DNA of 64,000 bases from Dehalococcoides sp. JdFR-54. Lineage in GTDB: Bacteria > Chloroflexota > Dehalococcoidia > JdFR-54. Of the stretch, positions 1-64,000 are shown piece by piece. Location of the stretch: positions 4,037-68,036 of the forward strand of contig MTNP01000008.1 in NCBI GenBank assembly GCA_002011475.1, written 5' to 3'. Within the stretch, counting starts at the first letter, position 1, and the number at the start of each line of letters is the position of its first letter. The notes under the pieces are model-generated. The model saw nothing but the letters and a program-made list of their open reading frames with translations. It was not told the DNA's origin and did not search any database. The position numbers and the translations under genes are program-made.

Positions 1-222
1 CACATCAGCCCCCATGTCGCCGAGGAACATGCTAGAAAAGGACGCCGGAGCCAAATGAGTCATGTCAAGAACCCTGATTCCCTCCAGTGGCATGGGCATT
101 TGCTGTCTCCTCCTTGCTGGACTATATCGAGGGCAAGACCCTGCACCAAGATATATGCTGCCCGTATAGGTGTCAAGTTGGCTTGGGGGGACGGGCGCCC
201 CTTTGCTCCAAAAGGGAACTTC

Positions 223-1128
223 CTACTGACAACGGCATTTTCGTCCTACTGCGGTGGCCACCGTGGCCAGTTCCCTCATCAGCTCTGCAAACTCAGCAGT
301 CGATATCGTCTGGGCAGCATCGCTGATGGAATCTTTCGGCGAGTAATGGGTCTCTATGATGAGCCCATCAGCGCCACAGGCGATGGCGGCCCGGCTCATG
401 GCTGGCACCAGGCGGGCAGTGCCTGTGCCGTGGCTGGGGTCCACTATCACTGGGAGGTGCGTCTCTCCCTTAAGATAGGGCACGGCGCTGAGGTCCAGGG
501 TGAAGCGTAGCTCGGTGGATAACCCCCTTATTCCCCTTTCGCACAGGATCACCTGGCCGTTGCCTTCCGCCATGATATGTTCCGCCGCCAGCAGGAACTC
601 TCTGTAGGTGGCCGATAGGCCCCGCTTGAGCAGCACTGGCTTCGATGTCCTGCCCACCTCGCGCAGGAGGGGGTAGTTCTGCATGTTCCGGGAGCCGATC
701 TGAAGGCAGTGGGCATATTGGGCCACCAGCTCCACGTCCCGTGGGTCCATGACCTCGGTGACGACCTTGAGGCCGGTCTCACGAGAAGCAGCCAGGAGAT
801 ACTCCAGTCCGACCTTGCCCAGCCCCTGGAAGTCATAGGGTGAGGTCCTGGGCTTGAAGGCGCCACCGCGCAAGATGGTGGCTCCCGCCTCCTTTACCTC
901 ATGGGCAATACGCAGTATTTGCTCAGCGCTTTCAACCGAGCAGGGTCCGGCCATTATCGCCAGCTCCGCCAGGCCCACCTTGACCCCATCTATGTCCACC
1001 ACCGTGCCCGCTGGCCGACCGTGGCGGCTGGTGAGGGGCTGGAGTGGCCTCCGCGGCGCCCTTCCCCGACCAGGAACGGAACGGGCTCCTTTTTCAGTCT
1101 CCCCATGCTCACCTGCGCTGGCTCTCAT
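223..1128 (-). CDS. 3-deoxy-7-phosphoheptulonate (DAHP) synthase, class I-beta (KDO8PS-like). The first ATG gives a 45-aa Arg/Pro-rich N-extension; an in-frame GTG at 1002 gives a canonical 259-aa protein.
   Basis: Translation aligns along its length with archaeal/Thermotoga-type I-beta DAHP synthases ([24 protein letters not shown]...[14 protein letters not shown]). Stop TAG at 223-225 on the reverse strand. Confidence 0.82.
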
Positions 1129-1164
1129 TCTCTTGACCCCCGAGGAGAGTCGAAGTAAGTCAAA

Positions 1165-1198
1165 CTGAGAGACCCTCCCGCCTGGGAGGGTCTCTCAG
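1165..1198. other. Perfect 15-bp-stem inverted repeat (CTGAGAGACCCTCCC gcct GGGAGGGTCTCTCAG) upstream of the DAHP synthase start, followed on + by a T-rich stretch. Possible intrinsic terminator/insulator hairpin.
   Basis: Read directly from the sequence: 15/15 complementary arms with a 4-nt loop. Confidence 0.45.
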
Positions 1199-1668
1199 TT
1201 GCTTTAGCTATTTAACTGTTTCTTAATTTTCTCTGGATTTCATCTTCAGGTCACTCGCCTCCCAGGCCCGTTCGCAAGCGTGCCAAACCAAAAATAGAAA
1301 TAGTAGCTGCTGGCCTGGTCAAGCATATCGACCTTCACGATGATATGATAACACTAGCCACACGAAGATGTCAATAAGACCGAAGACAACTACGCTACAG
1401 AAATCTGCTGCACTGCTCTTGACCGGGGAAACCCAATGAGCTACCCTATTAACCGCCTGCCCGCTGGCCGGTTTTGAGGGCCCGCGACAGTGCCTCTGCC
1501 CGTTATCAATCAGGAAGGCCTGCCAAGAACGGGCATCTCCTGATCAACCTACCGGCGGTGTAGAAGAGCTTATAGGGAAAGGCGACTGAGAGGGGTGGAC
1601 AATATTCTACCTTTACCACCGCGAATCTCGGGGTCCCTATAGAGTTAGCTAGCAATCGGAGCTGCGAC

Positions 1669-2469
1669 ATGGATCTCGCCGAACAAATCAAGACCCGCGC
1701 TCGGGAGCTTTGGCCGGTGGAGGTAGGTATCTGTTCCGCTCTAGCCCTGCCTCTCAACAAGGCTTCGCTGGACAGGATGTTGCCCGGGTGTCGTTCTGTT
1801 GTTTGCATAATGTTTCCCCATGCGGAGACCGCGCTGGCCTCTGCCGACCTTTACGTAAAACAATATGACACCATCTTCTGCTACAATGGGGTGGCTCGCA
1901 TCAGCCACCAGTTAGCCCGCTATCTGGAAATGCAGGGTTATCAGGCGGTAGCAGTCCCAGCCTTCATCCCTTTGGACATGAGTGATGCCACCATGGGGAT
2001 GGTAGGAGCTGTCAATTGGAAACAGGCCGCTGTTGAGAGCGGCTTGGCGAGTTGGGGAAAGAATGGGCTGGCGGTGAGCCCTCTCTTTGGGCCGCGCACC
2101 CGCCTGGGTGGGCTCATCACCACCGCTGAGCTCAAGCTCGACGAAAAGCTGGATTTCTCCCCCTGTATCAACTGTAATTTATGTGTCGAGTCGTGTCCGG
2201 CAGGGGCATTGCTGGGCGATGGCTGGGTAGACAAGAAACTTTGCGCTGACCATGTCTTGTCGTACGGGCTGCGTGCTTTAACGCGGCTTCTCATGGATGT
2301 AGCTACGACTAAAGATGAAGCAAGTGCCAAAAAAGCGATCTACAGTTACCGCACCCGCGAGCTCTGGCAGGCGCTTGAGACGGGAAACTATTATTACTGC
2401 TGGACATGTCAAAGCGTTTGCCCGGTGGGCAAAGGCCACCCTCCTGCAGATGCGGATTCACAGGGTTGA
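1669..2469 (+). CDS. QueG-like (epoxyqueuosine reductase family, DUF1730 + 2x[4Fe-4S]) iron-sulfur protein, truncated (266 aa, no C-terminal HEAT domain).
   Basis: SGLASWGKNGL...SPLFGPRTRLGGLITTAEL segment followed by CINCNLCVESCPAGAL and CWTCQSVCPVG ferredoxin motifs, resembling the QueG core. Confidence 0.55.
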   Translation: MDLAEQIKTRARELWPVEVGICSALALPLNKASLDRMLPGCRSVVCIMFPHAETALASADLYVKQYDTIFCYNGVARISHQLARYLEMQGYQAVAVPAFIPLDMSDATMGMVGAVNWKQAAVESGLASWGKNGLAVSPLFGPRTRLGGLITTAELKLDEKLDFSPCINCNLCVESCPAGALLGDGWVDKKLCADHVLSYGLRALTRLLMDVATTKDEASAKKAIYSYRTRELWQALETGNYYYCWTCQSVCPVGKGHPPADADSQG

Positions 2470-2738
2470 GACGCTTGAGCAAGGAAAAGGCTATACCATC
2501 GTAGGGAAGTATGATAGGCATAATTAGCGACAAGGGGGAAAAGCATACCCAGGCCCCAGATGTTAGTACCTGCCGGGAAAGCTATCAGGTCCACAGCAGC
2601 CAAGGGAAACCAGGTCTAGAAAAACTTTACCAGAGGGCATCCCAGCCCCAGGTTGGGCCGCCTGAAGGGCACGAAGTCATAGCTCAGGTTGGGTTAGGCT
2701 TCCTGTCGTGATTTCCTTGGCGAGACTGGATGAAAGTC

Positions 2739-2767
2739 TTGACAAATCGGTATTAATGGCCTATTCT
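2739..2767 (+). promoter_or_regulatory. Near-consensus sigma-70 promoter TTGACA-N17-TATTCT upstream of the TRAP SBP gene.
   Basis: TTGACA at 2739-2744, 17-nt spacer, TATTCT at 2762-2767. A ~115-nt 5'UTR with an AGGAGGTG SD precedes the GTG start at 2885. Confidence 0.5.
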
Positions 2768-2884
2768 ACATCTGTCAAGCTCCCGAAATTATTATCGGAA
2801 GGAGGTGACGAACAGAGAAGCTATAAACAAACTGTATCGTCAGACAAGAGGGGAGGGATTTATGCTTTCAGGAGGTGAATTAGA

Positions 2885-4051
2885 GTGAGACAGAAATGTT
2901 TACTCCTCGTGTTATCCCTGGTACTGGTAGGCAGCTTGCTGGCAGTAGCTTGCGTCAGAGAGACCACCGTAACCAAGACCCAAGTCGAAACCCGAACCGT
3001 AACCGAAGCAGCGGCCGAGATCACGGTAACCGAGACGGTGACTGCGGCCCCGGTCACAGTAACTGAAACTGTAAAAGAGACGGTCACTGTCACTGCCACA
3101 GCCCCCCCACAGCCCGTCATTATGAGGGTGACCTCTGATGCGCCGGCAGCCCCCCACCCCAAAGGCGCCGCTATGGATTGGTTCAAGGCAGAGCTGGAGA
3201 AGCGGATCCCGGGGAGTGAGGTGAGGCTCTACCCCGCCGGTTCTCTGTATACCGACCCCGATGCCGTCGAGGCCCTGGCCCTGGGCACCCTGGAGGCATG
3301 CTGGGGGCAGGCGGGCAAGATCTCAGGGTTTGAGCCTAAGGCCTCCATTTTCGCACTGCCGTTTCTCCTCACCAGCAAGGAAGCCGTGTTAGCCCTGCCC
3401 GATAGCGAGCTGGGGAGGTATATCAGCGACCTCATGGAGACCAAGGGCATCAAGACCCTGGGTTACGGATACGTGAGCACCTACCTGGGTATGTGCAGCA
3501 CCTATCGTATCACCACGCCAGATGACCTGAAGGGCAAGAAGTTCAGGGTCTTCGTGAAGTTGACCCAGGAGCCGATGATGGAGGCCCTGGGGTGCTCACC
3601 CACCACCCTGGCCTGGGCCGAGGTGCCCAGCGCCCTGGGCTCCGGGGTGGTCGATGGTGTTTGCACCTCTACCGGTGGCTGGCGCAAGATCAAGGACTTG
3701 GCACCATACTACACCACCCTGGGCTATGGCGGCTTCGGCACAGACCTCTATCCCTTCTGGGTCAGCACCAAGTGGTGGAATACCTTGACCCCCGAGACCC
3801 AGGCTGTCATCGCTCAGACTGCCTACGAGGCCTGCCTCTACGAACAGGAGCTGCAGGACAAGGACGACCAAAGGATGCTGGATGAGTATGGCACCACGGA
3901 TCCCACCAAGCCGGGGATCTACGTCCTCAGCAAAGAGGAGGCCGAGGCCTTCAGGGCCCTCTGGGTGCCAGCGGTGTATGACAAACTTGCAGCGGTCGTG
4001 GGCAAGGACCTGGTTGCCATGGCCGTAGCCTTTGCCGAGCAGTTTAAGTAA
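2885..4051 (+). CDS. dctP: TRAP transporter substrate-binding lipoprotein (DctP family) with signal peptide, lipobox Cys and a Thr/Val-rich (TVTETVT) linker.
   Basis: N-terminal hydrophobic signal ending in ...LAVAC and repetitive TVT linker (DNA ~2965-3110). The mature part has a DctP-family fold. Followed by dctQ and dctM. Confidence 0.8.
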   Translation: MRQKCLLLVLSLVLVGSLLAVACVRETTVTKTQVETRTVTEAAAEITVTETVTAAPVTVTETVKETVTVTATAPPQPVIMRVTSDAPAAPHPKGAAMDWFKAELEKRIPGSEVRLYPAGSLYTDPDAVEALALGTLEACWGQAGKISGFEPKASIFALPFLLTSKEAVLALPDSELGRYISDLMETKGIKTLGYGYVSTYLGMCSTYRITTPDDLKGKKFRVFVKLTQEPMMEALGCSPTTLAWAEVPSALGSGVVDGVCTSTGGWRKIKDLAPYYTTLGYGGFGTDLYPFWVSTKWWNTLTPETQAVIAQTAYEACLYEQELQDKDDQRMLDEYGTTDPTKPGIYVLSKEEAEAFRALWVPAVYDKLAAVVGKDLVAMAVAFAEQFK

Positions 4052-4059
4052 ATATCCAA

Positions 4060-4098
4060 AATGTGAGGCTGATGGGTTAACCCCATCAGCCTCACATT
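4060..4098 (+). promoter_or_regulatory. Perfect 17-bp-stem hairpin (AATGTGAGGCTGATGGG ttaac CCCATCAGCCTCACATT) between dctP and dctQ. No U-tract, so likely an intra-operon attenuator/mRNA stabiliser.
   Basis: Read directly: 17/17 pairing with a 5-nt loop, located 9 nt after the dctP stop. Confidence 0.5.
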
Positions 4099-4164
4099 AC
4101 ATCCCCCCGATCTGGTGGAGACTATGCGTGATGTTTTTGCATGAATAGTCTCAGAAGGTAATGT

Positions 4165-4716
4165 ATGTTTATCAGGGTGCTTAAGAGGATAGGCCAGGCG
4201 GCGAATTTCGTAGAGGATCGTCTCATAAGATACCTAGCTGCCTTTGGCATGCTGGCTGTTGTCCTGGTAGCCCTGGTGGAGGTTTTCAGGAGGTATATCT
4301 TCGCCCGTTCCTTCCTCTGGCACTCGGATTTCGTGATCTACTTCATGTTGATGTCCTTCTTCCTCTACCTCGGCTTGGCCTTGAAAGAGGGCGCCCATCT
4401 CAGGGTTACCGTTTTTATACTGCTTTTTCGCAGGTTCTTTGGCGTCACAGCCGAAAGGGTGCTGGAAACCATCGTCAGCTTTGTAGGATTCGTCTACTGC
4501 CTATCTTTTACCTGGTTTGGCGCCAATCTATCCATGAAGACCTACGAAATAGGGAGGGTGACGGAGGGTGCCTACTATCCCTTCTGGGTGATTTTTTCGG
4601 TTCTCACCGCGGGCTTTTTCTTGCTGGGTATCCGCTACGCAGAGCAGTTCTACCTTCACATCAAGGGTCAGGTGAGCAAGGTTTCACCTGGAGGTGAGGA
4701 GCCCAAAGAGTGCTAG
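4165..4716 (+). CDS. dctQ: TRAP transporter small permease (DctQ family).
   Basis: 183 aa with 4 predicted TM segments; position between dctP and dctM; overlaps the dctM start. Confidence 0.8.
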   Translation: MFIRVLKRIGQAANFVEDRLIRYLAAFGMLAVVLVALVEVFRRYIFARSFLWHSDFVIYFMLMSFFLYLGLALKEGAHLRVTVFILLFRRFFGVTAERVLETIVSFVGFVYCLSFTWFGANLSMKTYEIGRVTEGAYYPFWVIFSVLTAGFFLLGIRYAEQFYLHIKGQVSKVSPGGEEPKEC

Positions 4717-6002
4717 CCCTGGTCTTGACCTTCCTCTTCTTCCTAATTATGGGCACTCATCTGGGAATCGCCCTGGCCCTGGGTGGTGTCGCTTGTGTGT
4801 ACCTCGTCACCGGTTATAGCTTCGATTTTGTGATCCAGTCCTTTCTATTCTTCCTGCATAAATACCCCCTTATGGCCGTCCCTTTCTTTATCCTCGCTGG
4901 CTTCCTGATGGAGAGGACCGGGCTCATCCGGCAGATCTTTGACTTCGCCGAGAGTCTTCTCAAGTTCCTGCCCGGAGGGCTGGGGGCGGCTGCTATGGCC
5001 ACCTGCATGGTCTTTGCCGCCATCACCGGCTCCAGTGTGGCCATGGCCTCCGCCATGGCGGTAATCGCCATCCCCGTCATGAGGCAGCGCGGCTATGATG
5101 AAGCCCTTGCCTCGGGGATAGTCTGCTCCGGGGGAACCCTGGGGCTTTTGATCCCTCCCAGCATAACCCTCATCGTCTACGGGGTCATAACCGAGACCTC
5201 CATTGTCCACTTATTCATGGCGGGGATGGTCCCCGGGGTAGTCTTGGGCAGCCTGTTCATCGGGGTGATCATTATTATCGCCATCAGGAGGGGGTTTCGC
5301 CCGGAGCCTACCGAGCTCAAACGCATAGGCACGACCTTCGTCCGAGCTATAGGGGGGCTTCTCTTCCCGGTCCTGGTGTTGGGCGGCCTCTACGGCGGGG
5401 TGTTCACCCCCACCGAGGCCGGGGCCGCCGCCTGTGGGTATGCCCTCCTCTATGGGCTCATCACGGGCAGGCTCAACTTCGCCAAGAAACTGCCCGAAAT
5501 TCTCACCTCTTCGTTGCAGTTAACAACCGTGGTGTTCCTCCTCGTGGGCGGGGCTGGGATCTTCGTTAAGGTCGCCGCCATCGAGTACATACCTCAGCAC
5601 TTCGCTGAGTTCATAATCGGACTGGGTCTTACGCCGCTTACCTTTGTATTTGCCTACATGGTGGTCCTGTTGATCCTGGGCTGCTTTCTCGATGCCATGG
5701 GGATGATCGTCCTTACCGTGCCCATCATTTTCCCGGTGGCCATGACCCTGGGCATCAACCCCCTTCACTTGGGTGTCCTCATCACCATCAATTCCGAGCT
5801 GGGCTGCATCACCCCTCCCGTAGGCCTTAACCTCTACGCGGTGAGCGGCCTCTCCAAGATACCAATAGCCACGGTTCTTCGCGGCTCTCTCCCCTTCTTC
5901 CTGGTGGGATTCGCCTTTTTGATCTTTATGGTCTTTACTCCCACCCTGGCCCTGTGGTTCCCTCACCTCATACATCCCCCCATCGTGTGGGGCGGTGGCT
6001 AG
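4710..6002 (+). CDS. dctM: TRAP transporter large permease (DctM family).
   Basis: 430 aa polytopic membrane protein with DctM-like conserved segments (GIVCSGGTLGLLIPPSI, NLYAVSG). Confidence 0.88.
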   Translation: MLALVLTFLFFLIMGTHLGIALALGGVACVYLVTGYSFDFVIQSFLFFLHKYPLMAVPFFILAGFLMERTGLIRQIFDFAESLLKFLPGGLGAAAMATCMVFAAITGSSVAMASAMAVIAIPVMRQRGYDEALASGIVCSGGTLGLLIPPSITLIVYGVITETSIVHLFMAGMVPGVVLGSLFIGVIIIIAIRRGFRPEPTELKRIGTTFVRAIGGLLFPVLVLGGLYGGVFTPTEAGAAACGYALLYGLITGRLNFAKKLPEILTSSLQLTTVVFLLVGGAGIFVKVAAIEYIPQHFAEFIIGLGLTPLTFVFAYMVVLLILGCFLDAMGMIVLTVPIIFPVAMTLGINPLHLGVLITINSELGCITPPVGLNLYAVSGLSKIPIATVLRGSLPFFLVGFAFLIFMVFTPTLALWFPHLIHPPIVWGGG

Positions 6003-6090
6003 TCTCCGCCCAGCTTGACTGGCTAACCGGGCTGCGGTAAAATGCGCCTCGTAGGCGATTGTTGCCCGATCTAGTTTGAGAGGGGGTAAT

Positions 6091-8537
6091 ATGGTCGAAG
6101 TATTAGTTCCCACAGAGATCGGCCCCGACTATGCGCCGCCAGCCAGCCCCAGGGTGGAGAGGCTGCGAGATAGCTTAGTTGCTATCAGAAGGTACGATAC
6201 CTGTAGCGAGCGGGCTTTACTGGTAACCGAGTCATATAAGGAGACGGAGGGACAGCCCTATATCATCAGGAGGGCTAAGGCCTTCGATAAGCTGCTCCGG
6301 AATATGACCATCTTCATCCTCGATGATGAGCTCATCGTCGGCCACAGGGCCAGCATGCGCAAGGGAGTGCCCTTCTGTCCAGAAATAGATGTGGACTGGA
6401 TAGAGAAGGAGCTGAACAACCGAGAGAGAGACTCCCTGAGCGGGAGCTGTCCGACCTGTATCGAATTTCTGACAGGGTTAAGGAGGACCTGAGAAAGGTC
6501 GTCATCCCCTACTGGAAGGGAAAGACGGTAAGAGACGCCCGCGATGAGCTGCTCGCCAAGGAGATCAGGCTCGCCAAGGAGAACGGCTTGTGGTTGGAAG
6601 GGGTGGATATGGGGGGCCAGGGGCGTATGATCCTGTATCCGCACCGGGTGCTGGAGGTGGGGCTCAAGGGAATCAAGGCTGAGACCCAGAAGAGGCTTGA
6701 CGAGGTGAACATCGCCCACGACCCCGAAGCCTACCGCAAGACCCTCTTCTGGAGAGCAGTGATTATGTACAGCGACGCTGCCATTGCCTTCGCCCATAGG
6801 TACGCCGAGAAGGCCAGGGAACTGGCCAAAAGGGAGTCAGATGTTCAGAGGAAGGCCGATCTGGAGAGGATAGCAGAGGTTTGCCAGTGGGTGCCCGAAA
6901 ATCCGGCCCGAACCTTCCACGAGGCCCTGCAAACCGCATGGTTCGCCTTCCTCCTCGCCGGACTCGATGACGATGCCGACGCCTTTGGCCTGGGCCGGGT
7001 GGACCAGTTCCTGTATCCCTATTATAAGAGGGACCTGGAGGAAGGGCGGCTCACCCAGGAAGAGGCCCAGGAGCTCTTGGATCTCTTCTGGATAAAGTTC
7101 AACGAGGCCCACAAGGCCCGGCCGGAAAGCCTGCCCCCGGGCAAGGACTCCCACGGTAAGATCGGCAAGGCGGGGGATCCCCTCTTCAACCATATGACCA
7201 TCGGCGGCATTACCGCAGATAGACAGGATGCCACCAATGACCTCACCTATATGATCCTCGCCGCCCGCGAGCATATCTTCCCCCTCCCCTATCCCAACCT
7301 TTCCCTCCGGGTTCACCCCCAAACCCCTAAGAGGTTGCTGATGAGAGCCCTTCAGGTCACCGCCAAGTGCGGGGGGTTACCTCAGTATTGCGGGGACAGC
7401 GGCATCATCAAGTCGCTCCTCAGCCGGGGGATATCTCTGGAGGATGCTCGCGACTACACCGCCCATGGCTGCTCCATCTTCAGCGCCCCGGGCCTTTACG
7501 GTAGATGGCATGTCACCTTCCCCAATATCACCAAGCCCCTGGAACTGGCCTTAAACAACGGGGTTGACCGACTCACTGGGGCCCGGATCGGGCTCCCCAC
7601 CGGCGACCCCACCACCTTCAGCTTCGAAGACCTGTTCCATGCCTTCACCAAGCAACTGGACTACATGCTGGAGCTGTCCTCTCAGGAGGTGGCTGTCACT
7701 CAAAAGGTCATGGAGGAGAAATTCCCCCTAGTGTTCACCTCCATCTTCGTGCCCGATTGTCTAGAGAAGGGCAGGGACATAACGGCGGGCGGTGCCCGCT
7801 ATGAGTGGGGCAACGCCATGGCGGGGATGGGAGCCATCACCGCCGGAGACTCCCTGGCGGCTATTAAGAAGCTGGTCTTCGACGAAAAGAGGGTCACCAT
7901 GTCTGAGCTGCTGGAGGCCCTGGACGCCGACTTCCAGGGCAAAGAGGAGCTGCACCAGCTTCTCCTCAACGCTCCCAAATACGGCAACGACGATGATTAC
8001 GCAGACTCCATAGTGAAAAGGGTGTGTGATACCTTTTGTCGGGAGGCCCAGAAATACCCCACCCCCAAGGGGAAGATGGAGCCGGAGTTCCATTCGGTAA
8101 CCCTGTCCGTGGCCTTGGGGTTCCACACCGCCGCTTCCCCGGACGGCAGGAGGGCCTGCAAACCCCTGAACCACGATATGTCGCCCACCGCCGGATGCGA
8201 CCGCAGCGGCCCCTCTGCAATGCTGAAATCGGCCAGCAAGATCGACCAGAGCGCCACCGTTACTAGCTCCTTGCTTATGACTGCCGACCCCAGCATAGTC
8301 TCCCGGGAACGGGATCTGGAGAAGTTCGCCAGTCTGCTGTGGACTTACTTCAATGTCCTAGACGGCACCAATGTGCAGCTCAATTTCCTATCCACGGAAA
8401 CCTTACGAGATGCCCAGCTTCACCCCGAGAAGTACCCCAACCTAGTGGTGCGGGTAGCTGGATTCAACGCCTTGTTTGTGGAGCTAAGCAAGCCTGTTCA
8501 GGATTACATTATCGAAAGGACCTGCCATAGCGTCTAG
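6091..8537 (+). pseudogene. Glycyl-radical enzyme (PFL2 / glycerol-dehydratase / CutC / BSS family) with its reading frame broken near 6425-6440. The N-terminal ~115 aa lie in one frame (6091..6492) and the remainder in another (6405..8537).
   Basis: N-terminal part (CSERALLVTESYKETEGQP...DELIVG) and the long ORF (…ARDYTAHGC…, C-terminal glycyl-radical motif VRVAGFNALFVEL) together align co-linearly with glycerol dehydratase-type GREs. The frame switch lies within/after a GAGAGAGAG tract. Confidence 0.8.
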
Positions 8538-8558
8538 TCTAAACTGAGAACAGCCATT

Positions 8559-8600
8559 GGCCTGGTCAGGAGGCTGGCGCCCTGACCAGGCCAGCATTTT
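8559..8600 (+). terminator. 12-bp perfect stem-loop (GGCCTGGTCAGG ...10 nt... CCTGACCAGGCC) followed by AGCATTTT. Putative partial terminator between the GRE and its activase.
   Basis: Read directly from the sequence. Confidence 0.45.
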
Positions 8601-8627
8601 GAGACATCATCGGGCTATTAAGGCAAG

Positions 8628-9542
8628 ATGAGCAGGGCTGAAAAGGGCCTTATCTCCGAGATTCAGAGGTATAGTATTCATGATGGACCCGGGATAAGAA
8701 CGGTGGTCTTCGTCAAAGGCTGCCCTTTGCGCTGCCAATGGTGTCATAACCCGGAATCACAACGCCCCGTCCCAGAGCTCCTCTACTACCCGACCAAGTG
8801 CTCGAACTTCAGGAAATGCCTCGAGATCTGCCCTCTCGGTGCCCTAACCGAGGCCGGGGGCAAGATACAAATTGACCGCTCCCTGTGCAACAACTGTGGA
8901 GACTGCAGTCAGGCTTGCCCCACCGGCGCTCTGAAGATCGTGGGGGAATGGATGGGTCTCGACCCCTTGCTGGCCAAGATAAAGAAAGACCTGCCCTTTT
9001 ATCAAACTTCCGGGGGTGGGGTGACCATATCAGGGGGTGAGCCGGCATCCCAGCCCGAGTTCGTCGCCCAGCTTTTGAGAGAATGTCAGAGAAACGCTAT
9101 TCACACTGCCATTGAAACGTGTGGTTATGTAAAATGGGAGGTCCTTTCCCACATACTGAACTACACCAACCTGGTCCTCTATGACCTAAAAGTTATGGAC
9201 CCGGAAAAACACAAGGCGTTCACCGGGGTCTCCAACGAGCTGATTGTGCACAATGCACAGCGGTTGGCCCAGCAGAGGATTCCGACCATAATCCGGGTCC
9301 CCGTTGTCCCCGGATATACCGCCTCTAATGAGAATCTGGAGGCCATAGCCCGGTTTGCCGCCACGCTGAACTCCGTAGAGGAGATCCACCTGTTGCCCTA
9401 CCACAGACTAGGCGAAGCCAAATACCAGAAGCTGGACAGAGAGTACAAGTTGGAGGGGATCGCCCCCCTGAGGGAAGAGGAGCTGGAAACCCTAGCTCAC
9501 CTGGTGGAATCCTACGGGTTTAGGGTGCAAATAGGTGGCTAG
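8628..9542 (+). CDS. Glycyl-radical enzyme activating enzyme (radical SAM, with ferredoxin-like 2x[4Fe-4S] insert).
   Basis: GIRTVVFVKGCPLRCQWCHNPES (CxxxCxxC radical-SAM motif) plus CLEICPLGAL and CNNCGDCSQACPTGAL clusters typical of PFL2-type GRE activases. Confidence 0.9.
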   Translation: MSRAEKGLISEIQRYSIHDGPGIRTVVFVKGCPLRCQWCHNPESQRPVPELLYYPTKCSNFRKCLEICPLGALTEAGGKIQIDRSLCNNCGDCSQACPTGALKIVGEWMGLDPLLAKIKKDLPFYQTSGGGVTISGGEPASQPEFVAQLLRECQRNAIHTAIETCGYVKWEVLSHILNYTNLVLYDLKVMDPEKHKAFTGVSNELIVHNAQRLAQQRIPTIIRVPVVPGYTASNENLEAIARFAATLNSVEEIHLLPYHRLGEAKYQKLDREYKLEGIAPLREEELETLAHLVESYGFRVQIGG

Positions 9543-9608
9543 GGGGCCCTATTCCATGAATTTAGAGCGTCCCGAGAAAGGACGAATCGAGAGGAAAAGG
9601 AGACAGCG

Positions 9609-10496
9609 ATGGTACAGCAGCCAGATTTGCTTGTCCAAGAGACGCCCGCCCAGCGCCTAGAGCAGGCTATTGTGGAGTTTGTCCGCTCCAGCCCGGAGAA
9701 CTGCCTCGCCAAAATAGATGGTAGCCCCATCTTTGAGGAACCGTTGGTGGCCTTTGCCGATGGCCACGATCCTCTCTTCCTCCAATACAAGACCATAATC
9801 GGCGACTTCCACCTCACCCCTCGGGAGGTTATGGAGCACCACTTCGGCCCAGAGGCTGCCCAGGTGGGCATCAGCGTCGTCTCCTGGGTGCTGCCCATCG
9901 CCAGGAAGACCCGAATGTCCAATCGCAGAATGAGCCACCGCCCCAGCCAGCGCTGGTCCCATACCCGCTGGTATGGCGAGCATTTCAACGACCAGCTTCG
10001 TCAACATGTGGTGGCTCTGCTGACGAATTGGGGCTATCGGGCGGTAGCTCCAGCCCTGAGCAGCCTCTTCCACATAGTGGAGCACTTCGGCGCCAGGATC
10101 TCTAACTGGTCGGAGAGGCACGTCGCCTATGCAGCCGGTCTGGGCACCTTCAGCCTGAATGACGGCTTTATTACCCCTAAGGGAATTGCCATGAGGTGCG
10201 GCAGCGTGGTCACAGATCTCAGCCTCCCTGCCAGCCCTAGAAACTACTCCTCCCACACTGCCAACTGCCGATTCTATAGGGGCATCTCCTGCCAGGTTTG
10301 TGCTGAGCGTTGCCCCGCCGGTGCTATCACCGCCCAGGGCCATGATAAGACACTATGCAATAGATATATGCGCGAAACCCTCCGCCACCTCCGGGGAGAA
10401 TACGGTGTGGACATCGTCGGGTGCGGTCTGTGCCAGACCAAAGTCCCTTGCGAATCTCGAATCCCGTCTGCTCGAGGGAGCCAGGCCAGCGCCTGA
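9609..10496 (+). CDS. QueG-like (epoxyqueuosine-reductase family) Fe-S protein, truncated paralogue (295 aa).
   Basis: AAGLGTFSLNDGFITPKGIAMRCGSVVTDLSLP core and CQVCAERCPAGAI ferredoxin motif resemble QueG (AAGLGWIGKN...GS.VFLGELLT...CGSCTRCIDACPTGAL). Paralogous to the ORF at 1669. Confidence 0.6.
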   Translation: MVQQPDLLVQETPAQRLEQAIVEFVRSSPENCLAKIDGSPIFEEPLVAFADGHDPLFLQYKTIIGDFHLTPREVMEHHFGPEAAQVGISVVSWVLPIARKTRMSNRRMSHRPSQRWSHTRWYGEHFNDQLRQHVVALLTNWGYRAVAPALSSLFHIVEHFGARISNWSERHVAYAAGLGTFSLNDGFITPKGIAMRCGSVVTDLSLPASPRNYSSHTANCRFYRGISCQVCAERCPAGAITAQGHDKTLCNRYMRETLRHLRGEYGVDIVGCGLCQTKVPCESRIPSARGSQASA

Positions 10497-10503
10497 TGTT
10501 GCC

Positions 10504-11724
10504 TTAGATAACGCCGGCCGCTCTAAGGGCAGCTATCTTCTCCTCACTATAGCCCAGGAGGTGCCGAAAAACCTCGTCGTTGTGCTCACCCAGTCTGGGC
10601 GCGGTGCTCCGCACCCTGCCGGGCGTGAGGGAAAATTTGCCGATGACGTTGGGCATTTTCACCGGGCCGATGTCCGGGTCCTGAACCTCGATGATGTTCT
10701 CCCGCTCCCAGAATAGAGGGTCCTGGAAGATATCGGCCATATTTTGTACCGGCCCCGCCGGGACCCCAGCGTCATCCAGGATATCCACCACCTCTTTCAA
10801 GGTATGCTCCTTGGTCCACTCCTCAACGATGCGGTTGATCTCCTCCCTATTCTCCGCCCGAGCGCTCTGGCTCACGAATCGGGGGTCGGTGGCCAGTTCC
10901 GGCCTGCCCATGGCCTGGCTCAGGCGCCTGAAAACGGGGTCAGTGCTACAGGTGATGGATACCCAGTGGTCGTCCCTGGATTTCCAGATGCCCAGGGGGG
11001 CAGTGCCAGGGAAATCGTTGCCCGTCCTTTCCTGGAGGATGCCCATCTTGTCCCACAGGGCCGGCTGATATTCCTGAAGCCGAAACAGGCCCTCGTAGAC
11101 CGCCAGGTCGATATACTGCCCCTGCCCCCCACCGATGGTATCCCTATAGTAAAGGGCGAACATGATGGACAGGGCGCCGAATATCCCGGTGATGTAGTCG
11201 GCCAGGGATATGGGCGGGTTTAGGGGCGGGCGATCGGGATACCCGGTAATATAGGTCAACCCACTACGTGCCTGACAGGTCATGCCAAAGCCGGCCTTGT
11301 GTCGGTCCGGGCCGGTCTGCCCATATCCAGAGATGCTAAGCATAATGATGCCGGGGTTCACCTCCTTCAGGTCCTCATAGGCAAGGTTCCACTCCGCCAC
11401 CGTGCCCGGGCGGAAGTTCTCGACCACCACATCAGAGATCTTCGCCAGGTCCTTGATCACCCCCTGCCCCTCACGCCTGCGCATATCAACGGTGATGCTT
11501 TTCTTATTGCGGCCGTTCACCGTCCACCACAGGGATTGCCCCTGGTATTTGGGACTCATCCCTCTCAGGCCATCGCCGACCCCCGGCTGCTCCACTTTGA
11601 TAACCTGGGCCCCGAAATCGCCGAGCAGAGAGCAAGCGAAAGGCGCCGCCAAGACATGGCCTATCTCCAGAACCCTTACCTTGGACAAAGGAAGCTCAGT
11701 GGAATTCCTCTCAACCTGCGCCAT
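10504..11724 (-). CDS. Family III (CaiB/BaiF) CoA-transferase.
   Basis: VRVLEIGHVLAAPFACSLLGDFGAQVIKVEQPG N-terminal signature and length ~405 aa. Start chosen at the second ATG (11724), preceded by GGAGGAGGG. Confidence 0.85.
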   Translation of the reverse strand: MAQVERNSTELPLSKVRVLEIGHVLAAPFACSLLGDFGAQVIKVEQPGVGDGLRGMSPKYQGQSLWWTVNGRNKKSITVDMRRREGQGVIKDLAKISDVVVENFRPGTVAEWNLAYEDLKEVNPGIIMLSISGYGQTGPDRHKAGFGMTCQARSGLTYITGYPDRPPLNPPISLADYITGIFGALSIMFALYYRDTIGGGQGQYIDLAVYEGLFRLQEYQPALWDKMGILQERTGNDFPGTAPLGIWKSRDDHWVSITCSTDPVFRRLSQAMGRPELATDPRFVSQSARAENREEINRIVEEWTKEHTLKEVVDILDDAGVPAGPVQNMADIFQDPLFWERENIIEVQDPDIGPVKMPNVIGKFSLTPGRVRSTAPRLGEHNDEVFRHLLGYSEEKIAALRAAGVI

Positions 11725-11975
11725 AGGACATCCCTCCTCCGCCGACTTGGAATGGCTTGTCATCGGCTTTCGGTCTGGGCAAAAGTATAGAGGCTCACCG
11801 CCCCTGCGTCAAGTTTGTGCGTCGTCCTCCTCTATATTGTTGACAATCTTGCCTTCAATGGCTATACTCTTCATTGGCGTGCGTCCTATCCCCTGAATGC
11901 CGTTGGCGAGAAGGAAACCCTGACTGCGCCTTCAAAGGCGGAAAGTTTGTTGCACATCATAGGGAAGGAGGGGAA

Positions 11976-12899
11976 ATGAACAGGTCGAAATCGATCACCA
12001 TCATAGAGGTGGGGCCCCGGGATGGATTCCAGAACCTGGCCGATGAGATTCCCACTGCCGACAAGATCAGGATTGTGGACCTCCTAGCTGATACTGGTCT
12101 GAAGATGATCGAGACTTCATCCTTTGTTCATCCCAAATGGATACCCCAACTGAAGGATGCCGCCGAGGTATTTGCCGGCATCCATAAGAAGCCCGGCGTC
12201 TCCTATAGCGCCTTGATCCCCAATGAGAAGGGCCTGGACAGGGCCATCGAGTGTGGGGTGGGCGAGGTGGTGTTCGTGGTCGCTGCCAGCAATAGCCTGA
12301 ACCGCGCCAATCAGAACATGACCACGGAGGAATCATTGGCCTACCTGGAACCTATTGCCCAAAAGTCGAGACGACACGGCATTCGGGTGCGCGGCATTAT
12401 CGCTGCCTCCTTCGGCTGCTCCTACGAAGGAGAGGTTCCCATCAAGCAGGTCATCGACATCGGAAAGGAGCTGCGGCGGATGGGTGCCTTCGAGATCTCC
12501 CTGGCGGATTCCTTCGGGATGGCCCACCCTCGCCAGGTTAGGCAGGTGGTATCCCGGTTTCTGAGGGAAATAAACGATGTGAGCGTGGGCGTCCATTTCC
12601 ACGATACCAAGGGCACAGGCACGGCCAACGCTTACGCCGCCTTTGAGGCTGGGGTCAATGTCTTCGAGTCCTCCATCGCCGGCCTGGGGGGCTGTCCCTA
12701 TGCCTTAGGCGCCCCCGGAAATGTGGCCACAGAGAGCCTGGTTTACATGTTCCATAAGATGGGCATAGACTCCGGCATAGACCTAGACAAATTGTTGGCC
12801 TGTGCCGAAACGGTTAAGGAGATCGTGGGCTGGCCCCCCAAGACCTGGTCCTCCGAGAGAACCCGCTGGAACTGGAAGGAAGCCTCGGTGCCGGCGTAA
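11976..12899 (+). CDS. HMG-CoA-lyase-like (HMGL family) acyl-CoA lyase; could be a citramalyl-CoA-type lyase.
   Basis: ITIIEVGPRDGFQN (DRE-TIM metallolyase motif), HFHDTKGTG, GLGGCPYA. ATG at 11976 preceded by GGAAGGAGGGG. Confidence 0.8.
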   Translation: MNRSKSITIIEVGPRDGFQNLADEIPTADKIRIVDLLADTGLKMIETSSFVHPKWIPQLKDAAEVFAGIHKKPGVSYSALIPNEKGLDRAIECGVGEVVFVVAASNSLNRANQNMTTEESLAYLEPIAQKSRRHGIRVRGIIAASFGCSYEGEVPIKQVIDIGKELRRMGAFEISLADSFGMAHPRQVRQVVSRFLREINDVSVGVHFHDTKGTGTANAYAAFEAGVNVFESSIAGLGGCPYALGAPGNVATESLVYMFHKMGIDSGIDLDKLLACAETVKEIVGWPPKTWSSERTRWNWKEASVPA

Positions 12900-12931
12900 C
12901 ATCCCCTGCCAGTTTATGGAAAGGATAGGCC

Positions 12932-13816
12932 ATGCGAGCCCAAGTGACCCTCACCCCCACTGAGTCGAAGAAACTGATTGCCAAGGCGGTGGCGAGGATG
13001 GACATAGTGAAGCGGGCCTTGGCACAGGGAACAGTAGTTCTGCACCCCAGCAGTAGCACCTACTTCATCGTAGAAGAGATCACCAGGGATAAGCCCAAGA
13101 CCAATACCTGGGTCTGCGGCATCGTAGCCCCCAAGGGTACCTGCGTAGAGATGGGCTCTGCCATAGGCAGTCATTCCATAGTCTCAAAAGTGACCCAGGA
13201 GAGTGCCACTACCAATCCCAAGGCTTTCCGGCATTCCTGGGTCATTAGAGGCGGCGAAATGACCACGGGTATACCCCTCGGCTCCCTCCTGGAGGATTTA
13301 GGCCCTGAGGATGTCTATATAAAGGGCGTGAATGCCCTAGATACAGAGGGCAACGTCGGCGTCCTCATCGGCAATCCCATAGAGGGAGGCACTATCGGAC
13401 AGGTAATGGCTGCCTCCAGGGGAAAGGGATTTAACGTTATCTTCCCAGTGGGCCTGGAGAAGTTGATCCCCATTCCCGTCAAAGAGGCGGCTAAGGAGGC
13501 CCTGAGAACGAGCTATGAGTACGCCATGGGTATAGGCTGTGCCCTATTCCCCTGCCAAGGGATAACGGTGACCGAGCCCAAGGCCATCGAGATCCTCAGC
13601 GGCGCCACGGCCATCCCTATTTCGGCGGGCGGTTTAGGCGGGGCGGAGGGATCGGTAACGCTGGTCATTAGGGGGGATGAAGAGCAAGTTCGTAAGGCCA
13701 TTGATTATGCGGAGCAGTCCAAAGGGGCCAGATTACCCCAGGTGCGCACCTTTAATTGCCATCAGTGCGACGTCTCATTCTGTTACTTCCCGGTGGGCGA
13801 TAAGCCTTGGGCCTGA
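12932..13816 (+). CDS. Conserved hypothetical protein (294 aa) with a Cys-rich C-terminus (CHQCDVSFCYFP); no family recognised.
   Basis: Long ORF with consistent codon usage sitting inside the metabolic gene cluster; two internal Cys-containing loops (GTCVEMG, GIGCALFPCQG). Confidence 0.5.
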   Translation: MRAQVTLTPTESKKLIAKAVARMDIVKRALAQGTVVLHPSSSTYFIVEEITRDKPKTNTWVCGIVAPKGTCVEMGSAIGSHSIVSKVTQESATTNPKAFRHSWVIRGGEMTTGIPLGSLLEDLGPEDVYIKGVNALDTEGNVGVLIGNPIEGGTIGQVMAASRGKGFNVIFPVGLEKLIPIPVKEAAKEALRTSYEYAMGIGCALFPCQGITVTEPKAIEILSGATAIPISAGGLGGAEGSVTLVIRGDEEQVRKAIDYAEQSKGARLPQVRTFNCHQCDVSFCYFPVGDKPWA

Positions 13817-14017
13817 GTGGGCGACTCCCAAGGGATGGGATAGTGACCAGGATGTCCCAAAGCATGTGCGGTGGCCGCCCAGGTCGGCGCCGAGAAGATG
13901 CTAGAGTTAATGCCTGAGCCTGCTGCAAAGTGAGGCAGTGGCAAATAGCTTGGCCTTTTTACGCATACCTCAGGAGTTCCACGTCTCCACACGACTTCAA
14001 GGGGAGGAATTAGAGTA

Positions 14018-14947
14018 ATGCAGGAGCTTCTGGTGAGCAGGAAAACCCTTTATGACCTGATGTACAATTCCATCGTCATGGCAGCTACTATTATGCCCTC
14101 CGATGTCAAAGACGAAATCCTGAGCCTGATAGCCGAGGAGACCAACGAGATCGCCCGATTGCATCTGGAGTCTACCATGCGGAACTGCATTGAGCTGGGG
14201 GAGAAGGAGGACAGGCTACTTTGTCCCGATACCGGAACTCCCCTATATTATGTAAGGGTAGGCAATAACGTGAGGATAGAGGGAGGATTCTCCGCCCTAT
14301 ATGATGAGAGCAAGAAGGCGGTCAGCGATGCCACGGCCAATGCCAAGCTGAGACCTAACATGGTTCATCCCATAACCCGCAAGAGCACCGGGAACAATAT
14401 TGGCCACTACGTGCCCAGGGTGGAGATAAGGTTCGACCCGGATATAGATTATATGGACGTTATCGCCGTTCCCAAAGGAGGCGGCTCTGAGATCTTCGGC
14501 ACCTTTTATCGCGTGATGTACCCCGCCGACGGCAGAAAGGGGATAATGAAGTTCATCCTAGATTGTATCAAGGAGTCCACCTATGCCGGAAAGACCTGCC
14601 CGCCCAATGTGCTCGGCATCGGCATCGGGGGCACCGCGGACATCTGCATGAAGATAGCCAAGGAAGCGGCGGTGCTGCGACCCATCGGCAGTCGCCACCC
14701 CGACAAGGATATAGCTGACCTGGAGCTGGAAGTGGTGGAACTCATAAAAACGGCAGGGGCAGGGCCCATGGGGATGGGTGGTACCTCCGGGGTGCTGGAT
14801 GTACACATCGAATACGCGGTTACCCATACCGCCGGATTGCCCATAGCCTTTAATGCCCAGTGTGCCCTCAGCCGGCGGAAGGTGGCCCGCATTACCCCGG
14901 ACGGGCAAATCACCTACAGCGATTTCCCCCAATGGGAATACAGGTAA
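14018..14947 (+). CDS. Class I (Fe-S) fumarate hydratase / tartrate dehydratase alpha-type subunit; candidate mesaconase.
   Basis: N-terminal catalytic domain motifs of FumA/TtdA (CPDTGTP, KTCPPNVLGIGIGGT). Strong SD AAGGGGAGG. Confidence 0.85.
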   Translation: MQELLVSRKTLYDLMYNSIVMAATIMPSDVKDEILSLIAEETNEIARLHLESTMRNCIELGEKEDRLLCPDTGTPLYYVRVGNNVRIEGGFSALYDESKKAVSDATANAKLRPNMVHPITRKSTGNNIGHYVPRVEIRFDPDIDYMDVIAVPKGGGSEIFGTFYRVMYPADGRKGIMKFILDCIKESTYAGKTCPPNVLGIGIGGTADICMKIAKEAAVLRPIGSRHPDKDIADLELEVVELIKTAGAGPMGMGGTSGVLDVHIEYAVTHTAGLPIAFNAQCALSRRKVARITPDGQITYSDFPQWEYR

Positions 14948-14979
14948 TAGGTCTTGTCCCAGCCAGTGAGTAGGAGGAA

Positions 14980-15609
14980 TTGAACATGGCCACGAAAAGA
15001 CTGACCATCCCCCTCTCCCAAGAAGACGTCCGGGGGCTAAAGGTCGGCGACATTGTCTACTTGGATGGGCTCATCTACACGGCGAGGTCGCTGTTTCAGT
15101 TACAGGTCGTGGAGCAGGACATACTGCCGCCCATCGATTTCAGCAGACTGAATGTAATGGTTCATATAGGCCCGGTGATGAAGAAGGTGGGAGATAGCTG
15201 GATGCCAGTGAGCATGGCCCCCACGTCCAGCATTCGCTTTGAGAAGCTGGGGCCCACCATAATCAAGAAGCTGGGCGTCAGGGCCTTCATCGGCAAGACT
15301 ACCATGGGCGAGAAGACCATGCAGGCCATGAAAGAGTACGGCTGTGTCCACCTCTCTGTAGTTGGGGTGATGGGCAACATCTTCGCCAAACAGGTCAAGC
15401 GAGTGGTGGAGGTGCATAACCTGGAGTTGGGCATCCCTGAAGCCACCTGGGTGATGGAAGTGGAAAACGCCGGGCCCTTCATCGTGGATATTGATACTCA
15501 CGGCAACAACCTGTTCCACCAAGTAAATGCCGAGGTGGAGAAAAGATTCGACCAAGTCTATGAGAAGTATGGGCTCAAGGACTTTGCCTATACCAACGTG
15601 GGTGCCTGA
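14980..15609 (+). CDS. Class I fumarate hydratase / tartrate dehydratase beta-type subunit.
   Basis: 209 aa resembling the TtdB/FumA C-terminal domain; immediately downstream of the alpha subunit; SD AGGAGG. Confidence 0.8.
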   Translation: MNMATKRLTIPLSQEDVRGLKVGDIVYLDGLIYTARSLFQLQVVEQDILPPIDFSRLNVMVHIGPVMKKVGDSWMPVSMAPTSSIRFEKLGPTIIKKLGVRAFIGKTTMGEKTMQAMKEYGCVHLSVVGVMGNIFAKQVKRVVEVHNLELGIPEATWVMEVENAGPFIVDIDTHGNNLFHQVNAEVEKRFDQVYEKYGLKDFAYTNVGA

Positions 15610-15645
15610 GCTAGATCAGAAGAACTCACCGAGTTTTCCCGGAAG

Positions 15646-15846
15646 ATGAGCTACAAGAAGCTGGGATTCGCCTTCTGTGCCAGGGTGACCCATGAGGCCC
15701 TGGGAGAGCTGATAGAGAGGTTCCATAAGTTTTCAGCACCGGTTTTCTCCGAAAGCCGAAGGCGTGAGATCATAGCCAAGGTGAGGTCGGTGGAGGCCGA
15801 GGCGGCGATCTCCAATTTGACCAGTTTGTTCGTAAAAGAAACCTGA
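15646..15846 (+). CDS. Small hypothetical protein (66 aa).
   Basis: ORF with cluster-like codon usage and no overlap; weak RBS. Confidence 0.25.
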   Translation: MSYKKLGFAFCARVTHEALGELIERFHKFSAPVFSESRRREIIAKVRSVEAEAAISNLTSLFVKET

Positions 15847-15864
15847 AAGGAGGCAAGGAGCGTC

Positions 15865-16296
15865 ATGGCCGAAGCTGCCATCTGGAACCTGAAAGAGGTC
15901 TTAGAGCGGAGCCGCGTCTCTGATGAGGATGTCAAGGGAAAGGGCTTTGCCGAGTCCATCAGCAGAACCTTTCTGGTACAGAGCAAGTACCTTTCCGTAG
16001 TACTGGTACAGGCACAGCCTCAGACTTCCCCTTACTTGCACACCCATCAGGACCACGACGAGGTCATCCTCGTCCTGGAGGGGGAGGGCGAGTTCGTTTC
16101 TGGAGACATCACCAAGAAGGTCGGGCCTGGAGACCTCATCTATGCCCCCGCGGGCACGGTACACGCGCCCAACTTTCCTGGTAAAGCGGTGAGGCTAGCC
16201 ATCTACGCGCCCCACTTCGACCCCGACAGACCCGATAGGGTGGAAGTGAAGCCTTCGGGCTGGATGCGTGAAGGCAAGGCCGCCTCACCGGATTAG
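15865..16296 (+). CDS. Cupin-domain protein.
   Basis: 143 aa with a cupin_2-like core (HTHQDHDEVILVLEGEGEF...PAGTVHAP); SD AAAGGAGG. Confidence 0.6.
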   Translation: MAEAAIWNLKEVLERSRVSDEDVKGKGFAESISRTFLVQSKYLSVVLVQAQPQTSPYLHTHQDHDEVILVLEGEGEFVSGDITKKVGPGDLIYAPAGTVHAPNFPGKAVRLAIYAPHFDPDRPDRVEVKPSGWMREGKAASPD

Positions 16297-16352
16297 AAGA
16301 TGCCTCCTCCCCCTTTGTCTAGGACATAGAAGCTTGGCTGAGGGAATGCAAT

Positions 16353-17621
16353 ATGGCTAGAATCTATGAGTATCAAGGAAAGCAATTGCTCAAAGCTGTA
16401 GGGATACCTGTTCCTCAGGGGGATGTGGCTGCCACCCCTGAAGAGGTCCGCAGGATTGCAGCAAGCATAGGAAAGCCTGTGGCCATCAAGGCTCAGATAT
16501 GGGTCACGGGGCGTTTCAAGGCGGGCGGCATAAGATTCGCCAGCGACTCTGAAGAGGCGGAGAAAATCGCTCAGGAATTCCTGGGAAGTAGGATCAAGGG
16601 CTTGCTTGTAGAACAGGTGCTCGTTGAAGAGAAACTGGATGTGGATCGTGAGTTCTATGTCGGCGTAATCGTGAACGACTCCTACAAGGTTAGGGCCCCG
16701 GTCTTGGTGTTCTGTAGCGAGGGTGGGGTGGATGTGGAGGAGGTGGCCGCCCGAAATCCGGAACGGGTAGCTACCCTGCCCGTCGATTACCTCAAGGGGG
16801 TGGGGCCCTCGGAGGCGCAAGAGCTAATAGCCAAGATGTCCCTAGAAGCTGCCCTGTCCTCTGAGCTGGTCAAGGTCATCTCCGGCCTCTACCAGGCTTT
16901 CCAGAAGTACGATGCCCGGGTGGCCGAGATCAACCCCCTGGTCTTCACCAAAGACGGCCGTATCTATGCAGCGGATTGCCGGTTCACCCTCGATGATAAC
17001 GCCCTCTTCCGCCACCCCGAGTTCGGCATTAAGGTCCCTCGGGACATGGATCGAGAGCCCACCGAACTCGAGGAGATCGCCTGGCAGATAGAAGAAACCG
17101 ACTACCGGGGAACGGGCTACTTCACTCAGCTAGTCCCCGAGGTCAAAGAGGAGGGCTACGTCGGCTTCCACGGCATAGGCGGGGGGGCAGCCATGCTGGC
17201 GGCTAGCGCCCTGCTAACCCGCGGGCTGAAGATAGCTGACTATGCAGATACCAGCGGCGACCCACCCGCCAGCAAGGTGTATAAGGTGATCAAATGCATC
17301 TTGGCACTGCCCGTCGATGGCTATGTATTGATGGGCTCGGTCCTCGCCAACCAAGAACAATGGCATCATGCCCATGCCATCGTTAAAGCCTTGAGGGAGG
17401 AGCTGAAGGATAGGCCCGGATTCCCCGTGCTGCTCCTCGTCGCCGGGAACAAGGAAAACGAATCCCACCAGATCATCAGAGATGGCCTGAAGGACCTGCC
17501 CATACGCTGGGAACTCTACGGGCGGGATTACATCTACAAGACCGATTTCATAGCCGACAGGGCGGCGGACTTGGTGAAGGCCTATCTGGAAGAGAAACAC
17601 CACAAAGCAGCAGGCAGGTGA
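16353..17621 (+). CDS. Succinyl-CoA-synthetase-like acid--CoA ligase (ADP-forming), beta subunit (ATP-grasp), copy 1.
   Basis: MARIYEYQGKQLLK...GIPVP N-terminus, ATP-grasp and C-terminal CoA-ligase domain, as in SucC / MtkA / CcsA. Confidence 0.8.
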   Translation: MARIYEYQGKQLLKAVGIPVPQGDVAATPEEVRRIAASIGKPVAIKAQIWVTGRFKAGGIRFASDSEEAEKIAQEFLGSRIKGLLVEQVLVEEKLDVDREFYVGVIVNDSYKVRAPVLVFCSEGGVDVEEVAARNPERVATLPVDYLKGVGPSEAQELIAKMSLEAALSSELVKVISGLYQAFQKYDARVAEINPLVFTKDGRIYAADCRFTLDDNALFRHPEFGIKVPRDMDREPTELEEIAWQIEETDYRGTGYFTQLVPEVKEEGYVGFHGIGGGAAMLAASALLTRGLKIADYADTSGDPPASKVYKVIKCILALPVDGYVLMGSVLANQEQWHHAHAIVKALREELKDRPGFPVLLLVAGNKENESHQIIRDGLKDLPIRWELYGRDYIYKTDFIADRAADLVKAYLEEKHHKAAGR

Positions 17622-17627
17622 ATCATC

Positions 17628-17966
17628 ATGGCCCAAGGAAAACTGGAGTTCGAGGCTCGAACCTCCAAGATCACCATCGATTACGACCGGTGTGAGCCGG
17701 CCACAAAGAACACCCCCAACCCCTCCTGCGGCTTCGCCTGTATTAAGGCCGACCGCTGCTACGGCCGAAATGTCCTGAAAATAGAGGGGAATAGACCTGT
17801 GCTTGCCAGTCCGAACCCGGAGGAGATAAGGCGTTTGTGCAACGAGTGTCTGGCCTGCGAATATGACTGCTGGCTCTATGGGGCGGGCTGTATCCACATC
17901 GAGATCCCCTTCCCCGACCTCGACGCCTATAAAGAGAAGGTCAGGACAGGAAAAAGAGGTGAGTAG
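17628..17966 (+). CDS. Small Cys-rich (ferredoxin-like) protein inserted between ligase beta and alpha genes.
   Basis: 112 aa, translationally coupled on both sides, with CNECLACEYDC and upstream C..C..C pattern. Confidence 0.5.
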   Translation: MAQGKLEFEARTSKITIDYDRCEPATKNTPNPSCGFACIKADRCYGRNVLKIEGNRPVLASPNPEEIRRLCNECLACEYDCWLYGAGCIHIEIPFPDLDAYKEKVRTGKRGE

Positions 17967-17968
17967 AG

Positions 17969-18868
17969 ATGGCCATAATCGTTGACAAGACCACCAGAGT
18001 GCTCGTCCAAGGTATCACGGGGCGATTCGGCGAATTCATAACCAGGAACATGCTGGAGGTCGGTACCAATGTAGTGGCCGGGGTGACCCCAGGGCGCGGG
18101 GGTCAGGCGGTATGGGGTATCCCCGTCTACAATACCGTTAGGGAGGCGATAGAAGAGCAGGGGCCCATAGATGCCAGCGTTGTCCTGGTACCTGGCCCAG
18201 ATGCTAAAAAGGCGGTGCTGGAGGCTTTCGACCAAGGGATAAAGACCCTGCTAATGGAGGTGGAGCGGGTCCCCCTGCACGACGCCTTGGAGGTAATAGC
18301 CCACGCCAAGAAAGCCGGCGCCCGATTGATCGGCCCCGGCTCCGCAGGGCTGGTCAGCCCCGGCAAGGCCTCCCTGGGCGTCTTCGGTTCCCCCGAGGAG
18401 TTAGCCCGGGTCGCCTTCATCCCGGGCCGGGTTGGGGTTATCTCGCGAAGCGGTGGGCAAACCTCCACCCTCTCCTGGAACGTCTGCCGCGCCGGGCTGG
18501 GCATAAGCACTGCCATCAACCTGGGCTCCGAGCCGGTCTTGGGCACCACCTTCGCCGAGCTTCTATGCCTGTTTCAAGCCGACGACGAGACCGACGGGGT
18601 AGCCTATTTCGGGGAGATCGGCACAGTCCAAGAAGAGGAGGCAGCGGAGGTTATCAAGGAGGGGAAGTATACCAAGCCGTTGGTAGCCTACGTCGCCGGC
18701 AGAGCCCTCCCCTCGGGGCTGCGCTTCTCCCACGCCAGCGCCATCATTGAGGGCGGCAGGGGCACAGCGGAGAGCAAGGTCAGGGCCCTGAAGGAGGCCG
18801 GAGTATACGTAGCCGATAGGCCGGAGGACATAGGCCCTACCTTAGCGCAGATCCTCAAACGCGACTAA
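17969..18868 (+). CDS. Succinyl-CoA-synthetase-like ligase alpha subunit (CoA-binding), copy 1.
   Basis: VLVQGITGRFG CoA-binding N-terminus and phosphohistidine loop FSHASAII (SucD MGHAGAII). Confidence 0.8.
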   Translation: MAIIVDKTTRVLVQGITGRFGEFITRNMLEVGTNVVAGVTPGRGGQAVWGIPVYNTVREAIEEQGPIDASVVLVPGPDAKKAVLEAFDQGIKTLLMEVERVPLHDALEVIAHAKKAGARLIGPGSAGLVSPGKASLGVFGSPEELARVAFIPGRVGVISRSGGQTSTLSWNVCRAGLGISTAINLGSEPVLGTTFAELLCLFQADDETDGVAYFGEIGTVQEEEAAEVIKEGKYTKPLVAYVAGRALPSGLRFSHASAIIEGGRGTAESKVRALKEAGVYVADRPEDIGPTLAQILKRD

Positions 18869-18881
18869 ATGGGAGATAGCC

Positions 18882-19838
18882 ATGGGCAGTATCCTGAGAA
18901 CAATGCTCTTCATTCCCGCCAATAGCTGGCGGATGATCCTGAGAGCCCGGGATGAGATGGAGGATGCCGTTATCCTGGACCTGGAGGACGCCGTGCCCAT
19001 CGGCGAAAAGGAGACCGCCAGGGTTCTGGCCAGGGATTGCATCCCCCTGCTCAAGGAAAGAGCCATAGACGTTTTCATCCGGGTGAATTCGCTGGCCACC
19101 GGTCTAACCAGGGAAGATTTGAACTACGTAGTAGTCGAGGGAGCGGACGGCATAGTGCTCCCCAAATCGGAATCGAAGCAGGACATCCTCGCCCTAGATG
19201 AGTTCTTGCAGGATGAAGAGAGGAAAAAGGGCTTGGAACCCAACAGCGTCGCTATTATGCCTTTGGTGGAGACTCCCAGGGGGGTTCTGAATGTGAGGGA
19301 CATCGTCTCCGCCAGCCCAAGGGTGATTGCCGTGGGCTTTGGCGCTGGGGATTTCCTCAGGGAGCTGGGGGAGGGGTTCGCCATCACCAGACTAACCCCG
19401 GAGGAGTACTTCCCTATGATTCTCTATGCCCGCTCCAGCATCTCCTTGGCCGCCAGCGCCGCCGGCATTCTGCCTATAGATACCCCCTTCTTCGGGCTGC
19501 TTACCGATACCGAGGGGCTAATCGCTGAGTCCGAGAAGGCCAAGCTTCTGGGATTCAAGGGGAAGATGCTCATTCACCCCCGCCACATCAACCCCGTGAA
19601 TGAGATCTTCTCGCCTTCCGAGGCAGACATCGACTTCGCTAGGCAAATGGTGCAGGCCTACAAGGAAGCCGAGGCCAGGGGGCTGGGGGCAGCCTCCTTC
19701 GGCGGCAGGATGATCGACTATGCCATGCATACCATGGGAATGGACCTCTTGGCCAAAGCCGAAGCCATAGCCGAAAAGAGCCAACGGAGGCTCCGAGTGT
19801 CATCCTCTGCGGGGGCAGCAACTGAGGAGACTTCTTAG
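18882..19838 (+). CDS. CitE-like (HpcH/HpaI family) acyl-CoA lyase, such as malyl-/beta-methylmalyl-/citramalyl-/citryl-CoA lyase.
   Basis: MLFIPAN...AVILDLEDAV N-terminal signature of the citrate lyase beta / malyl-CoA lyase family. Confidence 0.8.
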   Translation: MGSILRTMLFIPANSWRMILRARDEMEDAVILDLEDAVPIGEKETARVLARDCIPLLKERAIDVFIRVNSLATGLTREDLNYVVVEGADGIVLPKSESKQDILALDEFLQDEERKKGLEPNSVAIMPLVETPRGVLNVRDIVSASPRVIAVGFGAGDFLRELGEGFAITRLTPEEYFPMILYARSSISLAASAAGILPIDTPFFGLLTDTEGLIAESEKAKLLGFKGKMLIHPRHINPVNEIFSPSEADIDFARQMVQAYKEAEARGLGAASFGGRMIDYAMHTMGMDLLAKAEAIAEKSQRRLRVSSSAGAATEETS

Positions 19839-19855
19839 CCGGAACTCTGCCAGAA

Positions 19856-20998
19856 ATGGACCTATACGAGCACCAGGCCAAGGCAATCTTCCAGCAATAC
19901 GGGATACCTATCCCCCGAGGGCTGGTGGTCAGGGATGAGTCCTCCCTCCAGGCAGCGTTCGATGCCATCGGCCAAGAGAGCTTCGGAGTGCTCAAGGCCC
20001 AAGTGCTGACCGGGGGGCGGGGCAAGGCGGGGGGCATAAAAGTGGTGGACTCCCTGCCCCAGGCCCTGGAACTGCTCCCCAATATCCTGGGGATGCGGAT
20101 AAAGGAGTTCCCCGTAGATTCGCTCCTGGTGGAAGAAAGACTACACATAAAGAACGAATACTTCATGGGCCTCACCATAGACCCTGAGGCCTCGCTGCCT
20201 GTTCTGCTGCTGAGTCCTCGGGGCGGCATGGATATAGAGGAGGTCGCCAAAGATTACCCCTCGGCCCTGGGCAAATATGTAATACACCCCTCCCGCGGGC
20301 TACCTTCCTTTGCTGTGATGGACTTGGCCAGGGGACTGGGGTTTCCCCACAGGTTATGGGGGGCGCTAATAGACATCGCCGGCAAGCTCTATAAGGCCTT
20401 CTGCCAGGAAGAAGCCACCCTCGCCGAGCTCAACCCCCTGGCGGAGACGACGGGGGACAGCCTGATAGCCGTCGACAGCCGCCTCAGCGTCGATGACAAT
20501 GCCCTGTTCCGCCATCCCGAGCTCAACGAGCTGAAGAAGGGATTCAAGGAAATGTCCCTGAAGGACAAGGGGCTCGACTACATAGACCTGCGGACAGGAG
20601 AGGTGGGCCTGCTCTGCGTCGGCGCCGGCATGACCATGCTCACCATGGACCTGGTGGCACAAGCCGGCGCAAAGGCCCGGTGCTTCCTCGATGTCAGCCA
20701 CGGCATAAGTGCCGAGGGCTTGAGCACCGCCCTGGAACTATTGGCCTCAGAGCCAGGGATCAAGTGTGTCCTGGTAAACATGTTCGGCGGCCTGAGCCGG
20801 ATGGATGAAATAGCCACCTTCATGCTTCAAGCCATCGAGGCTATGGGGGGAAGGTTCCCCAAGCCTATACTGATTCGCCTCCAAGGGACAAACGCCGAGA
20901 TAGGCAGAAGGATGATGATGGAAGCCGGCTACGTCGTCTCTACTGAACTGGAAGAACTGATGGATAATTTCAAAGAACTGCTAAAGGGGACAAAGTGA
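19856..20998 (+). CDS. Succinyl-CoA-synthetase-like ligase beta subunit, copy 2.
   Basis: MDLYEHQAKAIFQQYGIP ATP-grasp N-terminus; 380 aa. Confidence 0.8.
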   Translation: MDLYEHQAKAIFQQYGIPIPRGLVVRDESSLQAAFDAIGQESFGVLKAQVLTGGRGKAGGIKVVDSLPQALELLPNILGMRIKEFPVDSLLVEERLHIKNEYFMGLTIDPEASLPVLLLSPRGGMDIEEVAKDYPSALGKYVIHPSRGLPSFAVMDLARGLGFPHRLWGALIDIAGKLYKAFCQEEATLAELNPLAETTGDSLIAVDSRLSVDDNALFRHPELNELKKGFKEMSLKDKGLDYIDLRTGEVGLLCVGAGMTMLTMDLVAQAGAKARCFLDVSHGISAEGLSTALELLASEPGIKCVLVNMFGGLSRMDEIATFMLQAIEAMGGRFPKPILIRLQGTNAEIGRRMMMEAGYVVSTELEELMDNFKELLKGTK

Positions 20999-21861
20999 GC
21001 ATCTTGGTAGACAAGAATACCCGTCTGGTGGTTCTGGGGATGACGGGAAGGCAAGGCTCCTTCCACACCAGGTTGATGCGGGAGGAGGGCACCAATATAG
21101 TGGCTGGAGTGGTGCCGGGCAAGGGGGGACAACAATTTGAGGGCATACCTATCTATGACACCATCCTACAGGCGAAACTGGCGCAGGATGCCAATGCCTG
21201 CGTCTTCTTCGTTCCTGCCTCGGCTGCTACCCAAGGTATACTGGATGCCATAGACGCCGGCATCGAGGTCGTCAGCGCCATTACCGACGGCATCCCCATG
21301 CACGATATGCTGTTGATCCAGGAGAAGTTGAAGGGAAGTCGCACCCGAGTGATAGGCCCTAACACCTCAGGGCTGATAACGCCGCGGCAGGCCAAGCTGG
21401 GCATAATGCCGTCTATGGCCTACAAGCCCGGGCCTGTGGGCGTCATGGCCAGAAGCGGCTCCCTATCCTATGAGGTGTGCTATGAGCTGAGCAAGGCTGG
21501 CCTGGGCCAAAGCACGGTGGTGGGGATAGGTGGGGACAGGATAGTAGGCACCACCTTTGCTGAGCTGGTGCCTCTATTTGAAGCCGACGCGGAAACCCGA
21601 GCCATCGTTATGGTGGGGGAGATCGGTGGGGTGGATGAGGAAAGGGCCGCCCTGACCATCAAGGAGCACTGCTCCAAACCAGTGGTGGCCATCATCGCCG
21701 GCTCTAGCGCGCCACCGGGCAAGGCCATGGGCCACGCCGGCGCCATCATCACTCAGGGCAAGGGGACCTTCGAGTCCAAAAGGGAGGCGCTTCAAGCAGC
21801 AGGGGTAAAGGTGGTCCGTTATCCCCGAGAGGTTGTCCAGGCCTTGAGGGAGGCATTCTGA
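20995..21861 (+). CDS. Succinyl-CoA-synthetase-like ligase alpha subunit, copy 2.
   Basis: [10 protein letters not shown] CoA-binding motif and canonical MGHAGAII phosphohistidine loop; overlaps beta copy 2 by 4 nt. Confidence 0.82.
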
Positions 21862-21886
21862 CCGCACTGCGTGAGGAGACAGGCCT

Positions 21887-22315
21887 ATGGCAGTTAGGTT
21901 TCTATTGGCCAAAATAGGCATAGACGGGCATGACAGGGGGGCCAGGACGGTGGCCCTGGCCCTTAGAGATGCTGGCATGGAGGTTATCTATACCGGCCCC
22001 TGGCAGAGCATCGAGAGCGTAACCGAGACCGCTATTCAGGAGGATGTGGATATCATCGGCATCAGCACCCTGGGCGGGGATTATTTCCTCGTCCCCAAAC
22101 TACTGAACCGCATTAGGGAGAAGGGACTGAACATCCCCGTCATTGTGGGCGGCATCATACCGGCCCGTGTTGAAGAGGACCTGAGGAAGGCGGGGGTGGC
22201 AGCTATATTTCACCCCGGCGCCAGCATCGACGATATCATCAAGACCATCCATTCCCTGGTCAGCCAGCATGAGTCCGGTGAGGAGGTGGGAAATGCCAGA
22301 AGAAGCAAGCCTTGA
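21887..22315 (+). CDS. Methylmalonyl-CoA mutase family, B12-binding small subunit.
   Basis: KIGIDGHDRGA (DxHxxG base-off/His-on motif) and Rossmann-like B12 domain; 142 aa. Confidence 0.85.
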   Translation: MAVRFLLAKIGIDGHDRGARTVALALRDAGMEVIYTGPWQSIESVTETAIQEDVDIIGISTLGGDYFLVPKLLNRIREKGLNIPVIVGGIIPARVEEDLRKAGVAAIFHPGASIDDIIKTIHSLVSQHESGEEVGNARRSKP

Positions 22316-23990
22316 AGAAGCTATAATTCAGTGGCAGAGAGAGTATGAGGAATCCCTGCGTCGGCTGCCCCCACGACGGAAGCAGTTTGTCACCCAGTCG
22401 GGCATCCCGCTGAAGCCCCTCTATATCCCTGAGCCGACCTCGGCCGAGGCCGCCAATTACTTGGAGAAGCTGGGCTTGCCCGGCCAGTACCCCTTCACCA
22501 GGGGCGTCTACGCCTCGATGTATCGCAATCGGGTCTGGACCAAGAGGCTCCTCGCCGGCTACGGAGCCCCTGAGAACTTCAATGAGAGGGCCAAGCTCCT
22601 CCTGGAGGCCGGGGAGACGGGGCTCAACGCCCCGGCACCCAGCGTATCTATGCGAGGCTATGATACCGACCAGATGGCAGAGATGTACGATAAGGGCTAT
22701 GTCGGGCTATATGGCACGCCCCTAGATAGCGTGCTGGACACCGAGATAAGCCTGAAGGACATACCTATTGACCAGATCAGCGTCAACTACAGTGACCCCG
22801 GCCCCTTCGTCTCCATCGCCTTGCACTTCGCCGAGGCGCGACGGCGGGGCATCCCTTTGAACGATTTGAGGGGCAGCGCCAATCAGGCCGATTGCCTATC
22901 CCACTGGGTTAGCTCCCACCAGTTTATCATCTTCCCCCTGGAAGTGCATATGCGAATGACTGTGGACTTGATCACCTGGTGCACGCGCCATGCGCGCAAA
23001 TGGCACCCGTTGAGCATCATCGGCCAGCATCACTCCCAGAGCGGCGCCACCCCCCTCCAAGAGCTGGCCTTCACCTTGGCTGCGGGCATCGCCTACGTGG
23101 AGGAGTGTTTGAAGACCGGCATGAATATCGATGAGTTCGCTCCCCGCATCAGCGGTTTCTTCGATGGCCAGATAAACTTCCTGGAATTGGCCGCCAAGCT
23201 GCGGGCAGCTCGGCGCATGTGGGCCAAGACAATGAGGGAGAGATTCGGCGCCAAAGACCCTCGTTCCTGGCAACTGCCCATCCATGTGCAGACCTCGGGC
23301 GTAGAGCTCACCCGGCAGATGCCCCTGCTCAACATCGCCCGGGTAGCCCTTCAGGCGGTGGGGGCGGTGCTGGGCGGTACCCAGTCCCTTCATACCGATT
23401 CCTGGGATGAAGCCATTACCATACCCAAGCAGGAAGCGGCGCTAATAGCCCTGATGACCCAACACATCATAAGTGAGGAGTCAGGGGCGGCCGAGGTCAT
23501 CGACCCACTGGGTGGCTCCTACTACGTGGAGGCCCTGACCGATGAACTGGAAAAAAGGGCCTGGGAGATCATCGACACCATCGACTCCATGGGCGGGATG
23601 GTCAAGGCAGTTAGCTCGGGCTGGGTCTACAGGGAGATCACCCGGTCGATACGGGAGAGCCAGGCAGCCATAGATAAAAAGGAGAAAATCGTCGTTGGCG
23701 TGAACGAGTACACCCTGCCTGAGGAGGAGCAACAGCAGTTCGAGTCCTTCGAGGTCGACCCGGAGCTAGTAGACGGGCAAATTGAGCGCACCAAGCGACT
23801 GAGGCAGGAGCGCGACCAGGCCAAGGCCAAGAGTGCTCTCGAGGAACTTCGCGCCATCGCCGAAGACCCCGGAAAGGGCAACATCTTCGAAGGGGTCTTT
23901 AATGCAGTGCAGGCCTATTGCACCCGGGGCGAGATCGTCCACACGCTCAAGGAAGTGTTGGGCGAGGGAAGGCCTTACACCACTATCTGA
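22293..23990 (+). CDS. Methylmalonyl-CoA mutase family large (catalytic TIM-barrel) subunit, split type; substrate unknown.
   Basis: ~565 aa aligning with the MCM/IcmA substrate-binding domain (TRGVYASMYR...). Start at ATG 22293 preceded by GAGGAGGTG. Overlaps the small-subunit gene. Confidence 0.82.
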   Translation: MPEEASLEEAIIQWQREYEESLRRLPPRRKQFVTQSGIPLKPLYIPEPTSAEAANYLEKLGLPGQYPFTRGVYASMYRNRVWTKRLLAGYGAPENFNERAKLLLEAGETGLNAPAPSVSMRGYDTDQMAEMYDKGYVGLYGTPLDSVLDTEISLKDIPIDQISVNYSDPGPFVSIALHFAEARRRGIPLNDLRGSANQADCLSHWVSSHQFIIFPLEVHMRMTVDLITWCTRHARKWHPLSIIGQHHSQSGATPLQELAFTLAAGIAYVEECLKTGMNIDEFAPRISGFFDGQINFLELAAKLRAARRMWAKTMRERFGAKDPRSWQLPIHVQTSGVELTRQMPLLNIARVALQAVGAVLGGTQSLHTDSWDEAITIPKQEAALIALMTQHIISEESGAAEVIDPLGGSYYVEALTDELEKRAWEIIDTIDSMGGMVKAVSSGWVYREITRSIRESQAAIDKKEKIVVGVNEYTLPEEEQQQFESFEVDPELVDGQIERTKRLRQERDQAKAKSALEELRAIAEDPGKGNIFEGVFNAVQAYCTRGEIVHTLKEVLGEGRPYTTI

Positions 23991-24010
23991 GTATCGTTTA
24001 TGAATAAACC

Positions 24011-25513
24011 ATGATCTCCGCGGCATTGGAGCACAGGGTTCGGGCCAAGGAGCTGCTGAATAGGGTGACCTCTCCCCAGGAAGCTGCCAGCTTGGTCGAG
24101 GACGGGATGTCTCTAGGAATAGGGACGGGCGATTCCATCGCCTGCCCTAAGACGTTCTTCACCGCCTTGGCCCAGCAAGCCAAAGGCAGGCTAAGGGTCA
24201 AGCTTTTCACCGGCGGGCCGGTGCCCCACGAGGTGGATGGCCTTATGGTGGAGGCCGATGCCTATGAGCGAAGGTTCGGCCAGTTCAGCAATGCCTGGCT
24301 GCGGGATGCTGCCAATGAGAGACGGTTCCCCCTCCTCGACACCCGGACGGGCACCCTGCCCCATCAGGTACGGGACGGGCGCTTTGGCAGGATCGACATA
24401 GCCCTCATCGAGGCGGCGGCCATCACCGAGGCGGGATACATCGTCCCCACCACTAGCCTCTTGGATGCCCCCAGCTATGCAGTGCTGGCTGAAAAGGTCA
24501 TAGTGGAGATAAACCCCCAGGTCCCCCCAGAGATAGAGGGCATCCACGATGTCTACATCCCCGAGGTAGCCCCCCATCGAAAGCCCATTCCCCTGGAGAA
24601 GCCAGGGGACCGCATCGGCACCCCTTATATACCGGTGAATCCAGAGAGGATCGCCGCCATAATCGAATCGAGCCTGCCCGATAATCCTCCCCCCCGGGCC
24701 GCCACCGACCAGAATAGCCAGAAGATAGCCCACCACCTGTTGGAGTTCTTCAGCAACGAGGTCAAGAGGGGCAGGCTCCCCCCCAATCTGCTGCCCCTCC
24801 AGTTCGGCGTAGGCGCCATCCCCGATGCCTTCGCCGCCGAACTGGCCAAGAGCTCCTTCACCGATATCGAGTTCTTCACCGGCACCTTTGGCGATGGGGG
24901 ACTGGACCTGATCGATGCCGGCAAGGCGAAAGCCCTTTCCACCGCTTCGTTATATCTATCGCAAGAGGGATTCCAGAGGCTATACCGAGACCTGCCCCGG
25001 TATAAGCGATACATAGTCATCAGGCCGGTGGTGCTGGCCGACTGCCCCGAGCTGGTAGCCCGGGTGGGCCTCATAGCCATGAACAGCGGCATTGAGGTAG
25101 ATATCTACGGCCATGTCAACTCCACCCATATTCAGGGGTCGAGGATAGTGAGCGGCATCGGGGGCTCCTGCGACTTCATGTGGAATGCCTTTCTCTCCGT
25201 GGTATTGCTATCGTCCACGGCCCGGAGGGGGGCCATTTCTTGCATCGTGCCCATGGTGACCCACGTGGATCACCCAGAGCACGCCGTGGATGTGATCGTC
25301 ACCGAGCAAGGGTTGGCCGACCTGAGGGGCCTGGCTCCTGTGGAGAGGGCCCGGACCATCATAGCCAACTGTGCCCACCCCGATTACAAACCACTGCTCA
25401 GCCAATACCTGGAGGAGGCCATCAATAGCCGGGGCGGCCATGAGCCCCATATGCTGGAAAAGGCCTTCTCCTTTCACCTCCGTTTTGCCGAAACGGGGAG
25501 CATGAAGCCCTGA
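24011..25513 (+). CDS. Acetyl-CoA hydrolase/transferase family CoA-transferase (Cat1/AbfT-like), copy 1.
   Basis: Two-domain AcetylCoA_hydro architecture; C-terminal VTEQGLADLRGLAPVERARTIIANCAHPDYKP signature. Confidence 0.8.
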   Translation: MISAALEHRVRAKELLNRVTSPQEAASLVEDGMSLGIGTGDSIACPKTFFTALAQQAKGRLRVKLFTGGPVPHEVDGLMVEADAYERRFGQFSNAWLRDAANERRFPLLDTRTGTLPHQVRDGRFGRIDIALIEAAAITEAGYIVPTTSLLDAPSYAVLAEKVIVEINPQVPPEIEGIHDVYIPEVAPHRKPIPLEKPGDRIGTPYIPVNPERIAAIIESSLPDNPPPRAATDQNSQKIAHHLLEFFSNEVKRGRLPPNLLPLQFGVGAIPDAFAAELAKSSFTDIEFFTGTFGDGGLDLIDAGKAKALSTASLYLSQEGFQRLYRDLPRYKRYIVIRPVVLADCPELVARVGLIAMNSGIEVDIYGHVNSTHIQGSRIVSGIGGSCDFMWNAFLSVVLLSSTARRGAISCIVPMVTHVDHPEHAVDVIVTEQGLADLRGLAPVERARTIIANCAHPDYKPLLSQYLEEAINSRGGHEPHMLEKAFSFHLRFAETGSMKP

Positions 25514-25539
25514 ACCAACCGACAATAGGGCTGGAGAAT

Positions 25540-26868
25540 GTGCAGATGTCGCAGTATGAAGATGAATTCAAAAGGAAAATAATCTCGGCGGAGGAAGCAG
25601 CGGGGCTGGTAAAATCCGGCGACTTGGTCGCCTTTAGCTATGGAAGAGAGGCTACCACCCTGGGCTACGCCCTGGTGGCCAAGGCAGGCGAGGTGGAGAA
25701 TGTCAGGGTGCACGTGCCCACACCATCCCGGGACTTCGGCTGGTATGACCCAGGCTTCGAGGACTTCTTCTCCATCGAGCTGTGCTTTGTCCTGCCCGTG
25801 GCCAGAAGGATGATGGCCGAGCGCCGGGGTGACTACCTGATCCGGCCCATATATTGGACTATGGAGCCTGGCCTGAGGCCAGCGCCGGATGTGCTCTTCG
25901 TGGAGGTGTCGCCCCCGGATGCCCATGGCTTTTGCAGCTTTGGCGCTTCGCTGTGGGACAAAAAGGAGGCAACACAGAACGCCAAGCTCGTGGTGGCCGA
26001 ATTCAATGCCAACCTCATCCGCACCTATGGCGACAATTTCGTCCACATCTCGGAGATAGACTACTTTGTAGAACATATGCCTACGGGACAAGCCCCAGGT
26101 ACAACAGACATGCTGGGGAGAAGGGATAAAGGCCCCGGCGAGATAGAGAAGGCTATAGCCGAGAATGTGGCCACGGTGATCCGGGATGGCGACACCCTGG
26201 AGATCGGTATCGGGGGGACGGCCGAGTGGCTGCCCCGGCTGGGCACCTTTGACAATAAGAGCGACCTGGGCTGGCACTCAGAGAATACCGTCCCTGGGAT
26301 CATCAGACTGGTCATGGAGGGGGTATTCACCGGCAAGTACAAGACGCTGCATCAGGGCAAGGTAGTAGCCACCGCCGTGGGCGGCGGCACCAGGGAGGAG
26401 ATGGAATTCGTTAACATGAATCCCCTCTTCGAGCTCTATGGCTCTAGGTATATGCTGGACCCAGCCATCATCGCCGCCCATGACAATATGGTGGCCATAA
26501 ATAGCTGCATCGCAGTGGACTTGACTGGGCAGATCTCCGCCGAGTCCGTAGGGCCGACCATGGTCTCCGGCACGGGGGGACAACTCGCTTTTGCCATAGG
26601 CGCCAACCTCTCCAAGGGAGGGAGGTTCATCACTGTGCTCACCTCCACCTCCCGGGACGGCACCGCCTCACGCATCGTGCCCCAACTGGAGCCTGGAACC
26701 ATCGTCACCGTCCCCCGGACGCTGACCGATATAGTGGTCACCGAGTACGGAGTAGCCAGGCTCAAGGGCAAGACCCAGCGGGAGCGGGCCGAGGCGCTCA
26801 TCGCCATCGCCCACCCCGACCACCGCCCCGAGCTGCGGAAGGCGGCCAGGAAACTGTTCTGGCCCTAG
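25540..26868 (+). CDS. 4-hydroxybutyrate/acetate CoA-transferase family (AbfT-like), copy 2.
   Basis: Co-linear similarity to AbfT (VSPPDAHGFCSFG, VTEYGVARLKGKTQRERAEALIAIAHPDHRPEL). Confidence 0.85.
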   Translation: MQMSQYEDEFKRKIISAEEAAGLVKSGDLVAFSYGREATTLGYALVAKAGEVENVRVHVPTPSRDFGWYDPGFEDFFSIELCFVLPVARRMMAERRGDYLIRPIYWTMEPGLRPAPDVLFVEVSPPDAHGFCSFGASLWDKKEATQNAKLVVAEFNANLIRTYGDNFVHISEIDYFVEHMPTGQAPGTTDMLGRRDKGPGEIEKAIAENVATVIRDGDTLEIGIGGTAEWLPRLGTFDNKSDLGWHSENTVPGIIRLVMEGVFTGKYKTLHQGKVVATAVGGGTREEMEFVNMNPLFELYGSRYMLDPAIIAAHDNMVAINSCIAVDLTGQISAESVGPTMVSGTGGQLAFAIGANLSKGGRFITVLTSTSRDGTASRIVPQLEPGTIVTVPRTLTDIVVTEYGVARLKGKTQRERAEALIAIAHPDHRPELRKAARKLFWP

Positions 26869-26895
26869 CCCCGAGGCTTTTGGAGGCAGAGAGAA

Positions 26896-27051
26896 ATGCA
26901 AGCCAAGGAGACCAAATGCCCCTGGTGCGACGAGGTTATCCAGCCCAAGGAGGTCACCACCGAGGGGAAGCATGGCAAAATCCAGGAGCTCCGGTGCCCC
27001 AAGTGTGATGGCATCATCAAGGCCCGGCTTAAGGACCTGCCGCCAATCTAA
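26896..27051 (+). CDS. Unannotated 51-aa zinc-ribbon protein (CPWC...CPKC).
   Basis: ATG at 26896, TAA at 27049. MQAKETKCPWCDEVIQPKEVTTEGKHGKIQELRCPKCDGIIKARLKDLPPI; GGAGG upstream. Missed by the >=60-aa ORF track. Confidence 0.45.
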   Translation: MQAKETKCPWCDEVIQPKEVTTEGKHGKIQELRCPKCDGIIKARLKDLPPI

Positions 27052-27063
27052 GGAGGTGCGCTC

Positions 27064-28245
27064 ATGGCTAGCGAAAAGGAAGTCGTGGCCGAGGTTTCCG
27101 AAGGCGAAATCTCCCCCCGCACCCTCGATGAGTGGAAGGCGCGGCTGGGGATGTCACTGCGTATCTCTGCCATCTTCAATATGTATGTCTCCAGGGAGGC
27201 GATACGGAACTACGTCAACGGCATCGGGGACATTAACCCTCTCTACCGCGATCCCGACTACGCAGCCAAGACCCGCTACGGCAGGCTCATTGCCCCGCCC
27301 AATTGGCTCTACAGCGTCTTCCCCACCTGGGTGCTCCAGGGTCTGCCGGGGGTGCACGCCTTCCACTCCGGCAACGACTGGCGGTTCTACCTGCCCATCT
27401 ACATGGGCGACACCATCACCCCGGAGTGCATCTTCACCGGCTTCGAGGTGAAAGGCAGCCAGTTTGCTGGCCGCATGGTCATGGAATACCAGAGGGCCAA
27501 CTTCCGCAATCAGCGGGGGGAACTGGTAGCCAGCACCGACCTATGGCTAGTCCGCACCGAGCGGAGGGCCGCCCGAAAGGCGGGCAAATACCACGATCTG
27601 AAGCTCCCCCACCCCTGGACGCCCGAGGAACTGGAGAAGGTAGACCAGGAGATAATGGCCGAGGTAGTTCGAGGGGGCGAGGTGCGCTACTGGGAGGACA
27701 CCCAGGTAGGGGAGGAACTCCAGCCAGTGGTCAAGGGCCCCCTGGGCCTGACCGACATCATCGCCTACTGCGTGGGGGCAGCGCCCATCCAGATCGCGGC
27801 TCACCACGCCCAACTAAACCTGTACCGCGCCCACCCCGCCTGGGGCTTTCGCGACCCGGAGACCAACGCCTGGGAGCCTATCTACGCCGTCCACTACCTA
27901 AAGCCGGCGGCCAAGGCCGCCGGGGTCAATTACTGCTACGACGTGGGCGCTCAACGCCAGGGCTGGCTCATAGGCTTCCTGTGCAACTGGATCGGAGACG
28001 AGGGCTGGATCAAGAAAAATTACGCCGAGTATCGAAGGTTCGTTTACCTCTCCGACGTGGTGCGGTTTACGGGCAAGGTAACGGATAAATACATTGATGA
28101 GAACGGCGAGCACTGCGTCGATATCGAGACCCATGCCATAAACCAGCGAGGGGAAGACACCATGCCCGGCCACTCCACGGTCATCCTGCCCTCCCGGGAG
28201 AAGGGCACCTGGCCGGTAGCCAGGCGGATCAGGACGGACTACTAA
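27064..28245 (+). CDS. Double hot-dog MaoC-like acyl-CoA hydratase/dehydratase (mesaconyl-/itaconyl-CoA hydratase-like).
   Basis: 393 aa with two hot-dog halves; strong SD AAGGAGGTG. Confidence 0.65.
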   Translation: MASEKEVVAEVSEGEISPRTLDEWKARLGMSLRISAIFNMYVSREAIRNYVNGIGDINPLYRDPDYAAKTRYGRLIAPPNWLYSVFPTWVLQGLPGVHAFHSGNDWRFYLPIYMGDTITPECIFTGFEVKGSQFAGRMVMEYQRANFRNQRGELVASTDLWLVRTERRAARKAGKYHDLKLPHPWTPEELEKVDQEIMAEVVRGGEVRYWEDTQVGEELQPVVKGPLGLTDIIAYCVGAAPIQIAAHHAQLNLYRAHPAWGFRDPETNAWEPIYAVHYLKPAAKAAGVNYCYDVGAQRQGWLIGFLCNWIGDEGWIKKNYAEYRRFVYLSDVVRFTGKVTDKYIDENGEHCVDIETHAINQRGEDTMPGHSTVILPSREKGTWPVARRIRTDY

Positions 28246-28251
28246 CGCCCG

Positions 28252-28575
28252 CTATCTTATCGGCTTCCTCACGAAGACCTGCACACCCACCGAGAAAGGT
28301 ATGCTCTCCCGCAGGTCCTTGCTCAGGGTTATGGACTTCTTCTTATCACCGACCTCCTCCAGCCTCTCCACCTTGAACCTGAGCGTCCTGGGGCCGATCA
28401 CCTCCACCAAGCCCCCCACCTCAACCCCCAGCTCCGCCCGGGATTCAGCATCCAAACGGCACACCCCTTTCCCGAGGTCGGCATCCACATCCTCGATGAG
28501 GGTCAGGATTATCTCTTTGCCGTAGCTAGGCGCGCGATATTTGCTGCCGATCACCTGCTCTGAAGTTTCCATCAT
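28252..28575 (-). CDS. Small hypothetical protein with two AbrB/VAT-N-like cradle-loop barrel half-motifs.
   Basis: 107 aa; CRLDAESRAELGVEVGGLVEV and ITLSKDLRESIPFSVGVQVFV resemble swapped-hairpin barrel motifs; co-directional with tfrAB. Confidence 0.3.
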   Translation of the reverse strand: MMETSEQVIGSKYRAPSYGKEIILTLIEDVDADLGKGVCRLDAESRAELGVEVGGLVEVIGPRTLRFKVERLEEVGDKKKSITLSKDLRESIPFSVGVQVFVRKPIR

Positions 28576-30137
28576 ACCTCCAGTGCTCGGGCCACCAACT
28601 CGATGAGGTCCACAATCTCCATATCCTCCCTGCCCAGGGCCTGGGCCGCCTGCTTCAGCCTGGCTGAGTCGGCAGCGCTGGCGGTTACTATGGTCTCGGC
28701 GCCGCCCTCGGCGAGCTGCCTCAACCTGGCCTGGGCTATCTTGGAGTTAACCTCCTCGGAGGCCCCCAGGCCCCCGTCGCCCATGGTATTAGCCCCCCAA
28801 TAGTATTTTGGCTCCACCAAGCTGATGCCAGGGATACTAGCCAGAATCTCCCTAGGCTCCTCGACCATACCCAAGAACCTGGACAGAAAAGCTGGGTCGT
28901 GGAAGACCACCTTCCTGTTGCCCATGGCTTTCAGGGAGATCGCCTTCGACCTGATCTTCTCCAGAATCACCTCCAGCACAGTCCTGACCTGGATATTGGA
29001 GTCGCCGGCATATTTGGGGTAGAGCTCCCTAAAGGTGTAGGCGCAGGCAGGGCTAGGGGTTATTATCTCCTCCACCCCTGTCTCCTTAAGCAGCTTCTGC
29101 ACCTTTGCTGCCTTCTCTCTAAACTCCTTCTGGAAGCCGTAGAAGTAGAGGGGGGCGCCGCAGCACTGCTCCTCCTCGTAGAGATAGGAGAGACTACTCC
29201 CCGCCTTCTGGAGCAATTCCGCCGCCCGGGCCAGAACCGCCCTCCCCCCCTCCGTGGCCGAATACTCGCACGAGGCGAAGAACAGCGTCTTGCCGGACTT
29301 AGGGATTCCCAGGTCGGTAGCCCAGGAAGCCCGCTCCTTCCCACACACCCCGTAGAGGCTATCCGTTTCCAAGATGTTGCGGCGAATCTCCCTCACCTCT
29401 TCTGGAAGGACATCCTCCTCAACCGCCCGCTGTCTAGCCAGGATCATGCTCTCCGTTATCTCTATATCCTTGGGGCACGAGGTGGTGCAGGCCCGGCACA
29501 GGGTACAGTTATACAGCCCCATATCCACGGCCTGAGCCACCCTATCATACTCCTCCAAGGGATTGAACATGGCCCGTATGATGTTCGCCAAATACATGGG
29601 CCCGACGAACCTCGCCGGGCTCTCCAACCAAGGGGGGCAGATGGAATTGCAGCCGTGGCAGTCGGCGCAGATAGTCAAAGCCCTAGAGACGCCTATCGCC
29701 TCGGGCTTGGCCGGTATAAAGCCTATGGGTTTGCCCTCTCGCCCGTATTTGATCTTGCGAAACATCTCGGCCGTCTGCTGGGTTCTATCGATGACGAGAT
29801 CCCTGATCACCGGGTATCCCTTTAGAGGCTCCAGAACGTCTCCATCCTGGGCCAGCGCCCGACAGGCAAGGGCCGGAACGCCGTTTACCGAGATGGTGCA
29901 GGCACCGCAACCAGCCTCGCGGCATCCCCTCCGGAAGGCGATGTTGGCCCGGCTGTGCTTGTTTATGTAGGTTAGGGCCATGATGGCAGTAAGGCTGGGC
30001 AGCCACTCGGCTTCATAGGTTTCGTACCTGGGTTCCGCGTCTGTCTCCGGATTGAACCGGTATACGGTCAGTTTTATAGTCTTGGTCTCGGCGGTCGCGC
30101 TCACAATGGTCACCTCGTCTCCGCTTCTAGTCTGCAA
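28572..30137 (-). CDS. Fumarate reductase/succinate dehydrogenase Fe-S subunit fused to an HdrD-like CCG domain (TfrB / type-E SdhB-like).
   Basis: N-terminal 2Fe-2S ferredoxin (CREAGCGACTISVNG), 4Fe-4S motifs (CADCHGCNSICP, CTLCRACTTSCP), then two CCG-type Cys-rich repeats (QCCGAPLY; SPACAYTF). Confidence 0.78.
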   Translation of the reverse strand: MQTRSGDEVTIVSATAETKTIKLTVYRFNPETDAEPRYETYEAEWLPSLTAIMALTYINKHSRANIAFRRGCREAGCGACTISVNGVPALACRALAQDGDVLEPLKGYPVIRDLVIDRTQQTAEMFRKIKYGREGKPIGFIPAKPEAIGVSRALTICADCHGCNSICPPWLESPARFVGPMYLANIIRAMFNPLEEYDRVAQAVDMGLYNCTLCRACTTSCPKDIEITESMILARQRAVEEDVLPEEVREIRRNILETDSLYGVCGKERASWATDLGIPKSGKTLFFASCEYSATEGGRAVLARAAELLQKAGSSLSYLYEEEQCCGAPLYFYGFQKEFREKAAKVQKLLKETGVEEIITPSPACAYTFRELYPKYAGDSNIQVRTVLEVILEKIRSKAISLKAMGNRKVVFHDPAFLSRFLGMVEEPREILASIPGISLVEPKYYWGANTMGDGGLGASEEVNSKIAQARLRQLAEGGAETIVTASAADSARLKQAAQALGREDMEIVDLIELVARALEV

Positions 30138-31887
30138 GGCCGGGTAAACCGGCCTCCTCCGGCGTGAGCAGGGTCACCCGAACCGGCCTGGCAGTGGTCT
30201 TGATCATCTTGGAGAGGCTGGAAGCCGAGGGGTCATAGGTAACCTCGATGTTCTTCAGCCAGTTCTTGTTGTCAGTATCGGGGTAGTCTTCTCGGTAGTG
30301 GTTGGCCCGGCTCTCCGTGCGCAGCAAAGCTGAGAGCGCCATCGCCTGACTCATGAACAGCCTGGGATAAAGATCCAGGGCCTCCAGCCACTCGTAGTTC
30401 CAGGTCTTGGAGCCGTCGCTGACCCTTACTTTAGGTAGCTCCTGGCTCCACATAGCGTCCATCTCCGCCACGGCCTGCCCCAGCCCCTTCCCATCCCTGA
30501 TAACGCTGACATACTTCCACATCAGATCCAGGTGTCTATCCCTGAGCTCCAGCGGGCTGATGCCGTCCCCCCTCTCCAGAGGCGCAAAGACCCGCTGCAT
30601 CTCCTCTTTGACCTGGTCCTGAGGAACCTTGGCCACCATGCCTGCCTTCTTCAGCCTGGTGGCCCGGATGGAGGCGGCCTGCCCCGCCCTGATGCCGGTC
30701 ACCATGAGATCGGGAAGAGAGTTGGAGCCGAGCCTGTTGCCACCGTGAATCCCCCCGGCGGTCTCACCGACGGCGTATAAACCGGGGATGTCCTCAGACT
30801 CAAACATAACATTTACCACCACCCCGCCGTCAGTGTAGTGGGCTGCTGGCGTTATCTCAAAGGGCTCGGTCCTGATATCTATGCCTACGCTCTTGATGTT
30901 GGCAAACATGGAGGGCAGTCTCTTCTCGATGACCTCTGGTGGAATGTGAGTAAGGCTCAGGTAAACACCACCCCTCTCCGTAGCGTTGCCCGCCATATAT
31001 TCCCTATAGATACTTCTGGAGATGAAGTCCCTAGTGGCCACCTCCAACCACTCAGGGGAATACTTGATCATGAACCGCTCGCCGTGCTTGTTGTAGAGCC
31101 TCCCCCCTTCAGACCTGAGGGCCTCACTACCGGCCATGCCTCTCAGGCCCGGGGGCCACCAGATGGCGGTGGGATGCCACTGGAGCATCTCCAGGTCCAC
31201 CACCCTCGCCCCCGCCAGCATGGCCATGTAGTAACCGTCGCCCACATTCCAGTCTCCGGTATAGGCCAGGGGAAAGACCCTTCCCATGCCACCCGTCGCC
31301 AGGACTACTGCCTTGGCCTTGAAAACGATGAACTTGCCGTCTCGAACGCTGACAGCGGTGGCTCCCGCCACCTCGCCCCGCGCATCGATCAGGAGCTTGG
31401 TCACATTTACCTCATCGAGCACCCTGACCGGGGATCTCACCAGCCTGGCCTTGAGCCCCTTTATCATCTCCGAGCCGCTCCTATCCCCGCTGCTCACCGA
31501 GCGGGCATAGGTATGGCCTCCGAATTGGCGCAGGTAGGGTCCCCCATCCTCGTCCCTATCCCAAATGCACCCCCAATCCTCGAGGGCGAAAAGGGCCATG
31601 GGAGCTTCCTTCACAAAAACCTCGACCAGAGCCTGGTCGCTGAGGAAAGAGCCGCCTAGCACTGTGTCGCAGAAATGCTGCCACCACGAGTCCCTGGGAT
31701 CCCTCACGTAAAACCCGGCTATACCACCCAGCGCTGCCGGGGTACACCCGCTGTGCCCGATGAGCCCCTTGACCGCCAGAGTCACCTCCACCCCGTGCTT
31801 GGCGGCCTCGATGGCCGCCACTATACCGGCACCACCCCCACCTACCACCAATACATCAGTCTCTATTACCTCGTCCACTTCCGGCAT
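30127..31887 (-). CDS. Fumarate reductase/succinate dehydrogenase flavoprotein subunit (TfrA/SdhA-like).
   Basis: DVLVVGGGGAGIVAA FAD fold plus FrdA/SdhA catalytic and capping-domain motifs; 586 aa. Confidence 0.85.
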   Translation of the reverse strand: MPEVDEVIETDVLVVGGGGAGIVAAIEAAKHGVEVTLAVKGLIGHSGCTPAALGGIAGFYVRDPRDSWWQHFCDTVLGGSFLSDQALVEVFVKEAPMALFALEDWGCIWDRDEDGGPYLRQFGGHTYARSVSSGDRSGSEMIKGLKARLVRSPVRVLDEVNVTKLLIDARGEVAGATAVSVRDGKFIVFKAKAVVLATGGMGRVFPLAYTGDWNVGDGYYMAMLAGARVVDLEMLQWHPTAIWWPPGLRGMAGSEALRSEGGRLYNKHGERFMIKYSPEWLEVATRDFISRSIYREYMAGNATERGGVYLSLTHIPPEVIEKRLPSMFANIKSVGIDIRTEPFEITPAAHYTDGGVVVNVMFESEDIPGLYAVGETAGGIHGGNRLGSNSLPDLMVTGIRAGQAASIRATRLKKAGMVAKVPQDQVKEEMQRVFAPLERGDGISPLELRDRHLDLMWKYVSVIRDGKGLGQAVAEMDAMWSQELPKVRVSDGSKTWNYEWLEALDLYPRLFMSQAMALSALLRTESRANHYREDYPDTDNKNWLKNIEVTYDPSASSLSKMIKTTARPVRVTLLTPEEAGLPGLAD

Positions 31888-31995
31888 GCCTTCACCTCGC
31901 TTTCGCCTCTGATTTGTCTACCCGTATGGATTGCCCCTCAACCCAGCGGAGACAAATATATTCGCCCCAGCCTAGCTTGTCAAGGCCAACTGCTG

Positions 31996-32024
31996 TTGAC
32001 ATCGAGCACCCTCTTTGGCAAAAT
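31996..32024 (+). promoter_or_regulatory. Candidate sigma-70 promoter TTGACA-N17-CAAAAT in the divergent tfrA/glmS1 intergenic region.
   Basis: Perfect -35 at 31996-32001; weak -10 at 32019-32024. Confidence 0.3.
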
Positions 32025-32087
32025 GGGGACGACACCTAGAACGCCCTTCGTTGCACGTTTCGATGCGAAGTGGGATTGCCTGGGAAG

Positions 32088-32543
32088 ATGGGGCAGCCAC
32101 AGATCACCATTATAACCGGGGTGTTACGAGATATCCACCACCTTGGCATAAAGGTAGTGGGATATGCTCTCCAGGAAGCTGGCTTCCGACCGGTCTTTAT
32201 CGGGGCCAGATTGGAGCAGGAAGAGTTCATCCAGGCCGCTATCGAGACCGATGCCAAGGCCATCTTTATGTCCTCCTCCAACGGCCACGCCGAGCTTGAC
32301 GCCGTCGATATGCGGGAGAAGTGCACAGAAGTAGGCCTGGGTAATATCCTGCTCTACCTGGGCGGCAATCTGGTCATCGCCGCTCAGGAACAGGACTGGA
32401 CGAGCATTGAAGGCCGATTCAAGGAGATGGGTTACGACCGGGTATATCCACCCGGGGTGAGCCCGGCACAGGTGATCCAGGACTTGAAGGCAGACCTAGC
32501 CCAACGATATGGAATATCCGAAGTGGCTAGGGACGAGCGGTGA
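32088..32543 (+). CDS. Glutamate mutase S-like B12-binding subunit, divergent copy 1. A GTG at 32070 is the alternative start.
   Basis: ITIITGVLRDIHHLG (DxHxxG) and C-terminal GYDRVYPPGVSPAQVIQDLK closely parallel GlmS (…DCHAVGN…GFDRVYPPGTSP…). Confidence 0.75.
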   Translation: MGQPQITIITGVLRDIHHLGIKVVGYALQEAGFRPVFIGARLEQEEFIQAAIETDAKAIFMSSSNGHAELDAVDMREKCTEVGLGNILLYLGGNLVIAAQEQDWTSIEGRFKEMGYDRVYPPGVSPAQVIQDLKADLAQRYGISEVARDER

Positions 32544-34000
32544 AGCTAGAGAACAGGCGCTGGACAGATGAGGAATTCGGGCAAGCCTTCCGGGAGGTAA
32601 TGTCCCTCTATCCCACGGGGCGGGAGGTGGATCTGGATGAGGCGGTGGAATACCTCAGGGCGCTGCCCCCGGAAAAGAGCGTCCCAGCAGCCTTTGACAG
32701 GGCGAAGCGGGATGGGCTGCTCCTGCTGAACCCCAGGGGAGGGGTGGCCACCCTGGAGGCCATGACCCAGCTTCTGCTCTGCCTCCAGAATGAGGGCGGC
32801 GCCGATATCCTGCCCGTAGAGCCGGACAGCTATTCGAGGCGCAATATGTTCCAGGAGGCAGCGGCTGGCCTTGAGGAGAGCCAGAGGCAGGGACGCTCCA
32901 TGCTTAACGGCTTTCCCCTGCCCATCCATGGCGTGGCCACCTGCCGGCGCCTCACCGAGTCGGTGCAGAGGCCCCTGGTCTGTCGCTCAGCGGCGCCCCG
33001 GACCCAATTCGTGAACACCATCGCCTTCGTCAGTGGCATAACCGAGGCAATTGGCAGCGCCACCGGTCTCGCCCTGTGCATGGAGTATGGCCTCGACCTG
33101 GCCCAGGCCATCCAGGATCAGCAGTACACAGCTCGGCTGGTGGGGTGGTTTCAGGAGCGGGGGGTTGCCCTGGGTTTAGATGTCAACAACACTGTAGCCG
33201 CCGGAACCATCGCCGAGCCGAGCCTTTCCATAGCCTACGGGGTCATTGATAGCCTCATCGCCGCCGAACAGGGGGCTCGGTATCAGTCCATCTCCTACCA
33301 GCCCAATCACCACTTCGTCCAGGACCTAGCTGGAATGCGGGCTCAGATGAAGCTGGCCCAGCACTATTTCACCAAGTTCGGATACGACTGGTCTGGGCTG
33401 AGCCAGGCTGTCCACCAGTGGAACGGGCCCTTCCCCCGCGACCCCGCCCGCGCCTATGCCATCATCGTCCTGTCCACAGCCATCGCCTACCTGGGCAAGG
33501 CGAGGCGTATCATGGTGAAGAGCTGCGAGGAGGGATTAGGAGTGCCCACGCCCCAGGCCAACGCCGCCGGCGTGCGCGCTACCCGCCAGGTCGTGGATAT
33601 GCTGCGGGGCCAGGAATTCCCAGAAAGCCCCCAACTCCGAGAGGAGCAGGCGATAATCGAGACCGAGGGCAGGCTGCTCATAGACAAGGTGCTGGAGGTG
33701 GGGGACGGCGATATCGCCGTAGGAGCGGTGCGGGCCCACGAGGCCGGGCTCATCGAGTTCCCCTTCAGCATTAACAAGGCTAACAAGGGACAGATGCTCC
33801 TGGCCCGGGACGCCACCGGGGCCGTCCGATTCCTAGACCCCGGCCACCTCCCCTTCCCCAAGGAGATTCGACAGTTCCACCAGGAGAAACTGCGGGAGAG
33901 ACAGCGCTCCGAGGGCCTAGAACCGCTGGAGATGCTCGTTCGGGATCTGCGGGAGGTGCGGGCTCCGTTCCCTGAGGCCAAAACAAGACGGTTGGTGTAA
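32540..34000 (+). CDS. Glutamate mutase E-like catalytic subunit, copy 1 (methylaspartate-mutase E-chain family).
   Basis: 486 aa, co-linear with Clostridium GlmE (RRWTDEEF, WPTGREVDL, GRSMLNGFP, AEQGARY, AAGVRATRQ). GTG start overlaps the copy-1 S-subunit stop (GTGA). Confidence 0.85.
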   Translation: MKLENRRWTDEEFGQAFREVMSLYPTGREVDLDEAVEYLRALPPEKSVPAAFDRAKRDGLLLLNPRGGVATLEAMTQLLLCLQNEGGADILPVEPDSYSRRNMFQEAAAGLEESQRQGRSMLNGFPLPIHGVATCRRLTESVQRPLVCRSAAPRTQFVNTIAFVSGITEAIGSATGLALCMEYGLDLAQAIQDQQYTARLVGWFQERGVALGLDVNNTVAAGTIAEPSLSIAYGVIDSLIAAEQGARYQSISYQPNHHFVQDLAGMRAQMKLAQHYFTKFGYDWSGLSQAVHQWNGPFPRDPARAYAIIVLSTAIAYLGKARRIMVKSCEEGLGVPTPQANAAGVRATRQVVDMLRGQEFPESPQLREEQAIIETEGRLLIDKVLEVGDGDIAVGAVRAHEAGLIEFPFSINKANKGQMLLARDATGAVRFLDPGHLPFPKEIRQFHQEKLRERQRSEGLEPLEMLVRDLREVRAPFPEAKTRRLV

Positions 34001-34004
34001 CAAG

Positions 34005-34418
34005 GTGATGGGCAAGACCGTAGTGATTGGGACCATAGGCAGTGACTGCCACGTGGTGGGCAACTGGATCATGGCTCGCAGCTTGGAGCAGGCGGGGTTT
34101 AAAGTGGTTCAATTGGGAGCCTGCGTCTCCCAGGAGGAGTTTATCGATGCCGCCGTGGAGGCCAAGGCCGATGCCATCTTCGTCTCTTCCCTCTATGGAA
34201 TGGGCCTGTTCGACTCTGAGGGGCTCAGGGAGAAGTGCATCGAGGCGGGGTTAAAGGACATCCTTCTCTACATCGGCGGCTACCTAGTGACGACCAGACA
34301 GGAATGGCCGGACATTGAGAAACAGTATAAGGACATCGGTTTCGATCGAGTGTATCCCCCCGAGACCAAGCCAGCGGTGGCTATCGCCGACCTGAAGCGG
34401 GATCTGGGATTATCCTAG
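34005..34418 (+). CDS. glmS: Glutamate mutase S subunit (B12-binding), canonical copy 2.
   Basis: MMGKTVVIGTIGSDCHVVGN...SSLYGMG...GFDRVYPPETKP is near-identical in pattern to the GlmS/MutS sigma subunit. Confidence 0.88.
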   Translation: MMGKTVVIGTIGSDCHVVGNWIMARSLEQAGFKVVQLGACVSQEEFIDAAVEAKADAIFVSSLYGMGLFDSEGLREKCIEAGLKDILLYIGGYLVTTRQEWPDIEKQYKDIGFDRVYPPETKPAVAIADLKRDLGLS

Positions 34419-34447
34419 CCCAGAGACCAAGAGGACAGGCAGAGCTT

Positions 34448-35881
34448 ATGGAACTGAGCAGCAGAAGATGGGATGAAGAACAGCTCCTCGAAGTGCGCAA
34501 GGAGGTCCTAGCCCAGTGGCCCACGGGCCGGGAGGTGGACCTGGATGAGGCCGTGGAATACCAGAAGAGCCTGCCCCAGGAGAAGGTCTGGGCTCGAAAA
34601 CTGACCCAGGGCTACCAGCAGGGCACGGTATTCACCATGCCCCAGGTGGGGCGGGCCACCGTGGAAGAGACGGCAACCCATATGAAGTATGTGGAAGAGG
34701 AAGCCGGGGCCGATGCCTGGCTCATCTTCATGGATACCTACACCCGAAAAGGTAGGTTTAAGGACGCCCAGCAGGGCATTGACGAGAGCATCAGGCAGGG
34801 CAGGTCCATGCTAAATGGATATCCCGCGGTTTGCCACGGTGTCAAGGGTCTGCGGCGGATTCGAGAGGTGAGCCAGGTTCCCTTCTATATCACCAATGTG
34901 GATGAAGACCCCAGGCTGGCCACGGAGATCGGGTTTGCCGGGGGCGCCACAGGATATCTGTCCTATGACCTCCACGATTTGCTCCAGCATTCCAAGAATT
35001 ACCCCCTGGATATGAGAATCCAGAACAACCAGTACGGCAACCGGCTTATCTCCTATTACGAGGAGCGGGGAGCCCCCATAGTGGCCTGGTCCTCCGGCCA
35101 CTTCAACGGCTGGGAGCCCCCTGGGCTGAAGATCCCCATAGTTATCCTGACCGCCTTGCTCACCGCGGAACAAGGGGTTAAGCATATCGGGCTTACCCTT
35201 GGCCTATGTGTACACCTGGTGCAGGACGTAGCGGCGCTGAGAGTGCTCCATGAGCTGACCAAGGAATACCTGGCTCGATTCGGCTACTCTGATGTAGCCG
35301 TATATCTCTGGACCTACCCCTTTCTGGGGGTCTGGCCCAGGGATGTGGACCGAACCGCAGCCCTCATCGCCTGGCAGGCAGCTATCAGCGTCCTTTCCGG
35401 GGTTGGCTGTATGATAGTCAAATCCCTGGACGAGGCCTACGTGGTGCCCGAAAAGGAGGGGAATGCCCATGCCGTAAAGATGGCCAAACAGATCATCGAC
35501 GTGGTCGGCAAGCAAAGGCTGGGGGAGAGCCAGGAGCTGAAGCTAGAACAGGAGATGCTCCGACGGGAGGTAAGGGCCAGCTTAGATAAAACCATCGAGC
35601 TGGGAGAGGGAGACGTGGCCATCGGGATGATGAGGGCAGTAGAGCGGGGGGTGCTGGACGGGGTCTTCTCCCCCTGGCTTCGGTGCCACAACAAGGTCCT
35701 CCCGGTGAGGGATGCCACCGGCGCCATCCGCTATCTGGACTATGGCAACGTGCCCCTGCCGCCGGAGGTGGTCGAGTACAATAACCAGAAGATCGCCGAA
35801 AGGGAGAAGCTGGAGGGCGTTAAGGCAGATATCGAGATGGTGATCCAGGACATCAGCTTCCTATCCCGGGCCCTATTCTAG
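34448..35881 (+). CDS. glmE: Glutamate mutase E subunit, copy 2.
   Basis: 477 aa co-linear with GlmE (RRWDEEQLLEVRKEV, WPTGREVDLDEAVEY, GRSMLNGYP, AEQGVKHI). Confidence 0.85.
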   Translation: MELSSRRWDEEQLLEVRKEVLAQWPTGREVDLDEAVEYQKSLPQEKVWARKLTQGYQQGTVFTMPQVGRATVEETATHMKYVEEEAGADAWLIFMDTYTRKGRFKDAQQGIDESIRQGRSMLNGYPAVCHGVKGLRRIREVSQVPFYITNVDEDPRLATEIGFAGGATGYLSYDLHDLLQHSKNYPLDMRIQNNQYGNRLISYYEERGAPIVAWSSGHFNGWEPPGLKIPIVILTALLTAEQGVKHIGLTLGLCVHLVQDVAALRVLHELTKEYLARFGYSDVAVYLWTYPFLGVWPRDVDRTAALIAWQAAISVLSGVGCMIVKSLDEAYVVPEKEGNAHAVKMAKQIIDVVGKQRLGESQELKLEQEMLRREVRASLDKTIELGEGDVAIGMMRAVERGVLDGVFSPWLRCHNKVLPVRDATGAIRYLDYGNVPLPPEVVEYNNQKIAEREKLEGVKADIEMVIQDISFLSRALF

Positions 35882-35911
35882 AGTATTTCCATCAGTAGAA
35901 GGGAGGGTTCC

Positions 35912-37291
35912 ATGGACAGCTCCTTTGAATTCGCCGAAAACATCGTGAATATCAGATACAGCGATCTGCCGGCAGAAGTTGTGGAAATCACCAAGAGGTG
36001 CATTCTGGATACTCTAGGCGTTATGCTGGCGGCGAGCAGCCTGGCGCCGGACGTAAAGGAAATTGTAGAGATGGTCAAGGAGGGCGGAGGCAAGGAGGAG
36101 AGCACCATCATCGCCTTCGGGGGGAGGGTGACGGCATGGATGGCCGCCTTCGCTAATGGAACCATGGGCCATCCCCTAGATTATGATGATACCCATGACC
36201 CCGCCATTGTCCATCCTACAGCACACACCATACCCGCCGCCTTCGCTATAGCGGAGCGAATTGGCGGAGTCAATGGCGAGGACTTTATCACCGCCGTAGC
36301 CTTAGCCAATGATATGGTATGTAGATTGGGGCTGGCCTTGAATAAAGGACTGTTCGGCTATGGCTGGCTAAGGCCAGTGGTCCTGGGGTTTTTCAGCTCT
36401 ACGGCGGCCGCCGGTAAGCTGCTGGGGCTAAACCGGGATCAGATGGTAAACGCCTTCGGTCTCGTCCTCAACCAAGTAGCCGGCAGCCTGGAGCCCGTCC
36501 ATACCCCCGGGTCTGCCTTCCGGGCGATACGGGATGCTTTCTCAGCCAAGGCGGGCGTTCTCTCCGCCCTCATGGCAGAGCGGGGTGTACCCGGCGACAG
36601 GAACAGCCTGCAGGGGAAATATGGCCTGTTCAACCTATATTTCCAGGGCGACTATGACCCCACCCGACTCACCGCCGAGCTGGGCAAAAGGTTTGAAGGG
36701 GTCAACGTCAGCTTTAAGCCTTGGCCTGCCTGTCGGAATGCGCACCCCTTCATAACCGCGACCCTGGATATCGTAAAGGGAAATGGTATCAAACCGGAGG
36801 ACACCGAAGCTATCCTGCTGGCGGGGGGCAGCTTTGCCCAATCCCTGTGTGAGCCTCTGGAGGAGAGACGGAGGCCCAAGGCAAGCATCGACGCCAAGGT
36901 CAGTTTGCCCTTTATCATCGGGGCAGCCCTGGCCCGGGGAAAGGTTGTCCTCTCGGACTTCACCCCCGCGGGCCTCAATGACCCCGCGGCTCTGGAAATG
37001 GCCCAAAAGGTGACCTTCAGGTTCGAGGAGCGCTTCAACACAAGTGGCATCGAGCCCGCCTTGGTCGAAATAAAGACCAAGGACGGCGGGACCTACTCAA
37101 AGGAAGTGGAGTTTGCCTACGGCCACCCTCAGAACCCCATGACCCTGGATGACCTGATAGCTAAGTTCAGGGATTGTGCCTCCTATTCGGTGAGGCCCCT
37201 GGCCAACGATGCCGTTGACCAAGTAATCCAGATGGTCACCAACTTGGAGGGCGTAGAGGACGTAGGTGCCGTTGTCCGCTTGCTGGGTTAG
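35912..37291 (+). CDS. MmgE/PrpD-family protein (2-methylcitrate dehydratase / cis-aconitate decarboxylase / IDS-epimerase superfamily).
   Basis: N-terminal FAENIVNIRYSDLPAEVVEITKRCILDTLGVMLAASS signature; 459 aa. Confidence 0.8.
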   Translation: MDSSFEFAENIVNIRYSDLPAEVVEITKRCILDTLGVMLAASSLAPDVKEIVEMVKEGGGKEESTIIAFGGRVTAWMAAFANGTMGHPLDYDDTHDPAIVHPTAHTIPAAFAIAERIGGVNGEDFITAVALANDMVCRLGLALNKGLFGYGWLRPVVLGFFSSTAAAGKLLGLNRDQMVNAFGLVLNQVAGSLEPVHTPGSAFRAIRDAFSAKAGVLSALMAERGVPGDRNSLQGKYGLFNLYFQGDYDPTRLTAELGKRFEGVNVSFKPWPACRNAHPFITATLDIVKGNGIKPEDTEAILLAGGSFAQSLCEPLEERRRPKASIDAKVSLPFIIGAALARGKVVLSDFTPAGLNDPAALEMAQKVTFRFEERFNTSGIEPALVEIKTKDGGTYSKEVEFAYGHPQNPMTLDDLIAKFRDCASYSVRPLANDAVDQVIQMVTNLEGVEDVGAVVRLLG

Positions 37292-37432
37292 CACCGCTGG
37301 CACCTGACCACCCTCCCTTACCGCCGGGAATCCGATTTTATGCCAAGTAAGAATGGTGGAACGACGGCTGAAAGGGGCTCTTCGTGGCACGGGCTCTTTG
37401 TCTGACTTGCCTCTGGGCGTAGGAGCGAAGGC

Positions 37433-38839
37433 ATGGGAGTCATCTTACTTATAGACTTTGGCAGCACTTATACCAAAATAAGGGCGGTAGACCTGGAAAA
37501 GGAAGAGGTGGTAGGGAGCTGCCAGGCGCCCAGCACGGTCGACACAGATATGACCATTGGGCTACAGGCGGCCTTCGATGCTCTCCTTGCTCAGACGGGC
37601 GTCGGCAACACCGATATAGAGGGCAAGCTTGCTTGTAGCAGTGCTGCCGGCGGCTTGCGCCTGGTGGCCAGTGGCCTGGTCCCCCGGCTGACCACTGAGG
37701 CGGCCAAGAGAGCTGCCCTCGGCGCCGGCGCCAAGGTCATAGGGGTCTATTCCTACCAGCTCACCCCCAAGGAGATAGCCGAGTTGGAGCAGAAGCGCCC
37801 CGACCTGGTGCTGCTGGTGGGTGGCACCGACGGCGGGAATACAGAGGTCATCCTCCACAATGCCAGGATGCTGGCCAACTCCGATCTGGTCTGCCCCATA
37901 GTGGTTGCCGGCAACAAAGTGGCCGCTGAGGAGGTCGAGCACATCCTCCACACCGCTGGCAAGTATGTGGCGGTGGCCGCTAATGTGATGCCAGAGGTCA
38001 GTCAGCTCAACGTAGAGCCGACTCGCGCCGTCATCAGAGAGATGTTTATGAGGCGCATCACCCATGGGAAGGGCCTGAACAAAGCCGAGAGACTCGTGGG
38101 CAGCATTATTATGCCCACTCCCATGGCTGTGCTCCGCGGCGCCGCCTTGCTGGCTCAAGGCACCCCAGAAGAGGCGGGGCTGGGCGACCTCATCGTTGTC
38201 GATGTTGGCGGCGCCACCACCGATGTGGATTCCCTGACGGAAGGCAACCCCACCCAGCCCGGCGTAGTGGCAAAGGGCTTGCCCGAACCCTACGCCAAGC
38301 GGACGGTGGAGGGTGACCTGGGAATTCGATACAGCGCACCCCATATCCTGGAAATCGCCGGCGAGAAGCGCCTGCGAGAGAACCTGATGGCAAGGGACGA
38401 GGGGCTCGCTGGCGACCTGGACCTAGGCGCCAAGCTGTCCTACTTGTCCGACCATATCGATTTTGTCCCCCAGACCCAGCATGACTCCCACCTCGATGTC
38501 GCCCTGGCCCGCAGCTCGGTGGAGATCGCCATGCAAAGACACGCCGGAGTGATAGAGACCTGCTATCTGCCATCGGGCACTGTCTACCTCCAGCATGGCA
38601 AGGACCTGACCCAGGTTAAGCGTGTCATCGGGACCGGCGGCATATTTAGCTACGGGCAGCACCCCCGCTGGATACTGGAGGGAACGCTATACAGCCAGCG
38701 GGAACCCCTGTCCCTCAGGCCCAAGGCGCCAGAATTCTTCATAGATGAACGATACCTGCTCTATGCCATAGGCTTGCTGGCCGAGATCGCCCCTGAGAAA
38801 GCCCTCCGGATAATGAAAAAACACCTGAGAAAGGTATAA
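37433..38839 (+). CDS. glmL: GlmL/MutL-type glutamate-mutase-associated chaperone (ASKHA-fold ATPase).
   Basis: VILLIDFGSTYTKIRAVD N-terminus and ~468 aa, as in component L of clostridial glm operons. Confidence 0.65.
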   Translation: MGVILLIDFGSTYTKIRAVDLEKEEVVGSCQAPSTVDTDMTIGLQAAFDALLAQTGVGNTDIEGKLACSSAAGGLRLVASGLVPRLTTEAAKRAALGAGAKVIGVYSYQLTPKEIAELEQKRPDLVLLVGGTDGGNTEVILHNARMLANSDLVCPIVVAGNKVAAEEVEHILHTAGKYVAVAANVMPEVSQLNVEPTRAVIREMFMRRITHGKGLNKAERLVGSIIMPTPMAVLRGAALLAQGTPEEAGLGDLIVVDVGGATTDVDSLTEGNPTQPGVVAKGLPEPYAKRTVEGDLGIRYSAPHILEIAGEKRLRENLMARDEGLAGDLDLGAKLSYLSDHIDFVPQTQHDSHLDVALARSSVEIAMQRHAGVIETCYLPSGTVYLQHGKDLTQVKRVIGTGGIFSYGQHPRWILEGTLYSQREPLSLRPKAPEFFIDERYLLYAIGLLAEIAPEKALRIMKKHLRKV

Positions 38840-38860
38840 GCCCGGTAGAGAGGAGGGTCA

Positions 38861-40387
38861 ATGGTTATAGGCGACATAGCCATCAGGAACGCCAGGAACT
38901 ACCCCAGCAAAATAGCCCTGGTCTTCGGGAATGACAGGTACACCTTCAAGGAATTCAACGACAGGGTCAATCGCCTGACCAGGGCTCTTCTAGACTCGGG
39001 GGTGGAACGGGGCGGGAGGATAGCCATTCTGGCCGAGAACTGCCCTCAATATGCCGAGGCCTACTTCGCCACGGCCAAAGGGGGGTTGGTCATCCTGCCC
39101 TTGAATGCCAGGCTGGCGGGGCCGGAGCTCGTCTATATCATAAACGATGCGCAGGTCAGCACCCTGCTCGTAGAAAAGGAATTCTTAGGGCTCATCGATT
39201 CCATATGGTCTCAGCTTGAGACGGTCGCGAATCTCATAACCATAGGGGAGGCGGGGGAGAATAGCTACGAGCTCTTGATCTCCCGGTATCCCCCAGAGGA
39301 GCCTGACATCCGAGTGGATGAAGACGACCTGGCTTGCCTTATGTATACCTCGGGCACCACTGGCAGGCCCAAAGGGGCCATGCTCACCCACCGAAATCTC
39401 ATCGCCAACGCCCTCAATCCCATATTGGCCTTTCAGTTCCGCCATGACGATATAACCCTGCACCTGGCCGCCCTCTATCATGTCGCCGCCCAGTGGCCGT
39501 TGATGAGCCACTTCTACCTTGGGGCCACCAACGTTCTATTGAAGAAGTTCGAGCCGCTGGCTACCCTGAAAGTCGTCGAGACGGAGAGGATTACCACCCT
39601 GAATGCAGTCCCGGTCATGATATCTGGTCTCCTCGACCAGCTGGATAAGGAAGAGCATGACCTATCCAGCGCAAGCTGGATAGGCTATGGGGCTTCCCCA
39701 ATGCCCCTGCCATTGATAAAGAGAGCCCTACATAGATTCGGCCAAGTGATGGTTCAGCTATACGGTCTAACGGAGAGCGGCGGCATAGTCACTTGGCTCC
39801 CCCAGGAGGACCATATCATCGAGGGGCCAGAGGAGAAATTGAGGCGGCTCACGTCCTGTGGCAAGGAGATTATTAATGTGGAGGTGAGGGTGGTGGATGA
39901 GGCCGGCCAGGATGTGGCTCCAGGACAAGTGGGCGAGATAATAGTAAGGGGTGACAATGTAATGAAGGGCTATTGGGCCCAGCCCGAGGCCACGGCGGAA
40001 ACCCTGAAGGGAGGATATCTCCATACCGGCGACCTGGCCACTGTAGATGAAGAGGGATATATCTACATTGTGGATAGGAAAAAGGACATGATCATCAGCG
40101 GAGGGGAGAACATCTACTCCCGCGAGGTGGAGGAGGCCATCTTTGCCCACCCCGCGGTGCGGGATGTGGCCGTCATCGGCGTCCCCGATGAAAAATGGGG
40201 CGAGGCGGTCAAGGCAGTAGTGGTCCTCAAAGAAGGCGCCACAGCGACTGAGGAGGAGATAATAGAATTCTGTCGGCAACGCATTGCCAGCTATAAGAAG
40301 CCGAAGTCTGTGGACTTCGTCCCCGAACTGCCCAGGAATGCTACGGGCAAGGTATTGAAGACACTGCTGCGGGAGCAATATGGCTAG
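38861..40387 (+). CDS. AMP-forming acyl-CoA synthetase / acid--CoA ligase.
   Basis: YTSGTTGRPKG AMP-binding motif; GEIIVRGDNVMKGY; C-terminal domain with invariant Lys (YKKPKSV). Confidence 0.88.
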   Translation: MVIGDIAIRNARNYPSKIALVFGNDRYTFKEFNDRVNRLTRALLDSGVERGGRIAILAENCPQYAEAYFATAKGGLVILPLNARLAGPELVYIINDAQVSTLLVEKEFLGLIDSIWSQLETVANLITIGEAGENSYELLISRYPPEEPDIRVDEDDLACLMYTSGTTGRPKGAMLTHRNLIANALNPILAFQFRHDDITLHLAALYHVAAQWPLMSHFYLGATNVLLKKFEPLATLKVVETERITTLNAVPVMISGLLDQLDKEEHDLSSASWIGYGASPMPLPLIKRALHRFGQVMVQLYGLTESGGIVTWLPQEDHIIEGPEEKLRRLTSCGKEIINVEVRVVDEAGQDVAPGQVGEIIVRGDNVMKGYWAQPEATAETLKGGYLHTGDLATVDEEGYIYIVDRKKDMIISGGENIYSREVEEAIFAHPAVRDVAVIGVPDEKWGEAVKAVVVLKEGATATEEEIIEFCRQRIASYKKPKSVDFVPELPRNATGKVLKTLLREQYG

Positions 40388-40422
40388 GCCATCGCGATTA
40401 CCAACCCCAGTAAACGGCAGTC

Positions 40423-41688
40423 ATGCTTAGGCCCAGGTTCTTCTACGGCTGGGCGATTGCGGGGGTGTTGGTGATCATTGGCTTTGTACTGGCCACCCCC
40501 TTCAACTCCACCCTCTCCATCTTCCTCAAACCCATGGGCGAGGAACTGGGCTGGTCGCGCACTGCCATCTCTGGGGCGGTGGCCCTGGGCTCCCTCCTGG
40601 CCGCTGCCATCAGTTTCTGCATCGGTCCTCTCCTCGACCGCTGGGGCTCGCGGGTCGCCATTTCCGCAGCGGTGGCTCTCATGGGGCTGGCCGTTATGGG
40701 CCTATCGCGGTGCACCGCCCTGTGGCACCTCTACCTTTTCCTGGGGCTCGCCCGGGCGCTGGCCAACGGCGTCCTCGATATCGGCATCGTGGTCACCAGC
40801 TCCAACTGGTTTATCCGCTGGCGAGGACGGGTGCTGGGTATGGCCCAACTGGGCATCCGGGTTGGTCAGGCGCTATTTCCCCTGGTGGCTGCCCTCCTCA
40901 TCGCCTCTCTGGACTGGCGCAATGCCTGGGTAGGCGTGGGGGGGCTGGCCATTTTTCTGGCCTTTCTGCCCTCCGTCATTTTCCTGCGTCGCCGCCCCGA
41001 AGACCACAACCTCACCCCCGATGGCCTGCCTCCGCCCAGCCCGACCCAAGGGGACGTAACAGCTACCACGGCGACCGAGCCAATGTGGACTGCCCGCCAG
41101 GCGGCAGGCACCAGCACCTTCTGGTTGCTGACTGCAGCCTTCAGCCTGTTCTTCCTAGTCGCGGCGGCCATGAACCTGCACCAGTACCCCTACCTGACTG
41201 ACATTGGCATCGACCCGGGGGTGGCCGTGGGGGCACTGAGCACCTTCTTTATCAGCGCCGCCGTGGGGGCCTTGCTCCTGGGCTCCCTGGCCGACCGTTT
41301 CCCGGTCAAGGTCCTCCTGGGCACCGTCCAGGCCGGCGCCGCCCTCGGCATCTTTATGCTCATCCTCACCAGGGGGCCGGCCATGCTCTACGCATATGCC
41401 GTTTTCTACGGCATATGCTTCGGAGGCTCCTTTCCCCTTTTCTCCCTGGCCTTCGTGAGGCACTACGGCCGGGCCTCGGCAGGCAGCATACGGGGCCTTT
41501 ACTGGCCGCTATGCATGGTCTTCAACGCCATCGGCCCGGTCTTCGCCGGCTGGATGTTCGACCGGATGGGAAACTACAATCTGGTCTTCACCATATTCTG
41601 CATCATGTTCCTGGTTGGCAGCACCCTGGTCTGGCTCTCCCGCGCCCCCACGTCCTTCCCATCGCCATCCCCTTCCCCCCAGAATTGA
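40423..41688 (+). CDS. MFS transporter (oxalate/formate-antiporter-like organic-acid carrier).
   Basis: 12-TM profile; motif A GPLLDRWGSRV. Confidence 0.78.
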   Translation: MLRPRFFYGWAIAGVLVIIGFVLATPFNSTLSIFLKPMGEELGWSRTAISGAVALGSLLAAAISFCIGPLLDRWGSRVAISAAVALMGLAVMGLSRCTALWHLYLFLGLARALANGVLDIGIVVTSSNWFIRWRGRVLGMAQLGIRVGQALFPLVAALLIASLDWRNAWVGVGGLAIFLAFLPSVIFLRRRPEDHNLTPDGLPPPSPTQGDVTATTATEPMWTARQAAGTSTFWLLTAAFSLFFLVAAAMNLHQYPYLTDIGIDPGVAVGALSTFFISAAVGALLLGSLADRFPVKVLLGTVQAGAALGIFMLILTRGPAMLYAYAVFYGICFGGSFPLFSLAFVRHYGRASAGSIRGLYWPLCMVFNAIGPVFAGWMFDRMGNYNLVFTIFCIMFLVGSTLVWLSRAPTSFPSPSPSPQN

Positions 41689-41738
41689 CGGCCTGGGTGA
41701 TTTCCTCTACACTGCCATCAAAATAGCGTAACAGTGAC

Positions 41739-42983
41739 ATGGCCACACCGGTCGCCGCGGGTCGGGTCTATTATGGCTGGATAATAGTGGCTGCCTGTCT
41801 CCTCCTCACCGCCACTGCCTTCGGCATACAGTACTGCTACGGCATATTCTTCAAGCCGCTTCAACAGGACTTCGGCTGGAGCCGAGCCACCACTGCCTCG
41901 GTAATGTCCTTTCATATGATCTTCTATGGCATCTCGGCCTTCATCAGCGGCTGGTGCACCGACAGATATGGGCCCCGAATGACAGTGGCCGCCGGGGGCC
42001 TGCTCATGGGCCTGGGGCTGGTATTGAGCAGCCAGATATCCGCCGTTTGGCAGCTATACCTCCTCTACAGTTTGCCTCTAGCCTTCGGCATTAGCACCTG
42101 CTGGTATCCTATAGTTACCACCCTCAGCCGATGGTTCAGCGGCAGAAGGGGGCTCGCCCTCGGCACAACCCGGGTTGGCCACGGGCTGGGCATCCTGGGC
42201 ATCTCGCCCCTGGTCAATTATCTGATCACCATGTTCGATTGGCGTCTCTCCTACATAATTGTTGGGCTCATCGCCTGGGCAGTTATCGTCCCCACCGCCC
42301 TGCTCTTGAAGAAGGAGCCCAGAGAGACCACCTATGCCCCCCTCCCCACCGATATGGCCCCATCCGTTCCCCAGTTTTCCCTGCGAGATGCCCTGAGAAC
42401 CCCGAACCTATGGTTTCTGATTTTTATGCAGCTCCTGTGCAGCGTCTGTTTCCGCATGGTCATGGTGCACCTGGTGCCCTATGCCACCGATGTCGGGATA
42501 TCAGCGGCGACGGCGTCGCTGGTCCTCGGCCTTATTGGTGGCGCCAACATCATAGGCGGGGTATTGATGGGTATCGCCCAGGATAGGTTCGGCGCCAGAG
42601 CCAGCTTCATCATCTCCGTGTTATTACAGTCCATATCCCTCTTCTGGCTTACCACCCTTCGCACCACCGCTGCCTTCTTCGGCTTTGCCTTGCTCTTCGG
42701 GTTCACCCTTGGGGGGTATATGGTTCAGTTCTATGGGCTCACCGCGGGCCTGTTCGGGCTGCGCTCCGTAGGTGCCATCAATGGGGCGCTGGGGACAGGG
42801 GCCGGGATCGGCGGCGCCCTGGGCCCCTTTTCAGCAGGCTATTTCTTCGACCGTACTGCCAGCTACTCCGTCCCCTTCCTTATCGCCGCCGGGGCCCTTC
42901 TGTTAGCTGGATTGCTGGCCATCTCCCTGAGGTCGCCAAGTAGGTCCCAGCACCAGCCCCCCAATGCAGTCCCGGGGGTCTGA
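41739..42983 (+). CDS. MFS transporter, second paralogue.
   Basis: 12-TM profile; GWCTDRYGPRM motif A. Confidence 0.78.
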   Translation: MATPVAAGRVYYGWIIVAACLLLTATAFGIQYCYGIFFKPLQQDFGWSRATTASVMSFHMIFYGISAFISGWCTDRYGPRMTVAAGGLLMGLGLVLSSQISAVWQLYLLYSLPLAFGISTCWYPIVTTLSRWFSGRRGLALGTTRVGHGLGILGISPLVNYLITMFDWRLSYIIVGLIAWAVIVPTALLLKKEPRETTYAPLPTDMAPSVPQFSLRDALRTPNLWFLIFMQLLCSVCFRMVMVHLVPYATDVGISAATASLVLGLIGGANIIGGVLMGIAQDRFGARASFIISVLLQSISLFWLTTLRTTAAFFGFALLFGFTLGGYMVQFYGLTAGLFGLRSVGAINGALGTGAGIGGALGPFSAGYFFDRTASYSVPFLIAAGALLLAGLLAISLRSPSRSQHQPPNAVPGV

Positions 42984-43134
42984 TCCCGTTTGTTGATTGG
43001 GGTCCAGAGGGGCGAAGCCCCTCTGTGGGTTTCCTCAGTAGGCATTGACGCTGGAAGCACTGTGCTTATCTGGACATCCCAGGGATGATATAATAGGCAG
43101 CGTAGGCAATTACGCTCTAAGGGGGACATAGCCG

Positions 43135-44451
43135 ATGACGGAACAAGAATTGCTGGACATTGCCCGGGACTATTGCTTCCGTGCTCGAGTACAGAAGAGG
43201 CAGTTCATAGGCCCAGTGCTTGCCTCTGGGAAAGGCTCCATAGTCGTCGATGTCAATGGTAAGGAGTATATCGACTTCGTCGCCGGGCAGATGTGCGCCG
43301 CTTTGGGCCACAATCATCCCAGGATTGTGGAGTCCATCCATAGAAGCTGTGAGACCATGATCCATTCCAATATGACGCATTTTAACGTGGAGGAGATCAA
43401 GCTAGCCAAGCGTCTGGGCGAGGTGTTGCCGTCCCCTCTGAAGAAGTCTCTTTTTCTGCTGACGGGCAGCGACGCCAATGAGGCTGCCATTGTCATCGCC
43501 AAAAAGTATACCAATGGCTTCGAGGTAGCCAGCCCTCATGTCAGTTTCCATGGCATGTCGGATGCGGCCAGGTCTATCACCTTCGGCGTGTGGCACGCTG
43601 GCTATGGTCCCCTCTTGCCCGGTTCTTACGCTATAATGGCCCCTTACTGCTATCGTTGTCCCGTGGACCACACCTTCCCCGAGTGCCATTATGCTTGCCT
43701 CAAGGCAGGGTTTGAGATTCTGGATGCGGAGTCTGTGGGGGCTCTGGCAGCCGTGATAACCGAGCCTCTGTTCAGTGCCGGCGGCGTCATCGACCCTCCA
43801 TCGGGTTGGCTTAAAGAACTGAAAAAGATGTGCCAAGACAGAGGCATGTTGCTCATCGTGGACGAGGCTCAAACGGGCCTGGCCAAGCTGGGGAGTATGT
43901 TCGCCTTCGAGCAGGAGGGCATTGTACCTGACATCGTCTCCATCTCCAAGCATTTCGGCGGCGAACTGACCATTAGCGCCGTGGCCACCAGTCCTGAGAT
44001 CGAAGAGGTGGTTGCCGGCCGGGAGTTTGTGTTGGGTCACTCCCATGCTGCTGATCCTATGGCCTGTGCCGCTGCCATCGTTAGCTTAGATATAATCGAA
44101 GATGAGGGTTTGGTGGACAAGGCCAAGGAAATGGGTAAGCGCATCAGGGACAGCCTCCTGGAGATGGCAAAGCGCTATGAAATAATAGGCGATGTCCGTG
44201 GCCGAGGGGTGCTCCAGGGTATAGAACTGGTGAAGGACCGGGACAGCAAAGTGCCAGCCAACGAGGCGGGGCCTGAAGTAGAGCGCCGCTGTCTAGAGGA
44301 TGGGCTCCTGATCACCGTGCGGGGCGCCCAGGGGCGAACCAACGTTCTGCGGCTGGTGGTGCCCTTTACCACCACCCAGGAGCAGATGGACCGGGCCTTC
44401 GACATCTTGGAGAGCGCCATTAAGAGCCTGAGCCCAACAGTCGTGTCCTGA
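43135..44451 (+). CDS. Class-III (omega) PLP aminotransferase.
   Basis: AT-III fold with GSDANEAA, DEAQTGL and SKHFGG (PLP Lys) motifs. SD AGGGGGAC. Confidence 0.85.
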   Translation: MTEQELLDIARDYCFRARVQKRQFIGPVLASGKGSIVVDVNGKEYIDFVAGQMCAALGHNHPRIVESIHRSCETMIHSNMTHFNVEEIKLAKRLGEVLPSPLKKSLFLLTGSDANEAAIVIAKKYTNGFEVASPHVSFHGMSDAARSITFGVWHAGYGPLLPGSYAIMAPYCYRCPVDHTFPECHYACLKAGFEILDAESVGALAAVITEPLFSAGGVIDPPSGWLKELKKMCQDRGMLLIVDEAQTGLAKLGSMFAFEQEGIVPDIVSISKHFGGELTISAVATSPEIEEVVAGREFVLGHSHAADPMACAAAIVSLDIIEDEGLVDKAKEMGKRIRDSLLEMAKRYEIIGDVRGRGVLQGIELVKDRDSKVPANEAGPEVERRCLEDGLLITVRGAQGRTNVLRLVVPFTTTQEQMDRAFDILESAIKSLSPTVVS

Positions 44452-44639
44452 TATTTGGGTATAGCCAAGACACTGCCCAGACGGCTAGATCTGCTTGGTA
44501 GGGGCCTCCATCCCTTCCAGGTACATTAGCTAAATTCAGTTCGTCGAGGCGAAGGGTCTCTAGACAGCTTTGAGCCAGGAGTTCGGCAACAGGCCCGACG
44601 ACATACACCCCCTTCCGCATGGCCGGCGCCCGAATCGAA

Positions 44640-45758
44640 CTAGACCTCCATAGGCACGCGACCGAATTTGTCTATAAGCTCAGCTACTCTACCTACCCTC
44701 TCGATCTTGCCGTCAAAGGGTAGAGTATCCCCCATGCCCACTATGAAGTTGTAGCCAGGGCTTATCTCCTTGAACAGATTCATAATATAGGCGTCGAACT
44801 CCTCCTCGGTATATTGTGGTTCAAATAGTACTGCGGGTATCCCGCCCCAAATAGTTACCTCGTCGCCCAAGGCTTTTCTCAACTCGGCAGTAGTCACCGA
44901 GGTCATCGGCGCCGGGCTCCAGGCCTCAGCCACATCGATGCCGGTCTCCAAGAAGAAGGGGAGCAATCTCCTCATCTCGCCATCGATGTGAACTTGAGTT
45001 AACTTCCCTCTAGCATGAAGGTAGTCTGAGGCCCCTCTAAGCCAGGGCACAAAGTATTTTCTAAAAATTGGCGTATGAAATTCATCGCTCCAGTTGGCGC
45101 AGAGCATAGGTATTTCCACAGGCGACTCGGCCAGGATTTGAAGCTTTTGCTTAGCCACCTCCTTCTCGAGCTCATAAAGGCGCTCTATCTGGGCAGGATG
45201 GTCGTGAAGCTCATAGAAGAAGCGCTCATAGCCGATCCAATAACGCATAATCGCCTGCATTGGCGAATACTCATCCATGCCGGTTATCACCATCCCGTCT
45301 CCGCCAACCATTCTCTCCATTTGGTAGTACTCACTAAGGTCCGGCACGATCCTGGTGTTCTCAAGAATGTACTCTATGACCGGGTAGTCTTCCTTACTCC
45401 GGAACGGATAGTCGACTTCATGGACGTTCCAGGCGCCTTCCTGGGGGATAAACCTCGTCTTTAAAGTAACGCTGCCGAGTGGGGTCCTCCACTCCGTCGT
45501 CCTATAGGGGGGATTCTCCTGGATGACAACCTCAAGGTTATCGTATTCTATTCTCCAGATACGCATGTGGCGGAGTTGAGTTCCGGCACCCTGGTCGCGC
45601 AGTATCTCCACCATATTCCAATCCTTATATTTCTTCGGCAGGGTACCATGCGCGGAATGGTAATTGTACCACACATCAATGCGGGCCCCGAAGGGCAGCT
45701 TATCCACAGGCTGTTTGCGCGCCGCTGCTAGAATCCTTGCTTTGTGAGTCATCGCCAC
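44640..45758 (-). CDS. Uroporphyrinogen-decarboxylase-fold (URO-D / MtaA-CmuA-like) protein.
   Basis: 372 aa URO-D-like TIM barrel; GTG start at 45758 with AAGGAGG 8 nt upstream. Confidence 0.6.
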   Translation of the reverse strand: MAMTHKARILAAARKQPVDKLPFGARIDVWYNYHSAHGTLPKKYKDWNMVEILRDQGAGTQLRHMRIWRIEYDNLEVVIQENPPYRTTEWRTPLGSVTLKTRFIPQEGAWNVHEVDYPFRSKEDYPVIEYILENTRIVPDLSEYYQMERMVGGDGMVITGMDEYSPMQAIMRYWIGYERFFYELHDHPAQIERLYELEKEVAKQKLQILAESPVEIPMLCANWSDEFHTPIFRKYFVPWLRGASDYLHARGKLTQVHIDGEMRRLLPFFLETGIDVAEAWSPAPMTSVTTAELRKALGDEVTIWGGIPAVLFEPQYTEEEFDAYIMNLFKEISPGYNFIVGMGDTLPFDGKIERVGRVAELIDKFGRVPMEV

Positions 45759-46343
45759 TGCTTTCGCCTCCTTTGAAATCTACCGCAGAGAGCAGCCCTT
45801 ATTCCCCTACCAGTTTGCTTCCCATTTCAACCCGCAATAAGGCGTCTCTCAGACATTTAGTGTGTATTTCATTCTGCAGGCACTACCACACCCTACTAGA
45901 TATTTTATTGCACATTTCTCGCAATCAGTATAGGGATTAACAAGAGATGGCTCCGACTACAATGAGGAAGTGCACAGCCACAAGCGCCAAATCCATGTAA
46001 AGAGAGCCATGAAATGAAGACTAGCGCAACAGCGAAGCTCAAGCAAGTGCCAGTAAGGTATTTAATGGTGGGGGTATATCCACGCAAGAAGAAGCACGCG
46101 GCGGTAGCAATAACCCGGCCTGCGTCAGACCTCTTGTTGCAGATAGGGAGAAATAAGCTACAGGTTATGGTCCCTGGGGCCTCTCTGGAGTAGGATGAGA
46201 ATGACAGAGAGGAGGAAGACCAGGTGTCAGCTCAGCTCTGAGATTCGTCAAAGAAGCATCGGAAGCCCGATAGGATTGACCGCTATCCCACCAGTGAAGT
46301 ACAATGCGGTCAACATCATGACCTGGGGGGAAGGAGGGTCCAA

Positions 46344-48005
46344 GTGAGAAGTGACAACATCAAACTCGGCATTGAACGTGCCCCGCATCGCTCCGTGCTG
46401 CGCGCCTTGGGGTGTGGCGATGAAGACATAAGGAGGCCCTTCGTTGGCGTGGTGAACAGTTTTGCTGAGATTGTGGGGGGACATATTCACCTACGCACCA
46501 TAGCTGAGGCGGTAAAGTCTGGAATAAGGAGCGCTGGTGGCACGCCCTTTGAATTCAATACCATTGCTGTCTGCGATTGCTTGGTTGTGGGCCATATCGG
46601 CATGAAGTATAGTCTCCCCAGTCGAGAGCTGATCGCTGACTCAGTGGAAGTCATGGCCGAGGCTCATCAATTCGACGCCTTGGTGTTCATTCCTAACTGC
46701 GATAAGATTACCCCTGGTATGCTAATGGCAGCGCTGAGGTTAAACATCCCCTGCGTTTTCGTCAGCGGTGGACCCGCTCAAGCAGGAAAACTAGCTGGCT
46801 ATCCGGACCTGGACCATGCGTGCATAAGTGAGGCGGTGGGACAAGTAGTAGCAGGTAAAATTGATGAGTCACAACTACTAAGGATGGAGAGGGTCAGCCG
46901 CCCTGGGTGTGGTAGTTGTGAGGGGATGTTCACCGCCAACACCATGAACTGCATAACTGAGGTCATAGGGCTCGGGCTGCCAGGTAATGGCACCATTCCG
47001 GCTGTATACGGCAGGAGGGTTTCCCTGGCGAGAGAGGCCGGAAGGCTGGTTATGAAGGTGCTGGAGTCGAATCTCCGTCCCCGAGATATTGTGACCAAGG
47101 ACTCTATCTACAATGCCCTTGTAGTAGCTATGGCAGTGGGGGGTAGTACCAATGCTATTCTTCACATGCTAGCCATTGCCAACGCTGCAGGGATACCATT
47201 CTCGCTGTCGGAGGTCAGTGACATCAGTCGAAGCACTCCCTACATTTGCAAGCTGGCCCCAGCCAGCCGCGAGCATATGGAGGACCTGCACTTGGCTGGC
47301 GGAATACCCGCCGTAATGAGACAACTTGAGAGTTTGCTAAGGCTCGATGCCAAGACAGTTGCCGGGAAGACACTGGGCGAAGTCGTCGAGTCTGCCACTG
47401 TGGAGGATGCAGACCTTGTTCGCCCTCTGTCCAACGCGCATGCGCAGACGGGTGGCCTGAATGTCCTCTTTGGCAACTTGGCGCCACACGGGGCCATAGT
47501 CAAAAGTGCCGCGGTAGACCCCAGTAGCCTGGTCCATCGCGGTCCGGCACGGGTGTTCGATTCGGAGGAGGAGGCTACCAAAGCTATTTCAGGTGGCGCA
47601 GCTCAACCTGGAGATGTGCTGGTGATACGATATGAAGGACCTCGAGGTGGTCCCGGGATGAGGGAGATGTTAGTTCCTACCTCCCTCATATCTGGTATGG
47701 GTCTGGAAGGAAAGGTAGCTTTAATTACTGATGGGCGTTTCTCAGGAGCATCCCGTGGACTTTCCATAGGACATGTGGCCCCCGAAGCAGCGAGGAAAGG
47801 CCCGATCGCAGCTCTGCGAAACGGCGATATAATAGTAATAGATGTCCCAAACCTCAGGCTGAATGTGGAATTGCCCCAGGAGGAAATAGATCGGCGCCTG
47901 TCTGAATTGCCCGAGTTCGAGTTCAAGATAAAGACCGGATATTTGAGAAGATACGCCGAACAAGTTGGCTGTGCGAGCGAAGGGGCTGTATTCGCTAAGG
48001 ATTAG
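46344..48005 (+). CDS. ilvD: IlvD/EDD-family dehydratase (dihydroxy-acid dehydratase-like) in a lower-GC segment.
   Basis: [23 protein letters not shown] and C-terminal SGASRG motifs of DHAD. GTG start with GAAGGAGGG SD. Codon usage (AGA, ATA, TTA) differs from neighbours. Confidence 0.82.
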
Positions 48006-48651
48006 ATCCCGAAACCAGAGGGATCGAGGGGGCTGAGCAACTGCGCATGGTCTTGTCAGCTTCTGCGTAAACACCCCTCGACTCAACATTCGTCCATATC
48101 GTTTGGTCGGCACAACAAAAGTGCAGGTTGTCTACCGGCCCGAGAAGGGCCCAGATTGTTTACTCGGGTTCTGAGTCAACAAAAGCTTAGTGTTGGTATC
48201 TATCCTCTTGGGACTGTTGACATGGGGACCTCTCGATCTCAATCAAGCCCTTAATATCGGCTGTGCTTACGGTTTTGGTTTTACGTTACTTGGAGATACG
48301 CAGAAGAGACCAACCTAATTGCGAGGGCTGCCAGGAAACAAGCTGAGGGTACCAAGAAACTTGCCGAGGAAACTGAAGGCAAAGACTAACTCTGAGCGAT
48401 GCTTCGATTTCCGTTCATGTCAGAACCTTGACTAACGGGAGTTATGTTCCTGAGGATCCAAGTCTTAGTGGAAGCGACGTGTTACCTATTCAGGTATCGT
48501 GTAGCAACAGTGGGCCTAAGTGGACGATACAAAGAACTTTTAGCCTGGCATTCAGCCCTTGCTACCCAGCCTGTTGCTCTATACCAAGTCTGATTGTATC
48601 ATAGGCGTTGCCCAGTTACAAAGGCTACTAAACGGGTGCAAAAGGTACGAT

Positions 48652-48912
48652 TTAGGGCTGTCCAGAGTCTTTGTTAACCACAGCGCTGATGCCATACACA
48701 TCCCTGAGGTTAGCATCTGTGATAACCGATGCCGGCTCTCCAACAGCAAACACGTGCCCCTTCTTGAGGAGGGCTATCTTGTCCCAAAAGCGGCAAGCTA
48801 GATTTACATCGTGCATAGCGAAGAGCTTCAGAGCCCGGTGCCAATTGCGGGTCTCTTGGAAGAGGAAGAGTGCCTCATCCCTCGTTATTTCTCTTTCCCT
48901 GGCCTCGTTCAA
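48652..48912 (-). pseudogene. Truncated remnant (C-terminal ~85 aa) of an ABC-transporter ATP-binding protein (siderophore/cobalamin-type).
   Basis: FAMHDVNLACRFWDKIALLKKGHVFAVGEPASVITDANLRDVYG matches the H-loop to C-terminus of FecE/BtuD-type ATPases. Walker A/Q-loop/signature region is absent. Confidence 0.55.
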
Positions 48913-48945
48913 TAAGCTGTCTTATCCTGTCTGGCGAGCCCTTGT

Positions 48946-48975
48946 TTGACACCCTAGCCAAGGCACACTTATAAT
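48946..48975 (+). promoter_or_regulatory. Consensus sigma-70 promoter TTGACA-N18-TATAAT placing the TSS 1-3 nt before the larA-like ATG (leaderless mRNA).
   Basis: TTGACA 48946-48951; TATAAT 48970-48975; ATG at 48984; no SD sequence. Confidence 0.5.
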
Positions 48976-48983
48976 TTTCCAAT

Positions 48984-50435
48984 ATGGAAAACTGGGTAGG
49001 TCATACGGCTCAAGAGCTGACTAGAATAGCTTATGGCACAGGGTTTCTCGAGGCGAGACTGCCAGAGAGGACTAAGATATTAAAGCCTCCCCCCTCCCTG
49101 CCAGCCCTGCCAGATGTGGCCGAGGCCGTAAAGCAGGCCTTGGATTCGCCCCTAAACCACGAACCCCTATCCAAGCTGGTGGGCCCAAAGTTAAAAGTTG
49201 CCATCGCTTTCGATGACCCCTGTATGCCCATTCTACCTCCCAAGCAGCCAGATTTTAGGGAAACCACTATCAAGATCTTGCTCCGGGAATTGGAGCGCCT
49301 TGGTGTCCCCAGGCACAATATTCAGCTTATTTGTGCCAATGCCCTACATCGGAAATGGACTCAGCGGGAACTGGCTACCATCCTGGGGGAAGAGCTGGTT
49401 CTCTCCTTTGGGCCTCACCGTCTGCGTTGCCACGATGCCGAGGATAAGGACGATATCGTTTGTGTGGGCGAGACACCCCGGGGTATGCTGGTGGAGGTGA
49501 GCAAGGCGGTTACGGAATCCGACCAGCTAATCTATGTCAATGTCAATTCTCAGCACTTTAATGGCGGTTGGAAGTCCATAGCAGTGGGCCTTTCCAGCTA
49601 CAACAGCATAAGGCAGCACCATCGCCCCTTTCCCAGGGCCAGCGGCAAGTCCGTGATGGACTACAGGCGCTCCTCGTTCCAGAAGATAATCTGGGAGATG
49701 GGCGACGTGGTCGCCGCCGAGCTGGCCAAGAAGGGGAGACGCATCTTCACCATTGAATCGGTGCCCACCAATCGTATACCGGCGGAAACGGCCGCCGTGT
49801 TCGCCGGCAATATCCCGGACGTCCACGAAAAGACCATCGAGATGCTCCAAAGGCAACTGGTGATAGAGGTGAGAGGGCAGGTGGATGTAGCCATCTTCGG
49901 CCTCTCGCCCCACATGGATCCCTATTCCAAGCTATCCTTTATGAACCCCATCCTGGTGCGCAATACAGCCCTTTCTTACGCCTTTGGCCTGTATCAGGGC
50001 AAGCCTTTGATCAGAGAAGGGGGCATCGCCATTTTTATTCACCCCTGCCCGCGGGCATTCGATGATATTCGCTTCCCCTCATATATAGCGATGTACGAGG
50101 AGATACTGCCCCGAACTCAAGATCCTTTCGAGATTTGGGATGTCTACTCCGAGGACTATGCCCATCGCCCCGAGTTTATTCACCACTATCGTTACCGCTA
50201 TAGCTATCACGGGGCACACCCCCTCATTCTGTGGGGCCAGGGCGCCTATGCCTTGAGGCATCTGGGCAAAGTATTCCTGGCCGGGGCCCAGGACCCGGAT
50301 GCTGCCCGCCTGATGGGCTTCGAGCCATTCCCCACGGTGGCGGAGGCCATTGCCGAGGCAGAGAGGCTGCTGGGCAAGGACTGCTCTATAGCTTACGCCT
50401 CGATGCCTCCCGCCTTCATAATTAGCGTGGAGTAG
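48984..50435 (+). CDS. LarA-family (nickel-pincer cofactor dependent 2-hydroxyacid racemase/epimerase) homologue.
   Basis: KVAIAFDDPCMP (cf. LarA IVIISSDHTRP) and NSQHFNGGWKS (cf. ESHFFAGFSGGRK, Lys that tethers the NPN cofactor); 483 aa. Confidence 0.65.
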   Translation: MENWVGHTAQELTRIAYGTGFLEARLPERTKILKPPPSLPALPDVAEAVKQALDSPLNHEPLSKLVGPKLKVAIAFDDPCMPILPPKQPDFRETTIKILLRELERLGVPRHNIQLICANALHRKWTQRELATILGEELVLSFGPHRLRCHDAEDKDDIVCVGETPRGMLVEVSKAVTESDQLIYVNVNSQHFNGGWKSIAVGLSSYNSIRQHHRPFPRASGKSVMDYRRSSFQKIIWEMGDVVAAELAKKGRRIFTIESVPTNRIPAETAAVFAGNIPDVHEKTIEMLQRQLVIEVRGQVDVAIFGLSPHMDPYSKLSFMNPILVRNTALSYAFGLYQGKPLIREGGIAIFIHPCPRAFDDIRFPSYIAMYEEILPRTQDPFEIWDVYSEDYAHRPEFIHHYRYRYSYHGAHPLILWGQGAYALRHLGKVFLAGAQDPDAARLMGFEPFPTVAEAIAEAERLLGKDCSIAYASMPPAFIISVE

Positions 50436-50512
50436 GTATTAATGAGATTCTGCATCTGTAGCGAGATATTTTGAGGGTGGGAGTTGGGGGGTATTTTCAT
50501 AAGGAGGCAAGG

Positions 50513-51319
50513 GTGACACTATCCATGTTTGACCTGACAGATAGGGTAGCCATTGTTACCGGCAGCGGGAGGGGCATCGGTAAGGGGATTGCCCTGGGCT
50601 TGGCTGAGGCAGGCGCCACGGTAGTGGTAACCTCTCGCACCCCCGCTGAAATCGAGGCTACAGCCAGCGAGATCAGAGATAAGGGGGGCACGGCTCTGGC
50701 TATCGCCACGGACATGATGGACCCTGAGCAGGTATCCAATTTGGTCCAGAAGACGGTGAGCGAGTTTGGCAAGCTGGATATTATGGTCAACAATGCCGGC
50801 GGCAGCACTGGAATCAGCCCGGCACTAGAGCTGAGCCTGGAGGACTGGGAAGGGAACCTTCGCTGGAACCTGACCAGCGCCTTCTTGGGATGCCAGGCTG
50901 CAGCCAAGATAATGATACCGCAGAGAAGGGGCAGCATTATCAACATCGGCTCCATCGCTGCCATCGCCCCTCAGCCTGGCCGAGTCCACTATTGCGCCGC
51001 CAAGGCGGGTATAGACATAATGACCAAGACGCTAGCTATGGAATGGGGCCGCTATAACGTTCGGGTTAATGCCATAAGACCGGGCACCATATGGACCTCG
51101 GCACTGGAACGGAACTACCAGAGATTCCCGGAGGATTACGATTTCCGACTCCGGCTAACCCCGCTGGGGCGTCACGGGACGCCCCGGGACCTGGTAGGGG
51201 TCACCATTTTCTTGGCCTCCGACGCCTCAGCCTTTGTTACCGGGGCCTCTTTCGCAGTGGACGGGGGGCTCCCCATAGTGGCCTCCGTGCGCAAAGATGA
51301 CCCCTCATCATTCTGGTAG
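50513..51319 (+). CDS. Short-chain dehydrogenase/reductase (FabG-like).
   Basis: VAIVTGSGRGIGKG, NNAG, catalytic S...YxxxK. GTG start 5 nt after AAGGAGG; an ATG at 50528 is the alternative. Confidence 0.88.
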   Translation: MTLSMFDLTDRVAIVTGSGRGIGKGIALGLAEAGATVVVTSRTPAEIEATASEIRDKGGTALAIATDMMDPEQVSNLVQKTVSEFGKLDIMVNNAGGSTGISPALELSLEDWEGNLRWNLTSAFLGCQAAAKIMIPQRRGSIINIGSIAAIAPQPGRVHYCAAKAGIDIMTKTLAMEWGRYNVRVNAIRPGTIWTSALERNYQRFPEDYDFRLRLTPLGRHGTPRDLVGVTIFLASDASAFVTGASFAVDGGLPIVASVRKDDPSSFW

Positions 51320-51400
51320 CCATGAGCGAAGGGAGGAGATTCACCGGGGCTAATAGTAGCTGCGCACTCGCCACGCTGCGGACTTGAGCCGAAGGCACTC

Positions 51401-51429
51401 TTGACAAACTGGCATACCCGTGGTATCCT
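51401..51429 (+). promoter_or_regulatory. Near-consensus sigma-70 promoter TTGACA-N17-TATCCT upstream of the second TRAP SBP; its -35 context (CTTGACAAA) matches the promoter at 2739.
   Basis: Read directly: TTGACA 51401-51406, TATCCT 51424-51429. Confidence 0.45.
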
Positions 51430-51513
51430 TTATAGACTGGAGGGGGTGATGCTATAAGGCAATGGACGGATAGGGACGAAGGCAATTAACAGCTTTTATG
51501 GAGAGGAGGGAAA

Positions 51514-52746
51514 ATGAATAAGGTGACGCAGAAGTTGTTGTTGGTTTCCTTTGTGTTGATGTTCGTGATGGGTTCAGCGCTGGTGGGTTGTGCCAGGGTG
51601 GAGACCGTGACAAAGACAGTGACGACCACCGAGGCAGCAGTCACCATAACGGAGACGGTAACAGCGCCCCCGGTAACGGTAACCGCCACGCCGCCGGCAG
51701 TCACAGTGACCAAGACGACTACGGTCACCAAGGAGGTTCCCGTCACCGCCACGCCGGTGGCAATCAAGTGGCGGATGCAATCCTGTGACCCGGTGGGGAG
51801 CTTCGATTACACTGCCAACCTGGTCCAGTTCTGCGACCTGGTCAGCGAATACACCAATGGCCAGATCGAGATCACCCCTTATCCGGCCCCGGCGCTGATG
51901 AAGGCCACCGAGATGCTGGATGCTGTAACCAAGGGCGCCCTGGATGGCCTGGCCGCCTGGATGGTCTACTTCATGGGCAAGGACAAGGGCATGGAGTTTT
52001 GGTGTGAATGGCCCTACGGTGTTAATATGAGCTATGCCGATATGCTGGTCTTCTACTATGAGCTGGGGGGCAAGGAACTCTACAACGAATTTCTTGCCCA
52101 GTTCGATGCCATCGAGATAGCTTGCCCTCCCCACCCCGGCGAGCCCATCCATAGCACCGTCCCCATCCCTCGCCTGGCCGACATGCGGGGCCTGAAGATG
52201 AGGACCTACTCCATAGCGGCGCTGGTTTATACCCGGGCTGGCATTCACGTCACCCCCATCACCCCAGCGGAGCTCTATACCTCCCTGGAAAGGGGCATCA
52301 TCGATATTATGGAGTATACCAGCCTGGCCACCAACATCGGCATGAAGCTCCATGAGCCGGCCCCCTACATGATAAAGCCGGCCCACTCCACCGCCGTCCT
52401 CGGCCATAGCATCGTCCTCAAGAAATCGCAATTCGAGGCCCTGCCTGAAGACCTCCAGAGGGCAATAATGGCGGCGGCCAAGGAGATGACCCTGCGGGTT
52501 ATTCACCAGAACAAGATGCTGGAGCTCGACCTGATGCAGCGTCTGCCTGAGCTTGGCATAGAATGGCACATGTGGCCGCAAGAGGACTATGACGAGATGG
52601 CCGGGTATAGCATGGAGATATGGGAAGGTTACCTCAAGGGCCTGCATGGCATTGAGCAGACCACCGAGTTCGGCCAGAAGATGATCGATATCAAGTTGCG
52701 TTATACTGAGCTGATTCGGGAGTACGGCGACGCGGTATGTAGGTAA
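51514..52746 (+). CDS. TRAP-type substrate-binding lipoprotein, second paralogue, with LVGC lipobox and TVT-repeat linker.
   Basis: Signal peptide, lipobox L-V-G-C, TVTKTVTTTEAAVTITETVTAPPVTVTATPP linker (DNA ~51595-51760). The mature domain resembles the DctP family. Confidence 0.7.
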   Translation: MNKVTQKLLLVSFVLMFVMGSALVGCARVETVTKTVTTTEAAVTITETVTAPPVTVTATPPAVTVTKTTTVTKEVPVTATPVAIKWRMQSCDPVGSFDYTANLVQFCDLVSEYTNGQIEITPYPAPALMKATEMLDAVTKGALDGLAAWMVYFMGKDKGMEFWCEWPYGVNMSYADMLVFYYELGGKELYNEFLAQFDAIEIACPPHPGEPIHSTVPIPRLADMRGLKMRTYSIAALVYTRAGIHVTPITPAELYTSLERGIIDIMEYTSLATNIGMKLHEPAPYMIKPAHSTAVLGHSIVLKKSQFEALPEDLQRAIMAAAKEMTLRVIHQNKMLELDLMQRLPELGIEWHMWPQEDYDEMAGYSMEIWEGYLKGLHGIEQTTEFGQKMIDIKLRYTELIREYGDAVCR

Positions 52747-52867
52747 AAGTCGATCGCCAAATCAGTAAAGGTTGCCTGAGAAATGAAGAGGGGTGCTCCT
52801 GTGGAGCCAGCCACAGGAGCACCCCTCTTTATTTTCCCGCAACCCTCGGCCTGGTAAGATGGGTCGC

Positions 52868-54193
52868 CTATTTCATAAGAATCCCGGGCAACCAGATGGC
52901 CAGGGGGGCGAAGGCAGCCACCAGAACCAGGCCAGTGGCCTGGAGGCCTATGAAGGGCAGAGCTGCCACATAGATGTCGTCCATCTCCACCCCCCTAGGT
53001 GCCACCCCCTTGATGTAATACAGACAATAGCCAAAGGGTGGCGTCAGGTAAGACATCTGCATGTTGATCATGAATATTAGACCATAGTGTATGGGATCAA
53101 ACCCCAACACGTCCCTGGCCAGGGGGGCGAATATAGGAGCACAGATCAGAACTATAGCGGTGGGGTCAAGAATGCACCCCATGAGGAAGAGGATGAGCTG
53201 CATTATGGCCAGAACTATCCAGCGGTTGACCTCTAACCCCGTTATGAAGTCGCTTATGTACGCGTAACCGCCGATGCCATTAAAGGTGGCACCAAAGATG
53301 GTAGCCCCCATCACGATCCACATACACATGACGCCGATCCTAAGGCTGTCCCAGGCGCAATCGACAAAGGTTCGCACATTCATTCGGCGGCGGACGACGG
53401 CGGATATGAAGGCGCCGGCCACGCCGCAGGCGGCAGCCTCAGTGGGGGTAGCAATCCCGGCGAAGATGCTTCCCAGAACCAGGAGGATAACGAATATGGG
53501 CAGGATTATACCCCGGAGCATCAGAAACCTTTGCCCCCAGGACACCGCTGCCCGTTCTTCCCTGGGGAGGGGTGGGGCCAGGCTGGGATTGATGCCAGCC
53601 CTTATGGCTATGTAGGTGATATACAGGCCAGAAAGGACAAGACCGCAGGTTATGCCGCCGGCGAAGAGCTTGCCTATCGAGTCTCCGGTCATTGCCCCGT
53701 ACAGGATCATCAGCAGGCTGGGCGGGATAAGCTGCCCCAGGGTGCCACCGGCCATAATGGCACCTATAGTTAATGTCTTGCTGAATTTGCGTTTGAGCAT
53801 CTCGGGGAGGGCGATCATCCCCATAGGCACTACCTCGGCCCCGGCTATGCCCGTCATGGCACCGGCCACGGTGCAGATGGCCACAGTCCCCATGGTCAGC
53901 CCACCCCTGAGTGGCCCAAACCAGTGATGCATCACATTATAGAGGTCCTCGATAATCCCCGACTTCTGCAAGAGGCTGGCCATCAGCACAAACAAAGGAA
54001 CAGCCAGGAGCACGAAGCTTTTCATGGTGCCCCACACATTGGCAGGGATCAGAAATATGGCGTGCGGCCCCCAGAAGAAGTAGCCGAATACTATGCCCAG
54101 GAAGCCCAAGACAAAGGCAATGGGCAGGCCCGTTATGAGCAACACCAGCAGGCTGCCACACATCAATAGGAGTATATATTCTACAGACATCAC
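52868..54193 (-). CDS. dctM: TRAP transporter large permease (DctM family), second system.
   Basis: 441-aa polytopic protein with DctM conserved blocks (GQLIPPSLLMILYG). Confidence 0.85.
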   Translation of the reverse strand: MMSVEYILLLMCGSLLVLLITGLPIAFVLGFLGIVFGYFFWGPHAIFLIPANVWGTMKSFVLLAVPLFVLMASLLQKSGIIEDLYNVMHHWFGPLRGGLTMGTVAICTVAGAMTGIAGAEVVPMGMIALPEMLKRKFSKTLTIGAIMAGGTLGQLIPPSLLMILYGAMTGDSIGKLFAGGITCGLVLSGLYITYIAIRAGINPSLAPPLPREERAAVSWGQRFLMLRGIILPIFVILLVLGSIFAGIATPTEAAACGVAGAFISAVVRRRMNVRTFVDCAWDSLRIGVMCMWIVMGATIFGATFNGIGGYAYISDFITGLEVNRWIVLAIMQLILFLMGCILDPTAIVLICAPIFAPLARDVLGFDPIHYGLIFMINMQMSYLTPPFGYCLYYIKGVAPRGVEMDDIYVAALPFIGLQATGLVLVAAFAPLAIWLPGILMK

Positions 54194-54232
54194 GTCCTCG
54201 CCTTTATTGTCTTGTGCATAGCCCCGGTAAAC

Positions 54233-54787
54233 TCATTCGGAGGCTACAGGACCAAGAGGCGCATATTCCAGACGCGACATAACCTTGCCAGTTACGGCCT
54301 GGTATATAGACCTAGTGAACTCAGCCAAGCCCTGAAGGCCCAGAAGACCAACGGCTACGGGTATCGCCGTCTTGATGGGATAAAAGGCGGGTTTCCACAC
54401 AGAATCGGGGTTAATCTCCCTGACCCGCCACGACTCGGCAGCAAAATCATAGCCCTGCCAGAACAGGATACCAATGAAAACGAAGAAGAAGACGAAGGTG
54501 ATGGAGTCGAGGATGCCCTGCGTTCTCAGGGAAAGGCGCCTGTAGACTATGTCCAGCTTCACATGACCGCCGATGAAGAGATTGTAGGCACCAGCTACCA
54601 TAAAATAGCCGCCGAAGATCATAAAACTGGTCTCGAGGACCCAAATGGTGGGGTTATGGAAGGCATACCTCAGGATCACATCGTAGCAGATCAGGCCGGC
54701 TATGACATACATAAAAAAGCTAACAGCCCGCCCCGTCCATAGGCTGATGAAGTCAATAATCTTGAGGGGGTTCTTGGGCATGCTCAT
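54233..54787 (-). CDS. dctQ: TRAP transporter small permease (DctQ family), second system.
   Basis: 184 aa, 4 TM, immediately upstream of dctM on the same strand. Confidence 0.78.
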   Translation of the reverse strand: MSMPKNPLKIIDFISLWTGRAVSFFMYVIAGLICYDVILRYAFHNPTIWVLETSFMIFGGYFMVAGAYNLFIGGHVKLDIVYRRLSLRTQGILDSITFVFFFVFIGILFWQGYDFAAESWRVREINPDSVWKPAFYPIKTAIPVAVGLLGLQGLAEFTRSIYQAVTGKVMSRLEYAPLGPVASE

Positions 54788-55024
54788 CTATGTTCCTCCA
54801 TACTATATAGCTAGGGGCAAACATAAATGCCTTTGCCTCACTTATAAACGTGCCAACGAAGATCTCGAATTGCCACAACATGCTGGCGGGCAAAATCGTT
54901 GCCATTACTTTAGGCCATTCAACCATTCGTGTCAAGACTTATATTGTCAATGGGGGAAGCAAGGGCGCCTTGACTGTAGCTGCGCTATTCGCCTGCATTC
55001 AGGGGCGAGCTAGCTGCTATTTCT

Positions 55025-56014
55025 TCAGGATGAGGAGACGGCTGGGGGTTCTATGGTGATTTCCTGGTCGAAATCGGTGAAAACCGCCTCGAGATAGACA
55101 TCCGTGGGCTGCTCCTCAGCGTAGGAGCTTTCTATGGTTATCCGATGAATCATCCGATCCTCCTGGCCGAACCAAACCCTTATCTTCCCCAAGAACTCCC
55201 CCTCAAGTAGTGGCAGGGCAACCATGGGCCGAACACTGCCTTCAATAATGCTACACTTAATGCCCTCTATCTCCTCCATGCCCCTCCACTTTAAGTCCTC
55301 GATCTCGGACACTATCTCCAATACCCGGGTCGGATAAATAGACGAAAGCTCTTCGGCTCCCATTACACTTTTCCTCCATGTTCCGTCCGGAACCTGCTCA
55401 TATAAATCGTTGCCAATGATGACCATCTCCGAAGAGGTGAACAATGGAGGGGCGAAAAACTCCATTGTCCCCTTGAACCTGTCGGGCAGGAGGAAGTCGC
55501 CCTCAAGGACGATGTTATATGTAGTTGTGATTTCCTCCTCCAGGATGTCCCAGATGGAGAACACGATGGAGGAGGGGCCGCTCACGGTCAGACCCTGCGC
55601 AAAATGGAAGGATTTGATATTTGACATGTTCTCCTTAACCTCGTTCCAAGCTGCCTCAAGGCTAATAACTTCTATATCCCTTTGTAACCCCCCTATCTCT
55701 ATGTGGTGGGTCCCCACCTCCCTAAATATTACGTTGAAAGATCGGGTCTCCGAGGCACCTGCTGCCAAGGTAACAACTTGATTGAGGTATTCCTCACCAT
55801 CTACCTTTACGGCTAGATTATAGTCGCCCGATCTATTGCCGATGTTGGCTACCTCCACCGCAACCACGACAGTCTCCTGAACAACTGCCTGAGCCGGGGT
55901 AATCGTCAGGTTGCTTACCTCGAAGTTGGGAGAACGGCAAGCAGCGGGCATGAGCATAAGCACCAGGCTCAGTAGAGATATACCTGCTAACTTAATGCTT
56001 GCCTTATTCGCCAC
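55025..56014 (-). CDS. Secreted hypothetical lipoprotein (CARDB-like N-terminal domain).
   Basis: Signal peptide with ...MPAAC lipobox-like Cys; no enzymatic motifs. Confidence 0.5.
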   Translation of the reverse strand: MANKASIKLAGISLLSLVLMLMPAACRSPNFEVSNLTITPAQAVVQETVVVAVEVANIGNRSGDYNLAVKVDGEEYLNQVVTLAAGASETRSFNVIFREVGTHHIEIGGLQRDIEVISLEAAWNEVKENMSNIKSFHFAQGLTVSGPSSIVFSIWDILEEEITTTYNIVLEGDFLLPDRFKGTMEFFAPPLFTSSEMVIIGNDLYEQVPDGTWRKSVMGAEELSSIYPTRVLEIVSEIEDLKWRGMEEIEGIKCSIIEGSVRPMVALPLLEGEFLGKIRVWFGQEDRMIHRITIESSYAEEQPTDVYLEAVFTDFDQEITIEPPAVSSS

Positions 56015-56230
56015 AGGACTTTCCCTGAAACCGTTTTGCCTCGCCCAGATGAAACAGGAGTGGGAATATTATACAATAAGTTCAGTCAATGCTGTAAAGG
56101 GAACTAATGCCGAGACGCCTCAGCTTGCATTGACCCCTTATGCAACGTGAAAACGGATTGACACAAAAGCAAGTCTGGCATAAACTTATAATGCTGGCCG
56201 GACTGCGGCCAAGCTATAAACCATCAAAGA

Positions 56231-57373
56231 ATGAGGACCCTAATGGAACAGGAGCTCGGCGAACTTGTGGCGGCCAACTCGGAGACCAATAGGACAAAAT
56301 GGGCTCTAGAGTATAAGGCGCAGGGTAAAAAGGTGATAGGGGTGTTTGACCCCCATATGCCCGAGGAACTGATTCATGCCGCCGGCATGTTGCCCTGGAG
56401 GGTCACCGGCACATGGAAGGATAGCATCCCCCTGGCCTCCGTCTATCGGCTGGCCATAAGCTGCGGCTACCCCAATCACGTCTTGGAGTCGCTCTTGGCC
56501 GGCGAGCTTGACTTTCTGGATGGGGCCGTCTTCACCGCCTGGGACGACGATATGAGAACCCTATATGATAACTTCTATTTCTCGGGCAAGATCCCCTTAG
56601 TGCATATCATGTATTTGCCGCACAAGGCGACTAAACTGACCCTTAACTACTGGGCCGGAGAGGTAGAGAGACTCAGGAAGAGGCTGGAGGAGTTTGGGGG
56701 CAAAAGGATCGACCATGCCAGCCTGAGTCACTCGATGGCGGTCTTCGACGAGATGCGCTCGCTTCTAATGAAGCTTTACCAACTGCGCCGGGGGGCTAAG
56801 CCTGCTATCAGCGGTGCCGAAGCCCTGGGGATAACTATAGCTGCCAGGGTTATGCCCAAAGAGGAATTCACTCGAAGGCTGCGGGGCCTGCTTCCTTATC
56901 TGGCAGGCCGTGAAGCCCCCCTGAAAGGGGTTAAACCCCGTTTATTGGTCTCCAGCGATTTCCTGGACGATCCAAGATATCTGGGTCTCATAGAAGACAC
57001 AGGCGCCGTGGTAGCTATGGACGACTTGGATACCGGGAGCCGATATTTCTGGAATGGGATGGCCAAGCCTGGGGGTGACCTCATCCTGGCCCTAGCTAGG
57101 TATTACCTGACTCGCCCCGCCGACCCCCACACTGACAAGTGGGCTGAGGAAGTGGGGCAGGTCATCCAATGGGCGAGGGACTTCCGCGTCGATGGGGTGA
57201 TCCAATTGGCCTTGACCAATTGTTTCCCTCGGGAGACCAGGCTCACCTATTTCAGCCAGGAGTTGACCAAGGCGGGCATCCCTAACATGACCTTCAAGCG
57301 GGACTATCAACTAACCAAAGAGGGTCAACTGCGAACCAGGATAGAGGCCTTCCTGGAGACCCTGGAAGGATAA
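56231..57373 (+). CDS. 2-hydroxyacyl-CoA dehydratase family subunit (HgdB/HadC/FldC-like).
   Basis: 380 aa with 2-hydroxyglutaryl-CoA dehydratase D-component fold and conserved Cys (ALTNCFPRE). Confidence 0.75.
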   Translation: MRTLMEQELGELVAANSETNRTKWALEYKAQGKKVIGVFDPHMPEELIHAAGMLPWRVTGTWKDSIPLASVYRLAISCGYPNHVLESLLAGELDFLDGAVFTAWDDDMRTLYDNFYFSGKIPLVHIMYLPHKATKLTLNYWAGEVERLRKRLEEFGGKRIDHASLSHSMAVFDEMRSLLMKLYQLRRGAKPAISGAEALGITIAARVMPKEEFTRRLRGLLPYLAGREAPLKGVKPRLLVSSDFLDDPRYLGLIEDTGAVVAMDDLDTGSRYFWNGMAKPGGDLILALARYYLTRPADPHTDKWAEEVGQVIQWARDFRVDGVIQLALTNCFPRETRLTYFSQELTKAGIPNMTFKRDYQLTKEGQLRTRIEAFLETLEG

Positions 57374-57422
57374 TAGGGTGTCCCGATTCAATGCCATCTA
57401 AAAATAGCTGGGAGGTAGGGTC

Positions 57423-58712
57423 ATGCACATGGAGTTCTTAGAAACAGAGATCGCCAAATACCAGAGGCGGATAGACAAGATCAAGGCCAACCCCGATCCC
57501 ACCAAGCTCAAGAGCAATCTGCAAATGTATGAGCTAGAACGGGACGAACGCATAGCAGAGCTGGAGGCCTGGAAACAGGGGAAACCCTTTGCCAGTGGGA
57601 TGTTCCCCCCCGTTTTGCTCAGATCTATGGGGTTCGAGATCTATGATGCCGAGATGGCCTGTGACCGGATGGAAAGATGGCAGGTCAAGAAATACCTTCA
57701 GCGGTGCCGAGAGCTGGGCTTCCCAGACCAGATCTGCGACCGCACCGTGCTCAAGATACCGATGGTGCTGGATGAGGACTTCCCCAATCTGAGCCTGGTG
57801 GTGGCCAACAACTGGGAATGCGAGAGTATCCCCCTCACCTTCCAGACCATAGCCCACCTGCGCGGTATCCCCTACTACTACTTGGACGTCCCCTTTGAGG
57901 CCAACGAGGAGACGCTTCAGTATGTGGTGGAGCAACTGCGGGAGCTCATCGACCTCGCCGAATCCACGGTGCCCGGCATCAAGTACGATGAAGACAAGCT
58001 CATCGAAGTTCAGAACATCGAGAAGCGCTGGTACGAGCTATATCAGGATATCCACAGACTCAAGCGGAGGGTCCCCTGCCCGGTTCCCGGACAGGAGGCC
58101 TTTAAGGAGCCTCGCTGGCCTTCCCTCTACCATGACCCGGCCCGGGCCTTGGAGGTATTCCGGATCTACCACGATGAGATAGTGGAAAGGGCAGAAAAGG
58201 GGATTTCCAATGTCCCCGAGGAGAAGCTGCGGCTAATGTGGGCGGTAAGCGGCCCCTTCTATGCCCGTCCTGACCCCTTTAGCATATTGGAGAAGCGGGG
58301 GGCGCAGGCCATCTACTTCCAGATCGGGAATGCCAGCCGGGTCGCCGGCATAAACTTCGGGATCTATGGCGATGAGACGGAATACGGGCGAAAGCTGTCA
58401 CCTTTGGAAGAGGAAGCCCGGATCCTTAATCAGTCCGCCTGGGGCGGCCTGGGGAGACGGTGGGTGGATGACATCCTGATAGCCTGTCGCGACCTCAAGC
58501 TCGATGGCATCGTCTACTTCCAGCAGTGGGGGTGCACGGTGACCGACAATCTGGCCAAGAACGTGGCCGAGGTTGCAGAACAGGAACTGGGCATCCCCAC
58601 CCTGATTATAGAGGGACGGCTGCTCATAGATGAGGCCTTCGACCCGCAAGAGATGGAGGACAAGCTAAACGGCTTTGTGGATATCTGCCTCGCTCGGAAG
58701 GGAATCGCCTGA
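57423..58712 (+). CDS. 2-hydroxyacyl-CoA dehydratase family subunit (HgdA/HadB/FldB-like).
   Basis: 429 aa; Cys ligands (NNWECES, QQWGCTVTDN) in the pattern of HgdA-type subunits. Confidence 0.75.
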   Translation: MHMEFLETEIAKYQRRIDKIKANPDPTKLKSNLQMYELERDERIAELEAWKQGKPFASGMFPPVLLRSMGFEIYDAEMACDRMERWQVKKYLQRCRELGFPDQICDRTVLKIPMVLDEDFPNLSLVVANNWECESIPLTFQTIAHLRGIPYYYLDVPFEANEETLQYVVEQLRELIDLAESTVPGIKYDEDKLIEVQNIEKRWYELYQDIHRLKRRVPCPVPGQEAFKEPRWPSLYHDPARALEVFRIYHDEIVERAEKGISNVPEEKLRLMWAVSGPFYARPDPFSILEKRGAQAIYFQIGNASRVAGINFGIYGDETEYGRKLSPLEEEARILNQSAWGGLGRRWVDDILIACRDLKLDGIVYFQQWGCTVTDNLAKNVAEVAEQELGIPTLIIEGRLLIDEAFDPQEMEDKLNGFVDICLARKGIA

Positions 58713-58815
58713 TCAGCCTTGACTCGCCCTTCCCCGGCGGTGAAGAGGAGCCTCGGCGTTCCGAGCCGCAGTGGCGGCCAAAGGAGGCGAGGCTCTTATT
58801 AAGGAAAGGAGAGGC

Positions 58816-60015
58816 ATGCTGGCACTAGAGGGCATACGAGTTATTGACCTGTCGCGGCTGGCCCCCGGGCCCTATGGCACCATGCTCCTGGGAGACCTGG
58901 GTGCCGATATTATCAAGGTGGAAAGGCCACCCCTGGAGGGCATGAAGCGGCTGACCTCGAAGCTGCCCTACTTGATAGAGGACTCCGACGATGAAAGAAC
59001 CATGGCCTTTCTGGCCACCAATCGCAATAAGCGAAGCATCATCCTCGACCTGAGGCAGGTGGAGGCCCGGGAGGTCTTCTACAAGCTGGTGGGCACAGCC
59101 GATGTCCTATTGGAGCAATTCCGGCCCGGGGTGGTGAGGCGGCTGGGTATAGACTACGATACCCTCAAAGGGATAAATCCCCGACTTATCTACTGCTCCC
59201 TCTCCGGCTATGGGCAAGACGGCCCCTATCGAGACCTGGTGGGGCACGACATAAACTACATTGCCATGGGCGGCTTTCAGGGCATGGTGGGCAACCGCCA
59301 GGGCCCGGCCATCCCCATGAACATCGTTGCCGACTATGCGGCGGGCGGGATGCATGTTGCCATCGGCATCCTGGCCGCCTTAATTGCCAGGGAAAAGACC
59401 GGCCGGGGGCAGTACCTAGACCTGGCCATGGTGGATGGTGTCGTTTCCCTCCTCGCCGCCGAGGTCTCCCGCTACCTGGTCACCGGCGTTGAGCCCAGGT
59501 GGCAAGAGTCAATGAACAATGGAGCTGTGCCCTGGTACAATATCTATGAGACCAAAGACCACAAATACATCAGCATCGGCTGTATAGAGCCCCACTTCTA
59601 TGAGCAATTGTGCCGTGTCCTGGGAAGGGAGGACCTCATCCCATATCAGGCTGCCACCGGCGAAAAACTCGAGGAGATTTTCTCCATCTTCAGGGAAATC
59701 TTCAAGACCAAGACCAGGGACGAATGGTTTGACATTATGCGCCAGGCGGATAATATCTGCGTGGGCAAGGTCTACTCCTTAGGGGAGATGCTGAATGACC
59801 CGCAGGTGCTTCACCGCCAGATGATTGTGGAGGTGGATCACCCCAAATTCGGCAAGATCAAGCAGGTCGGCATCTCCGTCAAGCTCTCGGACACGCCCGG
59901 CCAGATCAGGGGCACCGGCGCCTACCCCGGCGAGAATAGCGAGGAGATCTTGCGGGAACTGGGCTATTCCAAGGACGAGATTGGCACTCTGAAAGAAAAA
60001 GGAGCCGTGAGATAG
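58816..60015 (+). CDS. Family III (CaiB/BaiF) CoA-transferase, tandem copy 1.
   Basis: LEGIRVIDLSRLAPGPYGTMLLGDLGADIIKVERP; start at ATG 58816 after AGGAGAGG. Confidence 0.85.
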   Translation: MLALEGIRVIDLSRLAPGPYGTMLLGDLGADIIKVERPPLEGMKRLTSKLPYLIEDSDDERTMAFLATNRNKRSIILDLRQVEAREVFYKLVGTADVLLEQFRPGVVRRLGIDYDTLKGINPRLIYCSLSGYGQDGPYRDLVGHDINYIAMGGFQGMVGNRQGPAIPMNIVADYAAGGMHVAIGILAALIAREKTGRGQYLDLAMVDGVVSLLAAEVSRYLVTGVEPRWQESMNNGAVPWYNIYETKDHKYISIGCIEPHFYEQLCRVLGREDLIPYQAATGEKLEEIFSIFREIFKTKTRDEWFDIMRQADNICVGKVYSLGEMLNDPQVLHRQMIVEVDHPKFGKIKQVGISVKLSDTPGQIRGTGAYPGENSEEILRELGYSKDEIGTLKEKGAVR

Positions 60016-60057
60016 AGGCAGGGGGGAGACCCTGAGGGATCTTGTGGAGGGTAAAGC

Positions 60058-61272
60058 ATGCCGGAACAGGCCTTGAGCGATGTACGCATATTAGACCTGA
60101 CTCAGTACATTGCCGGCCCCTTTTGCACCAAGCTACTGGCCGACTTTGGGGCTGACGTAATCAAGATCGAGAGGCCAGATGGTGGCGACCCGGCCAGAAG
60201 GTTAAGGCCTTTCTTCAAGGACGAGGCCCATCAGGAAAAGAGCGGCCTATTCCTATACCTCAATATGAATAAGCGAGGCATAACCCTCAACTTGAAGAAT
60301 GCCCTGGGGGTGAAGATCTTCAAGGAGCTGGTGAGGCAGGCCGATGTGGTGGTGGAGAGCTTCAGGCCGGGGGTGATGGCTCGCCTGGGACTCGACTACG
60401 AAACCCTGGAGAAGCTCAACCCTAGGCTGGTCATGACCTCCATCTCCAACTTCGGGCAAACGGGCCCCTACCGCGATTACAAAAGCTCCGAACTCATCCT
60501 CTACGGAATGGGCGGCGAAATGTACAGCTCGGGCTTGCCTGACCGGGAACCGGTGAAAAACGCGGAGACTGTTTCCCTATACCAGGTTGGGGCTGCGGCT
60601 GCTACCGGCACTATGGGGGCACTGCTGGGCAGCCGACTGCAAGGGATAGGGCAGCACGTGGATATGAGTATGCAAGAAGCCCTCACCGCTGCCGCCCCGG
60701 ACAGGAAGAGCACCGTCATGATAGCCTATCAGTTCTGCGGGGAGATCCATCCCCGATTTCCTGGCTATGAGACGGGCTACCCCTATGGGGCTCATCCCAC
60801 CGCCGATGGCTATGTGGAGATATTCGGCGGACGGGCCTACTGGTCCAGGATAGTAAAGATGCTGGGGGAACCCGAGATCCTGAAGGATCCCAAGTGGCTA
60901 GAACCTACAGCCCAAGCCAATCCGGCCCTCAAGGAAGAATTCGAAGCCCTTTTCCTGGCCTGGTCTATGGAGCGCACCAAACGCCAGGTCATGGAGGAGG
61001 GCCAGGCGGCCAGGGCGCCGGTGGGCGCCATCTTGACCATCGACGAGGTGATTAACGACCCCCACTTCAACGAACGTGGGCTTTTCATCGAGGTCGACCA
61101 CCCGGTGGTGGGCAAATTGAAGTACCCTGGCCGGCCATTCATCATGTCCGAAACCCCCTTTCAAGCCAGAAGACCGGCCCCTCTCCTGGGTCAACACAAC
61201 GAAGAGGTCTATGGAGAACTGGGATACACGGGCGAGGAGATCGCCCGACTTCGAGAATGGGGAGTTATTTGA
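60058..61272 (+). CDS. Family III (CaiB/BaiF) CoA-transferase, tandem copy 2.
   Basis: VRILDLTQYIAGPFCTKLLADFGADVIKIERP; SD GGAGGG. Confidence 0.85.
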   Translation: MPEQALSDVRILDLTQYIAGPFCTKLLADFGADVIKIERPDGGDPARRLRPFFKDEAHQEKSGLFLYLNMNKRGITLNLKNALGVKIFKELVRQADVVVESFRPGVMARLGLDYETLEKLNPRLVMTSISNFGQTGPYRDYKSSELILYGMGGEMYSSGLPDREPVKNAETVSLYQVGAAAATGTMGALLGSRLQGIGQHVDMSMQEALTAAAPDRKSTVMIAYQFCGEIHPRFPGYETGYPYGAHPTADGYVEIFGGRAYWSRIVKMLGEPEILKDPKWLEPTAQANPALKEEFEALFLAWSMERTKRQVMEEGQAARAPVGAILTIDEVINDPHFNERGLFIEVDHPVVGKLKYPGRPFIMSETPFQARRPAPLLGQHNEEVYGELGYTGEEIARLREWGVI

Positions 61273-61300
61273 GGACAGGGTAACGGGGGAGGATTGCCAA

Positions 61301-62608
61301 ATGACCAAGCTACCTCTGGAGGGCATAAGGGTGGTGGAGCTGGGCGTGGCCTGGACTGGCCCCTGCGCCGCTATGATACTGGCCGACTTCGGGGCTGAGG
61401 TGATCAAGGTAGATACGGTTAACTTCTGGCAGACCCAGGGCCGCGGTATGGTGGCAAGACCCACCAAAGAGATGCTGGCCACTCAAACCCCCCACTCCGG
61501 CGGTTACCCCAACAAAGAGCCGGGCGAATACCCCTGGAATTGCTGGCCTGTATTCGTCACCGGGGGCAGAAACAAGCTCAGCATGAGCGTGCGCGACCTG
61601 AGAGAGCCGGAGGGCAGGGAGATATTTCTGAGGCTGATAAAGATAAGCGATATCTTCATCGAAAACAATCATCCCGATACCATGCCCAAGCTCAACCTTG
61701 ACTATGAGGTTCTTAAGGAAGTGAAACCAGACCTGATCATGGTTCGTTCATCTGCCACCGGTTTAAGCGGCCCTTATCGGGATTATCGAGCCCATGGAAG
61801 CCAGCTGGACGCCATTTGCAGCCATTCCTCGCTAAGGGGCTACCGCGATATGGACCCCTCGGCCAATACCCCGGTTTTCATCACCGACTATCTGGGGGCC
61901 TGCTTTTCGGCCCTGGCCGCCATGATGGCCCTGAACTACCGCCGGCGCACCGGGAGGGGACAGTTGATCGAGGTGGCTCAGGTGGAAACCGGCGCAGTCT
62001 GCCTTGGGGAAGCTATGATGGACCACTCCATGAATCAGAGAGTCCGCACCACCCAAGGCAACCGGGATATCCACGGTGCGGCGCCCTGTGGCTGCTACCG
62101 CTGTGCCGGAGAGGACCGCTGGGTCAACATCACCGTCACCTCGGATGAGGAATGGCAAGGCCTGTGCCGCGCCCTGGGCAACCCCCCCTGGACCCAGGAG
62201 GAGCGCTTCTCCGATGCCCGCAGCCGGTATGAAAACCAGGATGCCCTAGATCAATACATTGAGCAGTGGACAAGCCAGCGAGACCACTATGCGGTAATGC
62301 ACCTACTTCAAAAAGAAGGTGTGCCAGCAGGCCCAGTTATGGATGCCCGGGATACCTACAACGACCCCCACCTTAAGGAGCGGGGCTTCTTGGTGCCAGT
62401 CAGTCACCGGGACTGTGGTAACTACCTCCATCCTGGGGCTGCCTGGAAGCTTTCCAAAACCCCCATCACCATTCGCAGACCACCGGTCCGTTTTGGCGAG
62501 GATAACGAATACGTATACAAGCAGCTCCTCGGATTCTCAGACGAGGAATATGCCGAGTTGGAGAGGAAGGGGCATATCAGCGACGGGCCGGCGCCTCACA
62601 TTCCGTAA
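61301..62608 (+). CDS. Family III (CaiB/BaiF) CoA-transferase, tandem copy 3 (longer variant with insertion).
   Basis: LEGIRVVELGVAWTGPCAAMILADFGAEVIKVD; ATG 61301 after GGGGGAGG. Confidence 0.82.
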   Translation: MTKLPLEGIRVVELGVAWTGPCAAMILADFGAEVIKVDTVNFWQTQGRGMVARPTKEMLATQTPHSGGYPNKEPGEYPWNCWPVFVTGGRNKLSMSVRDLREPEGREIFLRLIKISDIFIENNHPDTMPKLNLDYEVLKEVKPDLIMVRSSATGLSGPYRDYRAHGSQLDAICSHSSLRGYRDMDPSANTPVFITDYLGACFSALAAMMALNYRRRTGRGQLIEVAQVETGAVCLGEAMMDHSMNQRVRTTQGNRDIHGAAPCGCYRCAGEDRWVNITVTSDEEWQGLCRALGNPPWTQEERFSDARSRYENQDALDQYIEQWTSQRDHYAVMHLLQKEGVPAGPVMDARDTYNDPHLKERGFLVPVSHRDCGNYLHPGAAWKLSKTPITIRRPPVRFGEDNEYVYKQLLGFSDEEYAELERKGHISDGPAPHIP

Positions 62609-62716
62609 CCAGCCCAGCGGCCCTTAGTCTATTTCCTCTATCTTGGGTTTTACTTGCTCTCTCAGGGGCAGGTAGGTGTCCTCGGGGTGGTGGGGCTCCA
62701 TAAGTTGCCCCACGCC

Positions 62717-63145
62717 CTAAGTTTCCTGCACCACTGTGGGCTTCACCCTTTCGCCTGTTGGCAGGTAGACATCCTCCGAGCTCACAGGCCTTAAGGGCTG
62801 TCCCACAATGTATAGATACCGCCAGGTGGTATCGCCGGTATTGGTATGCGGGCCATGAACTGCATTTGGCCTTACATAGATGCTATCGCCCGGCTCCACC
62901 TCATACTCTTTCCCCTCAACCCTATAAATACCCTTTCCCGCTAAAAAGTACATAACCTCATCACAGTTATGTACATGGGCCCCGATTTCCAGGCCTGGTT
63001 CTAGCTCGATCATGCCTAGCCTGAATTGTTGGATCCCTGTATTCTCGTGGTAAACCAGGCTCCTGGTCAGGTAGGAATCCCTGGCACCGGACTTGATAGG
63101 CATTCGTTCTACCTTGCCTTCTCCCCTTTTGATGTGAACCTTCAT
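62717..63145 (-). CDS. Cupin-2 domain protein.
   Basis: GAHVHNCDEVMYFLAGKG...VHGPHN cupin core. Confidence 0.6.
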   Translation of the reverse strand: MKVHIKRGEGKVERMPIKSGARDSYLTRSLVYHENTGIQQFRLGMIELEPGLEIGAHVHNCDEVMYFLAGKGIYRVEGKEYEVEPGDSIYVRPNAVHGPHTNTGDTTWRYLYIVGQPLRPVSSEDVYLPTGERVKPTVVQET

Positions 63146-63235
63146 GACCTCTTCGCCTCCGTCATGATCGATGCTCTTGTCGAGAAGCCCCGCCTGTAAG
63201 ATAAGGCCTGCGGGTTATTGTGTCAATGACCCTGG

Positions 63236-63264
63236 TTGACTGCCTTCTCGGCGTCCTGTACAAT
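63236..63264 (+). promoter_or_regulatory. Candidate sigma-70 promoter TTGACT-N17-TACAAT upstream of the AcnX-like gene.
   Basis: TTGACT 63236-63241; TACAAT 63259-63264; ~90-nt leader with AAGGAGG SD before the GTG at 63360. Confidence 0.4.
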
Positions 63265-63359
63265 CGGGTCGCCTCAGGTGTAGGGCTGGGACATGGGTGG
63301 CGCACTATATAGGGTGAAACCTCCGTTGCTATCCAGATCCCCAGTCAAAGGAGGTTGAT

Positions 63360-64000
63360 GTGAAGCTAACTCGTGATGAGCAAGATATGCTAGAGGGCAA
63401 AGAGGGACGGGCCAAGCAAAGGGCCATGGAACTCCTGGTACAGTATGGAGAAGCCCTCGGCGCAGAGCGCTTCGTAGACACGAACAATGTACACCTGCTC
63501 ATAGGGTTCTATCCCTATCCACAGATGGTCACACCCCGGGACAGCGACGAATTGATCTCCAAATTCCTCCTAGATACCGACGAGAGAATAGTTGTGGACC
63601 GTGTTAAGTCCTTCAACACCACCCACATCTGGGCCATAGACCTGGAACGTTGGCAGGTAATGGAAGCCTCTGAAAGCTTGCACGAACTGATGGAGGTCAT
63701 CAAGAAGTACTGCATCAGAACGGGCGTCAGCATCACCGCCACTTGCACGCCCTACCAGATAGGAAACGTCCCCACCAAGGGAGAACACTGTGCCTGGACG
63801 GAGTCCTCAGCGGTGCCCTTCTGCAACGCTGTGCTGGGGGCCCGCACCAATACCGAAGCGGCCCACAGTGCCTTCGCCATAGCCCTCACTGGCAAGGTGC
63901 CCCTTTCCGGATTCCATATAGACGAGAACCGCCTGGGCACCCACTTAATCGATGTCGAGCTTGATGTCAATGATGTGCTGGAATGGTATCTTTTAGGTTA
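63360..64000 (+). CDS. AcnX-type (DUF521) hydro-lyase catalytic subunit, 5' partial (runs off the window).
   Basis: VKLTRDEQDMLEGKEGRAKQRAMELLVQYGEALGAERFVDT... resembles the AcnX N-terminus (LTKEE..ML.G..G.A.QKAMELLV..G...GAE). The strong AAGGAGG SD precedes the GTG start; no stop before the window end. Confidence 0.6.
   Translation, partial: MKLTRDEQDMLEGKEGRAKQRAMELLVQYGEALGAERFVDTNNVHLLIGFYPYPQMVTPRDSDELISKFLLDTDERIVVDRVKSFNTTHIWAIDLERWQVMEASESLHELMEVIKKYCIRTGVSITATCTPYQIGNVPTKGEHCAWTESSAVPFCNAVLGARTNTEAAHSAFAIALTGKVPLSGFHIDENRLGTHLIDVELDVNDVLEWYLLG

Follow-up and report, generated by a model that had tools for sequence, protein, structure and literature searches.

Succinyl-CoA synthetase (SCS)-like genes occur twice in a 64,000-nucleotide stretch of a Dehalococcoides sp. 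JdFR-54 contig (MTNP01000008.1), here termed the window, where two beta/alpha pairs lie on either side of a CitE-like lyase gene, and a small Cys-rich open reading frame (ORF) is wedged between the first beta and alpha genes. The question that this arrangement raises is which of the genes belong together and what reaction they serve. The original prediction, made from the sequence, saw two complete ligases bracketing one lyase and likened them to the modules MtkAB-Mcl (malate-CoA ligase and malyl-CoA lyase) and CcsAB-Ccl (citryl-CoA synthetase and citryl-CoA lyase).

Layout of the locus

Positions 16353-21861 of the window hold six genes, all in one direction:

16353-17621, + strand, beta1, 422 aa
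17628-17966, + strand, small Cys-rich ferredoxin-like ORF, 112 aa
17969-18868, + strand, alpha1, 299 aa
18882-19838, + strand, CitE-like lyase, fourth gene of the conserved module, 318 aa
19856-20998, + strand, beta2, SucC-like, 380 aa
20995-21861, + strand, alpha2, SucD-like, 288 aa

Coordinates and Pfam domains agree with the original reading of the ORFs: ATP-grasp_2 is found in beta1 and beta2, CoA_binding and Ligase_CoA in alpha1 and alpha2, and HpcH_HpaI (148.9 bits) in the lyase. The motifs quoted for them are all present (RFSHASAIIEGG in alpha1, MGHAGAII in alpha2 and CNECLACEYDC in the small ORF). The beta1 stop codon is separated from the small-ORF ATG by 6 nt, and the small-ORF stop codon from the alpha1 ATG by 2 nt. 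Shine-Dalgarno sites were found ahead of both starts, where AGGTGA overlaps the beta1 stop and GAGGTGAG precedes the alpha1 ATG; these short gaps and sites bear out the translational coupling of the small ORF between its neighbours. The beta2 stop and the alpha2 start share a 4-nt overlap.

A conserved four-gene module

The functional unit consists of beta1, the 112-aa Cys-rich protein, alpha1 and the CitE-like lyase (16353-19838). Their order is kept in essentially all of 58 species-level GTDB genomes, all of them MAGs of uncultured organisms; the carriers are anaerobes, both bacteria and archaea (Desulfobacterota, Chloroflexota, Bathyarchaeia, Nezhaarchaeota and others), and loci from Nezhaarchaeota, Deltaproteobacteria and Dehalococcoidia have the same order. 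The CitE-like gene follows alpha1 in ∼50 of the 58 loci; at one (L005) a lyase of the ICL/PEP-mutase type replaces it. Two look-ups seeded with beta1, not with the small ORF, again placed the small ORF directly downstream of beta, and the gap between these two genes is tiny or overlapping at every locus compared.

Across the other 58+ loci the second pair never adjoins the module, so the idea of two ligases bracketing one lyase as a functional unit has to be given up. Instead beta2 and alpha2 make up an ordinary SucCD-like enzyme of their own, which adjoins the module only in this genome and here lies directly upstream of a block of acyl-CoA-mutase and CoA-transferase genes. By Pfam, beta2 carries Ligase_CoA besides ATP-grasp_2, and it scores 341.5 on the SucC equivalog model (cut-off 370); alpha2, at 377.7, exceeds the cut-off of 336 on the SucD model. 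With identities of only 29% (beta) and 45% (alpha), neither pair is a recent duplicate of the other.

The ligase and the lyase

From its sequence, beta1 is predicted to be the ATP-grasp subunit in an atypical acid-CoA ligase that forms ADP; its N-terminal domain is SCS-like and its C-terminal acid-binding domain CCS/ACL-like. The Pfam scan gave ATP-grasp_2 (197 bits) and Citrate_bind (30.9 bits, cut-off 26.8) but not Ligase_CoA; the FGGI succinate loop is missing too. The best full-length PDB match is Thermus SCS-beta (232 bits), and those of the C-terminal domain are CcsA (6hxq_B) and AclB (6hxj_A). YADTSGDP, ANQEQWH and WELYGR are invariant in the beta1 family, as is the Glu of AEINPL. At the 'rrn' of CcsA VRRNGP, beta1 has a three-residue deletion that removes the Arg-Arg segment, which we take to be equivalent to the Arg379 segment of ACLY, where citrate binds; its absence points to a substrate that lacks a third carboxylate.

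The loop FSHASAII, which the original prediction had noticed in alpha1 in place of the canonical MGHAGAII, is real. FSHASA is found in 61/61 alpha1 homologues and is therefore a family signature, not decay; RFSHASA and SRSGG are invariant among them and SRSGGQT is present in nearly all. The catalytic His (inside RFSHASA) and the GEIG-type Glu are retained.

Curated HMM cut-offs rule out pair 1 as an orthologue of SucCD, MtkAB or CcsAB: beta1 falls below the SucC cut-off and reaches 171 bits on the MtkA equivalog model (cut-off 604), and alpha1, at 295.7, stays under the SucD cut-off of 336. Thus the likeness to MtkAB-Mcl and CcsAB-Ccl stands in so far as pair 1 and the CitE-like gene form a conserved, analogous module, and fails as orthology with either. 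The lyase scores 201.6 bits on the CitE model and 156.3 bits on the RipC/Ccl citramalyl-CoA-lyase model, both below cut-off, and 68 bits on the haloarchaeal malyl-CoA-lyase model; its PDB relatives are CitE, Mcl, CLYBL and RipC.

The small Cys-rich protein

Eighty-eight homologues, 49-72% identical across bacterial and archaeal phyla, together with the conserved beta-small-alpha order at syntenic loci, show that the small ORF is no chance ORF. That it is a conserved, ferredoxin-like component is further borne out by its fusion to the C-terminus of beta at nine loci, in bacteria and archaea; more such fusions were seen among database representatives. A literature search found no earlier description of such a ligase-lyase module or Fe-S subunit.

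The Cys residues fall into two predicted sites, which in the window protein are C22/C34/C38/C81 (site A) and C71/C74/C77/C88 (site B), with C44 additional. Site A is nearly universal (C22 and C34 in 88/88 sequences, C38 and C81 in 87/88). Site B comprises C42, C74, C77 and C88 in 49 of the 88 and C71, C74, C77 and C88 in about 26; in this ligand swap Asp occupies whichever of positions 42 and 71 lacks Cys, and all four site B Cys are lost together in 10 sequences. Distant relatives have canonical CxxCx4CxxxC and CxxCxxCxxxC dicluster motifs and near-threshold matches to Fer4_9/Fer4_10, and the window protein has no match to Fer4 or to any other Pfam or NCBIfam model. We infer that the small protein is a degenerate 2x[4Fe-4S] ferredoxin domain, although its four-Cys sites may hold Zn instead of Fe-S. 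Its AF2 model is compact (pLDDT 89) and gave no significant structural match in Foldseek; in a fused beta-small model the small-domain region has pLDDT <50.

Neighbouring genes

Several further genes of the window bear on the substrate:

14018-14947 (alpha) and 14980-15609 (beta), + strand, class-I fumarase-type hydrolyase (Fumerase, Fumerase_C; ttdA_fumA_fumB subfamily)
27064-28245, same gene string as the module, MaoC-like double hot-dog protein
28252..31887, - strand, Sdh/Frd-type flavoprotein, TfrB-like Fe-S/CCG subunit and small CDC48_N-like protein (Pfam)
35912..37291, + strand, MmgE/PrpD-family protein (Pfam MmgE_PrpD_N and _C)

The fumarase pair is a candidate for a mesaconase supplying the ligase; class-I fumarases have documented mesaconase activity (PMC4682846). 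The genes at 28252..31887 may together encode a (methyl)succinate dehydrogenase or mesaconate reductase. The window also encodes two MutS/MutE pairs above the methylaspartate-mutase equivalog cut-off, MutL and an HMG-CoA-lyase-like gene; no methylaspartate ammonia-lyase was found in it. The PrpD-family gene has the second glutamate-mutase pair on one side and mutL on the other.

Neighbours vary among loci, and only in this window is the module accompanied by glutamate mutase. The commonest are PrpD-family genes, which flank the module in 42-44 of the 58 loci and whose products score 44-83 bits on 2-methylcitrate-dehydratase/aconitase models (cut-offs 458-950). An Sdh-like flavoprotein is encoded nearby in 11-12 loci, a TfrB-like subunit in 7-8, a FumAB pair in 7-8 others and TcuA-like FAD proteins in 7; GntR regulators, TRAP, ABC or MFS transporters and, at some loci, amidohydrolases also occur, and genes for ACAD, ETF and family-III CoA-transferase adjoin the module in L003 and L043. 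The PrpD-family, class-I fumarase and Sdh/Tfr-like neighbours and the glutamate mutase of the window point to branched C5-dicarboxylates.

Proposed function and its alternatives

We give about an even chance to the reading that 16353-19838 encodes a two-step, ATP-dependent acid-cleavage system, a three-component ligase plus a lyase, acting most likely on (S)-citramalate; this substrate is a best guess, by guilt by association. Against it stand the variable neighbours, the higher score of the lyase on the CitE than on the RipC/Ccl model, the link to glutamate mutase at this one locus and the lack of a methylaspartate ammonia-lyase gene in the window. Beta1, the ferredoxin-like Fe-S subunit and alpha1 would form a CoA ligase (ADP-forming, SCS/ACL superfamily) that activates the CH2-COOH end of a 2-hydroxy-dicarboxylate via the alpha1 phosphohistidine. 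The CitE-type lyase would then split the hydroxyacyl-CoA into acetyl-CoA and a 2-oxoacid (pyruvate in the case of citramalate), so that cleavage, the presumed direction, would cost one ATP. The small protein would act as a detachable C-terminal domain of beta, binding one universal four-Cys cluster and, in most members including that of the window, a second; its role is probably structural, redox-gating or lyase docking, not chemistry.

Were citrate the substrate, the module would add a third way of cleaving citrate at the expense of ATP, with beta1, the ferredoxin and alpha1 as citryl-CoA synthetase, the CitE-like protein as citryl-CoA lyase, PrpD-like proteins interconverting citrate and cis-aconitate, and TcuA-like proteins feeding in tricarballylate. 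CitE in citrate lyase carries out just this lyase reaction, CitE is the top NCBIfam match of the lyase, and the Citrate_bind match, the CcsA and AclB matches and the PrpD and TcuA-like neighbours all fit. We nevertheless consider it unlikely, given the 'rrn' deletion, the low PrpD scores, the catabolic bacterial context (GntR regulators, uptake systems) and the lack of other reductive-TCA genes adjoining the module; FumAB and the Sdh-like neighbours would also go unexplained. These last are accounted for if malate is the substrate, in a MtkAB-Mcl-like route from succinate to fumarate (Sdh/Tfr-like), malate (FumAB), malyl-CoA and finally acetyl-CoA and glyoxylate. Among proteins of solved structure, the malyl-CoA lyases 5ugr and 4l9y rank with the best matches to the lyase, and malyl-CoA formation by SCS-type enzymes is known (bioRxiv 10.1101/2024.09.25.614871). 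This route is quite improbable, however: scores on the MtkA and malyl-CoA-lyase models are low, no glyoxylate-consuming genes lie nearby, the dominant PrpD neighbours are left over, and the glutamate mutase, MaoC-like and HMGL-like genes of the window fit methyl-branched C5 acids better.

Such an acid could also be activated without its hydroxyl group, as itaconate, mesaconate or methylsuccinate, a separate hydratase then making citramalyl-CoA for the lyase. Mammalian SCS activates itaconate, and the PrpD family includes cis-aconitate decarboxylase. The family also has a methylsuccinate isomerase, which lies in itaconate clusters (PMC12290011), and the MaoC-like gene of the window and the ACAD, ETF and CoA-transferase genes at L003 and L043 would suit this route. 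It is nonetheless a doubtful one, of low probability: the conserved core has no enoyl-CoA hydratase, MaoC-like genes adjoin the module in no other locus, the acid-binding domain is of the hydroxy-acid-binding ACL/CCS type rather than that of SCS, and the conserved partners are free-acid hydratases (FumAB, PrpD-like). Finally, the small protein might be a Zn-ribbon-like or vestigial passenger beside a divergent succinyl-CoA synthetase, as its lack of Pfam, NCBIfam and Foldseek matches and the top rank of Thermus SCS-beta would allow. We disfavour this as very improbable in view of its identity across phyla, the fusions to beta in bacteria and archaea alike, the Cys ligands swapped or lost in concert and the confidently predicted fold; beta1 lacks the Ligase_CoA domain and succinate loop, and the partner lyase would have no role for succinyl-CoA.

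Relation to known systems

CcsAB/Ccl of Hydrogenobacter and AclAB/ACLY likewise use an ADP-forming SCS-superfamily ligase to make a hydroxyacyl-CoA from which a lyase releases acetyl-CoA. The beta1 C-terminal domain resembles their 'Citrate_bind' type (GGGA, ANYA-x-SGDP, G-S-x-x-A-N), and in gene order beta, insert and alpha correspond to the beta-like part, linker and alpha-like part of ACLY. The module differs from both in its predicted Fe-S subunit, in the missing RR of VRRNGP, in the alpha1 loop (SHASA, where theirs is GHAGA) and in its catabolic context; its lyase has the CitE/HpcH TIM-barrel fold, whereas Ccl has a citrate-synthase-like fold. MtkAB/Mcl of the serine cycle also pairs an SCS-like ligase with a CitE-family lyase, but MtkAB has no Fe-S subunit, and the hosts of the module are strict anaerobes with neighbours suggesting methyl-branched substrates. 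With SucCD, pair 1 shares the alpha/beta architecture, ATP-grasp and CoA-binding domains, the catalytic His and both catalytic Glu; it departs from SucCD, the type of beta2/alpha2, in its sub-threshold scores, its beta1 features, its extra subunit and its lyase partner.

After mesaconase, citramalate is cleaved in known pathways via CoA-transferase and citramalyl-CoA lyase or via CitDEF (PMC4682846). The former system, like the proposed module, cuts citramalyl-CoA with a CitE-family lyase and is associated with PrpD-family and acyl-CoA-dehydrogenase genes (PMC12290011), whereas the module has an ATP-dependent ligase with a predicted Fe-S subunit and is found in anaerobes and archaea. Clostridial citramalate lyase (CitDEF) acts after glutamate mutase and mesaconase, as the module is proposed to do, and cleaves the C-C bond with a CitE-type beta subunit (PMC4682846); the module lacks the CitD acyl carrier protein and the CitF transferase, and it would use ATP and free CoA to activate the acid, giving acetyl-CoA rather than acetate.

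With citramalate as the favoured substrate, hydro-lyases or isomerases (PrpD family, or class-I fumarase as mesaconase) and Sdh/Tfr-like or other flavoproteins acting on branched C5-dicarboxylates would feed the module. In the window it would complete a route from glutamate mutase via mesaconate to citramalate, the ligase standing in for CitD and CitF of the clostridial enzyme.

Gene layout and conservation of the module

The genes concerned, which lie in one long operon-like gene string, are as follows.

16353–17621, plus strand: beta1, SCS-like ligase beta subunit, 422 aa
17628–17966, plus strand: small Cys-rich ORF, 112 aa
17969–18868, plus strand: alpha1, SCS-like ligase alpha subunit, 299 aa
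18882–19838, plus strand: CitE-like lyase, 318 aa
19856–20998, plus strand: beta2, beta subunit of the second ligase pair, 380 aa
20995–21861, plus strand: alpha2, alpha subunit of the second ligase pair, 288 aa

The original prediction, made from the sequence alone, placed six ORFs at exactly these coordinates. The motifs that it quoted are present (RFSHASAII in alpha1, MGHAGAII in alpha2 and CNECLACEYDC in the small ORF), and Pfam and NCBIfam agree with its family assignments. Its proposal that the small ORF is translationally coupled to its neighbours fits the spacing: the TGA of beta1 is followed by 6 nt, with AGGTGA overlapping the stop, and the ATG of alpha1 comes 2 nt after the small ORF, with GAGGTGAG upstream.

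The small ORF is also conserved in syntenic loci. A survey seeded with the small protein, taking one genome per GTDB species, yielded 58 loci, all from MAGs, in which the order beta, small, alpha, CitE is essentially universal. Bacterial carriers belong to Desulfobacterota/Deltaproteobacteria, Chloroflexota, Syntrophomonadaceae and Myxococcota, and archaeal carriers to Bathyarchaeia, Thermoproteota, Nezhaarchaeota, Heimdallarchaeota and Methanomethylicia. Genomic context was also looked up for a Nezhaarchaeota archaeon and for two lineages of bacteria. Beta (with Citrate_bind), small and alpha came in that order each time, and the next gene encoded an HpcH/CitE lyase or, for one of the lineages, an ICL/PEP-mutase-type lyase instead. 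Since the GTDB survey was seeded with the small protein, a second approach started from beta1 homologues; of its two loci, one has the complete module and the other a small ORF running into an assembly gap. Locus L065 was rejected as an instance of beta1 without partners, because an assembly gap truncates its small ORF after 50 codons.

Nine loci (two from Desulfobacteraceae, seven archaeal) encode beta1 and the small protein as a single polypeptide of ∼540–560 aa, and additional beta–small fusions are present among database proteins. By the Rosetta-stone argument, such fusions indicate that the small protein functions as the C-terminal part of beta. The gap between the beta and small genes ranges across loci from an overlap of tens of nt to ∼+55 nt, and is usually <25 nt. 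In the window the two share a frame, with the TGA and two codons between them; stop-codon read-through from beta1 into the small ORF was considered and rejected, as 7 of 56 unfused pairs are in the same frame, which is no enrichment. A variant is seen in loci L005 / L006 (GCA_040960625.1), where a PEP-mutase/isocitrate-lyase-family gene takes the place of the CitE-like gene, flanked by three PrpD paralogues, DUF1847 and an OYE-type enoate reductase. This variant recalls methylcitrate or dimethylmalate chemistry, and shows that the ligase can pair with a different type of lyase.

The original prediction had two ligases bracketing one lyase. That arrangement is not general: beta2 and alpha2 adjoin the module in no other locus, so their position here is a juxtaposition in this genome rather than a conserved device. 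The observation behind the prediction is confirmed, and its interpretation is supported in part; the actual finding is a widespread, uncharacterised module of anaerobes, composed of a three-component, putatively Fe–S-bearing ligase and a CitE lyase. Our confidence in this module and its subunit architecture is high. In the source records the genes are named ‘succinyl-CoA synthetase beta subunit’, ‘ATP-grasp domain-containing protein’ or ‘hypothetical protein’, and full-text literature searches found no description of such a ligase–lyase module or of an Fe–S-bearing SCS/ACL-type ligase.

The first ligase

Pair 1 (beta1 and alpha1) was classified by curated HMM cut-offs and PDB scores. Both subunits miss the NCBIfam equivalogs for SucC and SucD (beta1 245.6 against 370, alpha1 295.7 against 336), and beta1 also misses MtkA (171.3 bits against a cut-off of 604). 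To judge by these cut-offs and the alignments below, pair 1 is a distinct lineage of the SCS/ACL superfamily, with what appears to be an ACL-like acid pocket.

The residues by which the superfamily mechanism is recognised (alpha His, alpha GEIG Glu, beta EINPL Glu) are all found in pair 1. The catalytic His of alpha1 is kept within RFSHASA in all 61 homologues, the flanking Gly of GHAGA being replaced by Ser, and this invariance marks the unusual loop as a signature under selection, not decay. The Glu of GEIG/AEIG is kept in the same 61 homologues, in which other SCS loops take the forms SRSGGQT(S/T)T and (H/N)xGSEP. In the beta1 alignment E196, N198 and P199 are invariant, E196 being the EINPL Glu, and the ATP-grasp domain is kept.

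The N-G-A-G...F-G-G-I loop of SCS beta binds succinate, and SCS beta subunits carry it together with Pfam domain Ligase_CoA; beta1, unlike beta2 (which has Ligase_CoA and FGGL), has neither, giving no match to Ligase_CoA and having the loop replaced by GIGGGA...GSVLANQEQWHH. Over its full length beta1 scores best in the PDB with Thermus SCS-beta (232 bits, against 149 for CcsA), and it matches PF16114 Citrate_bind (30.9 bits, cut-off 26.8). When its C-terminal domain is searched by itself, the best match is CcsA (E 6.8e-8), Chlorobium AclB comes next (E 5.3e-6), and any SCS ranks lower; the domain shares with these two GGGA, ANYA-x-SGDP and G-x-x-x-A-N. The basic VRR(N/G)GP segment of CCS/ACL is missing from beta1, which in the HMMER alignment to 6hxq_B is gapped (LLLVAGNKE) opposite the ‘rrn’ of CcsA VRRNGP, presumably the segment in which ACLY binds citrate through Arg379; a tricarboxylate is a less likely substrate without it. 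The predicted ligase should form its thioester on the CH2-COOH arm of an acid R-C(OH)(COOH)-CH2-COOH, which is exactly the substrate form needed by a CitE-type lyase.

The CitE-like lyase

The lyase has an HpcH_HpaI TIM-barrel domain (148.9 bits, cut-off 25), whereas the partner lyase of CCS/ACL has the citrate-synthase fold (Ccl or CSH domain). Its solved relatives, at roughly equal distance, are Deinococcus radiodurans CitE, malyl-CoA lyases, human CLYBL and Yersinia RipC, and it falls below the curated models for CitE (201.6 against 443.4) and RipC/Ccl (156.3 against 375). Its substrate is not fixed by sequence alone. In the CitDEF complex CitE is accompanied by CitD and CitF, unlike in the module: Pfam scans of most large ORFs of the window found no CitD and, for CitF, a sub-threshold side match (26.6 against 27 bits) on an acetyl-CoA hydrolase/transferase-family protein.

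The small cysteine-rich protein

The small protein has 88 homologues at 49–72% identity, none with a Pfam domain or functional name. It is identical to a hypothetical protein from a Dehalococcoidia MAG, which assigns the window to an uncultured Chloroflexota bacterium. When 1.84 billion representative proteins were searched exhaustively with a profile, no more than 88 relatives emerged; the family is small and self-contained. Its AF2 model is confident (pLDDT 89.2), and Foldseek found no significant match for it in the PDB, the top hits being of polyferredoxin type with E >= 0.49. Pfam Fer4 models give no match to the window's protein even at E <= 1; distant relatives come near threshold across both motifs (Fer4_9, 26.1 against 27 bits; Fer4_10, 24.5 against 25.5).

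In the numbering of the window's protein, motif 2 is canonical (C71xxC74xxC77xxxC81) and motif 1 degenerate (C22x11C34xxxC38). The conserved Cys fall into two predicted four-Cys sites. At site A, C22 and C34 occur in 88 of 88 sequences and C38 and C81 in 87. Site B consists of C42, C74, C77 and C88 in 49 sequences and of C71, C74, C77 and C88 in ∼26; of positions 42 and 71, the one that does not supply the Cys carries Asp. All four Cys of the site are jointly absent from 10 sequences (D/S/S/W/A). Ligand swapping and concerted loss are the behaviour of real metal ligands. Motif 2 is moreover split, giving C81 to site A and its remaining Cys to site B, which fits the cross-ligation rule of 2x[4Fe-4S] proteins. 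Distant members have the canonical CxxCx4CxxxC and CxxCxxCxxxC, and the window's protein has both sites and an extra C44.

From these patterns we conclude that the small protein is a putative diverged dicluster ferredoxin domain. It probably binds Fe–S, and we infer Fe–S rather than Zn.

A more distant clade of beta–ferredoxin fusions (proteins P0273, P0274, P0277 and P0305) has different beta motifs, TSGNPPASK and GSG(V/F)ASQEQ(F/I)H, and a ferredoxin domain with fully canonical eight-Cys motifs; the Fe–S-bearing ligase family would thus be broader than the beta1 clade analysed here.

The second pair and the downstream mutase

Beta2 and alpha2 are of the ordinary SucCD-like type: alpha2 lies above the cut-off for SucD (377.7 against 336) and beta2 is just under that for SucC (341.5 against 370). 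Identity between the two pairs is 29% for beta and 45% for alpha, on which ground we reject a recent duplication of one from the other. Downstream lies a B12-dependent acyl-CoA mutase (21887–23990). A classical methylmalonyl-CoA pathway formed by pair 2 and this mutase was considered and rejected, as the mutase is HcmA-like and lacks the carboxylate substrate-binding Tyr and Arg of MCM. It is closest to 2-hydroxyisobutyryl-CoA mutase HcmA (4r3u; 458 bits, against 360 for human MCM), stays under the MCM equivalog cut-off (443 against 876), and reads KRLLAGYG (Leu) for RQYAGF of MCM and WVSSHQF (Ser-Ser-His) for MVRNTY.

Neighbours and candidate substrate

Clustered neighbours of the module in the 58 loci are as follows.

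MmgE/PrpD-family proteins, often 2–3 paralogues: 42–44 loci
Cyclic-amidohydrolase-like proteins: 15 loci
GntR/UTRA regulators: 14 loci
Liv-type ABC transporter components: 12–13 loci (TRAP and MFS transporters occur too)
Sdh/Frd-type flavoproteins: 11–12 loci
TfrB-like Fe–S/CCG subunits: 7–8 loci
Class-I fumarase alpha/beta pairs: 7–8 loci
TcuA-like flavoproteins: 7 loci

Such a context, in bacteria, marks a catabolic operon that is regulated and serves an organic acid taken up from outside. Two loci (L003 and L043) have ACAD, ETF and family-III CoA-transferase genes on the flanks of the module. A recurring deltaproteobacterial set surrounds the module in many loci (e.g. L018 4368–8634 and 12270–15125; L066 4659–8662), in the order EthD-like 109-aa protein, hydantoinase-like amidohydrolase, GntR/UTRA, PrpD, module, PrpD, TcuA-like flavoprotein and Liv-type ABC transporter. 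Its amidohydrolase is a hint that what is imported may be the acid in the form of an amide or cyclic imide.

Class-I fumarases are documented mesaconases yielding (S)-citramalate, and citramalate is cleaved either by CoA-transferase and (S)-citramalyl-CoA lyase or by a CitDEF-type citramalate lyase (PMC4682846); a PrpD-family enzyme of itaconate clusters is methylsuccinate isomerase (PMC12290011). The window shares the C5 theme, with FumAB-like genes just upstream of the module and an Sdh/TfrB-like pair on the minus strand. It also has a MaoC-like hydratase, an HMG-CoA-lyase-like gene and, ∼12 kb downstream of alpha2, two MutS/MutE pairs (methylaspartate-mutase equivalog, 415 and 397 against 390) accompanied by a PrpD-like gene and mutL. 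Glutamate mutase, MaoC, HMGL, acyl-CoA mutase and glycyl-radical enzyme were sought near the module elsewhere and occur at none of the other loci, and are therefore window-specific context only. Pfam scans of most large ORFs of the window found no methylaspartate ammonia-lyase.

Proposed route and proposed role of the putative Fe–S subunit

In the route that we propose, glutamate or imported C5 acids would give mesaconate, which FumAB, or elsewhere PrpD-like proteins, would convert to (S)-citramalate; the beta1–Fd–alpha1 ligase would form citramalyl-CoA from (S)-citramalate, ATP and CoA, and the CitE-like lyase would cleave it to acetyl-CoA and pyruvate. The ligase would thereby stand in for CitD and CitF of the clostridial complex. 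Citramalate as the substrate is a tentative assignment, somewhat short of probable; we infer it, and the neighbours differ between lineages. Live alternatives are citrate, with which the ACL-like C-terminal domain of beta1 would agree and against which its missing basic segment argues, as well as malate and non-hydroxylated C5 acids.

The Fe–S subunit, in the view that we prefer, would serve structure or assembly, and it may dock the CitE lyase so that the labile CoA ester would be channelled. This preference has the following grounds: the small subunit is present even where no redox enzyme adjoins the module, one of the predicted clusters is dispensable in a subclade, and the fused small domain sits at the end of beta. 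In ACLY the beta–alpha linker is at the equivalent position. When the natural beta–small fusion P0123 was modelled, the beta part was confident and the small domain, covered by four fused sequences only, had pLDDT <50. A redox or oxygen gate on activity is possible; direct catalysis or electron transfer by the subunit is not favoured.

On a further reading, which we consider unlikely, the module would be of ancient origin, specific to anaerobes and convergent with ATP-citrate lyase, and would form a ligase–ferredoxin–CitE supercomplex whose Fe–S subunit tethers the lyase or acts as a redox gate in the ATP-dependent cleavage of citramalate or a related 2-hydroxy acid. In reverse, such a complex would conserve thioester energy as ATP during condensation. 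It would on this reading be common to Asgard, TACK and Bathyarchaeia archaea and to Desulfobacterota and Chloroflexota. If true, it would be the first Fe–S-containing member of the SCS/ACL superfamily and an unrecognised route from C5-dicarboxylate or glutamate carbon to acetyl-CoA and pyruvate.

Other features of the window

Taken as a whole, the 64-kb window has the look of an island for the catabolism of organic acids. Further features are as follows.

2885–6002: TRAP transporter, upstream of the glycyl-radical enzyme
6076–6492 and 6588–8537: glycyl-radical enzyme (PFL-like and Gly_radical) in two ORFs, covering profile positions 3–103 and 153–647
8628–9542: radical-SAM activase, following the glycyl-radical enzyme
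11874–12899: HMG-CoA-lyase-subfamily protein (363 bits, cut-off 246), upstream of the module
12932–13816: 294-aa protein ending in a CHQCDVSFC motif, no Pfam match
15646–15846: 66-aa ORF between fumB and a cupin gene, no Pfam match
28252–31887, minus strand: Sdh/Frd-type flavoprotein, TfrB-like subunit (Fer2_3, Fer4 and CCG) and ∼110-aa CDC48_N-like protein
32070–38839: two glutamate (methylaspartate) mutase S/E pairs in tandem, both E chains passing the NCBIfam equivalog, with PrpD and mutL
35912–37291: PrpD-family gene, after the S/E pairs and before mutL
56231–61272: second acid-catabolism block, two HGD-D (2-hydroxyacyl-CoA dehydratase) subunits, then two family-III CoA-transferases

A frameshift, a pseudogene or an assembly error could explain why the glycyl-radical enzyme is split. 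The PrpD-like protein stands among the glutamate-mutase genes where a deaminase is expected, and we speculate that it might be a non-orthologous deaminase. The minus-strand trio is similar to thiol:fumarate reductase, with methylsuccinate or mesaconate as possible substrates; the same trio lies beside the module in L009 (3646–7305), and flavoprotein and Fe–S components are near it in other loci too. A family-III CoA-transferase on the opposite strand adjoins the HMG-CoA-lyase-subfamily gene. The (R)-citramalyl-CoA lyase of Chloroflexus is of the HMG-CoA-lyase family, so the island may handle both citramalyl-CoA enantiomers. The ORFs at 12932–13816 and 15646–15846 were sought next to the module in other loci, and neither recurs. 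Near the second block are a LarA-like protein, an SDR, an IlvD-like dehydratase and further TRAP components.

Significance

Textbooks describe the ADP-forming acid-CoA ligases of the SCS/ACL superfamily as enzymes of two subunits, and we know of none with a metal-cluster subunit, so that a conserved, putatively Fe–S third subunit is unexpected. Its presence, at times fused to beta, alongside an altered phosphohistidine loop raises the question of redox control or complex assembly. Current labels such as ‘succinyl-CoA synthetase’ and ‘citrate lyase beta’ can yield false TCA or reductive-TCA (CCS/CCL) calls, a risk for metabolic reconstructions from MAGs of Bathyarchaeia, Nezhaarchaeota, Dehalococcoidia and Desulfobacterota. 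If citramalate is right, the module would add to CoA-transferase-plus-lyase and CitDEF a third way of turning citramalate into acetyl-CoA and pyruvate, and would be a possible means for uncultured anaerobes to degrade glutamate-derived or environmental branched C5-dicarboxylates.

Follow-up and report, generated by a model that had tools for sequence, protein, structure and literature searches.

Archaeal thiol:fumarate reductase, as found in Methanothermobacter (TfrAB; EC 1.3.4.1; NF004900 and NF004898), is a soluble enzyme of two subunits that serves biosynthesis. In the Hdr structure, sites of the HdrB type comprise two clusters, with five cysteines each, that hold the two halves of a disulfide. 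CCG-domain subunits also occur in type-E SQR (SdhABEF) and in Campylobacter Mfr, where they provide the membrane docking and the reaction with menaquinone, and Mfr is reported to reduce mesaconate besides fumarate. Bacterial TfrAB as such is not new, since putative tfrAB genes are known from the rTCA clusters of tubeworm symbionts and Thioflavicoccus, where they lie beside aclAB, korABCD and flx-hdr and have been interpreted as encoding fumarate reductases that serve CO2 fixation (PMC6315080). In Pseudomonas and Cupriavidus, an aerobic methylsuccinate/itaconate route operates on CoA esters, with an acyl-CoA dehydrogenase and an itaconyl/mesaconyl-CoA hydratase (PMC12290011). A member of the MmgE/PrpD family, clustered with a CoA-transferase and a citramalyl-CoA lyase, is a methylsuccinate isomerase acting on the free acid, and the characterised members of this family all use 2-substituted succinates, cis-aconitate and 2-methylcitrate among them (PMC12290011). 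Class-I fumarases work as mesaconases (PMC4682846).

Here we analysed a 64-kb stretch of DNA (the window) from a strictly anaerobic host of the Dehalococcoidia type. Three translationally coupled genes at 28252-31887 on the minus strand encode a TfrA-like flavoprotein, a TfrB-like SdhB::CCG fusion and a 107-aa barrel protein. The features of this locus are:

30127..31887, minus strand: TfrA-like flavoprotein, 586 aa (Pfam and NCBIfam matches, alignments)
28572..30113, minus strand: TfrB-like fusion, 513 aa from GTG 30113 (domains Fer2_3, Fer4_8 and CCG)
28252..28575, minus strand: stand-alone double-psi beta-barrel (DPBB) protein of the Cdc48_N/VAT-N type, 107 aa (CDC48_N match)
31955..31983, minus strand: candidate sigma-70-like promoter on the tfrA side, TTGACA-17-TATATT, 11/12 consensus matches (a consensus match only)
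31996..32024, plus strand: candidate promoter on the side of the B12-mutase operon, TTGACA-17-CAAAAT with TG (a consensus match only)

The most likely start of tfrB is GTG 30113, 13 nt past the TfrA stop codon (the mechanical ORF, 28572-30137, opens at TTG 30137), and the ATG of the barrel gene overlaps the TGA of TfrB, in line with the original prediction that the barrel protein is co-transcribed downstream. The predicted divergent transcription from a mutase operon was confirmed as well: 182 bp separate tfrA from the divergent B12-mutase operon, with one candidate promoter facing each side. The candidate tfrA promoter is located ~68 nt upstream of the tfrA ATG, which is preceded by a GAGGTG ribosome-binding site. 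The neighbouring mutase operon does not represent a canonical glutamate mutase. As had also been claimed, no membrane-anchor gene adjoins the trio in the 64-kb window, nor in the related loci that were read, and a sequence scan revealed no hydrophobic segment of transmembrane strength in TfrA, TfrB or the barrel protein.

The flavoprotein matches FAD_binding_2 (E 1.9e-80) and Succ_DH_flav_C (E 1.2e-26) in Pfam, and its best NCBIfam model is TfrA (521.1 bits, below the equivalog cut-off of 718 bits). We aligned it to E. coli SdhA and M. smegmatis Sdh1, and also with 120 homologues. The Rossmann fold begins at residue 11, without a Tat signal, and Cys48 of an ‘SGCT’ motif occupies the position of the covalent-FAD histidine; ‘SGCT’ is common to Methanopyrus TfrA (P0273 and P0279) and most homologues among the matches listed. 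Classical membrane-bound QFR/SQR (types A-D) was rejected on the basis of Cys48 together with the lack of an anchor gene and of transmembrane segments. The dicarboxylate site of the fumarate/succinate type is complete, with His238, Ser254, Glu255, Arg258, Arg286, His350 and Arg385 conserved. The active-site loop, GMAGSE, is clade-specific, reading AGSE where archaeal TfrA has LVTE. Ala252 and Gly253 replace Leu and Val at positions which, from QFR/SQR structures, we take to contact the substrate, and neither residue occurs there in 111 other TfrA homologues; within the clade, two members have Met or Leu at 252 and two have Val at 253. At position 353, the clade carries Asp in place of the Met or Asn of other homologues.

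The best NCBIfam model for the Fe-S subunit is TfrB (255.3 bits, below the equivalog cut-off of 385 bits). Its SdhB-like N-terminal half has the 2Fe-2S ligands Cys64/69/72/84, a 4Fe-4S motif (Cys149/152/155/159) and a second four-cysteine 4Fe-4S motif (Cys203/206/209/213), and its C-terminal half consists of two CCG domains. The flavoprotein plus FeS-CCG fusion of TfrAB architecture that was originally proposed is thus borne out by the Pfam and NCBIfam matches and by the QCCGAPLY motif, with one correction that concerns the second CCG motif. CCG1 contains QCCGAPLY and retains Cys282/317/318/357, with Ser354 at the fifth position, while CCG2 has no cysteines. All CCG2 cysteines and the fifth CCG1 cysteine are absent from 12/12 clade members (4/10 CCG cysteines retained, 6/10 missing), in which the five CCG2 positions are Ala/Pro/Ser, Ala/Val-Asn, Ser and Asp; some 70 full-length TfrB-like proteins outside the clade retain these cysteines. 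The C...CCG...C motif of CCG1 is invariant within the clade. Since CCG2 is conserved to the same degree as CCG1 (mean identity 63% vs 66%) despite its lost cysteines, the loss looks like changed function rather than decay. A neighbour-joining tree placed the clade nested among fused TfrB-like proteins. One homologue, P0001, is identical to the window TfrB, and one clade member comes from a Syntrophaceae MAG.

The barrel protein matched solved DPBB domains (E 5e-13), and its AF2 model, built with an alignment, superposed on the DPBB domains of VAT/Cdc48 with a TM score of 0.83. We define a TfrA-TfrB-barrel subfamily by a gene of ~100-110 aa for a Cdc48_N-type barrel directly downstream of the fused Fe-S/CCG gene, the arrangement found in the window trio. 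The barrel gene lies 3' of TfrB in L001-L011, L014-L015, L018-L023 and the P0344 locus; every clade locus that reaches beyond tfrB has the gene, and it is also present in sister lineages with no more than 32-40% identity in TfrB. The barrel gene is a conserved third component of the whole subfamily, in bacterial and archaeal MAGs. Its product could be an adaptor to a redox partner or an assembly factor.

In related loci, the trio is part of a conserved operon. L004, L008 and L009 have the gene order FumA-FumB-(DUF1847)-TfrA-TfrB-barrel-PrpD-like-SucC-like-small ORF-SucD-like-CitE-like; the fumarase genes are immediately 5' of tfrA in L004, L006, L008 and L009, and an intact DUF1847 gene lies between the hydratase and tfrA in L006, L008 and L020. 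Distant loci have the same partners, with a family-III CoA-transferase instead of the ligase in L001 and L018. The PrpD-like gene is 66% identical between L018 and L004, though their TfrB proteins are 35% identical. The PrpD-like proteins score 166 bits to IDS epimerase vs 30 bits to PrpD dehydratase. Their identity to the plasmid-borne family members is about 41% at most, so methylsuccinate isomerase function is a precedent at the level of the family rather than of orthology. In the window, the orthologues of the hydratase, ligase and lyase are 9-14 kb from the trio rather than adjoining it:

14018..15609, plus strand: class-I fumarase-like hydratase, alpha 14018-14947 and beta 14980-15609 (61-76% identity to the hydratase directly 5' of tfrA elsewhere); candidate mesaconase
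15568..15732, plus strand: remnant of the Cys-rich DUF1847 gene
16353..18868, plus strand: SucC-like subunit 16353-17621, conserved 112-aa ORF 17628-17966 and SucD-like subunit 17969-18868 (66-79% identity to the ligase of the conserved operon); candidate hydroxy-dicarboxylate:CoA ligase
18882..19838, plus strand: CitE/HpcH-family CoA-ester lyase (71-73% identity to the gene that ends the conserved operon); candidate citramalyl-CoA lyase
35912..37291, plus strand: MmgE/PrpD-family protein (32-35% identical paralogue of the PrpD-like gene 3' of the barrel gene elsewhere)

Neither hydratase subunit reaches the NCBIfam equivalog cut-off for fumarate hydratase. The SucC-like subunit combines ATP-grasp_2 and Citrate_bind domains, and the lyase is equally distant from CitE, malyl-CoA lyase and CLYBL, with CitE as its best NCBIfam match. 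The operon-type PrpD-like gene was not found in the 64-kb window, only the paralogue, whose closest solved relative is IDS epimerase and not 2-methylcitrate dehydratase. The trio itself adjoins SucCD, a methylmalonyl-CoA-mutase-like pair and a ScpC-type succinyl-CoA:acetate CoA-transferase (above its equivalog cut-off), which is a classic succinate/propionate context; this true SucCD is separate from the second, SucCD-like ligase.

Judged by sequence, the TfrA/TfrB pair belongs to the TfrAB lineage, and the trio is predicted to specify an anchor-less oxidoreductase of that lineage, either soluble or peripheral, with the barrel protein as third component. Electrons would pass from FAD through the 2Fe-2S cluster and the two 4Fe-4S clusters to a residual metal site in CCG1, and from there to a partner. 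A 2-substituted succinate/fumarate is the likeliest substrate pair, with methylsuccinate/mesaconate as our best guess. Mesaconate/methylsuccinate was among the originally proposed substrates and gains support from the isomerase precedent (PMC12290011), the conserved neighbours and the clade-specific loop, while no specific support emerged for itaconate, which had also been proposed. Our preferred reading, tentative and at slightly less than even confidence, is that the trio acts as an oxidoreductase for methylsuccinate/mesaconate, within a free-acid route to citramalyl-CoA that has not been described before. In such a route, the PrpD-like epimerase would interconvert (R)- and (S)-methylsuccinate, the TfrA-TfrB-barrel enzyme would interconvert methylsuccinate and mesaconate, and the fumarase-like hydratase would interconvert mesaconate and (S)-citramalate. 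The SucCD-like ligase or the family-III CoA-transferase would then convert (S)-citramalate to citramalyl-CoA, which the CitE-like lyase would cleave to pyruvate and acetyl-CoA. As for direction, the logic of the operon favours methylsuccinate oxidation, and the site of the non-covalent-FAD type and the strictly anaerobic host favour mesaconate reduction. Oxidation of a succinate-type substrate, near 0 mV, is difficult for a strict anaerobe without a membrane anchor.

Plain fumarate reduction is a serious rival, possible though rather unlikely in our estimation. A soluble enzyme would reduce fumarate from the adjacent fumarase to succinate, leading to succinyl-CoA and methylmalonyl-CoA, in propionate fermentation or a reductive TCA branch, with a protein such as ferredoxin, and not a thiol, as donor. 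Conservation of the residues for fumarate binding and catalysis is complete, and because all fumarate/succinate-binding residues are intact, fumarate may still be the substrate. The non-histidine FAD site of the TfrA type is typical of enzymes working in the reductase direction, a trait backed by data on the E. coli FrdA His44 mutant. The fumarase genes directly 5' of tfrA in the four loci named above and the SucCD, MCM-like mutase and CoA-transferase genes near the window trio also fit this role, which is the one already assigned to bacterial tfrAB in rTCA clusters (PMC6315080). However, it leaves the conserved PrpD-like gene, the second SucCD-like ligase and the CitE-like lyase without a role; the AGSE loop does not occur in the 111 other TfrA homologues; and the hydratase, the ligase and both Tfr subunits fall below the NCBIfam equivalog cut-offs for C4 enzymes.

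That the enzyme acts on a different substituted succinate we consider unlikely. The substrate could be tricarballylate/aconitate (followed by citrate, citryl-CoA and citryl-CoA lyase) or longer 2-alkylsuccinates from anaerobic hydrocarbon activation. The match of the SucC-like subunit to the Citrate_bind domain of ATP-citrate lyase, the top NCBIfam match of the lyase to CitE, the 2-substituted succinates used by characterised MmgE/PrpD proteins (PMC12290011) and the Syntrophaceae MAG in the clade all point this way, and the smaller residues at 252/253 could admit a group larger than methyl. Against this reading, the PrpD-like proteins are unlikely substitutes for aconitase because they are so far from the dehydratase PrpD (30 bits), the homologue alignment revealed no clade-specific extra basic residue fit for a third carboxylate (Asp353 instead of Met/Asn), and a citrate route gives the fumarase-like hydratase no obvious role.

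We assign a smaller chance still to a peripheral quinone-linked enzyme of the type-E SQR/Campylobacter Mfr kind, whose CCG half would tether the complex to the membrane in the absence of an integral anchor and react there with menaquinone. The docking role of CCG subunits in those enzymes, the reported reduction of mesaconate by Mfr and the fourth cysteine at the second 4Fe-4S cluster, common to type-E enzymes, agree with such a role, but no amphipathic or hydrophobic segment was detected in the trio, TfrA starts directly with its Rossmann fold and lacks a Tat signal, the CCG half is fused with no SdhF-like gene nearby, and CCG2 has lost its cluster ligands. Membership of the type-E SQR/Mfr group itself was rejected, as there is no separate SdhE with two intact CCG motifs and no Tat signal.

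The thiol donor of the original prediction fares worst: a genuine thiol:fumarate reductase, with either a low-molecular-weight thiol of bacteria or the dithiol of a protein acting at what is left of the CCG1 site, would fit the top NCBIfam matches to TfrA and TfrB and the invariant CCG1 motif, but it is highly improbable, given that one HdrB-type cluster site is gone and the other is short of one ligand, that both subunits fail the equivalog cut-offs and that CoM or CoB synthesis is not known from the host lineages. Because 6/10 of the CCG cysteines that define the thiol site of Hdr/Tfr are missing across the clade and CCG2 has none, Hdr/Tfr-like thiol:disulfide chemistry is unlikely, and with that site lost CoM/CoB-like thiols would not be the donor.

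If the methylsuccinate/mesaconate reading is true, the trio would belong to a previously undescribed free-acid pathway through methylsuccinate, mesaconate and citramalate. The Pseudomonas/Cupriavidus cluster resembles the trio loci in having an MmgE/PrpD gene, a CoA-activating enzyme and a CitE/HpcH-family lyase (PMC12290011), and the route proposed here would likewise end at citramalyl-CoA and then pyruvate and acetyl-CoA. In the trio loci, by contrast, a TfrAB-like dehydrogenase and a class-I fumarase-like hydratase, both of free-acid type, take these places, and the PrpD-like proteins are not close orthologues. The rTCA tfrAB are, like the window pair, bacterial homologues of archaeal TfrAB without a membrane anchor, but the partners of the window type are a hydratase, a PrpD-like protein, a ligase and a lyase, with no Hdr/Flx genes nearby. 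Type-E SQR and Mfr share with the window pair a CCG-domain protein as electron outlet of an SdhAB-like core and a fourth cysteine that makes the 3Fe-4S site a second 4Fe-4S site. They differ from it in that the window CCG half is fused and half cysteine-free, and the window has no SdhF, Tat signal or covalent-FAD histidine. Archaeal TfrAB is likewise a two-subunit soluble enzyme with ‘SGCT’ in place of the covalent-FAD histidine and an Fe-S subunit that joins a CCG half to an SdhB-like half with one 2Fe-2S and two four-Cys 4Fe-4S motifs. The window pair shares FAD_binding_2 and Succ_DH_flav_C with the catalytic set, ‘SGCT’ and the SdhB::CCG fusion, and lacks two complete CCG motifs (C..CC..CxxC twice) and equivalog-level scores. 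Compared with archaeal proteins named TfrA/TfrB, the window TfrA shares 42% identity with that of Methanopyrus, and the window TfrB 27% with that of a Hodarchaeales MAG. Compared with the biosynthetic archaeal enzyme, the window clade is short of 6/10 CCG cysteines and below the curated cut-offs, has the AGSE instead of the LVTE loop, adds a conserved barrel gene and is set in an organic-acid catabolic operon.

ORF calling placed three genes on the minus strand of the region 28252-31887, referred to here as the triad, beside a gap of 182 bp that separates them from a B12-mutase operon on the plus strand:

30127-31887, minus strand: TfrA-like flavoprotein of 586 aa, with FAD_binding_2 and fumarate-reductase flavoprotein C-terminal domains
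likely start GTG 30113, minus strand: TfrB-like Fe-S/CCG fusion, with SdhB-like Fer2_3 and Fer4_8 domains, CCG domains and the motif QCCGAPLY
28252-28575, minus strand: barrel protein of 107 aa, matching CDC48_N and solved double-psi beta-barrel domains
within the 182-bp gap, minus strand: promoter candidate facing tfrA, TTGACA-17-TATATT
within the 182-bp gap, opposite direction (B12-mutase side): second promoter candidate, a consensus-type site

The GTG at 30113 lies 13 nt past the TfrA stop codon and gives the 513-aa protein P0001 of the public collection, and the barrel ATG overlaps the TfrB stop codon. No membrane-spanning segment was found in any of the three proteins. The domain matches (Pfam and solved domains), the gene coupling, the lack of an anchor and the divergent promoters therefore show that the original prediction correctly described an anchorless, three-gene TfrAB-like unit with a QCCGAPLY motif and a 107-aa barrel protein. 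The barrel gene and a convergent MaoC-type hydratase gene end 6 bp apart (28245-28252), and a simple scan for terminators gave no terminator-like hairpin in the interval. No RNA gene was identified in the window by Rfam or tRNA scans.

The top NCBIfam models for the two larger subunits were TfrA (521 bits) and TfrB (255 bits), both below the curated cut-offs (718 and 385 bits, respectively). An exhaustive profile-free search with the window TfrB recovered 243 proteins at E<=1e-30. Around 70 full-length fused representatives are 24-36% identical to it, and the only nearer ones are P0020 (44%), P0003 (74%) and the fragment P0014, the last two representing its own clade. The N-terminal cluster motifs of the window TfrB comprise the 2Fe-2S cysteines Cys64/69/72/84, Cys149/152/155/159 and another four-Cys motif at Cys203/206/209/213.

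The C-terminal half has two CCG motifs (CCG1 and CCG2), and both have their cysteines (C..CC..CxxC twice) in about 70 other full-length TfrB-like proteins. No cysteine is present in CCG2 of the window TfrB and 11 close relatives (57-75% identity; together, the clade), and CCG1 of the same 12 proteins has lost one, leaving Cys282, Cys317, Cys318 and Cys357. CCG2 is as conserved as CCG1 within the clade (63% versus 66% mean pairwise identity) and its polar replacements Asn442, Asp446 and Asp482 are invariant. A four-Cys CCG1 alone is common among stand-alone CCG proteins; the unusual feature is the total loss of CCG2 cysteines. HdrB binds the halves of the disulfide with a pair of five-Cys clusters. 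With the CCG2 cysteines all gone and CCG1 short of one, an HdrB-type disulfide site cannot exist here, and the thiol-type reduction that had been proposed for this enzyme conflicts with the cysteine census. Reciprocal loss occurred in the Geothermarchaeales protein P0020 (loci L010/L011), which lacks the CCG1 cysteines (Lys, Ser-Cys, Val) and keeps all CCG2 cysteines.

Alignment of the flavoprotein to E. coli SdhA showed that the dicarboxylate site is kept (His238, Glu255, Arg286, His350 and Arg385, with Ser254 for Thr) and that Cys48 stands in place of the covalent-FAD histidine. The motif SGCT is the rule among archaeal TfrA proteins, Methanopyrus included, so it is a mark of the family and not an oddity of the window TfrA. 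In the clade, Ala-Gly precede the catalytic Ser/Thr-Glu where nearly all homologues have Leu-Val, and neither Ala252 nor Gly253 is found in any of the 111 other sequences of the alignment. Leu at this loop position presumably contacts the substrate in QFR structures. L-aspartate oxidase was rejected as an identity for the flavoprotein on the basis of its lower score than the TfrA/Sdh/Frd models, the Fe-S partner and the Sdh-type C-terminal domain.

A single-sequence AF2 model of the barrel protein was too poor for use (pLDDT 52). A model built from 41 sequences (pLDDT 70.5) superposes on VAT/Cdc48 barrel domains (TM 0.83). A barrel profile search recovered ~60 proteins, nearly all of 100-110 aa, with a few shorter fragments and one of 121 aa. 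In a neighbour-joining tree of TfrB the clade is monophyletic, its sister is P0020, and the next branch out is P0024, in which both CCG motifs are intact. The barrel gene is directly downstream at both the P0020 and P0024 loci, and two of the most distant barrel proteins are also encoded after TfrA-TfrB; it therefore predates the cysteine loss. It has been kept in both reciprocal lineages and is a constant companion of this TfrAB branch. A genome scan with a clade-only alignment found one species-representative genome and, with several duplicates among them, nine metagenome loci. The clade's hosts are labelled at source as Dehalococcoidia (the window's own 90% cluster), Chloroflexota, a Syntrophaceae MAG and a Nitrososphaeria MAG, and these bin labels should be taken with caution.

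Three of the related loci (L004, L008 and L009) contain a single operon in the order FumA-like, FumB-like, (DUF1847), TfrA, TfrB, barrel, MmgE/PrpD-like (hereafter PrpD-like), SucC-like, small ORF, SucD-like and CitE/HpcH-like lyase. In L006/L020 the operon is represented by its first part, and a sigma-54 activator is encoded upstream of it there and in L004. The order in one distant locus is SucD-like, lyase, FumA, FumB, TfrA, TfrB and barrel, while L001 and L018 have TfrA, TfrB, barrel, PrpD-like and lyase, with a family-III CoA-transferase instead of the ligase. The PrpD-like proteins of L018 and L004 are 66% identical, although at TfrB the identity to the window protein is only about 35%. 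Orthologues of the hydratase, ligase trio and lyase are located at 14018-19838 in the window (61-79% identity), and SucCD, an MCM-like pair, two CoA-transferases and the MaoC-type hydratase lie between this block and the triad. Two further window features belong with the operon genes:

35912-37291: the only PrpD-like gene in the window, a 32% paralogue of the operon PrpD-like gene
15568-15732: DUF1847 remnant

Some operons (L006 7471-8202, L008 2372-3100) have a gene for the Cys-rich DUF1847 protein (~243 aa) between those of the hydratase and tfrA, of which the window and L009 retain only a remnant. The protein may have an accessory redox or metal role in the system. Every ligase copy has an ORF of ~100-130 aa between the SucC-like and SucD-like genes (window 17628-17966; L002, L004, L008 and L009; 55-74% identity), which has no Pfam match and could encode a third subunit or a domain that has become detached. 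P0021 (L012/L013), the nearest TfrB-like protein to retain both CCG motifs in full, comes from a cluster of another kind, with three RraA-like genes, TfrA, TfrB, a 388-aa CxxCxxCC protein, two MmgE/PrpD genes and aldehyde:ferredoxin oxidoreductases. An association of TfrAB-like with PrpD-like genes is therefore seen again outside the barrel subfamily.

The closest solved relatives of the PrpD-like protein are IDS epimerase (166 and 133 bits) and cis-aconitate decarboxylase, with 2-methylcitrate dehydratase at only ~30 bits. A plasmid search for characterised relatives found at most 41% identity to the operon protein, in uninformative contexts. A 2025 study showed an MmgE/PrpD protein to be a methylsuccinate isomerase that interconverts the (S) and (R) forms of the free acid; its gene is clustered with those for a CoA-transferase and a citramalyl-CoA lyase, and all known members of the family have 2-substituted succinates as substrates (PMC12290011). 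Class-I fumarases are known mesaconases (PMC4682846). The lyase belongs to the CitE/Ccl/CLYBL family and has equal scores against CitE, malyl-CoA lyase and CLYBL in the PDB, a comparison that does not tell C4, C5 and C6 substrates apart. In a linear free-acid route, methylsuccinate (epimerised) would be interconverted with mesaconate and mesaconate with citramalate, which would be converted to citramalyl-CoA and cleaved to pyruvate and acetyl-CoA; each operon gene would have a role. We regard such a methylsuccinate/mesaconate route as the best explanation of these genes, with confidence that falls a little short of even. More tentatively, the TfrA-TfrB-barrel enzyme without its thiol site could be the missing free-acid methylsuccinate (or 2-alkylsuccinate) dehydrogenase/mesaconate reductase of an undescribed anaerobic C5-branched dicarboxylate pathway through these intermediates, horizontally spread over Dehalococcoidia, Syntrophaceae-like bacteria and Thermoproteota archaea and supplied in the window maybe by non-canonical glutamate-mutase-family enzymes.

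Plain fumarate reduction is somewhat unlikely: it agrees with an intact site, with the fumarase being adjacent and with the window's succinate/propionate genes but gives no account of the PrpD-like gene, the second ligase or the lyase. That the substrate is some other substituted succinate, for example tricarballylate/aconitate or an alkylsuccinate, is improbable given that the PrpD-like proteins are not dehydratases and that there is no added basic residue, although the Citrate_bind and CitE similarities would suit it. We give still less weight to a peripheral quinone-linked enzyme of the type-E kind, and least of all to a true thiol:fumarate reductase, which is at odds with the cysteine census.

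If methylsuccinate and mesaconate are the substrates, the reaction may run in either direction. The epimerase, CoA activation, lyase and inducible activator look like a catabolic operon, that is, oxidation of methylsuccinate. By analogy with FrdA His44 variants, the TfrA-type FAD site would be suited to reduction, here of mesaconate, and oxidation of a ~0 mV substrate by a soluble enzyme would be hard for a strict anaerobe. Strict anaerobiosis is indicated in the window itself by a glycyl-radical enzyme, 2-hydroxyacyl-CoA dehydratase genes and B12 mutases. Apart from the optional DUF1847 protein, no redox partner gene was found within the operon.

The mutase operon (32070-35881 and 37433-38839) encodes two glutamate-mutase-type S/E pairs and GlmL, and both E subunits score just above the methylaspartate-mutase model cut-off of 390 (415 and 397 bits). 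We take Glu171 to bind the glutamate amino group, Arg66 and Arg149 to form part of the arginine claw, and Lys326 and Glu330 to be adenosyl-binding. Glu171 is kept in neither E subunit, and E2 and its L007 homologue (L007 10857-14333) are also without Arg66 and Arg149. Lys326 and Glu330 are retained in the E subunits, with Arg at 326 in the L007 homologue. By these residues, the window mutases look like B12 mutases for a non-glutamate substrate. Canonical glutamate mutase with methylaspartate ammonia-lyase was rejected as a mesaconate source, given the missing Glu171, one E subunit without two of the three arginines, and no MAAL-family match among the window ORFs scanned.

The glycyl-radical enzyme (within 6076-9542) belongs to the dehydratase/lyase class and is closest among solved structures to diol and glycerol dehydratases. 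It was rejected as an alkylsuccinate source, with 455 bits for this class versus 233-276 bits for alkylsuccinate/benzylsuccinate synthases. One frameshift, in a GAGAGAGAGA run near 6425-6440, divides its gene between two ORFs, so that this is a pseudogene unless the assembly is in error there. A TRAP transporter precedes the gene (2885-6002), and its radical-SAM activase follows (8628-9542). The region 56231-62608 encodes a pair of 2-hydroxyglutaryl-CoA-dehydratase-type subunits (HGD-D), then two family-III CoA-transferases; no activator ATPase match was found among the ORFs scanned around the pair, a scan that covered the smaller ORFs in part. The gene at the window end (63342-64000) resembles the AcnX gene adjoining the L004 operon (31% identity). 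A divergent pair at 10504-12899 consists of a family-III CoA-transferase, whose best models (succinate-glutarate and succinyl-CoA:mesaconate transferases) are both under cut-off, and an HMG-CoA-lyase-family gene above its subfamily cut-off. With this pair, a LarA-like gene (48984-50435) and an IlvD-like gene (46344-48005), the window reads as one large branched/hydroxylated dicarboxylic acid island.

If the operon handles methylsuccinate and mesaconate as free acids, it would provide an anaerobic methylsuccinate route in abundant uncultured sediment lineages. Methylsuccinate arises in anoxic habitats on reduction of itaconate. The study of its aerobic degradation names no anaerobic route for it, gives itaconate-fermenting bacteria as not yet known and takes reduction to be the apparent main anaerobic route for itaconate (PMC12290011). 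Our literature search found no paper on the barrel-bearing subfamily, the clade with cysteine-free CCG2 or its operon. JGI/IMG labels some homologues 'fumarate reductase (CoM/CoB)', and NCBI labels in the window protein's 90% cluster are '4Fe-4S dicluster domain-containing protein' and 'hypothetical protein'; the cysteine census separates TfrB-like proteins that could have a thiol site from those that could not. Both reciprocal lineages keep their CCG domains conserved, a natural experiment on the role of CCG domains once clusters are no longer bound. Bacterial tfrAB homologues were previously reported in rTCA clusters (PMC6315080). The enzyme described here is accompanied by a conserved barrel protein, a candidate third subunit of a complex-II-like enzyme.

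What the first reader, a model, noticed from the sequence alone, without database searches (positions are those of the whole stretch)
32088..38839. Tandem duplicated, diverged glutamate-mutase-like B12 mutase pairs with a PrpD-family protein and GlmL chaperone
Two consecutive S(B12-binding)/E(catalytic) pairs of the glutamate mutase family sit back to back. Copy 2 (34005-35881) looks canonical (GSDCHVVGN, GFDRVYPPETKP). Copy 1 (32088-34000) is clearly diverged: the His-on loop is RDIHHLG and the S subunit has an extra C-terminal tail. They are followed by an MmgE/PrpD-family protein, the GlmL/MutL-type mutase chaperone, an acyl-CoA ligase, two MFS carriers and an omega-aminotransferase. Glutamate mutase is the only characterised member of the GlmE family, so a diverged paralogue in the same operon, next to a PrpD-type dehydratase/decarboxylase, suggests a new B12 carbon-skeleton rearrangement of a branched di- or tricarboxylic acid.
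Basis: partly seen in the sequence, partly recalled or inferred. Interest (0 to 1): 0.85.

Follow-up and report, generated by a model that had tools for sequence, protein, structure and literature searches.

The report
Two orphan glutamate-mutase-like B12 mutases
One operon of an uncultured Dehalococcoidia bacterium encodes two complete vitamin-B12 "glutamate mutase" enzyme pairs, but neither keeps the residues that hold glutamate, and both belong to a large unstudied branch of the family that is linked to organic-acid breakdown genes, so they probably catalyse carbon-skeleton rearrangements not yet described.

Summary
The genes are real and sit where the finding says: S1/E1, S2/E2, an MmgE/PrpD-family protein, GlmL, an acyl-CoA ligase, two MFS carriers and a class-III aminotransferase, all close-packed on the + strand.

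The pairs are not a recent tandem duplication. E1 and E2 are 34-35% identical, each is closer to canonical GlmE (about 40%), and each falls in its own clade (bootstrap 100 and 98). Copy 2 is also not canonical. S2 has a textbook B12 loop, but E2 keeps only 1 of 7 glutamate-site residues. E1 keeps the three arginines but loses His150, Glu171, Tyr177 and Tyr181.

That seven-residue signature is invariant in true glutamate mutases, even at 26-40% identity. It tracks methylaspartate ammonia-lyase: 111 of 130 canonical loci have it, against 0 of 41 non-canonical loci and none in the window.

Residues recalled as the cofactor (adenosyl-ribose) contacts, both DxHxxG loops and the fold (TM 0.97) are intact.

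E2-type genes recur beside PrpD-family, GlmL and CoA-dependent genes (ligases, transferases, dehydrogenases). E1-type genes recur beside itaconate-cluster-like CoA-transferase, hydratase and lyase genes.

Best reading: two distinct adenosylcobalamin mutases for non-glutamate carboxylic acids. The substrates are unknown.

The parts
31996..32024 (+). Promoter-like site (TTGACA-17-CAAAAT with an upstream TG) in the 182-nt divergent intergenic region ahead of S1
   Evidence: Consensus scan. This is weak: the number of sites in the region is not above the shuffled expectation.
32070..32543 (+). S1, the small B12-binding subunit of mutase 1 (151-157 aa; start at GTG 32070 or ATG 32088)
   Evidence: PF02310. 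NF002612 scores 157 bits; TIGR01501 scores 136.8 against a cut-off of 135.8. The DxHxxG motif is kept as D-I-H-H-L-G. It belongs to an S1-like subfamily with a 1-aa deletion before the Asp, SSL changed to SSS, and a 2-aa insertion. That subfamily pairs with E1-like genes elsewhere.
32540..34000 (+). E1, the catalytic TIM-barrel subunit of mutase 1 (486 aa); its start overlaps the S1 stop by 4 nt
   Evidence: PF06368, E = 8e-126. TIGR01503 scores 415 against a cut-off of 390. It is about 39% identical to C. cochlearium GlmE over residues 1-470. Signature: R66, R100, R149, S150, I171, L177, M181, K326, E330. The E1 clade has 22 sequences and bootstrap 100/100.
34005..34418 (+). S2, the small B12-binding subunit of mutase 2 (137 aa)
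   Evidence: PF02310. NF002612 scores 189 bits and TIGR01501 176 bits. It has a canonical GSDCHVVGN loop. It is 63-67% identical to the S genes next to E2 orthologues.
34448..35881 (+). E2, the catalytic subunit of mutase 2 (477 aa)
   Evidence: PF06368, E = 7e-116. TIGR01503 scores 397 against a cut-off of 390. Signature: Q66, R100, T149, N150, L171, D177, H181, K326, E330. The E2 clade has 89 sequences and bootstrap 98/100. Orthologues at 65-73% identity include six fetched loci that carry the same signature. The AlphaFold model has pLDDT 95.5, TM 0.97 and rmsd 1.1 A to glutamate mutase E.
35912..37291 (+). MmgE/PrpD-family protein of the 'RAIRD' subfamily (459 aa)
   Evidence: PF03972 plus PF19305. 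The best solved relatives are iminodisuccinate epimerase (133 bits) and cis-aconitate decarboxylase (107 bits). PrpD proper scores only 33 bits. The positions of CAD His159 and Lys207 are Leu and Arg here (GWLRP, FRAIRD). These changes are shared with orthologues next to E2 orthologues and, in variant form, with a large subfamily.
37433..38839 (+). GlmL/MutL-type mutase accessory protein (468 aa), a single copy for both pairs
   Evidence: PF13941, E = 1e-170. NF040745 scores 616 bits against a cut-off of 475.
38861..40387 (+). AMP-forming acyl-CoA ligase (508 aa)
   Evidence: PF00501 plus PF13193. NF004837 (a subfamily model) scores 577 bits. A 41% identical ligase follows S-E-PrpD-GlmL in L086.
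40423..42983 (+). Two MFS carriers of the oxalate/formate-lactate type (421 and 414 aa)
   Evidence: PF07690. The SfMCT and 2A0111 models match below their cut-offs.
43135..44451 (+). Class-III (omega) aminotransferase (438 aa), the last gene of the + strand run
   Evidence: PF00202, E = 3e-82, with no equivalog reached. It was not found next to any E1- or E2-like gene elsewhere, so whether it belongs to the pathway is uncertain.
28572..31887 (-). Divergently transcribed soluble fumarate-reductase-like pair: a TfrA-like flavoprotein (30127-31887) and a TfrB-like FeS subunit fused to a CCG domain (28572-30137). Possible context only.
   Evidence: NF004900 521 bits, NF004898 255 bits, both below cut-off.
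18882..28245 (+). Neighbouring CoA-dependent dicarboxylate genes. They are a CitE/Ccl-like lyase, a SucCD-like pair, methylmalonyl-CoA mutase small and large subunits, two acetyl-CoA hydrolase/transferases and a MaoC-like hydratase. Context only.
   Evidence: Homologues of the MaoC-like and ACH genes also flank E2-like or E1-like genes in L005, L090, L088, L173 and L174.

Best explanation
S1/E1 and S2/E2 are two separate, functional adenosylcobalamin-dependent carbon-skeleton mutases built like glutamate mutase. Each has a small His-on B12-binding subunit and a TIM-barrel catalytic subunit, and they share one GlmL-type accessory protein. Neither is a glutamate mutase.

Shown:
- Both keep the family fold and both S subunits keep the DxHxxG loop.
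- Both E subunits keep Arg100, Lys326 and Glu330.
- Both have replaced the residues that bind glutamate.
- Each belongs to its own old subfamily.
- Methylaspartate ammonia-lyase is missing.

Inferred mechanism:
- Each enzyme takes a small free carboxylic acid and moves a carbon substituent by the usual 5'-deoxyadenosyl-radical 1,2-shift. This interconverts a linear (glutarate-type) skeleton and a methyl-branched (substituted-succinate-type) skeleton.
- E1 keeps the three-arginine claw but has a hydrophobic Ile/Leu/Met patch where glutamate's amino group would sit. It most likely acts on a dicarboxylate without an amino group. Candidates in order are 2-methyleneglutarate/3-methylitaconate, then methylsuccinate/glutarate, then 2-hydroxyglutarate/3-methylmalate.
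- E2 keeps only Arg100 and has the clade-typical Asp/Glu177 and His181. It acts on a different acid that cannot be named.
- The PrpD-family protein takes the place that methylaspartate ammonia-lyase has in the classical pathway. It would work on the substituted-succinate side through an enolate, as an epimerase, isomerase or eliminase.
- The acid is then activated by the ligase or by CoA-transferases. It is broken down by the hydratase, lyase, acyl-CoA dehydrogenase and methylmalonyl-CoA mutase genes nearby.
For: Family and fold:
- Pfam and NCBIfam hits.
- Full-length alignments to glutamate mutase E at E = 1e-109 to 1e-117.
- The E2 model has TM 0.97 and rmsd 1.1 A to 6h9e_B and 1cb7_B.

Cofactor side intact:
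- K326, E330 and R100 are kept, and 35 positions are conserved across all three clades.
- Both S subunits keep DxHxxG.
- GlmL scores above its equivalog cut-off.

Not glutamate mutase:
- E1 keeps 3 of 7 signature residues and E2 keeps 1 of 7.
- The signature RRRHEYY is invariant in 105 of 105 canonical hits. It is also invariant in 26 distant 50%-cluster representatives that are only 24-36% identical to E2, including fused S-E forms.
- MAL is present in 111 of 130 canonical loci and 0 of 41 non-canonical loci (Fisher p = 4e-25). There is no MAL in the window.

Selection for a new function rather than decay:
- E2 orthologues at 65-73% identity include six fetched loci that carry the same QRTNLDH signature.
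- E1's group keeps RRRS[IVC]LM.
- Each clade has its own conserved residues. In the E2 clade these are H181 (93%), W297 (91%), D152 (84%) and W411 (83%). In the E1 clade they are E169 (91%) and G331 (100%).

Separate enzymes:
- Every relative of either type occurs with its own S gene and without the other type (0 of 171 loci have two E genes).

Pathway context:
- A PrpD-family gene lies next to E2-like genes in 9 of 21 loci, against 0 of 130 canonical loci (p = 3e-9). This includes every long locus with the QRTNLDH signature.
- Neighbours are CoA_transf_3, acyl-CoA dehydrogenase, enoyl-CoA hydratase, a CitE-like lyase, acyl-CoA ligases or synthetases, and TRAP, MFS or TctC carriers.
- The E1-like protein P0126, whose signature RRRSVLM is close to E1's RRRSILM, sits beside mesaconyl-CoA-hydratase-type, CoA_transf_3 and HpcH-lyase genes, GlmL and a PduO-type adenosyltransferase.

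Literature:
- All characterised MmgE/PrpD enzymes act on a 1,4-dicarboxylate backbone through an enolate.
- One of them is a methylsuccinate isomerase encoded with CoA-transferase, MaoC-hydratase, HpcH-lyase and acyl-CoA dehydrogenase genes (PMC12290011).
- An alkylsuccinate synthase cluster combines a B12 mutase, its chaperone and an MmgE/PrpD protein (PMC7180275).
Against: - No substrate has been tested. Every substrate name is an inference from a few active-site residues and from neighbouring genes.
- The list of glutamate-contact residues comes from my memory of the C. cochlearium structure papers. It is supported here only indirectly, by its strict conservation and its co-occurrence with MAL.
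- E2 has lost two of the three arginines, which fits a dicarboxylate substrate poorly.
- The PrpD partner is not one orthologous group. L081/L082 pair an E2 orthologue with a PrpD-family protein that is only 30% identical to the window's.
- The window's PrpD subfamily also occurs without any mutase (L175/L176).
- This PrpD lacks a His and a Lys that the 2025 paper treats as family-wide, so the assumed enolate chemistry may not hold.
- 12 of 21 E2-like loci show no PrpD gene within the fetched span.
- Many fetched loci are related, so the counts are not independent.
- The aminotransferase in the operon is unexplained.
Confidence: 0.6

Rival explanations
1. One reading: S2/E2 is the ordinary glutamate mutase of the organism, and S1/E1 is a recently duplicated copy that has taken on a new function.
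For: S2 has a textbook B12 loop and scores well above the GlmS cut-offs. E2 passes the TIGR01503 cut-off, at 397 against 390.
Against: E2 lacks R66, R149, H150, E171, Y177 and Y181. These residues are invariant in all sequences that co-occur with MAL, even at 26-40% identity. The window has no MAL. E1 and E2 are 34-35% identical and lie in separate clades with bootstrap 100 and 98. Neither gene has unusual GC3.
Confidence: 0.04
2. The mutases act on CoA thioesters made by the ligase or CoA-transferases, as methylmalonyl-CoA mutase does, rather than on free acids.
For: CoA ligases, CoA_transf_3, acyl-CoA dehydrogenases and enoyl-CoA hydratases surround nearly all E1- and E2-like genes. The loss of two carboxylate-binding arginines in E2 could reflect a carboxylate replaced by a thioester.
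Against: The E2 model superposes on glutamate mutase E at 1.1 A over 474 columns. It aligns to the acyl-CoA mutases only at TM about 0.55, so nothing suggests a remodelled barrel for CoA. The characterised PrpD-family methylsuccinate isomerase acts only on the free acid (PMC12290011). E1 keeps all three arginines.
Confidence: 0.13
3. E2, or both enzymes, rearranges an amino acid other than glutamate. The class-III aminotransferase at the end of the operon makes or removes that amino acid.
For: An omega-aminotransferase lies in the same gene run. The E2 clade has a conserved acidic residue at position 177 that could hold an ammonium group. Amino-acid-type carriers lie near some relatives: AzlCD in L086 and a Peripla_BP_6 ABC system in L170.
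Against: The aminotransferase was not found beside any other E1- or E2-like gene. It follows a 151-nt gap. The conserved neighbours are carboxylic-acid and CoA enzymes, and PrpD-family substrates are polycarboxylates.
Confidence: 0.12
4. The four subunits form one hetero-oligomeric enzyme, with an E1-E2 heterodimer in place of the E2 homodimer of glutamate mutase.
For: The genes are tightly packed (gaps of -4, 4 and 29 nt) and share a single GlmL gene.
Against: All relatives of E1 and of E2 occur alone with their own matching S gene. No other locus has two E genes. S1 and S2 each cluster with the S subunits of their own E type.
Confidence: 0.05
5. One or both pairs are decaying or non-catalytic relics, for example B12-binding proteins without mutase activity.
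For: Both E subunits and S1 score only just above the NCBIfam cut-offs. A nearby glycyl-radical enzyme gene in the window is frameshifted.
Against: The reading frames are intact and full-length. The cofactor-side residues and 35 family-wide positions are conserved. The altered sites are themselves conserved in orthologues. The model confidence is high.
Confidence: 0.03

Closest known systems
Glutamate mutase / methylaspartate mutase GlmS-GlmE (MutS-MutE) with GlmL, from Clostridium cochlearium and C. tetanomorphum (EC 5.4.99.1)
   Same: Two-subunit architecture. About 39% identity over the full length of E. E2 has a near-identical predicted fold (TM 0.97). The S subunits carry the DxHxxG His-on loop. 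R100, K326 and E330 are conserved. A GlmL gene lies in the operon.
   Different: Six (E2) or four (E1) of the seven glutamate-site residues are replaced. There is no methylaspartate ammonia-lyase. The gene order is S-E rather than the usual glmS-glmL-glmE-mal. The neighbours are PrpD-family and CoA-dependent genes.
2-Methyleneglutarate mutase (Mgm, with MgmL) of the Eubacterium barkeri nicotinate fermentation
   Same: From general knowledge, it is an adenosylcobalamin carbon-skeleton mutase acting on a free dicarboxylate without an amino group, and it has a GlmL-like partner. This is the kind of reaction E1's site suggests (three arginines kept, hydrophobic patch).
   Different: From memory, Mgm is a single-polypeptide enzyme and is not a member of the GlmE family. 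No sequence comparison was made here. Its downstream enzymes (a PrpF-type isomerase, an aconitase-type dehydratase) are not those seen here.
Itaconate/methylsuccinate degradation cluster Ict-Ich-Ccl-Mcd-Msi of Pseudomonas and Cupriavidus (PMC12290011)
   Same: [quoted passage not shown]
   Different: That cluster has no B12 mutase. The window's PrpD-family protein has Leu and Arg where the isomerase family has His and Lys.
Alkylsuccinate synthase gene clusters of anaerobic alkane degraders (Desulfoglaeba alkanexedens; PMC7180275)
   Same: They combine a B12 carbon-skeleton mutase, its chaperone, an MmgE/PrpD-family protein and a carboxyl transferase. L086 likewise has S-E-PrpD-GlmL-ligase-carboxyltransferase.
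   Different: There the mutase is of the methylmalonyl-CoA mutase type with a MeaB-like G-protein, and it acts on CoA esters. The glycyl-radical enzymes near the window's and L088's mutases resemble eliminases, not fumarate-adding enzymes.

Membership tests
Glutamate mutase (EC 5.4.99.1), E subunit | Homology to the GlmE/MutE TIM-barrel subunit over its full length, with the same fold | tested here: met
   PF06368 at E = 8e-126 (E1) and 7e-116 (E2). PDB glutamate mutase E at 1e-117 and 1e-109 over residues 1-470. The E2 model has TM 0.97 and rmsd 1.1 A. The E1 fold was not modelled.
Glutamate mutase (EC 5.4.99.1), E subunit | Glutamate/methylaspartate-binding residues Arg66, Arg100, Arg149, His150, Glu171, Tyr177 and Tyr181. 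The list is recalled from the C. cochlearium structure papers. It is checked here only by its invariance in all MAL-linked sequences. | tested here: not met
   E1 has R, R, R, S, I, L, M. E2 has Q, R, T, N, L, D, H. Canonical RRRHEYY is found in 105 hits and in 26 distant cluster representatives.
Glutamate mutase (EC 5.4.99.1), E subunit | Adenosyl-ribose contacts Lys326 and Glu330 (recalled from mutagenesis studies) | tested here: met
   K and E are present in E1 and E2. K326 (sometimes R) and E330 are kept in almost all family members examined.
Glutamate mutase (EC 5.4.99.1), S subunit | Base-off/His-on cobalamin-binding motif DxHxxG | tested here: met
   S2 has D-C-H-V-V-G and S1 has D-I-H-H-L-G. 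S1 has SSS in place of SSL.
Glutamate mutase pathway (methylaspartate route) | Genomic linkage with methylaspartate ammonia-lyase | tested here: not met
   tblastn with a Pfam-verified MAL finds nothing in the 64-kb window. MAL is present in 111 of 130 canonical loci and 0 of 41 non-canonical loci. The rest of the genome was not available.
Glutamate mutase pathway (methylaspartate route) | GlmL/MutL accessory protein encoded with the mutase | tested here: met
   NF040745 scores 616 bits against a cut-off of 475.
Glutamate mutase (EC 5.4.99.1) | Catalysis of L-glutamate <-> (2S,3S)-3-methylaspartate | not testable with these tools
   This needs an enzyme assay.
MmgE/PrpD family | Two-domain MmgE_PrpD_N plus MmgE_PrpD_C architecture | tested here: met
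   PF03972 at 220 bits and PF19305 at 101 bits.
MmgE/PrpD family (characterised members: PrpD, cis-aconitate decarboxylase, IDS epimerase, methylsuccinate isomerase) | The conserved carboxylate-binding and catalytic set described in PMC12290011. In CAD numbering these are D93, H103, H159, K207 and K272 (recalled), plus the His three residues before D93. | tested here: inconclusive
   The H..D motif, H103 and K272 equivalents are present. H159 is Leu and K207 is Arg (GWLRP, FRAIRD), and orthologues share these changes. This rests on alignment only.
2-Methylcitrate dehydratase PrpD | Score above the equivalog cut-offs | tested here: not met
   The best PrpD equivalog scores 49 bits against a cut-off of 950. 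PDB PrpD scores 33 bits.
2-Methyleneglutarate mutase | Sequence relationship to Mgm and activity on 2-methyleneglutarate | not tested
The resemblance is one of reaction type only.

The most novel reading that the evidence does not exclude
The GlmE family is not a one-reaction family. About three quarters of its sequence clusters lack the glutamate site: 83 of the 111 full-length 50%-identity representatives examined, counting as glutamate-type the 26 canonical ones and two that differ only by His150Gly. The window holds two of these non-canonical lineages.

At least one of the two would catalyse a rearrangement that no characterised B12 enzyme performs. Examples are methylsuccinate <-> glutarate, or another alkyl-substituted succinate <-> linear dicarboxylate, on the free acid.

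Together with a new kind of PrpD-family enzyme, this would give anaerobes a route to break down branched C5/C6 dicarboxylic acids such as those derived from itaconate.
Probability: 0.4. Interest if true: 0.85.

Novelty: new variant of a known kind. Interest (0 to 1): 0.7.

Why it matters
Only about a dozen adenosylcobalamin-dependent isomerases are known, and each new one has opened up a pathway. Glutamate mutase has been treated as the sole function of its family, and databases name every member 'methylaspartate mutase'.

Here two members lack the glutamate site while keeping the cofactor side, the fold and an accessory protein. Similar non-canonical proteins make up most of the family's sequence diversity. 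They are concentrated in Chloroflexota and some Betaproteobacteria, next to genes for breaking down organic acids.

If their substrates are found, three things follow:
- The list of radical carbon-skeleton rearrangements would grow.
- A widespread annotation error would be corrected.
- It could explain how abundant uncultured bacteria degrade branched di- and tricarboxylic acids.

It also gives a simple sequence test for true glutamate mutases: seven residues plus linkage to the ammonia-lyase.

Tried and rejected
- Collection scans. Scans of genome contigs and metagenome contigs with an E2-clade alignment returned mostly canonical Firmicutes glmS-glmL-glmE-mal operons. They served as the control set. 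Useful contexts came from exact-protein look-ups instead.
- Conservation of the tandem. The partial gene upstream of S in the closest E2 locus (L086) is a CitE-like lyase, not an E1 relative. No locus has two E genes.
- Horizontal acquisition of S1/E1. GC3 z-scores are -0.85 and +1.34, which is unremarkable.
- S1's C-terminal tail as a clade marker. Rejected: S1-like proteins elsewhere lack it and several S2-like proteins have tails.
- B12 riboswitch or other RNA. No Rfam family reaches its threshold anywhere in the window.
- Fumarate-adding enzyme link. The glycyl-radical enzymes in the window and in L088 are closest to diol/glycerol dehydratase, HypD and CutC. Benzylsuccinate and methylalkylsuccinate synthases score lower, so a direct 'X-succinate synthase feeds the mutase' idea is not supported.
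- PrpD as an exclusive partner. A 55% identical PrpD homologue lies in a cluster with no mutase.
- Literature. No paper in the library links glutamate or methylaspartate mutase with PrpD/MmgE. None describes 'glutamate mutase-like' enzymes or the family in Chloroflexota. A search for the glutamate mutase active-site residues found nothing usable.
- Not done. E1 was not modelled, and pocket residues could not be mapped in 3D because model coordinates are not returned.

Full report
**What is there.** The + strand from about 32.07 to 44.45 kb carries ten close-packed genes:
- S1, 32070 or 32088 to 32543
- E1, 32540-34000
- S2, 34005-34418
- E2, 34448-35881
- an MmgE/PrpD-family protein, 35912-37291
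- GlmL, 37433-38839
- an AMP-forming acyl-CoA ligase, 38861-40387
- two MFS carriers, 40423-41688 and 41739-42983
- a class-III aminotransferase, 43135-44451

Gaps between the genes are -4, 4, 29, 30, 141, 21, 35, 50 and 151 nt. Identical proteins in public data are named as coming from a Dehalococcoidia MAG, on a 153.6-kb contig.

**The two pairs are not a recent duplication.**
- E1 and E2 are 35% identical, and S1 and S2 are 48% identical.
- In a 237-sequence alignment, each E is nearer to canonical GlmE (about 40%) than to the other E (34%).
- E1 falls in a clade of 22 sequences (bootstrap 100/100) and E2 in a clade of 89 (98/100).
- E2 has orthologues at 65-73% identity. E1's nearest relative is 53% identical.
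- S1 groups with the S genes that accompany E1-like genes. They share a one-residue deletion before the Asp, SSS in place of SSL, and a two-residue insertion. S2 groups with the S genes of E2-like genes.
- None of the 171 fetched loci that contain an E gene has a second one. Every E1- or E2-type relative inspected stands alone, in nearly every case next to an S gene of matching type.
- The window therefore places two old subfamilies side by side. GC3 gives no sign of recent import.

**Neither E is a glutamate mutase by its substrate site.** The alignments to C. cochlearium glutamate mutase E have no gaps up to about residue 217, so the numbering carries over directly.

From memory of the structure and mutagenesis papers, glutamate and methylaspartate are held by Arg66, Arg100 and Arg149 (the 'arginine claw'), His150, Glu171, Tyr177 and Tyr181. 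Lys326 and Glu330 contact the adenosyl ribose. I could not retrieve a paper to cite for this list, so I tested it empirically.

| Protein | 66 | 100 | 149 | 150 | 171 | 177 | 181 |
|---|---|---|---|---|---|---|---|
| Canonical GlmE | R | R | R | H | E | Y | Y |
| E1 | R | R | R | S | I | L | M |
| E2 | Q | R | T | N | L | D | H |

- All 105 canonical hits have RRRHEYY.
- So do 26 cluster representatives that are only 24-36% identical to E2, including fused S-E proteins of about 640 aa.
- The gene after glmE is methylaspartate ammonia-lyase (verified by Pfam) in 111 of 130 loci with the signature. It is present in 0 of 41 loci without it (p = 4e-25).
- Both E1 and E2 keep K326 and E330.
By substrate site, E2 is the more diverged of the two.
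- The window has no MAL.

**The enzymes look functional.**
- Both S subunits keep DxHxxG.
- 35 positions are conserved across the canonical, E1 and E2 clades.
- The altered sites are themselves conserved among orthologues. The six fetched E2-orthologue loci (68-73% identical) all carry QRTNLDH, and RRRS[IVC]LM recurs in E1's group.
- Each clade has its own conserved residues.
- An AlphaFold model of E2 has mean pLDDT 95.5. It superposes on glutamate mutase E at TM 0.97 and rmsd 1.1 A. Acyl-CoA mutases and aminomutases match only at TM about 0.55.
- GlmL scores well above its equivalog cut-off.

**The wider family.** A full HMMER scan of 1.84 billion cluster representatives found 189 relatives at E <= 1e-30. 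I examined 111 full-length representatives. Only 26 have the canonical signature, and two more differ only by H150G. The remaining 83 (about three quarters) are non-canonical, and almost all of them keep R100 and K326/E330. Most of the family's sequence diversity therefore lies outside glutamate mutase. Where sources name organisms, the non-canonical proteins closest to E1 and E2 come mainly from Chloroflexota, with some Betaproteobacteria and Thermodesulfobacteriota. One Chloroflexi MAG (GCA_016190665.1) has at least four E1-like paralogues.

**Context of E2-type genes.**
- The closest orthologues lie in these arrangements:
  - PrpD-S-E-GlmL, behind two CoA_transf_3 genes and an IclR regulator (L081/82)
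  - acyl-CoA dehydrogenase, ADP-forming CoA synthetase, then S-E-PrpD-DctPQ (L084/85)
  - CitE-like lyase, then S-E-PrpD-GlmL-AzlCD, AMP-ligase and carboxyltransferase (L086)
- More distant members sit among CoA_transf_3, acyl-CoA dehydrogenase, enoyl-CoA hydratase, ETF and SDR genes.
- A PrpD-family gene accompanies 9 of 21 E2-like loci and none of 130 canonical loci (p = 3e-9).
- The window's MaoC-like and acetyl-CoA-transferase genes also have homologues beside E2-like genes in L005 and L090.

**Context of E1-type genes.**
- P0126 is 49% identical to E1 and carries RRRSVLM against E1's RRRSILM. It lies next to two mesaconyl-CoA-hydratase-type genes, a CoA_transf_3, an HpcH lyase, GlmL, IclR, TctC and a PduO-type adenosyltransferase.
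- Other E1-like genes lie beside LysR, SBP_bac_5, CoA_transf_3 pairs and a FAS1_DH-type hydratase. One sits next to a glycyl-radical enzyme and two PrpD-family genes.

**The PrpD-family protein.**
- Its best solved relatives are iminodisuccinate epimerase and cis-aconitate decarboxylase, not PrpD.
- Gonner et al. 2025 (PMC12290011) showed that the MmgE/PrpD protein of the itaconate cluster is an (S)-(R)-methylsuccinate isomerase.
- They also argued that all characterised family members act on a 1,4-dicarboxylate backbone through an enolate.
- That cluster (CoA_transf_3, MaoC hydratase, HpcH lyase, acyl-CoA dehydrogenase, MmgE/PrpD) uses the same families that surround the mutases here.
- The window's protein and its orthologues have Leu and Arg where those enzymes have a His and a Lys (GWLRP, FRAIRD). 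This is part of a large 'RAIRD' subfamily.
- That subfamily is not confined to mutase clusters.
- One E2 orthologue pairs with a PrpD-family protein that is only 30% identical to the window's.
- The link is therefore to the family, not to one orthologue.
- A published alkylsuccinate synthase cluster also combines a B12 mutase, its chaperone and an MmgE/PrpD protein (PMC7180275).

**Most likely mechanism.**
- Shown: two intact GlmES-type enzymes with altered substrate pockets, one GlmL gene, no MAL, and a PrpD-family and CoA-dependent neighbourhood.
- Inferred, the reaction: each enzyme carries out an adenosyl-radical 1,2-shift on a small free carboxylic acid. This interconverts a linear and a methyl-branched (substituted succinate) skeleton.
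- Inferred, the next step: the PrpD-family enzyme acts on the succinate-type side, in the position MAL holds in the classical route.
- Inferred, downstream: the acid is then activated to a CoA ester. It is degraded by hydratase, lyase and dehydrogenase steps, with methylmalonyl-CoA mutase (21887-23990) handling any propionyl-CoA.
- E1's arginine claw plus hydrophobic patch points to a dicarboxylate without an amino group. My order is 2-methyleneglutarate/3-methylitaconate, then methylsuccinate/glutarate, then 2-hydroxyglutarate/3-methylmalate.
- I cannot name E2's substrate.
- I put 0.9 on 'neither is a glutamate mutase' and 0.6 on the model as a whole.

**Rivals.** In order of weight:
- CoA-ester substrates, 0.13
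- an amino-acid substrate tied to the aminotransferase, 0.12
- a single heteromeric enzyme, 0.05
- relics, 0.03

The evidence for and against each is given in its own section.

**Novelty.** The architecture, cofactor and fold are those of a known enzyme, so this is a new variant of a known kind rather than something categorically new. No paper in the searchable library describes non-glutamate members of this family or their link to PrpD-family genes. That library lacks most subscription-journal papers, so this is not proof of absence.

**Limits.**
- All functional statements are computational.
- Locus counts include related contigs.
- The contact-residue list is recalled, not cited.
- The trees are neighbour-joining on one alignment.
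- Pocket positions could not be checked in three dimensions.

Noticed in passing
window 6076-6492 (+) and 6588-8537 (+); activase 8628-9542; TRAP carrier 2885-6002: A PFL2/glycerol-dehydratase-type glycyl-radical enzyme is split by a frameshift near 6400-6490. The N-terminal ~115 aa are in one frame and the rest in another, with an open frame bridging them. It is closest to diol dehydratase, HypD and CutC and is below every equivalog cut-off. Its activase and a TRAP carrier are adjacent. An E1-like mutase in L088 also sits next to a PFL2-type glycyl-radical enzyme.
   Followed up: partly
window 11874-28245 (+): A dense block of C4/C5-dicarboxylate and CoA genes. It contains an HMGL-like gene, class-I fumarase alpha and beta (14018-15609), and two succinyl/citryl-CoA-synthetase-like pairs. 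It also contains a CitE/Ccl-like lyase (18882-19838) and methylmalonyl-CoA mutase small and large subunits (21887-23990). The block ends with two acetyl-CoA hydrolase/transferases and a MaoC-like hydratase with no NCBIfam match.
   Followed up: partly
window 28572-31887 (-): A soluble fumarate-reductase-like pair resembling thiol:fumarate reductase TfrA/TfrB. The FeS subunit is fused to a CCG domain. It is transcribed divergently from the mutase operon. It could reduce or oxidise a substituted succinate or fumarate.
   Followed up: no
window 48984-50435, 56231-58712, 10504-11763 (-), 58771-60015, 61211-62608: A LarA homologue of the hydroxyacid-isomerase type (455 bits, below its cut-off). Two 2-hydroxyacyl-CoA-dehydratase/BzdN-like subunits. 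Three family-III CoA-transferases. All point to 2-hydroxyacid and dicarboxylate metabolism.
   Followed up: no
L052, L054, L068, L072, L076, L077, L079, L154 (and P0088-type proteins): A third non-canonical GlmE clade with signature RRLSLYY (R149L, H150S, E171L). It keeps the glmS-glmL-glmE gene order but has no methylaspartate ammonia-lyase. It is found in Rokubacteria, Alphaproteobacteria, Syntrophaceae and others.
   Followed up: partly
L087, L088, L173, L174 (GCA_016190665.1, Chloroflexi MAG): At least four E1-like paralogues in one genome. Each sits beside some of: LysR regulators, family-5 solute-binding proteins, CoA_transf_3 pairs, a FAS1_DH-type hydratase and small UGSC-family proteins. 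L174 shows no adjacent S gene in the called genes.
   Followed up: partly
window 35912-37291; P0380-P0498; L175/L176: The PrpD-family 'RAIRD' subfamily replaces a His and a Lys that a 2025 paper treats as conserved in all MmgE/PrpD proteins. It has several hundred close relatives in the public protein collection (887 hits at E <= 1e-60). It also occurs in a UbiD/thiolase/aldehyde-oxidoreductase cluster with no mutase.
   Followed up: partly
E2 clade, GlmE positions 91, 222, 297, 411 and 152/153/174/177: E2-clade proteins gain several conserved tryptophans and acidic residues relative to canonical GlmE. Whether these line the pocket could not be checked without model coordinates.
   Followed up: no
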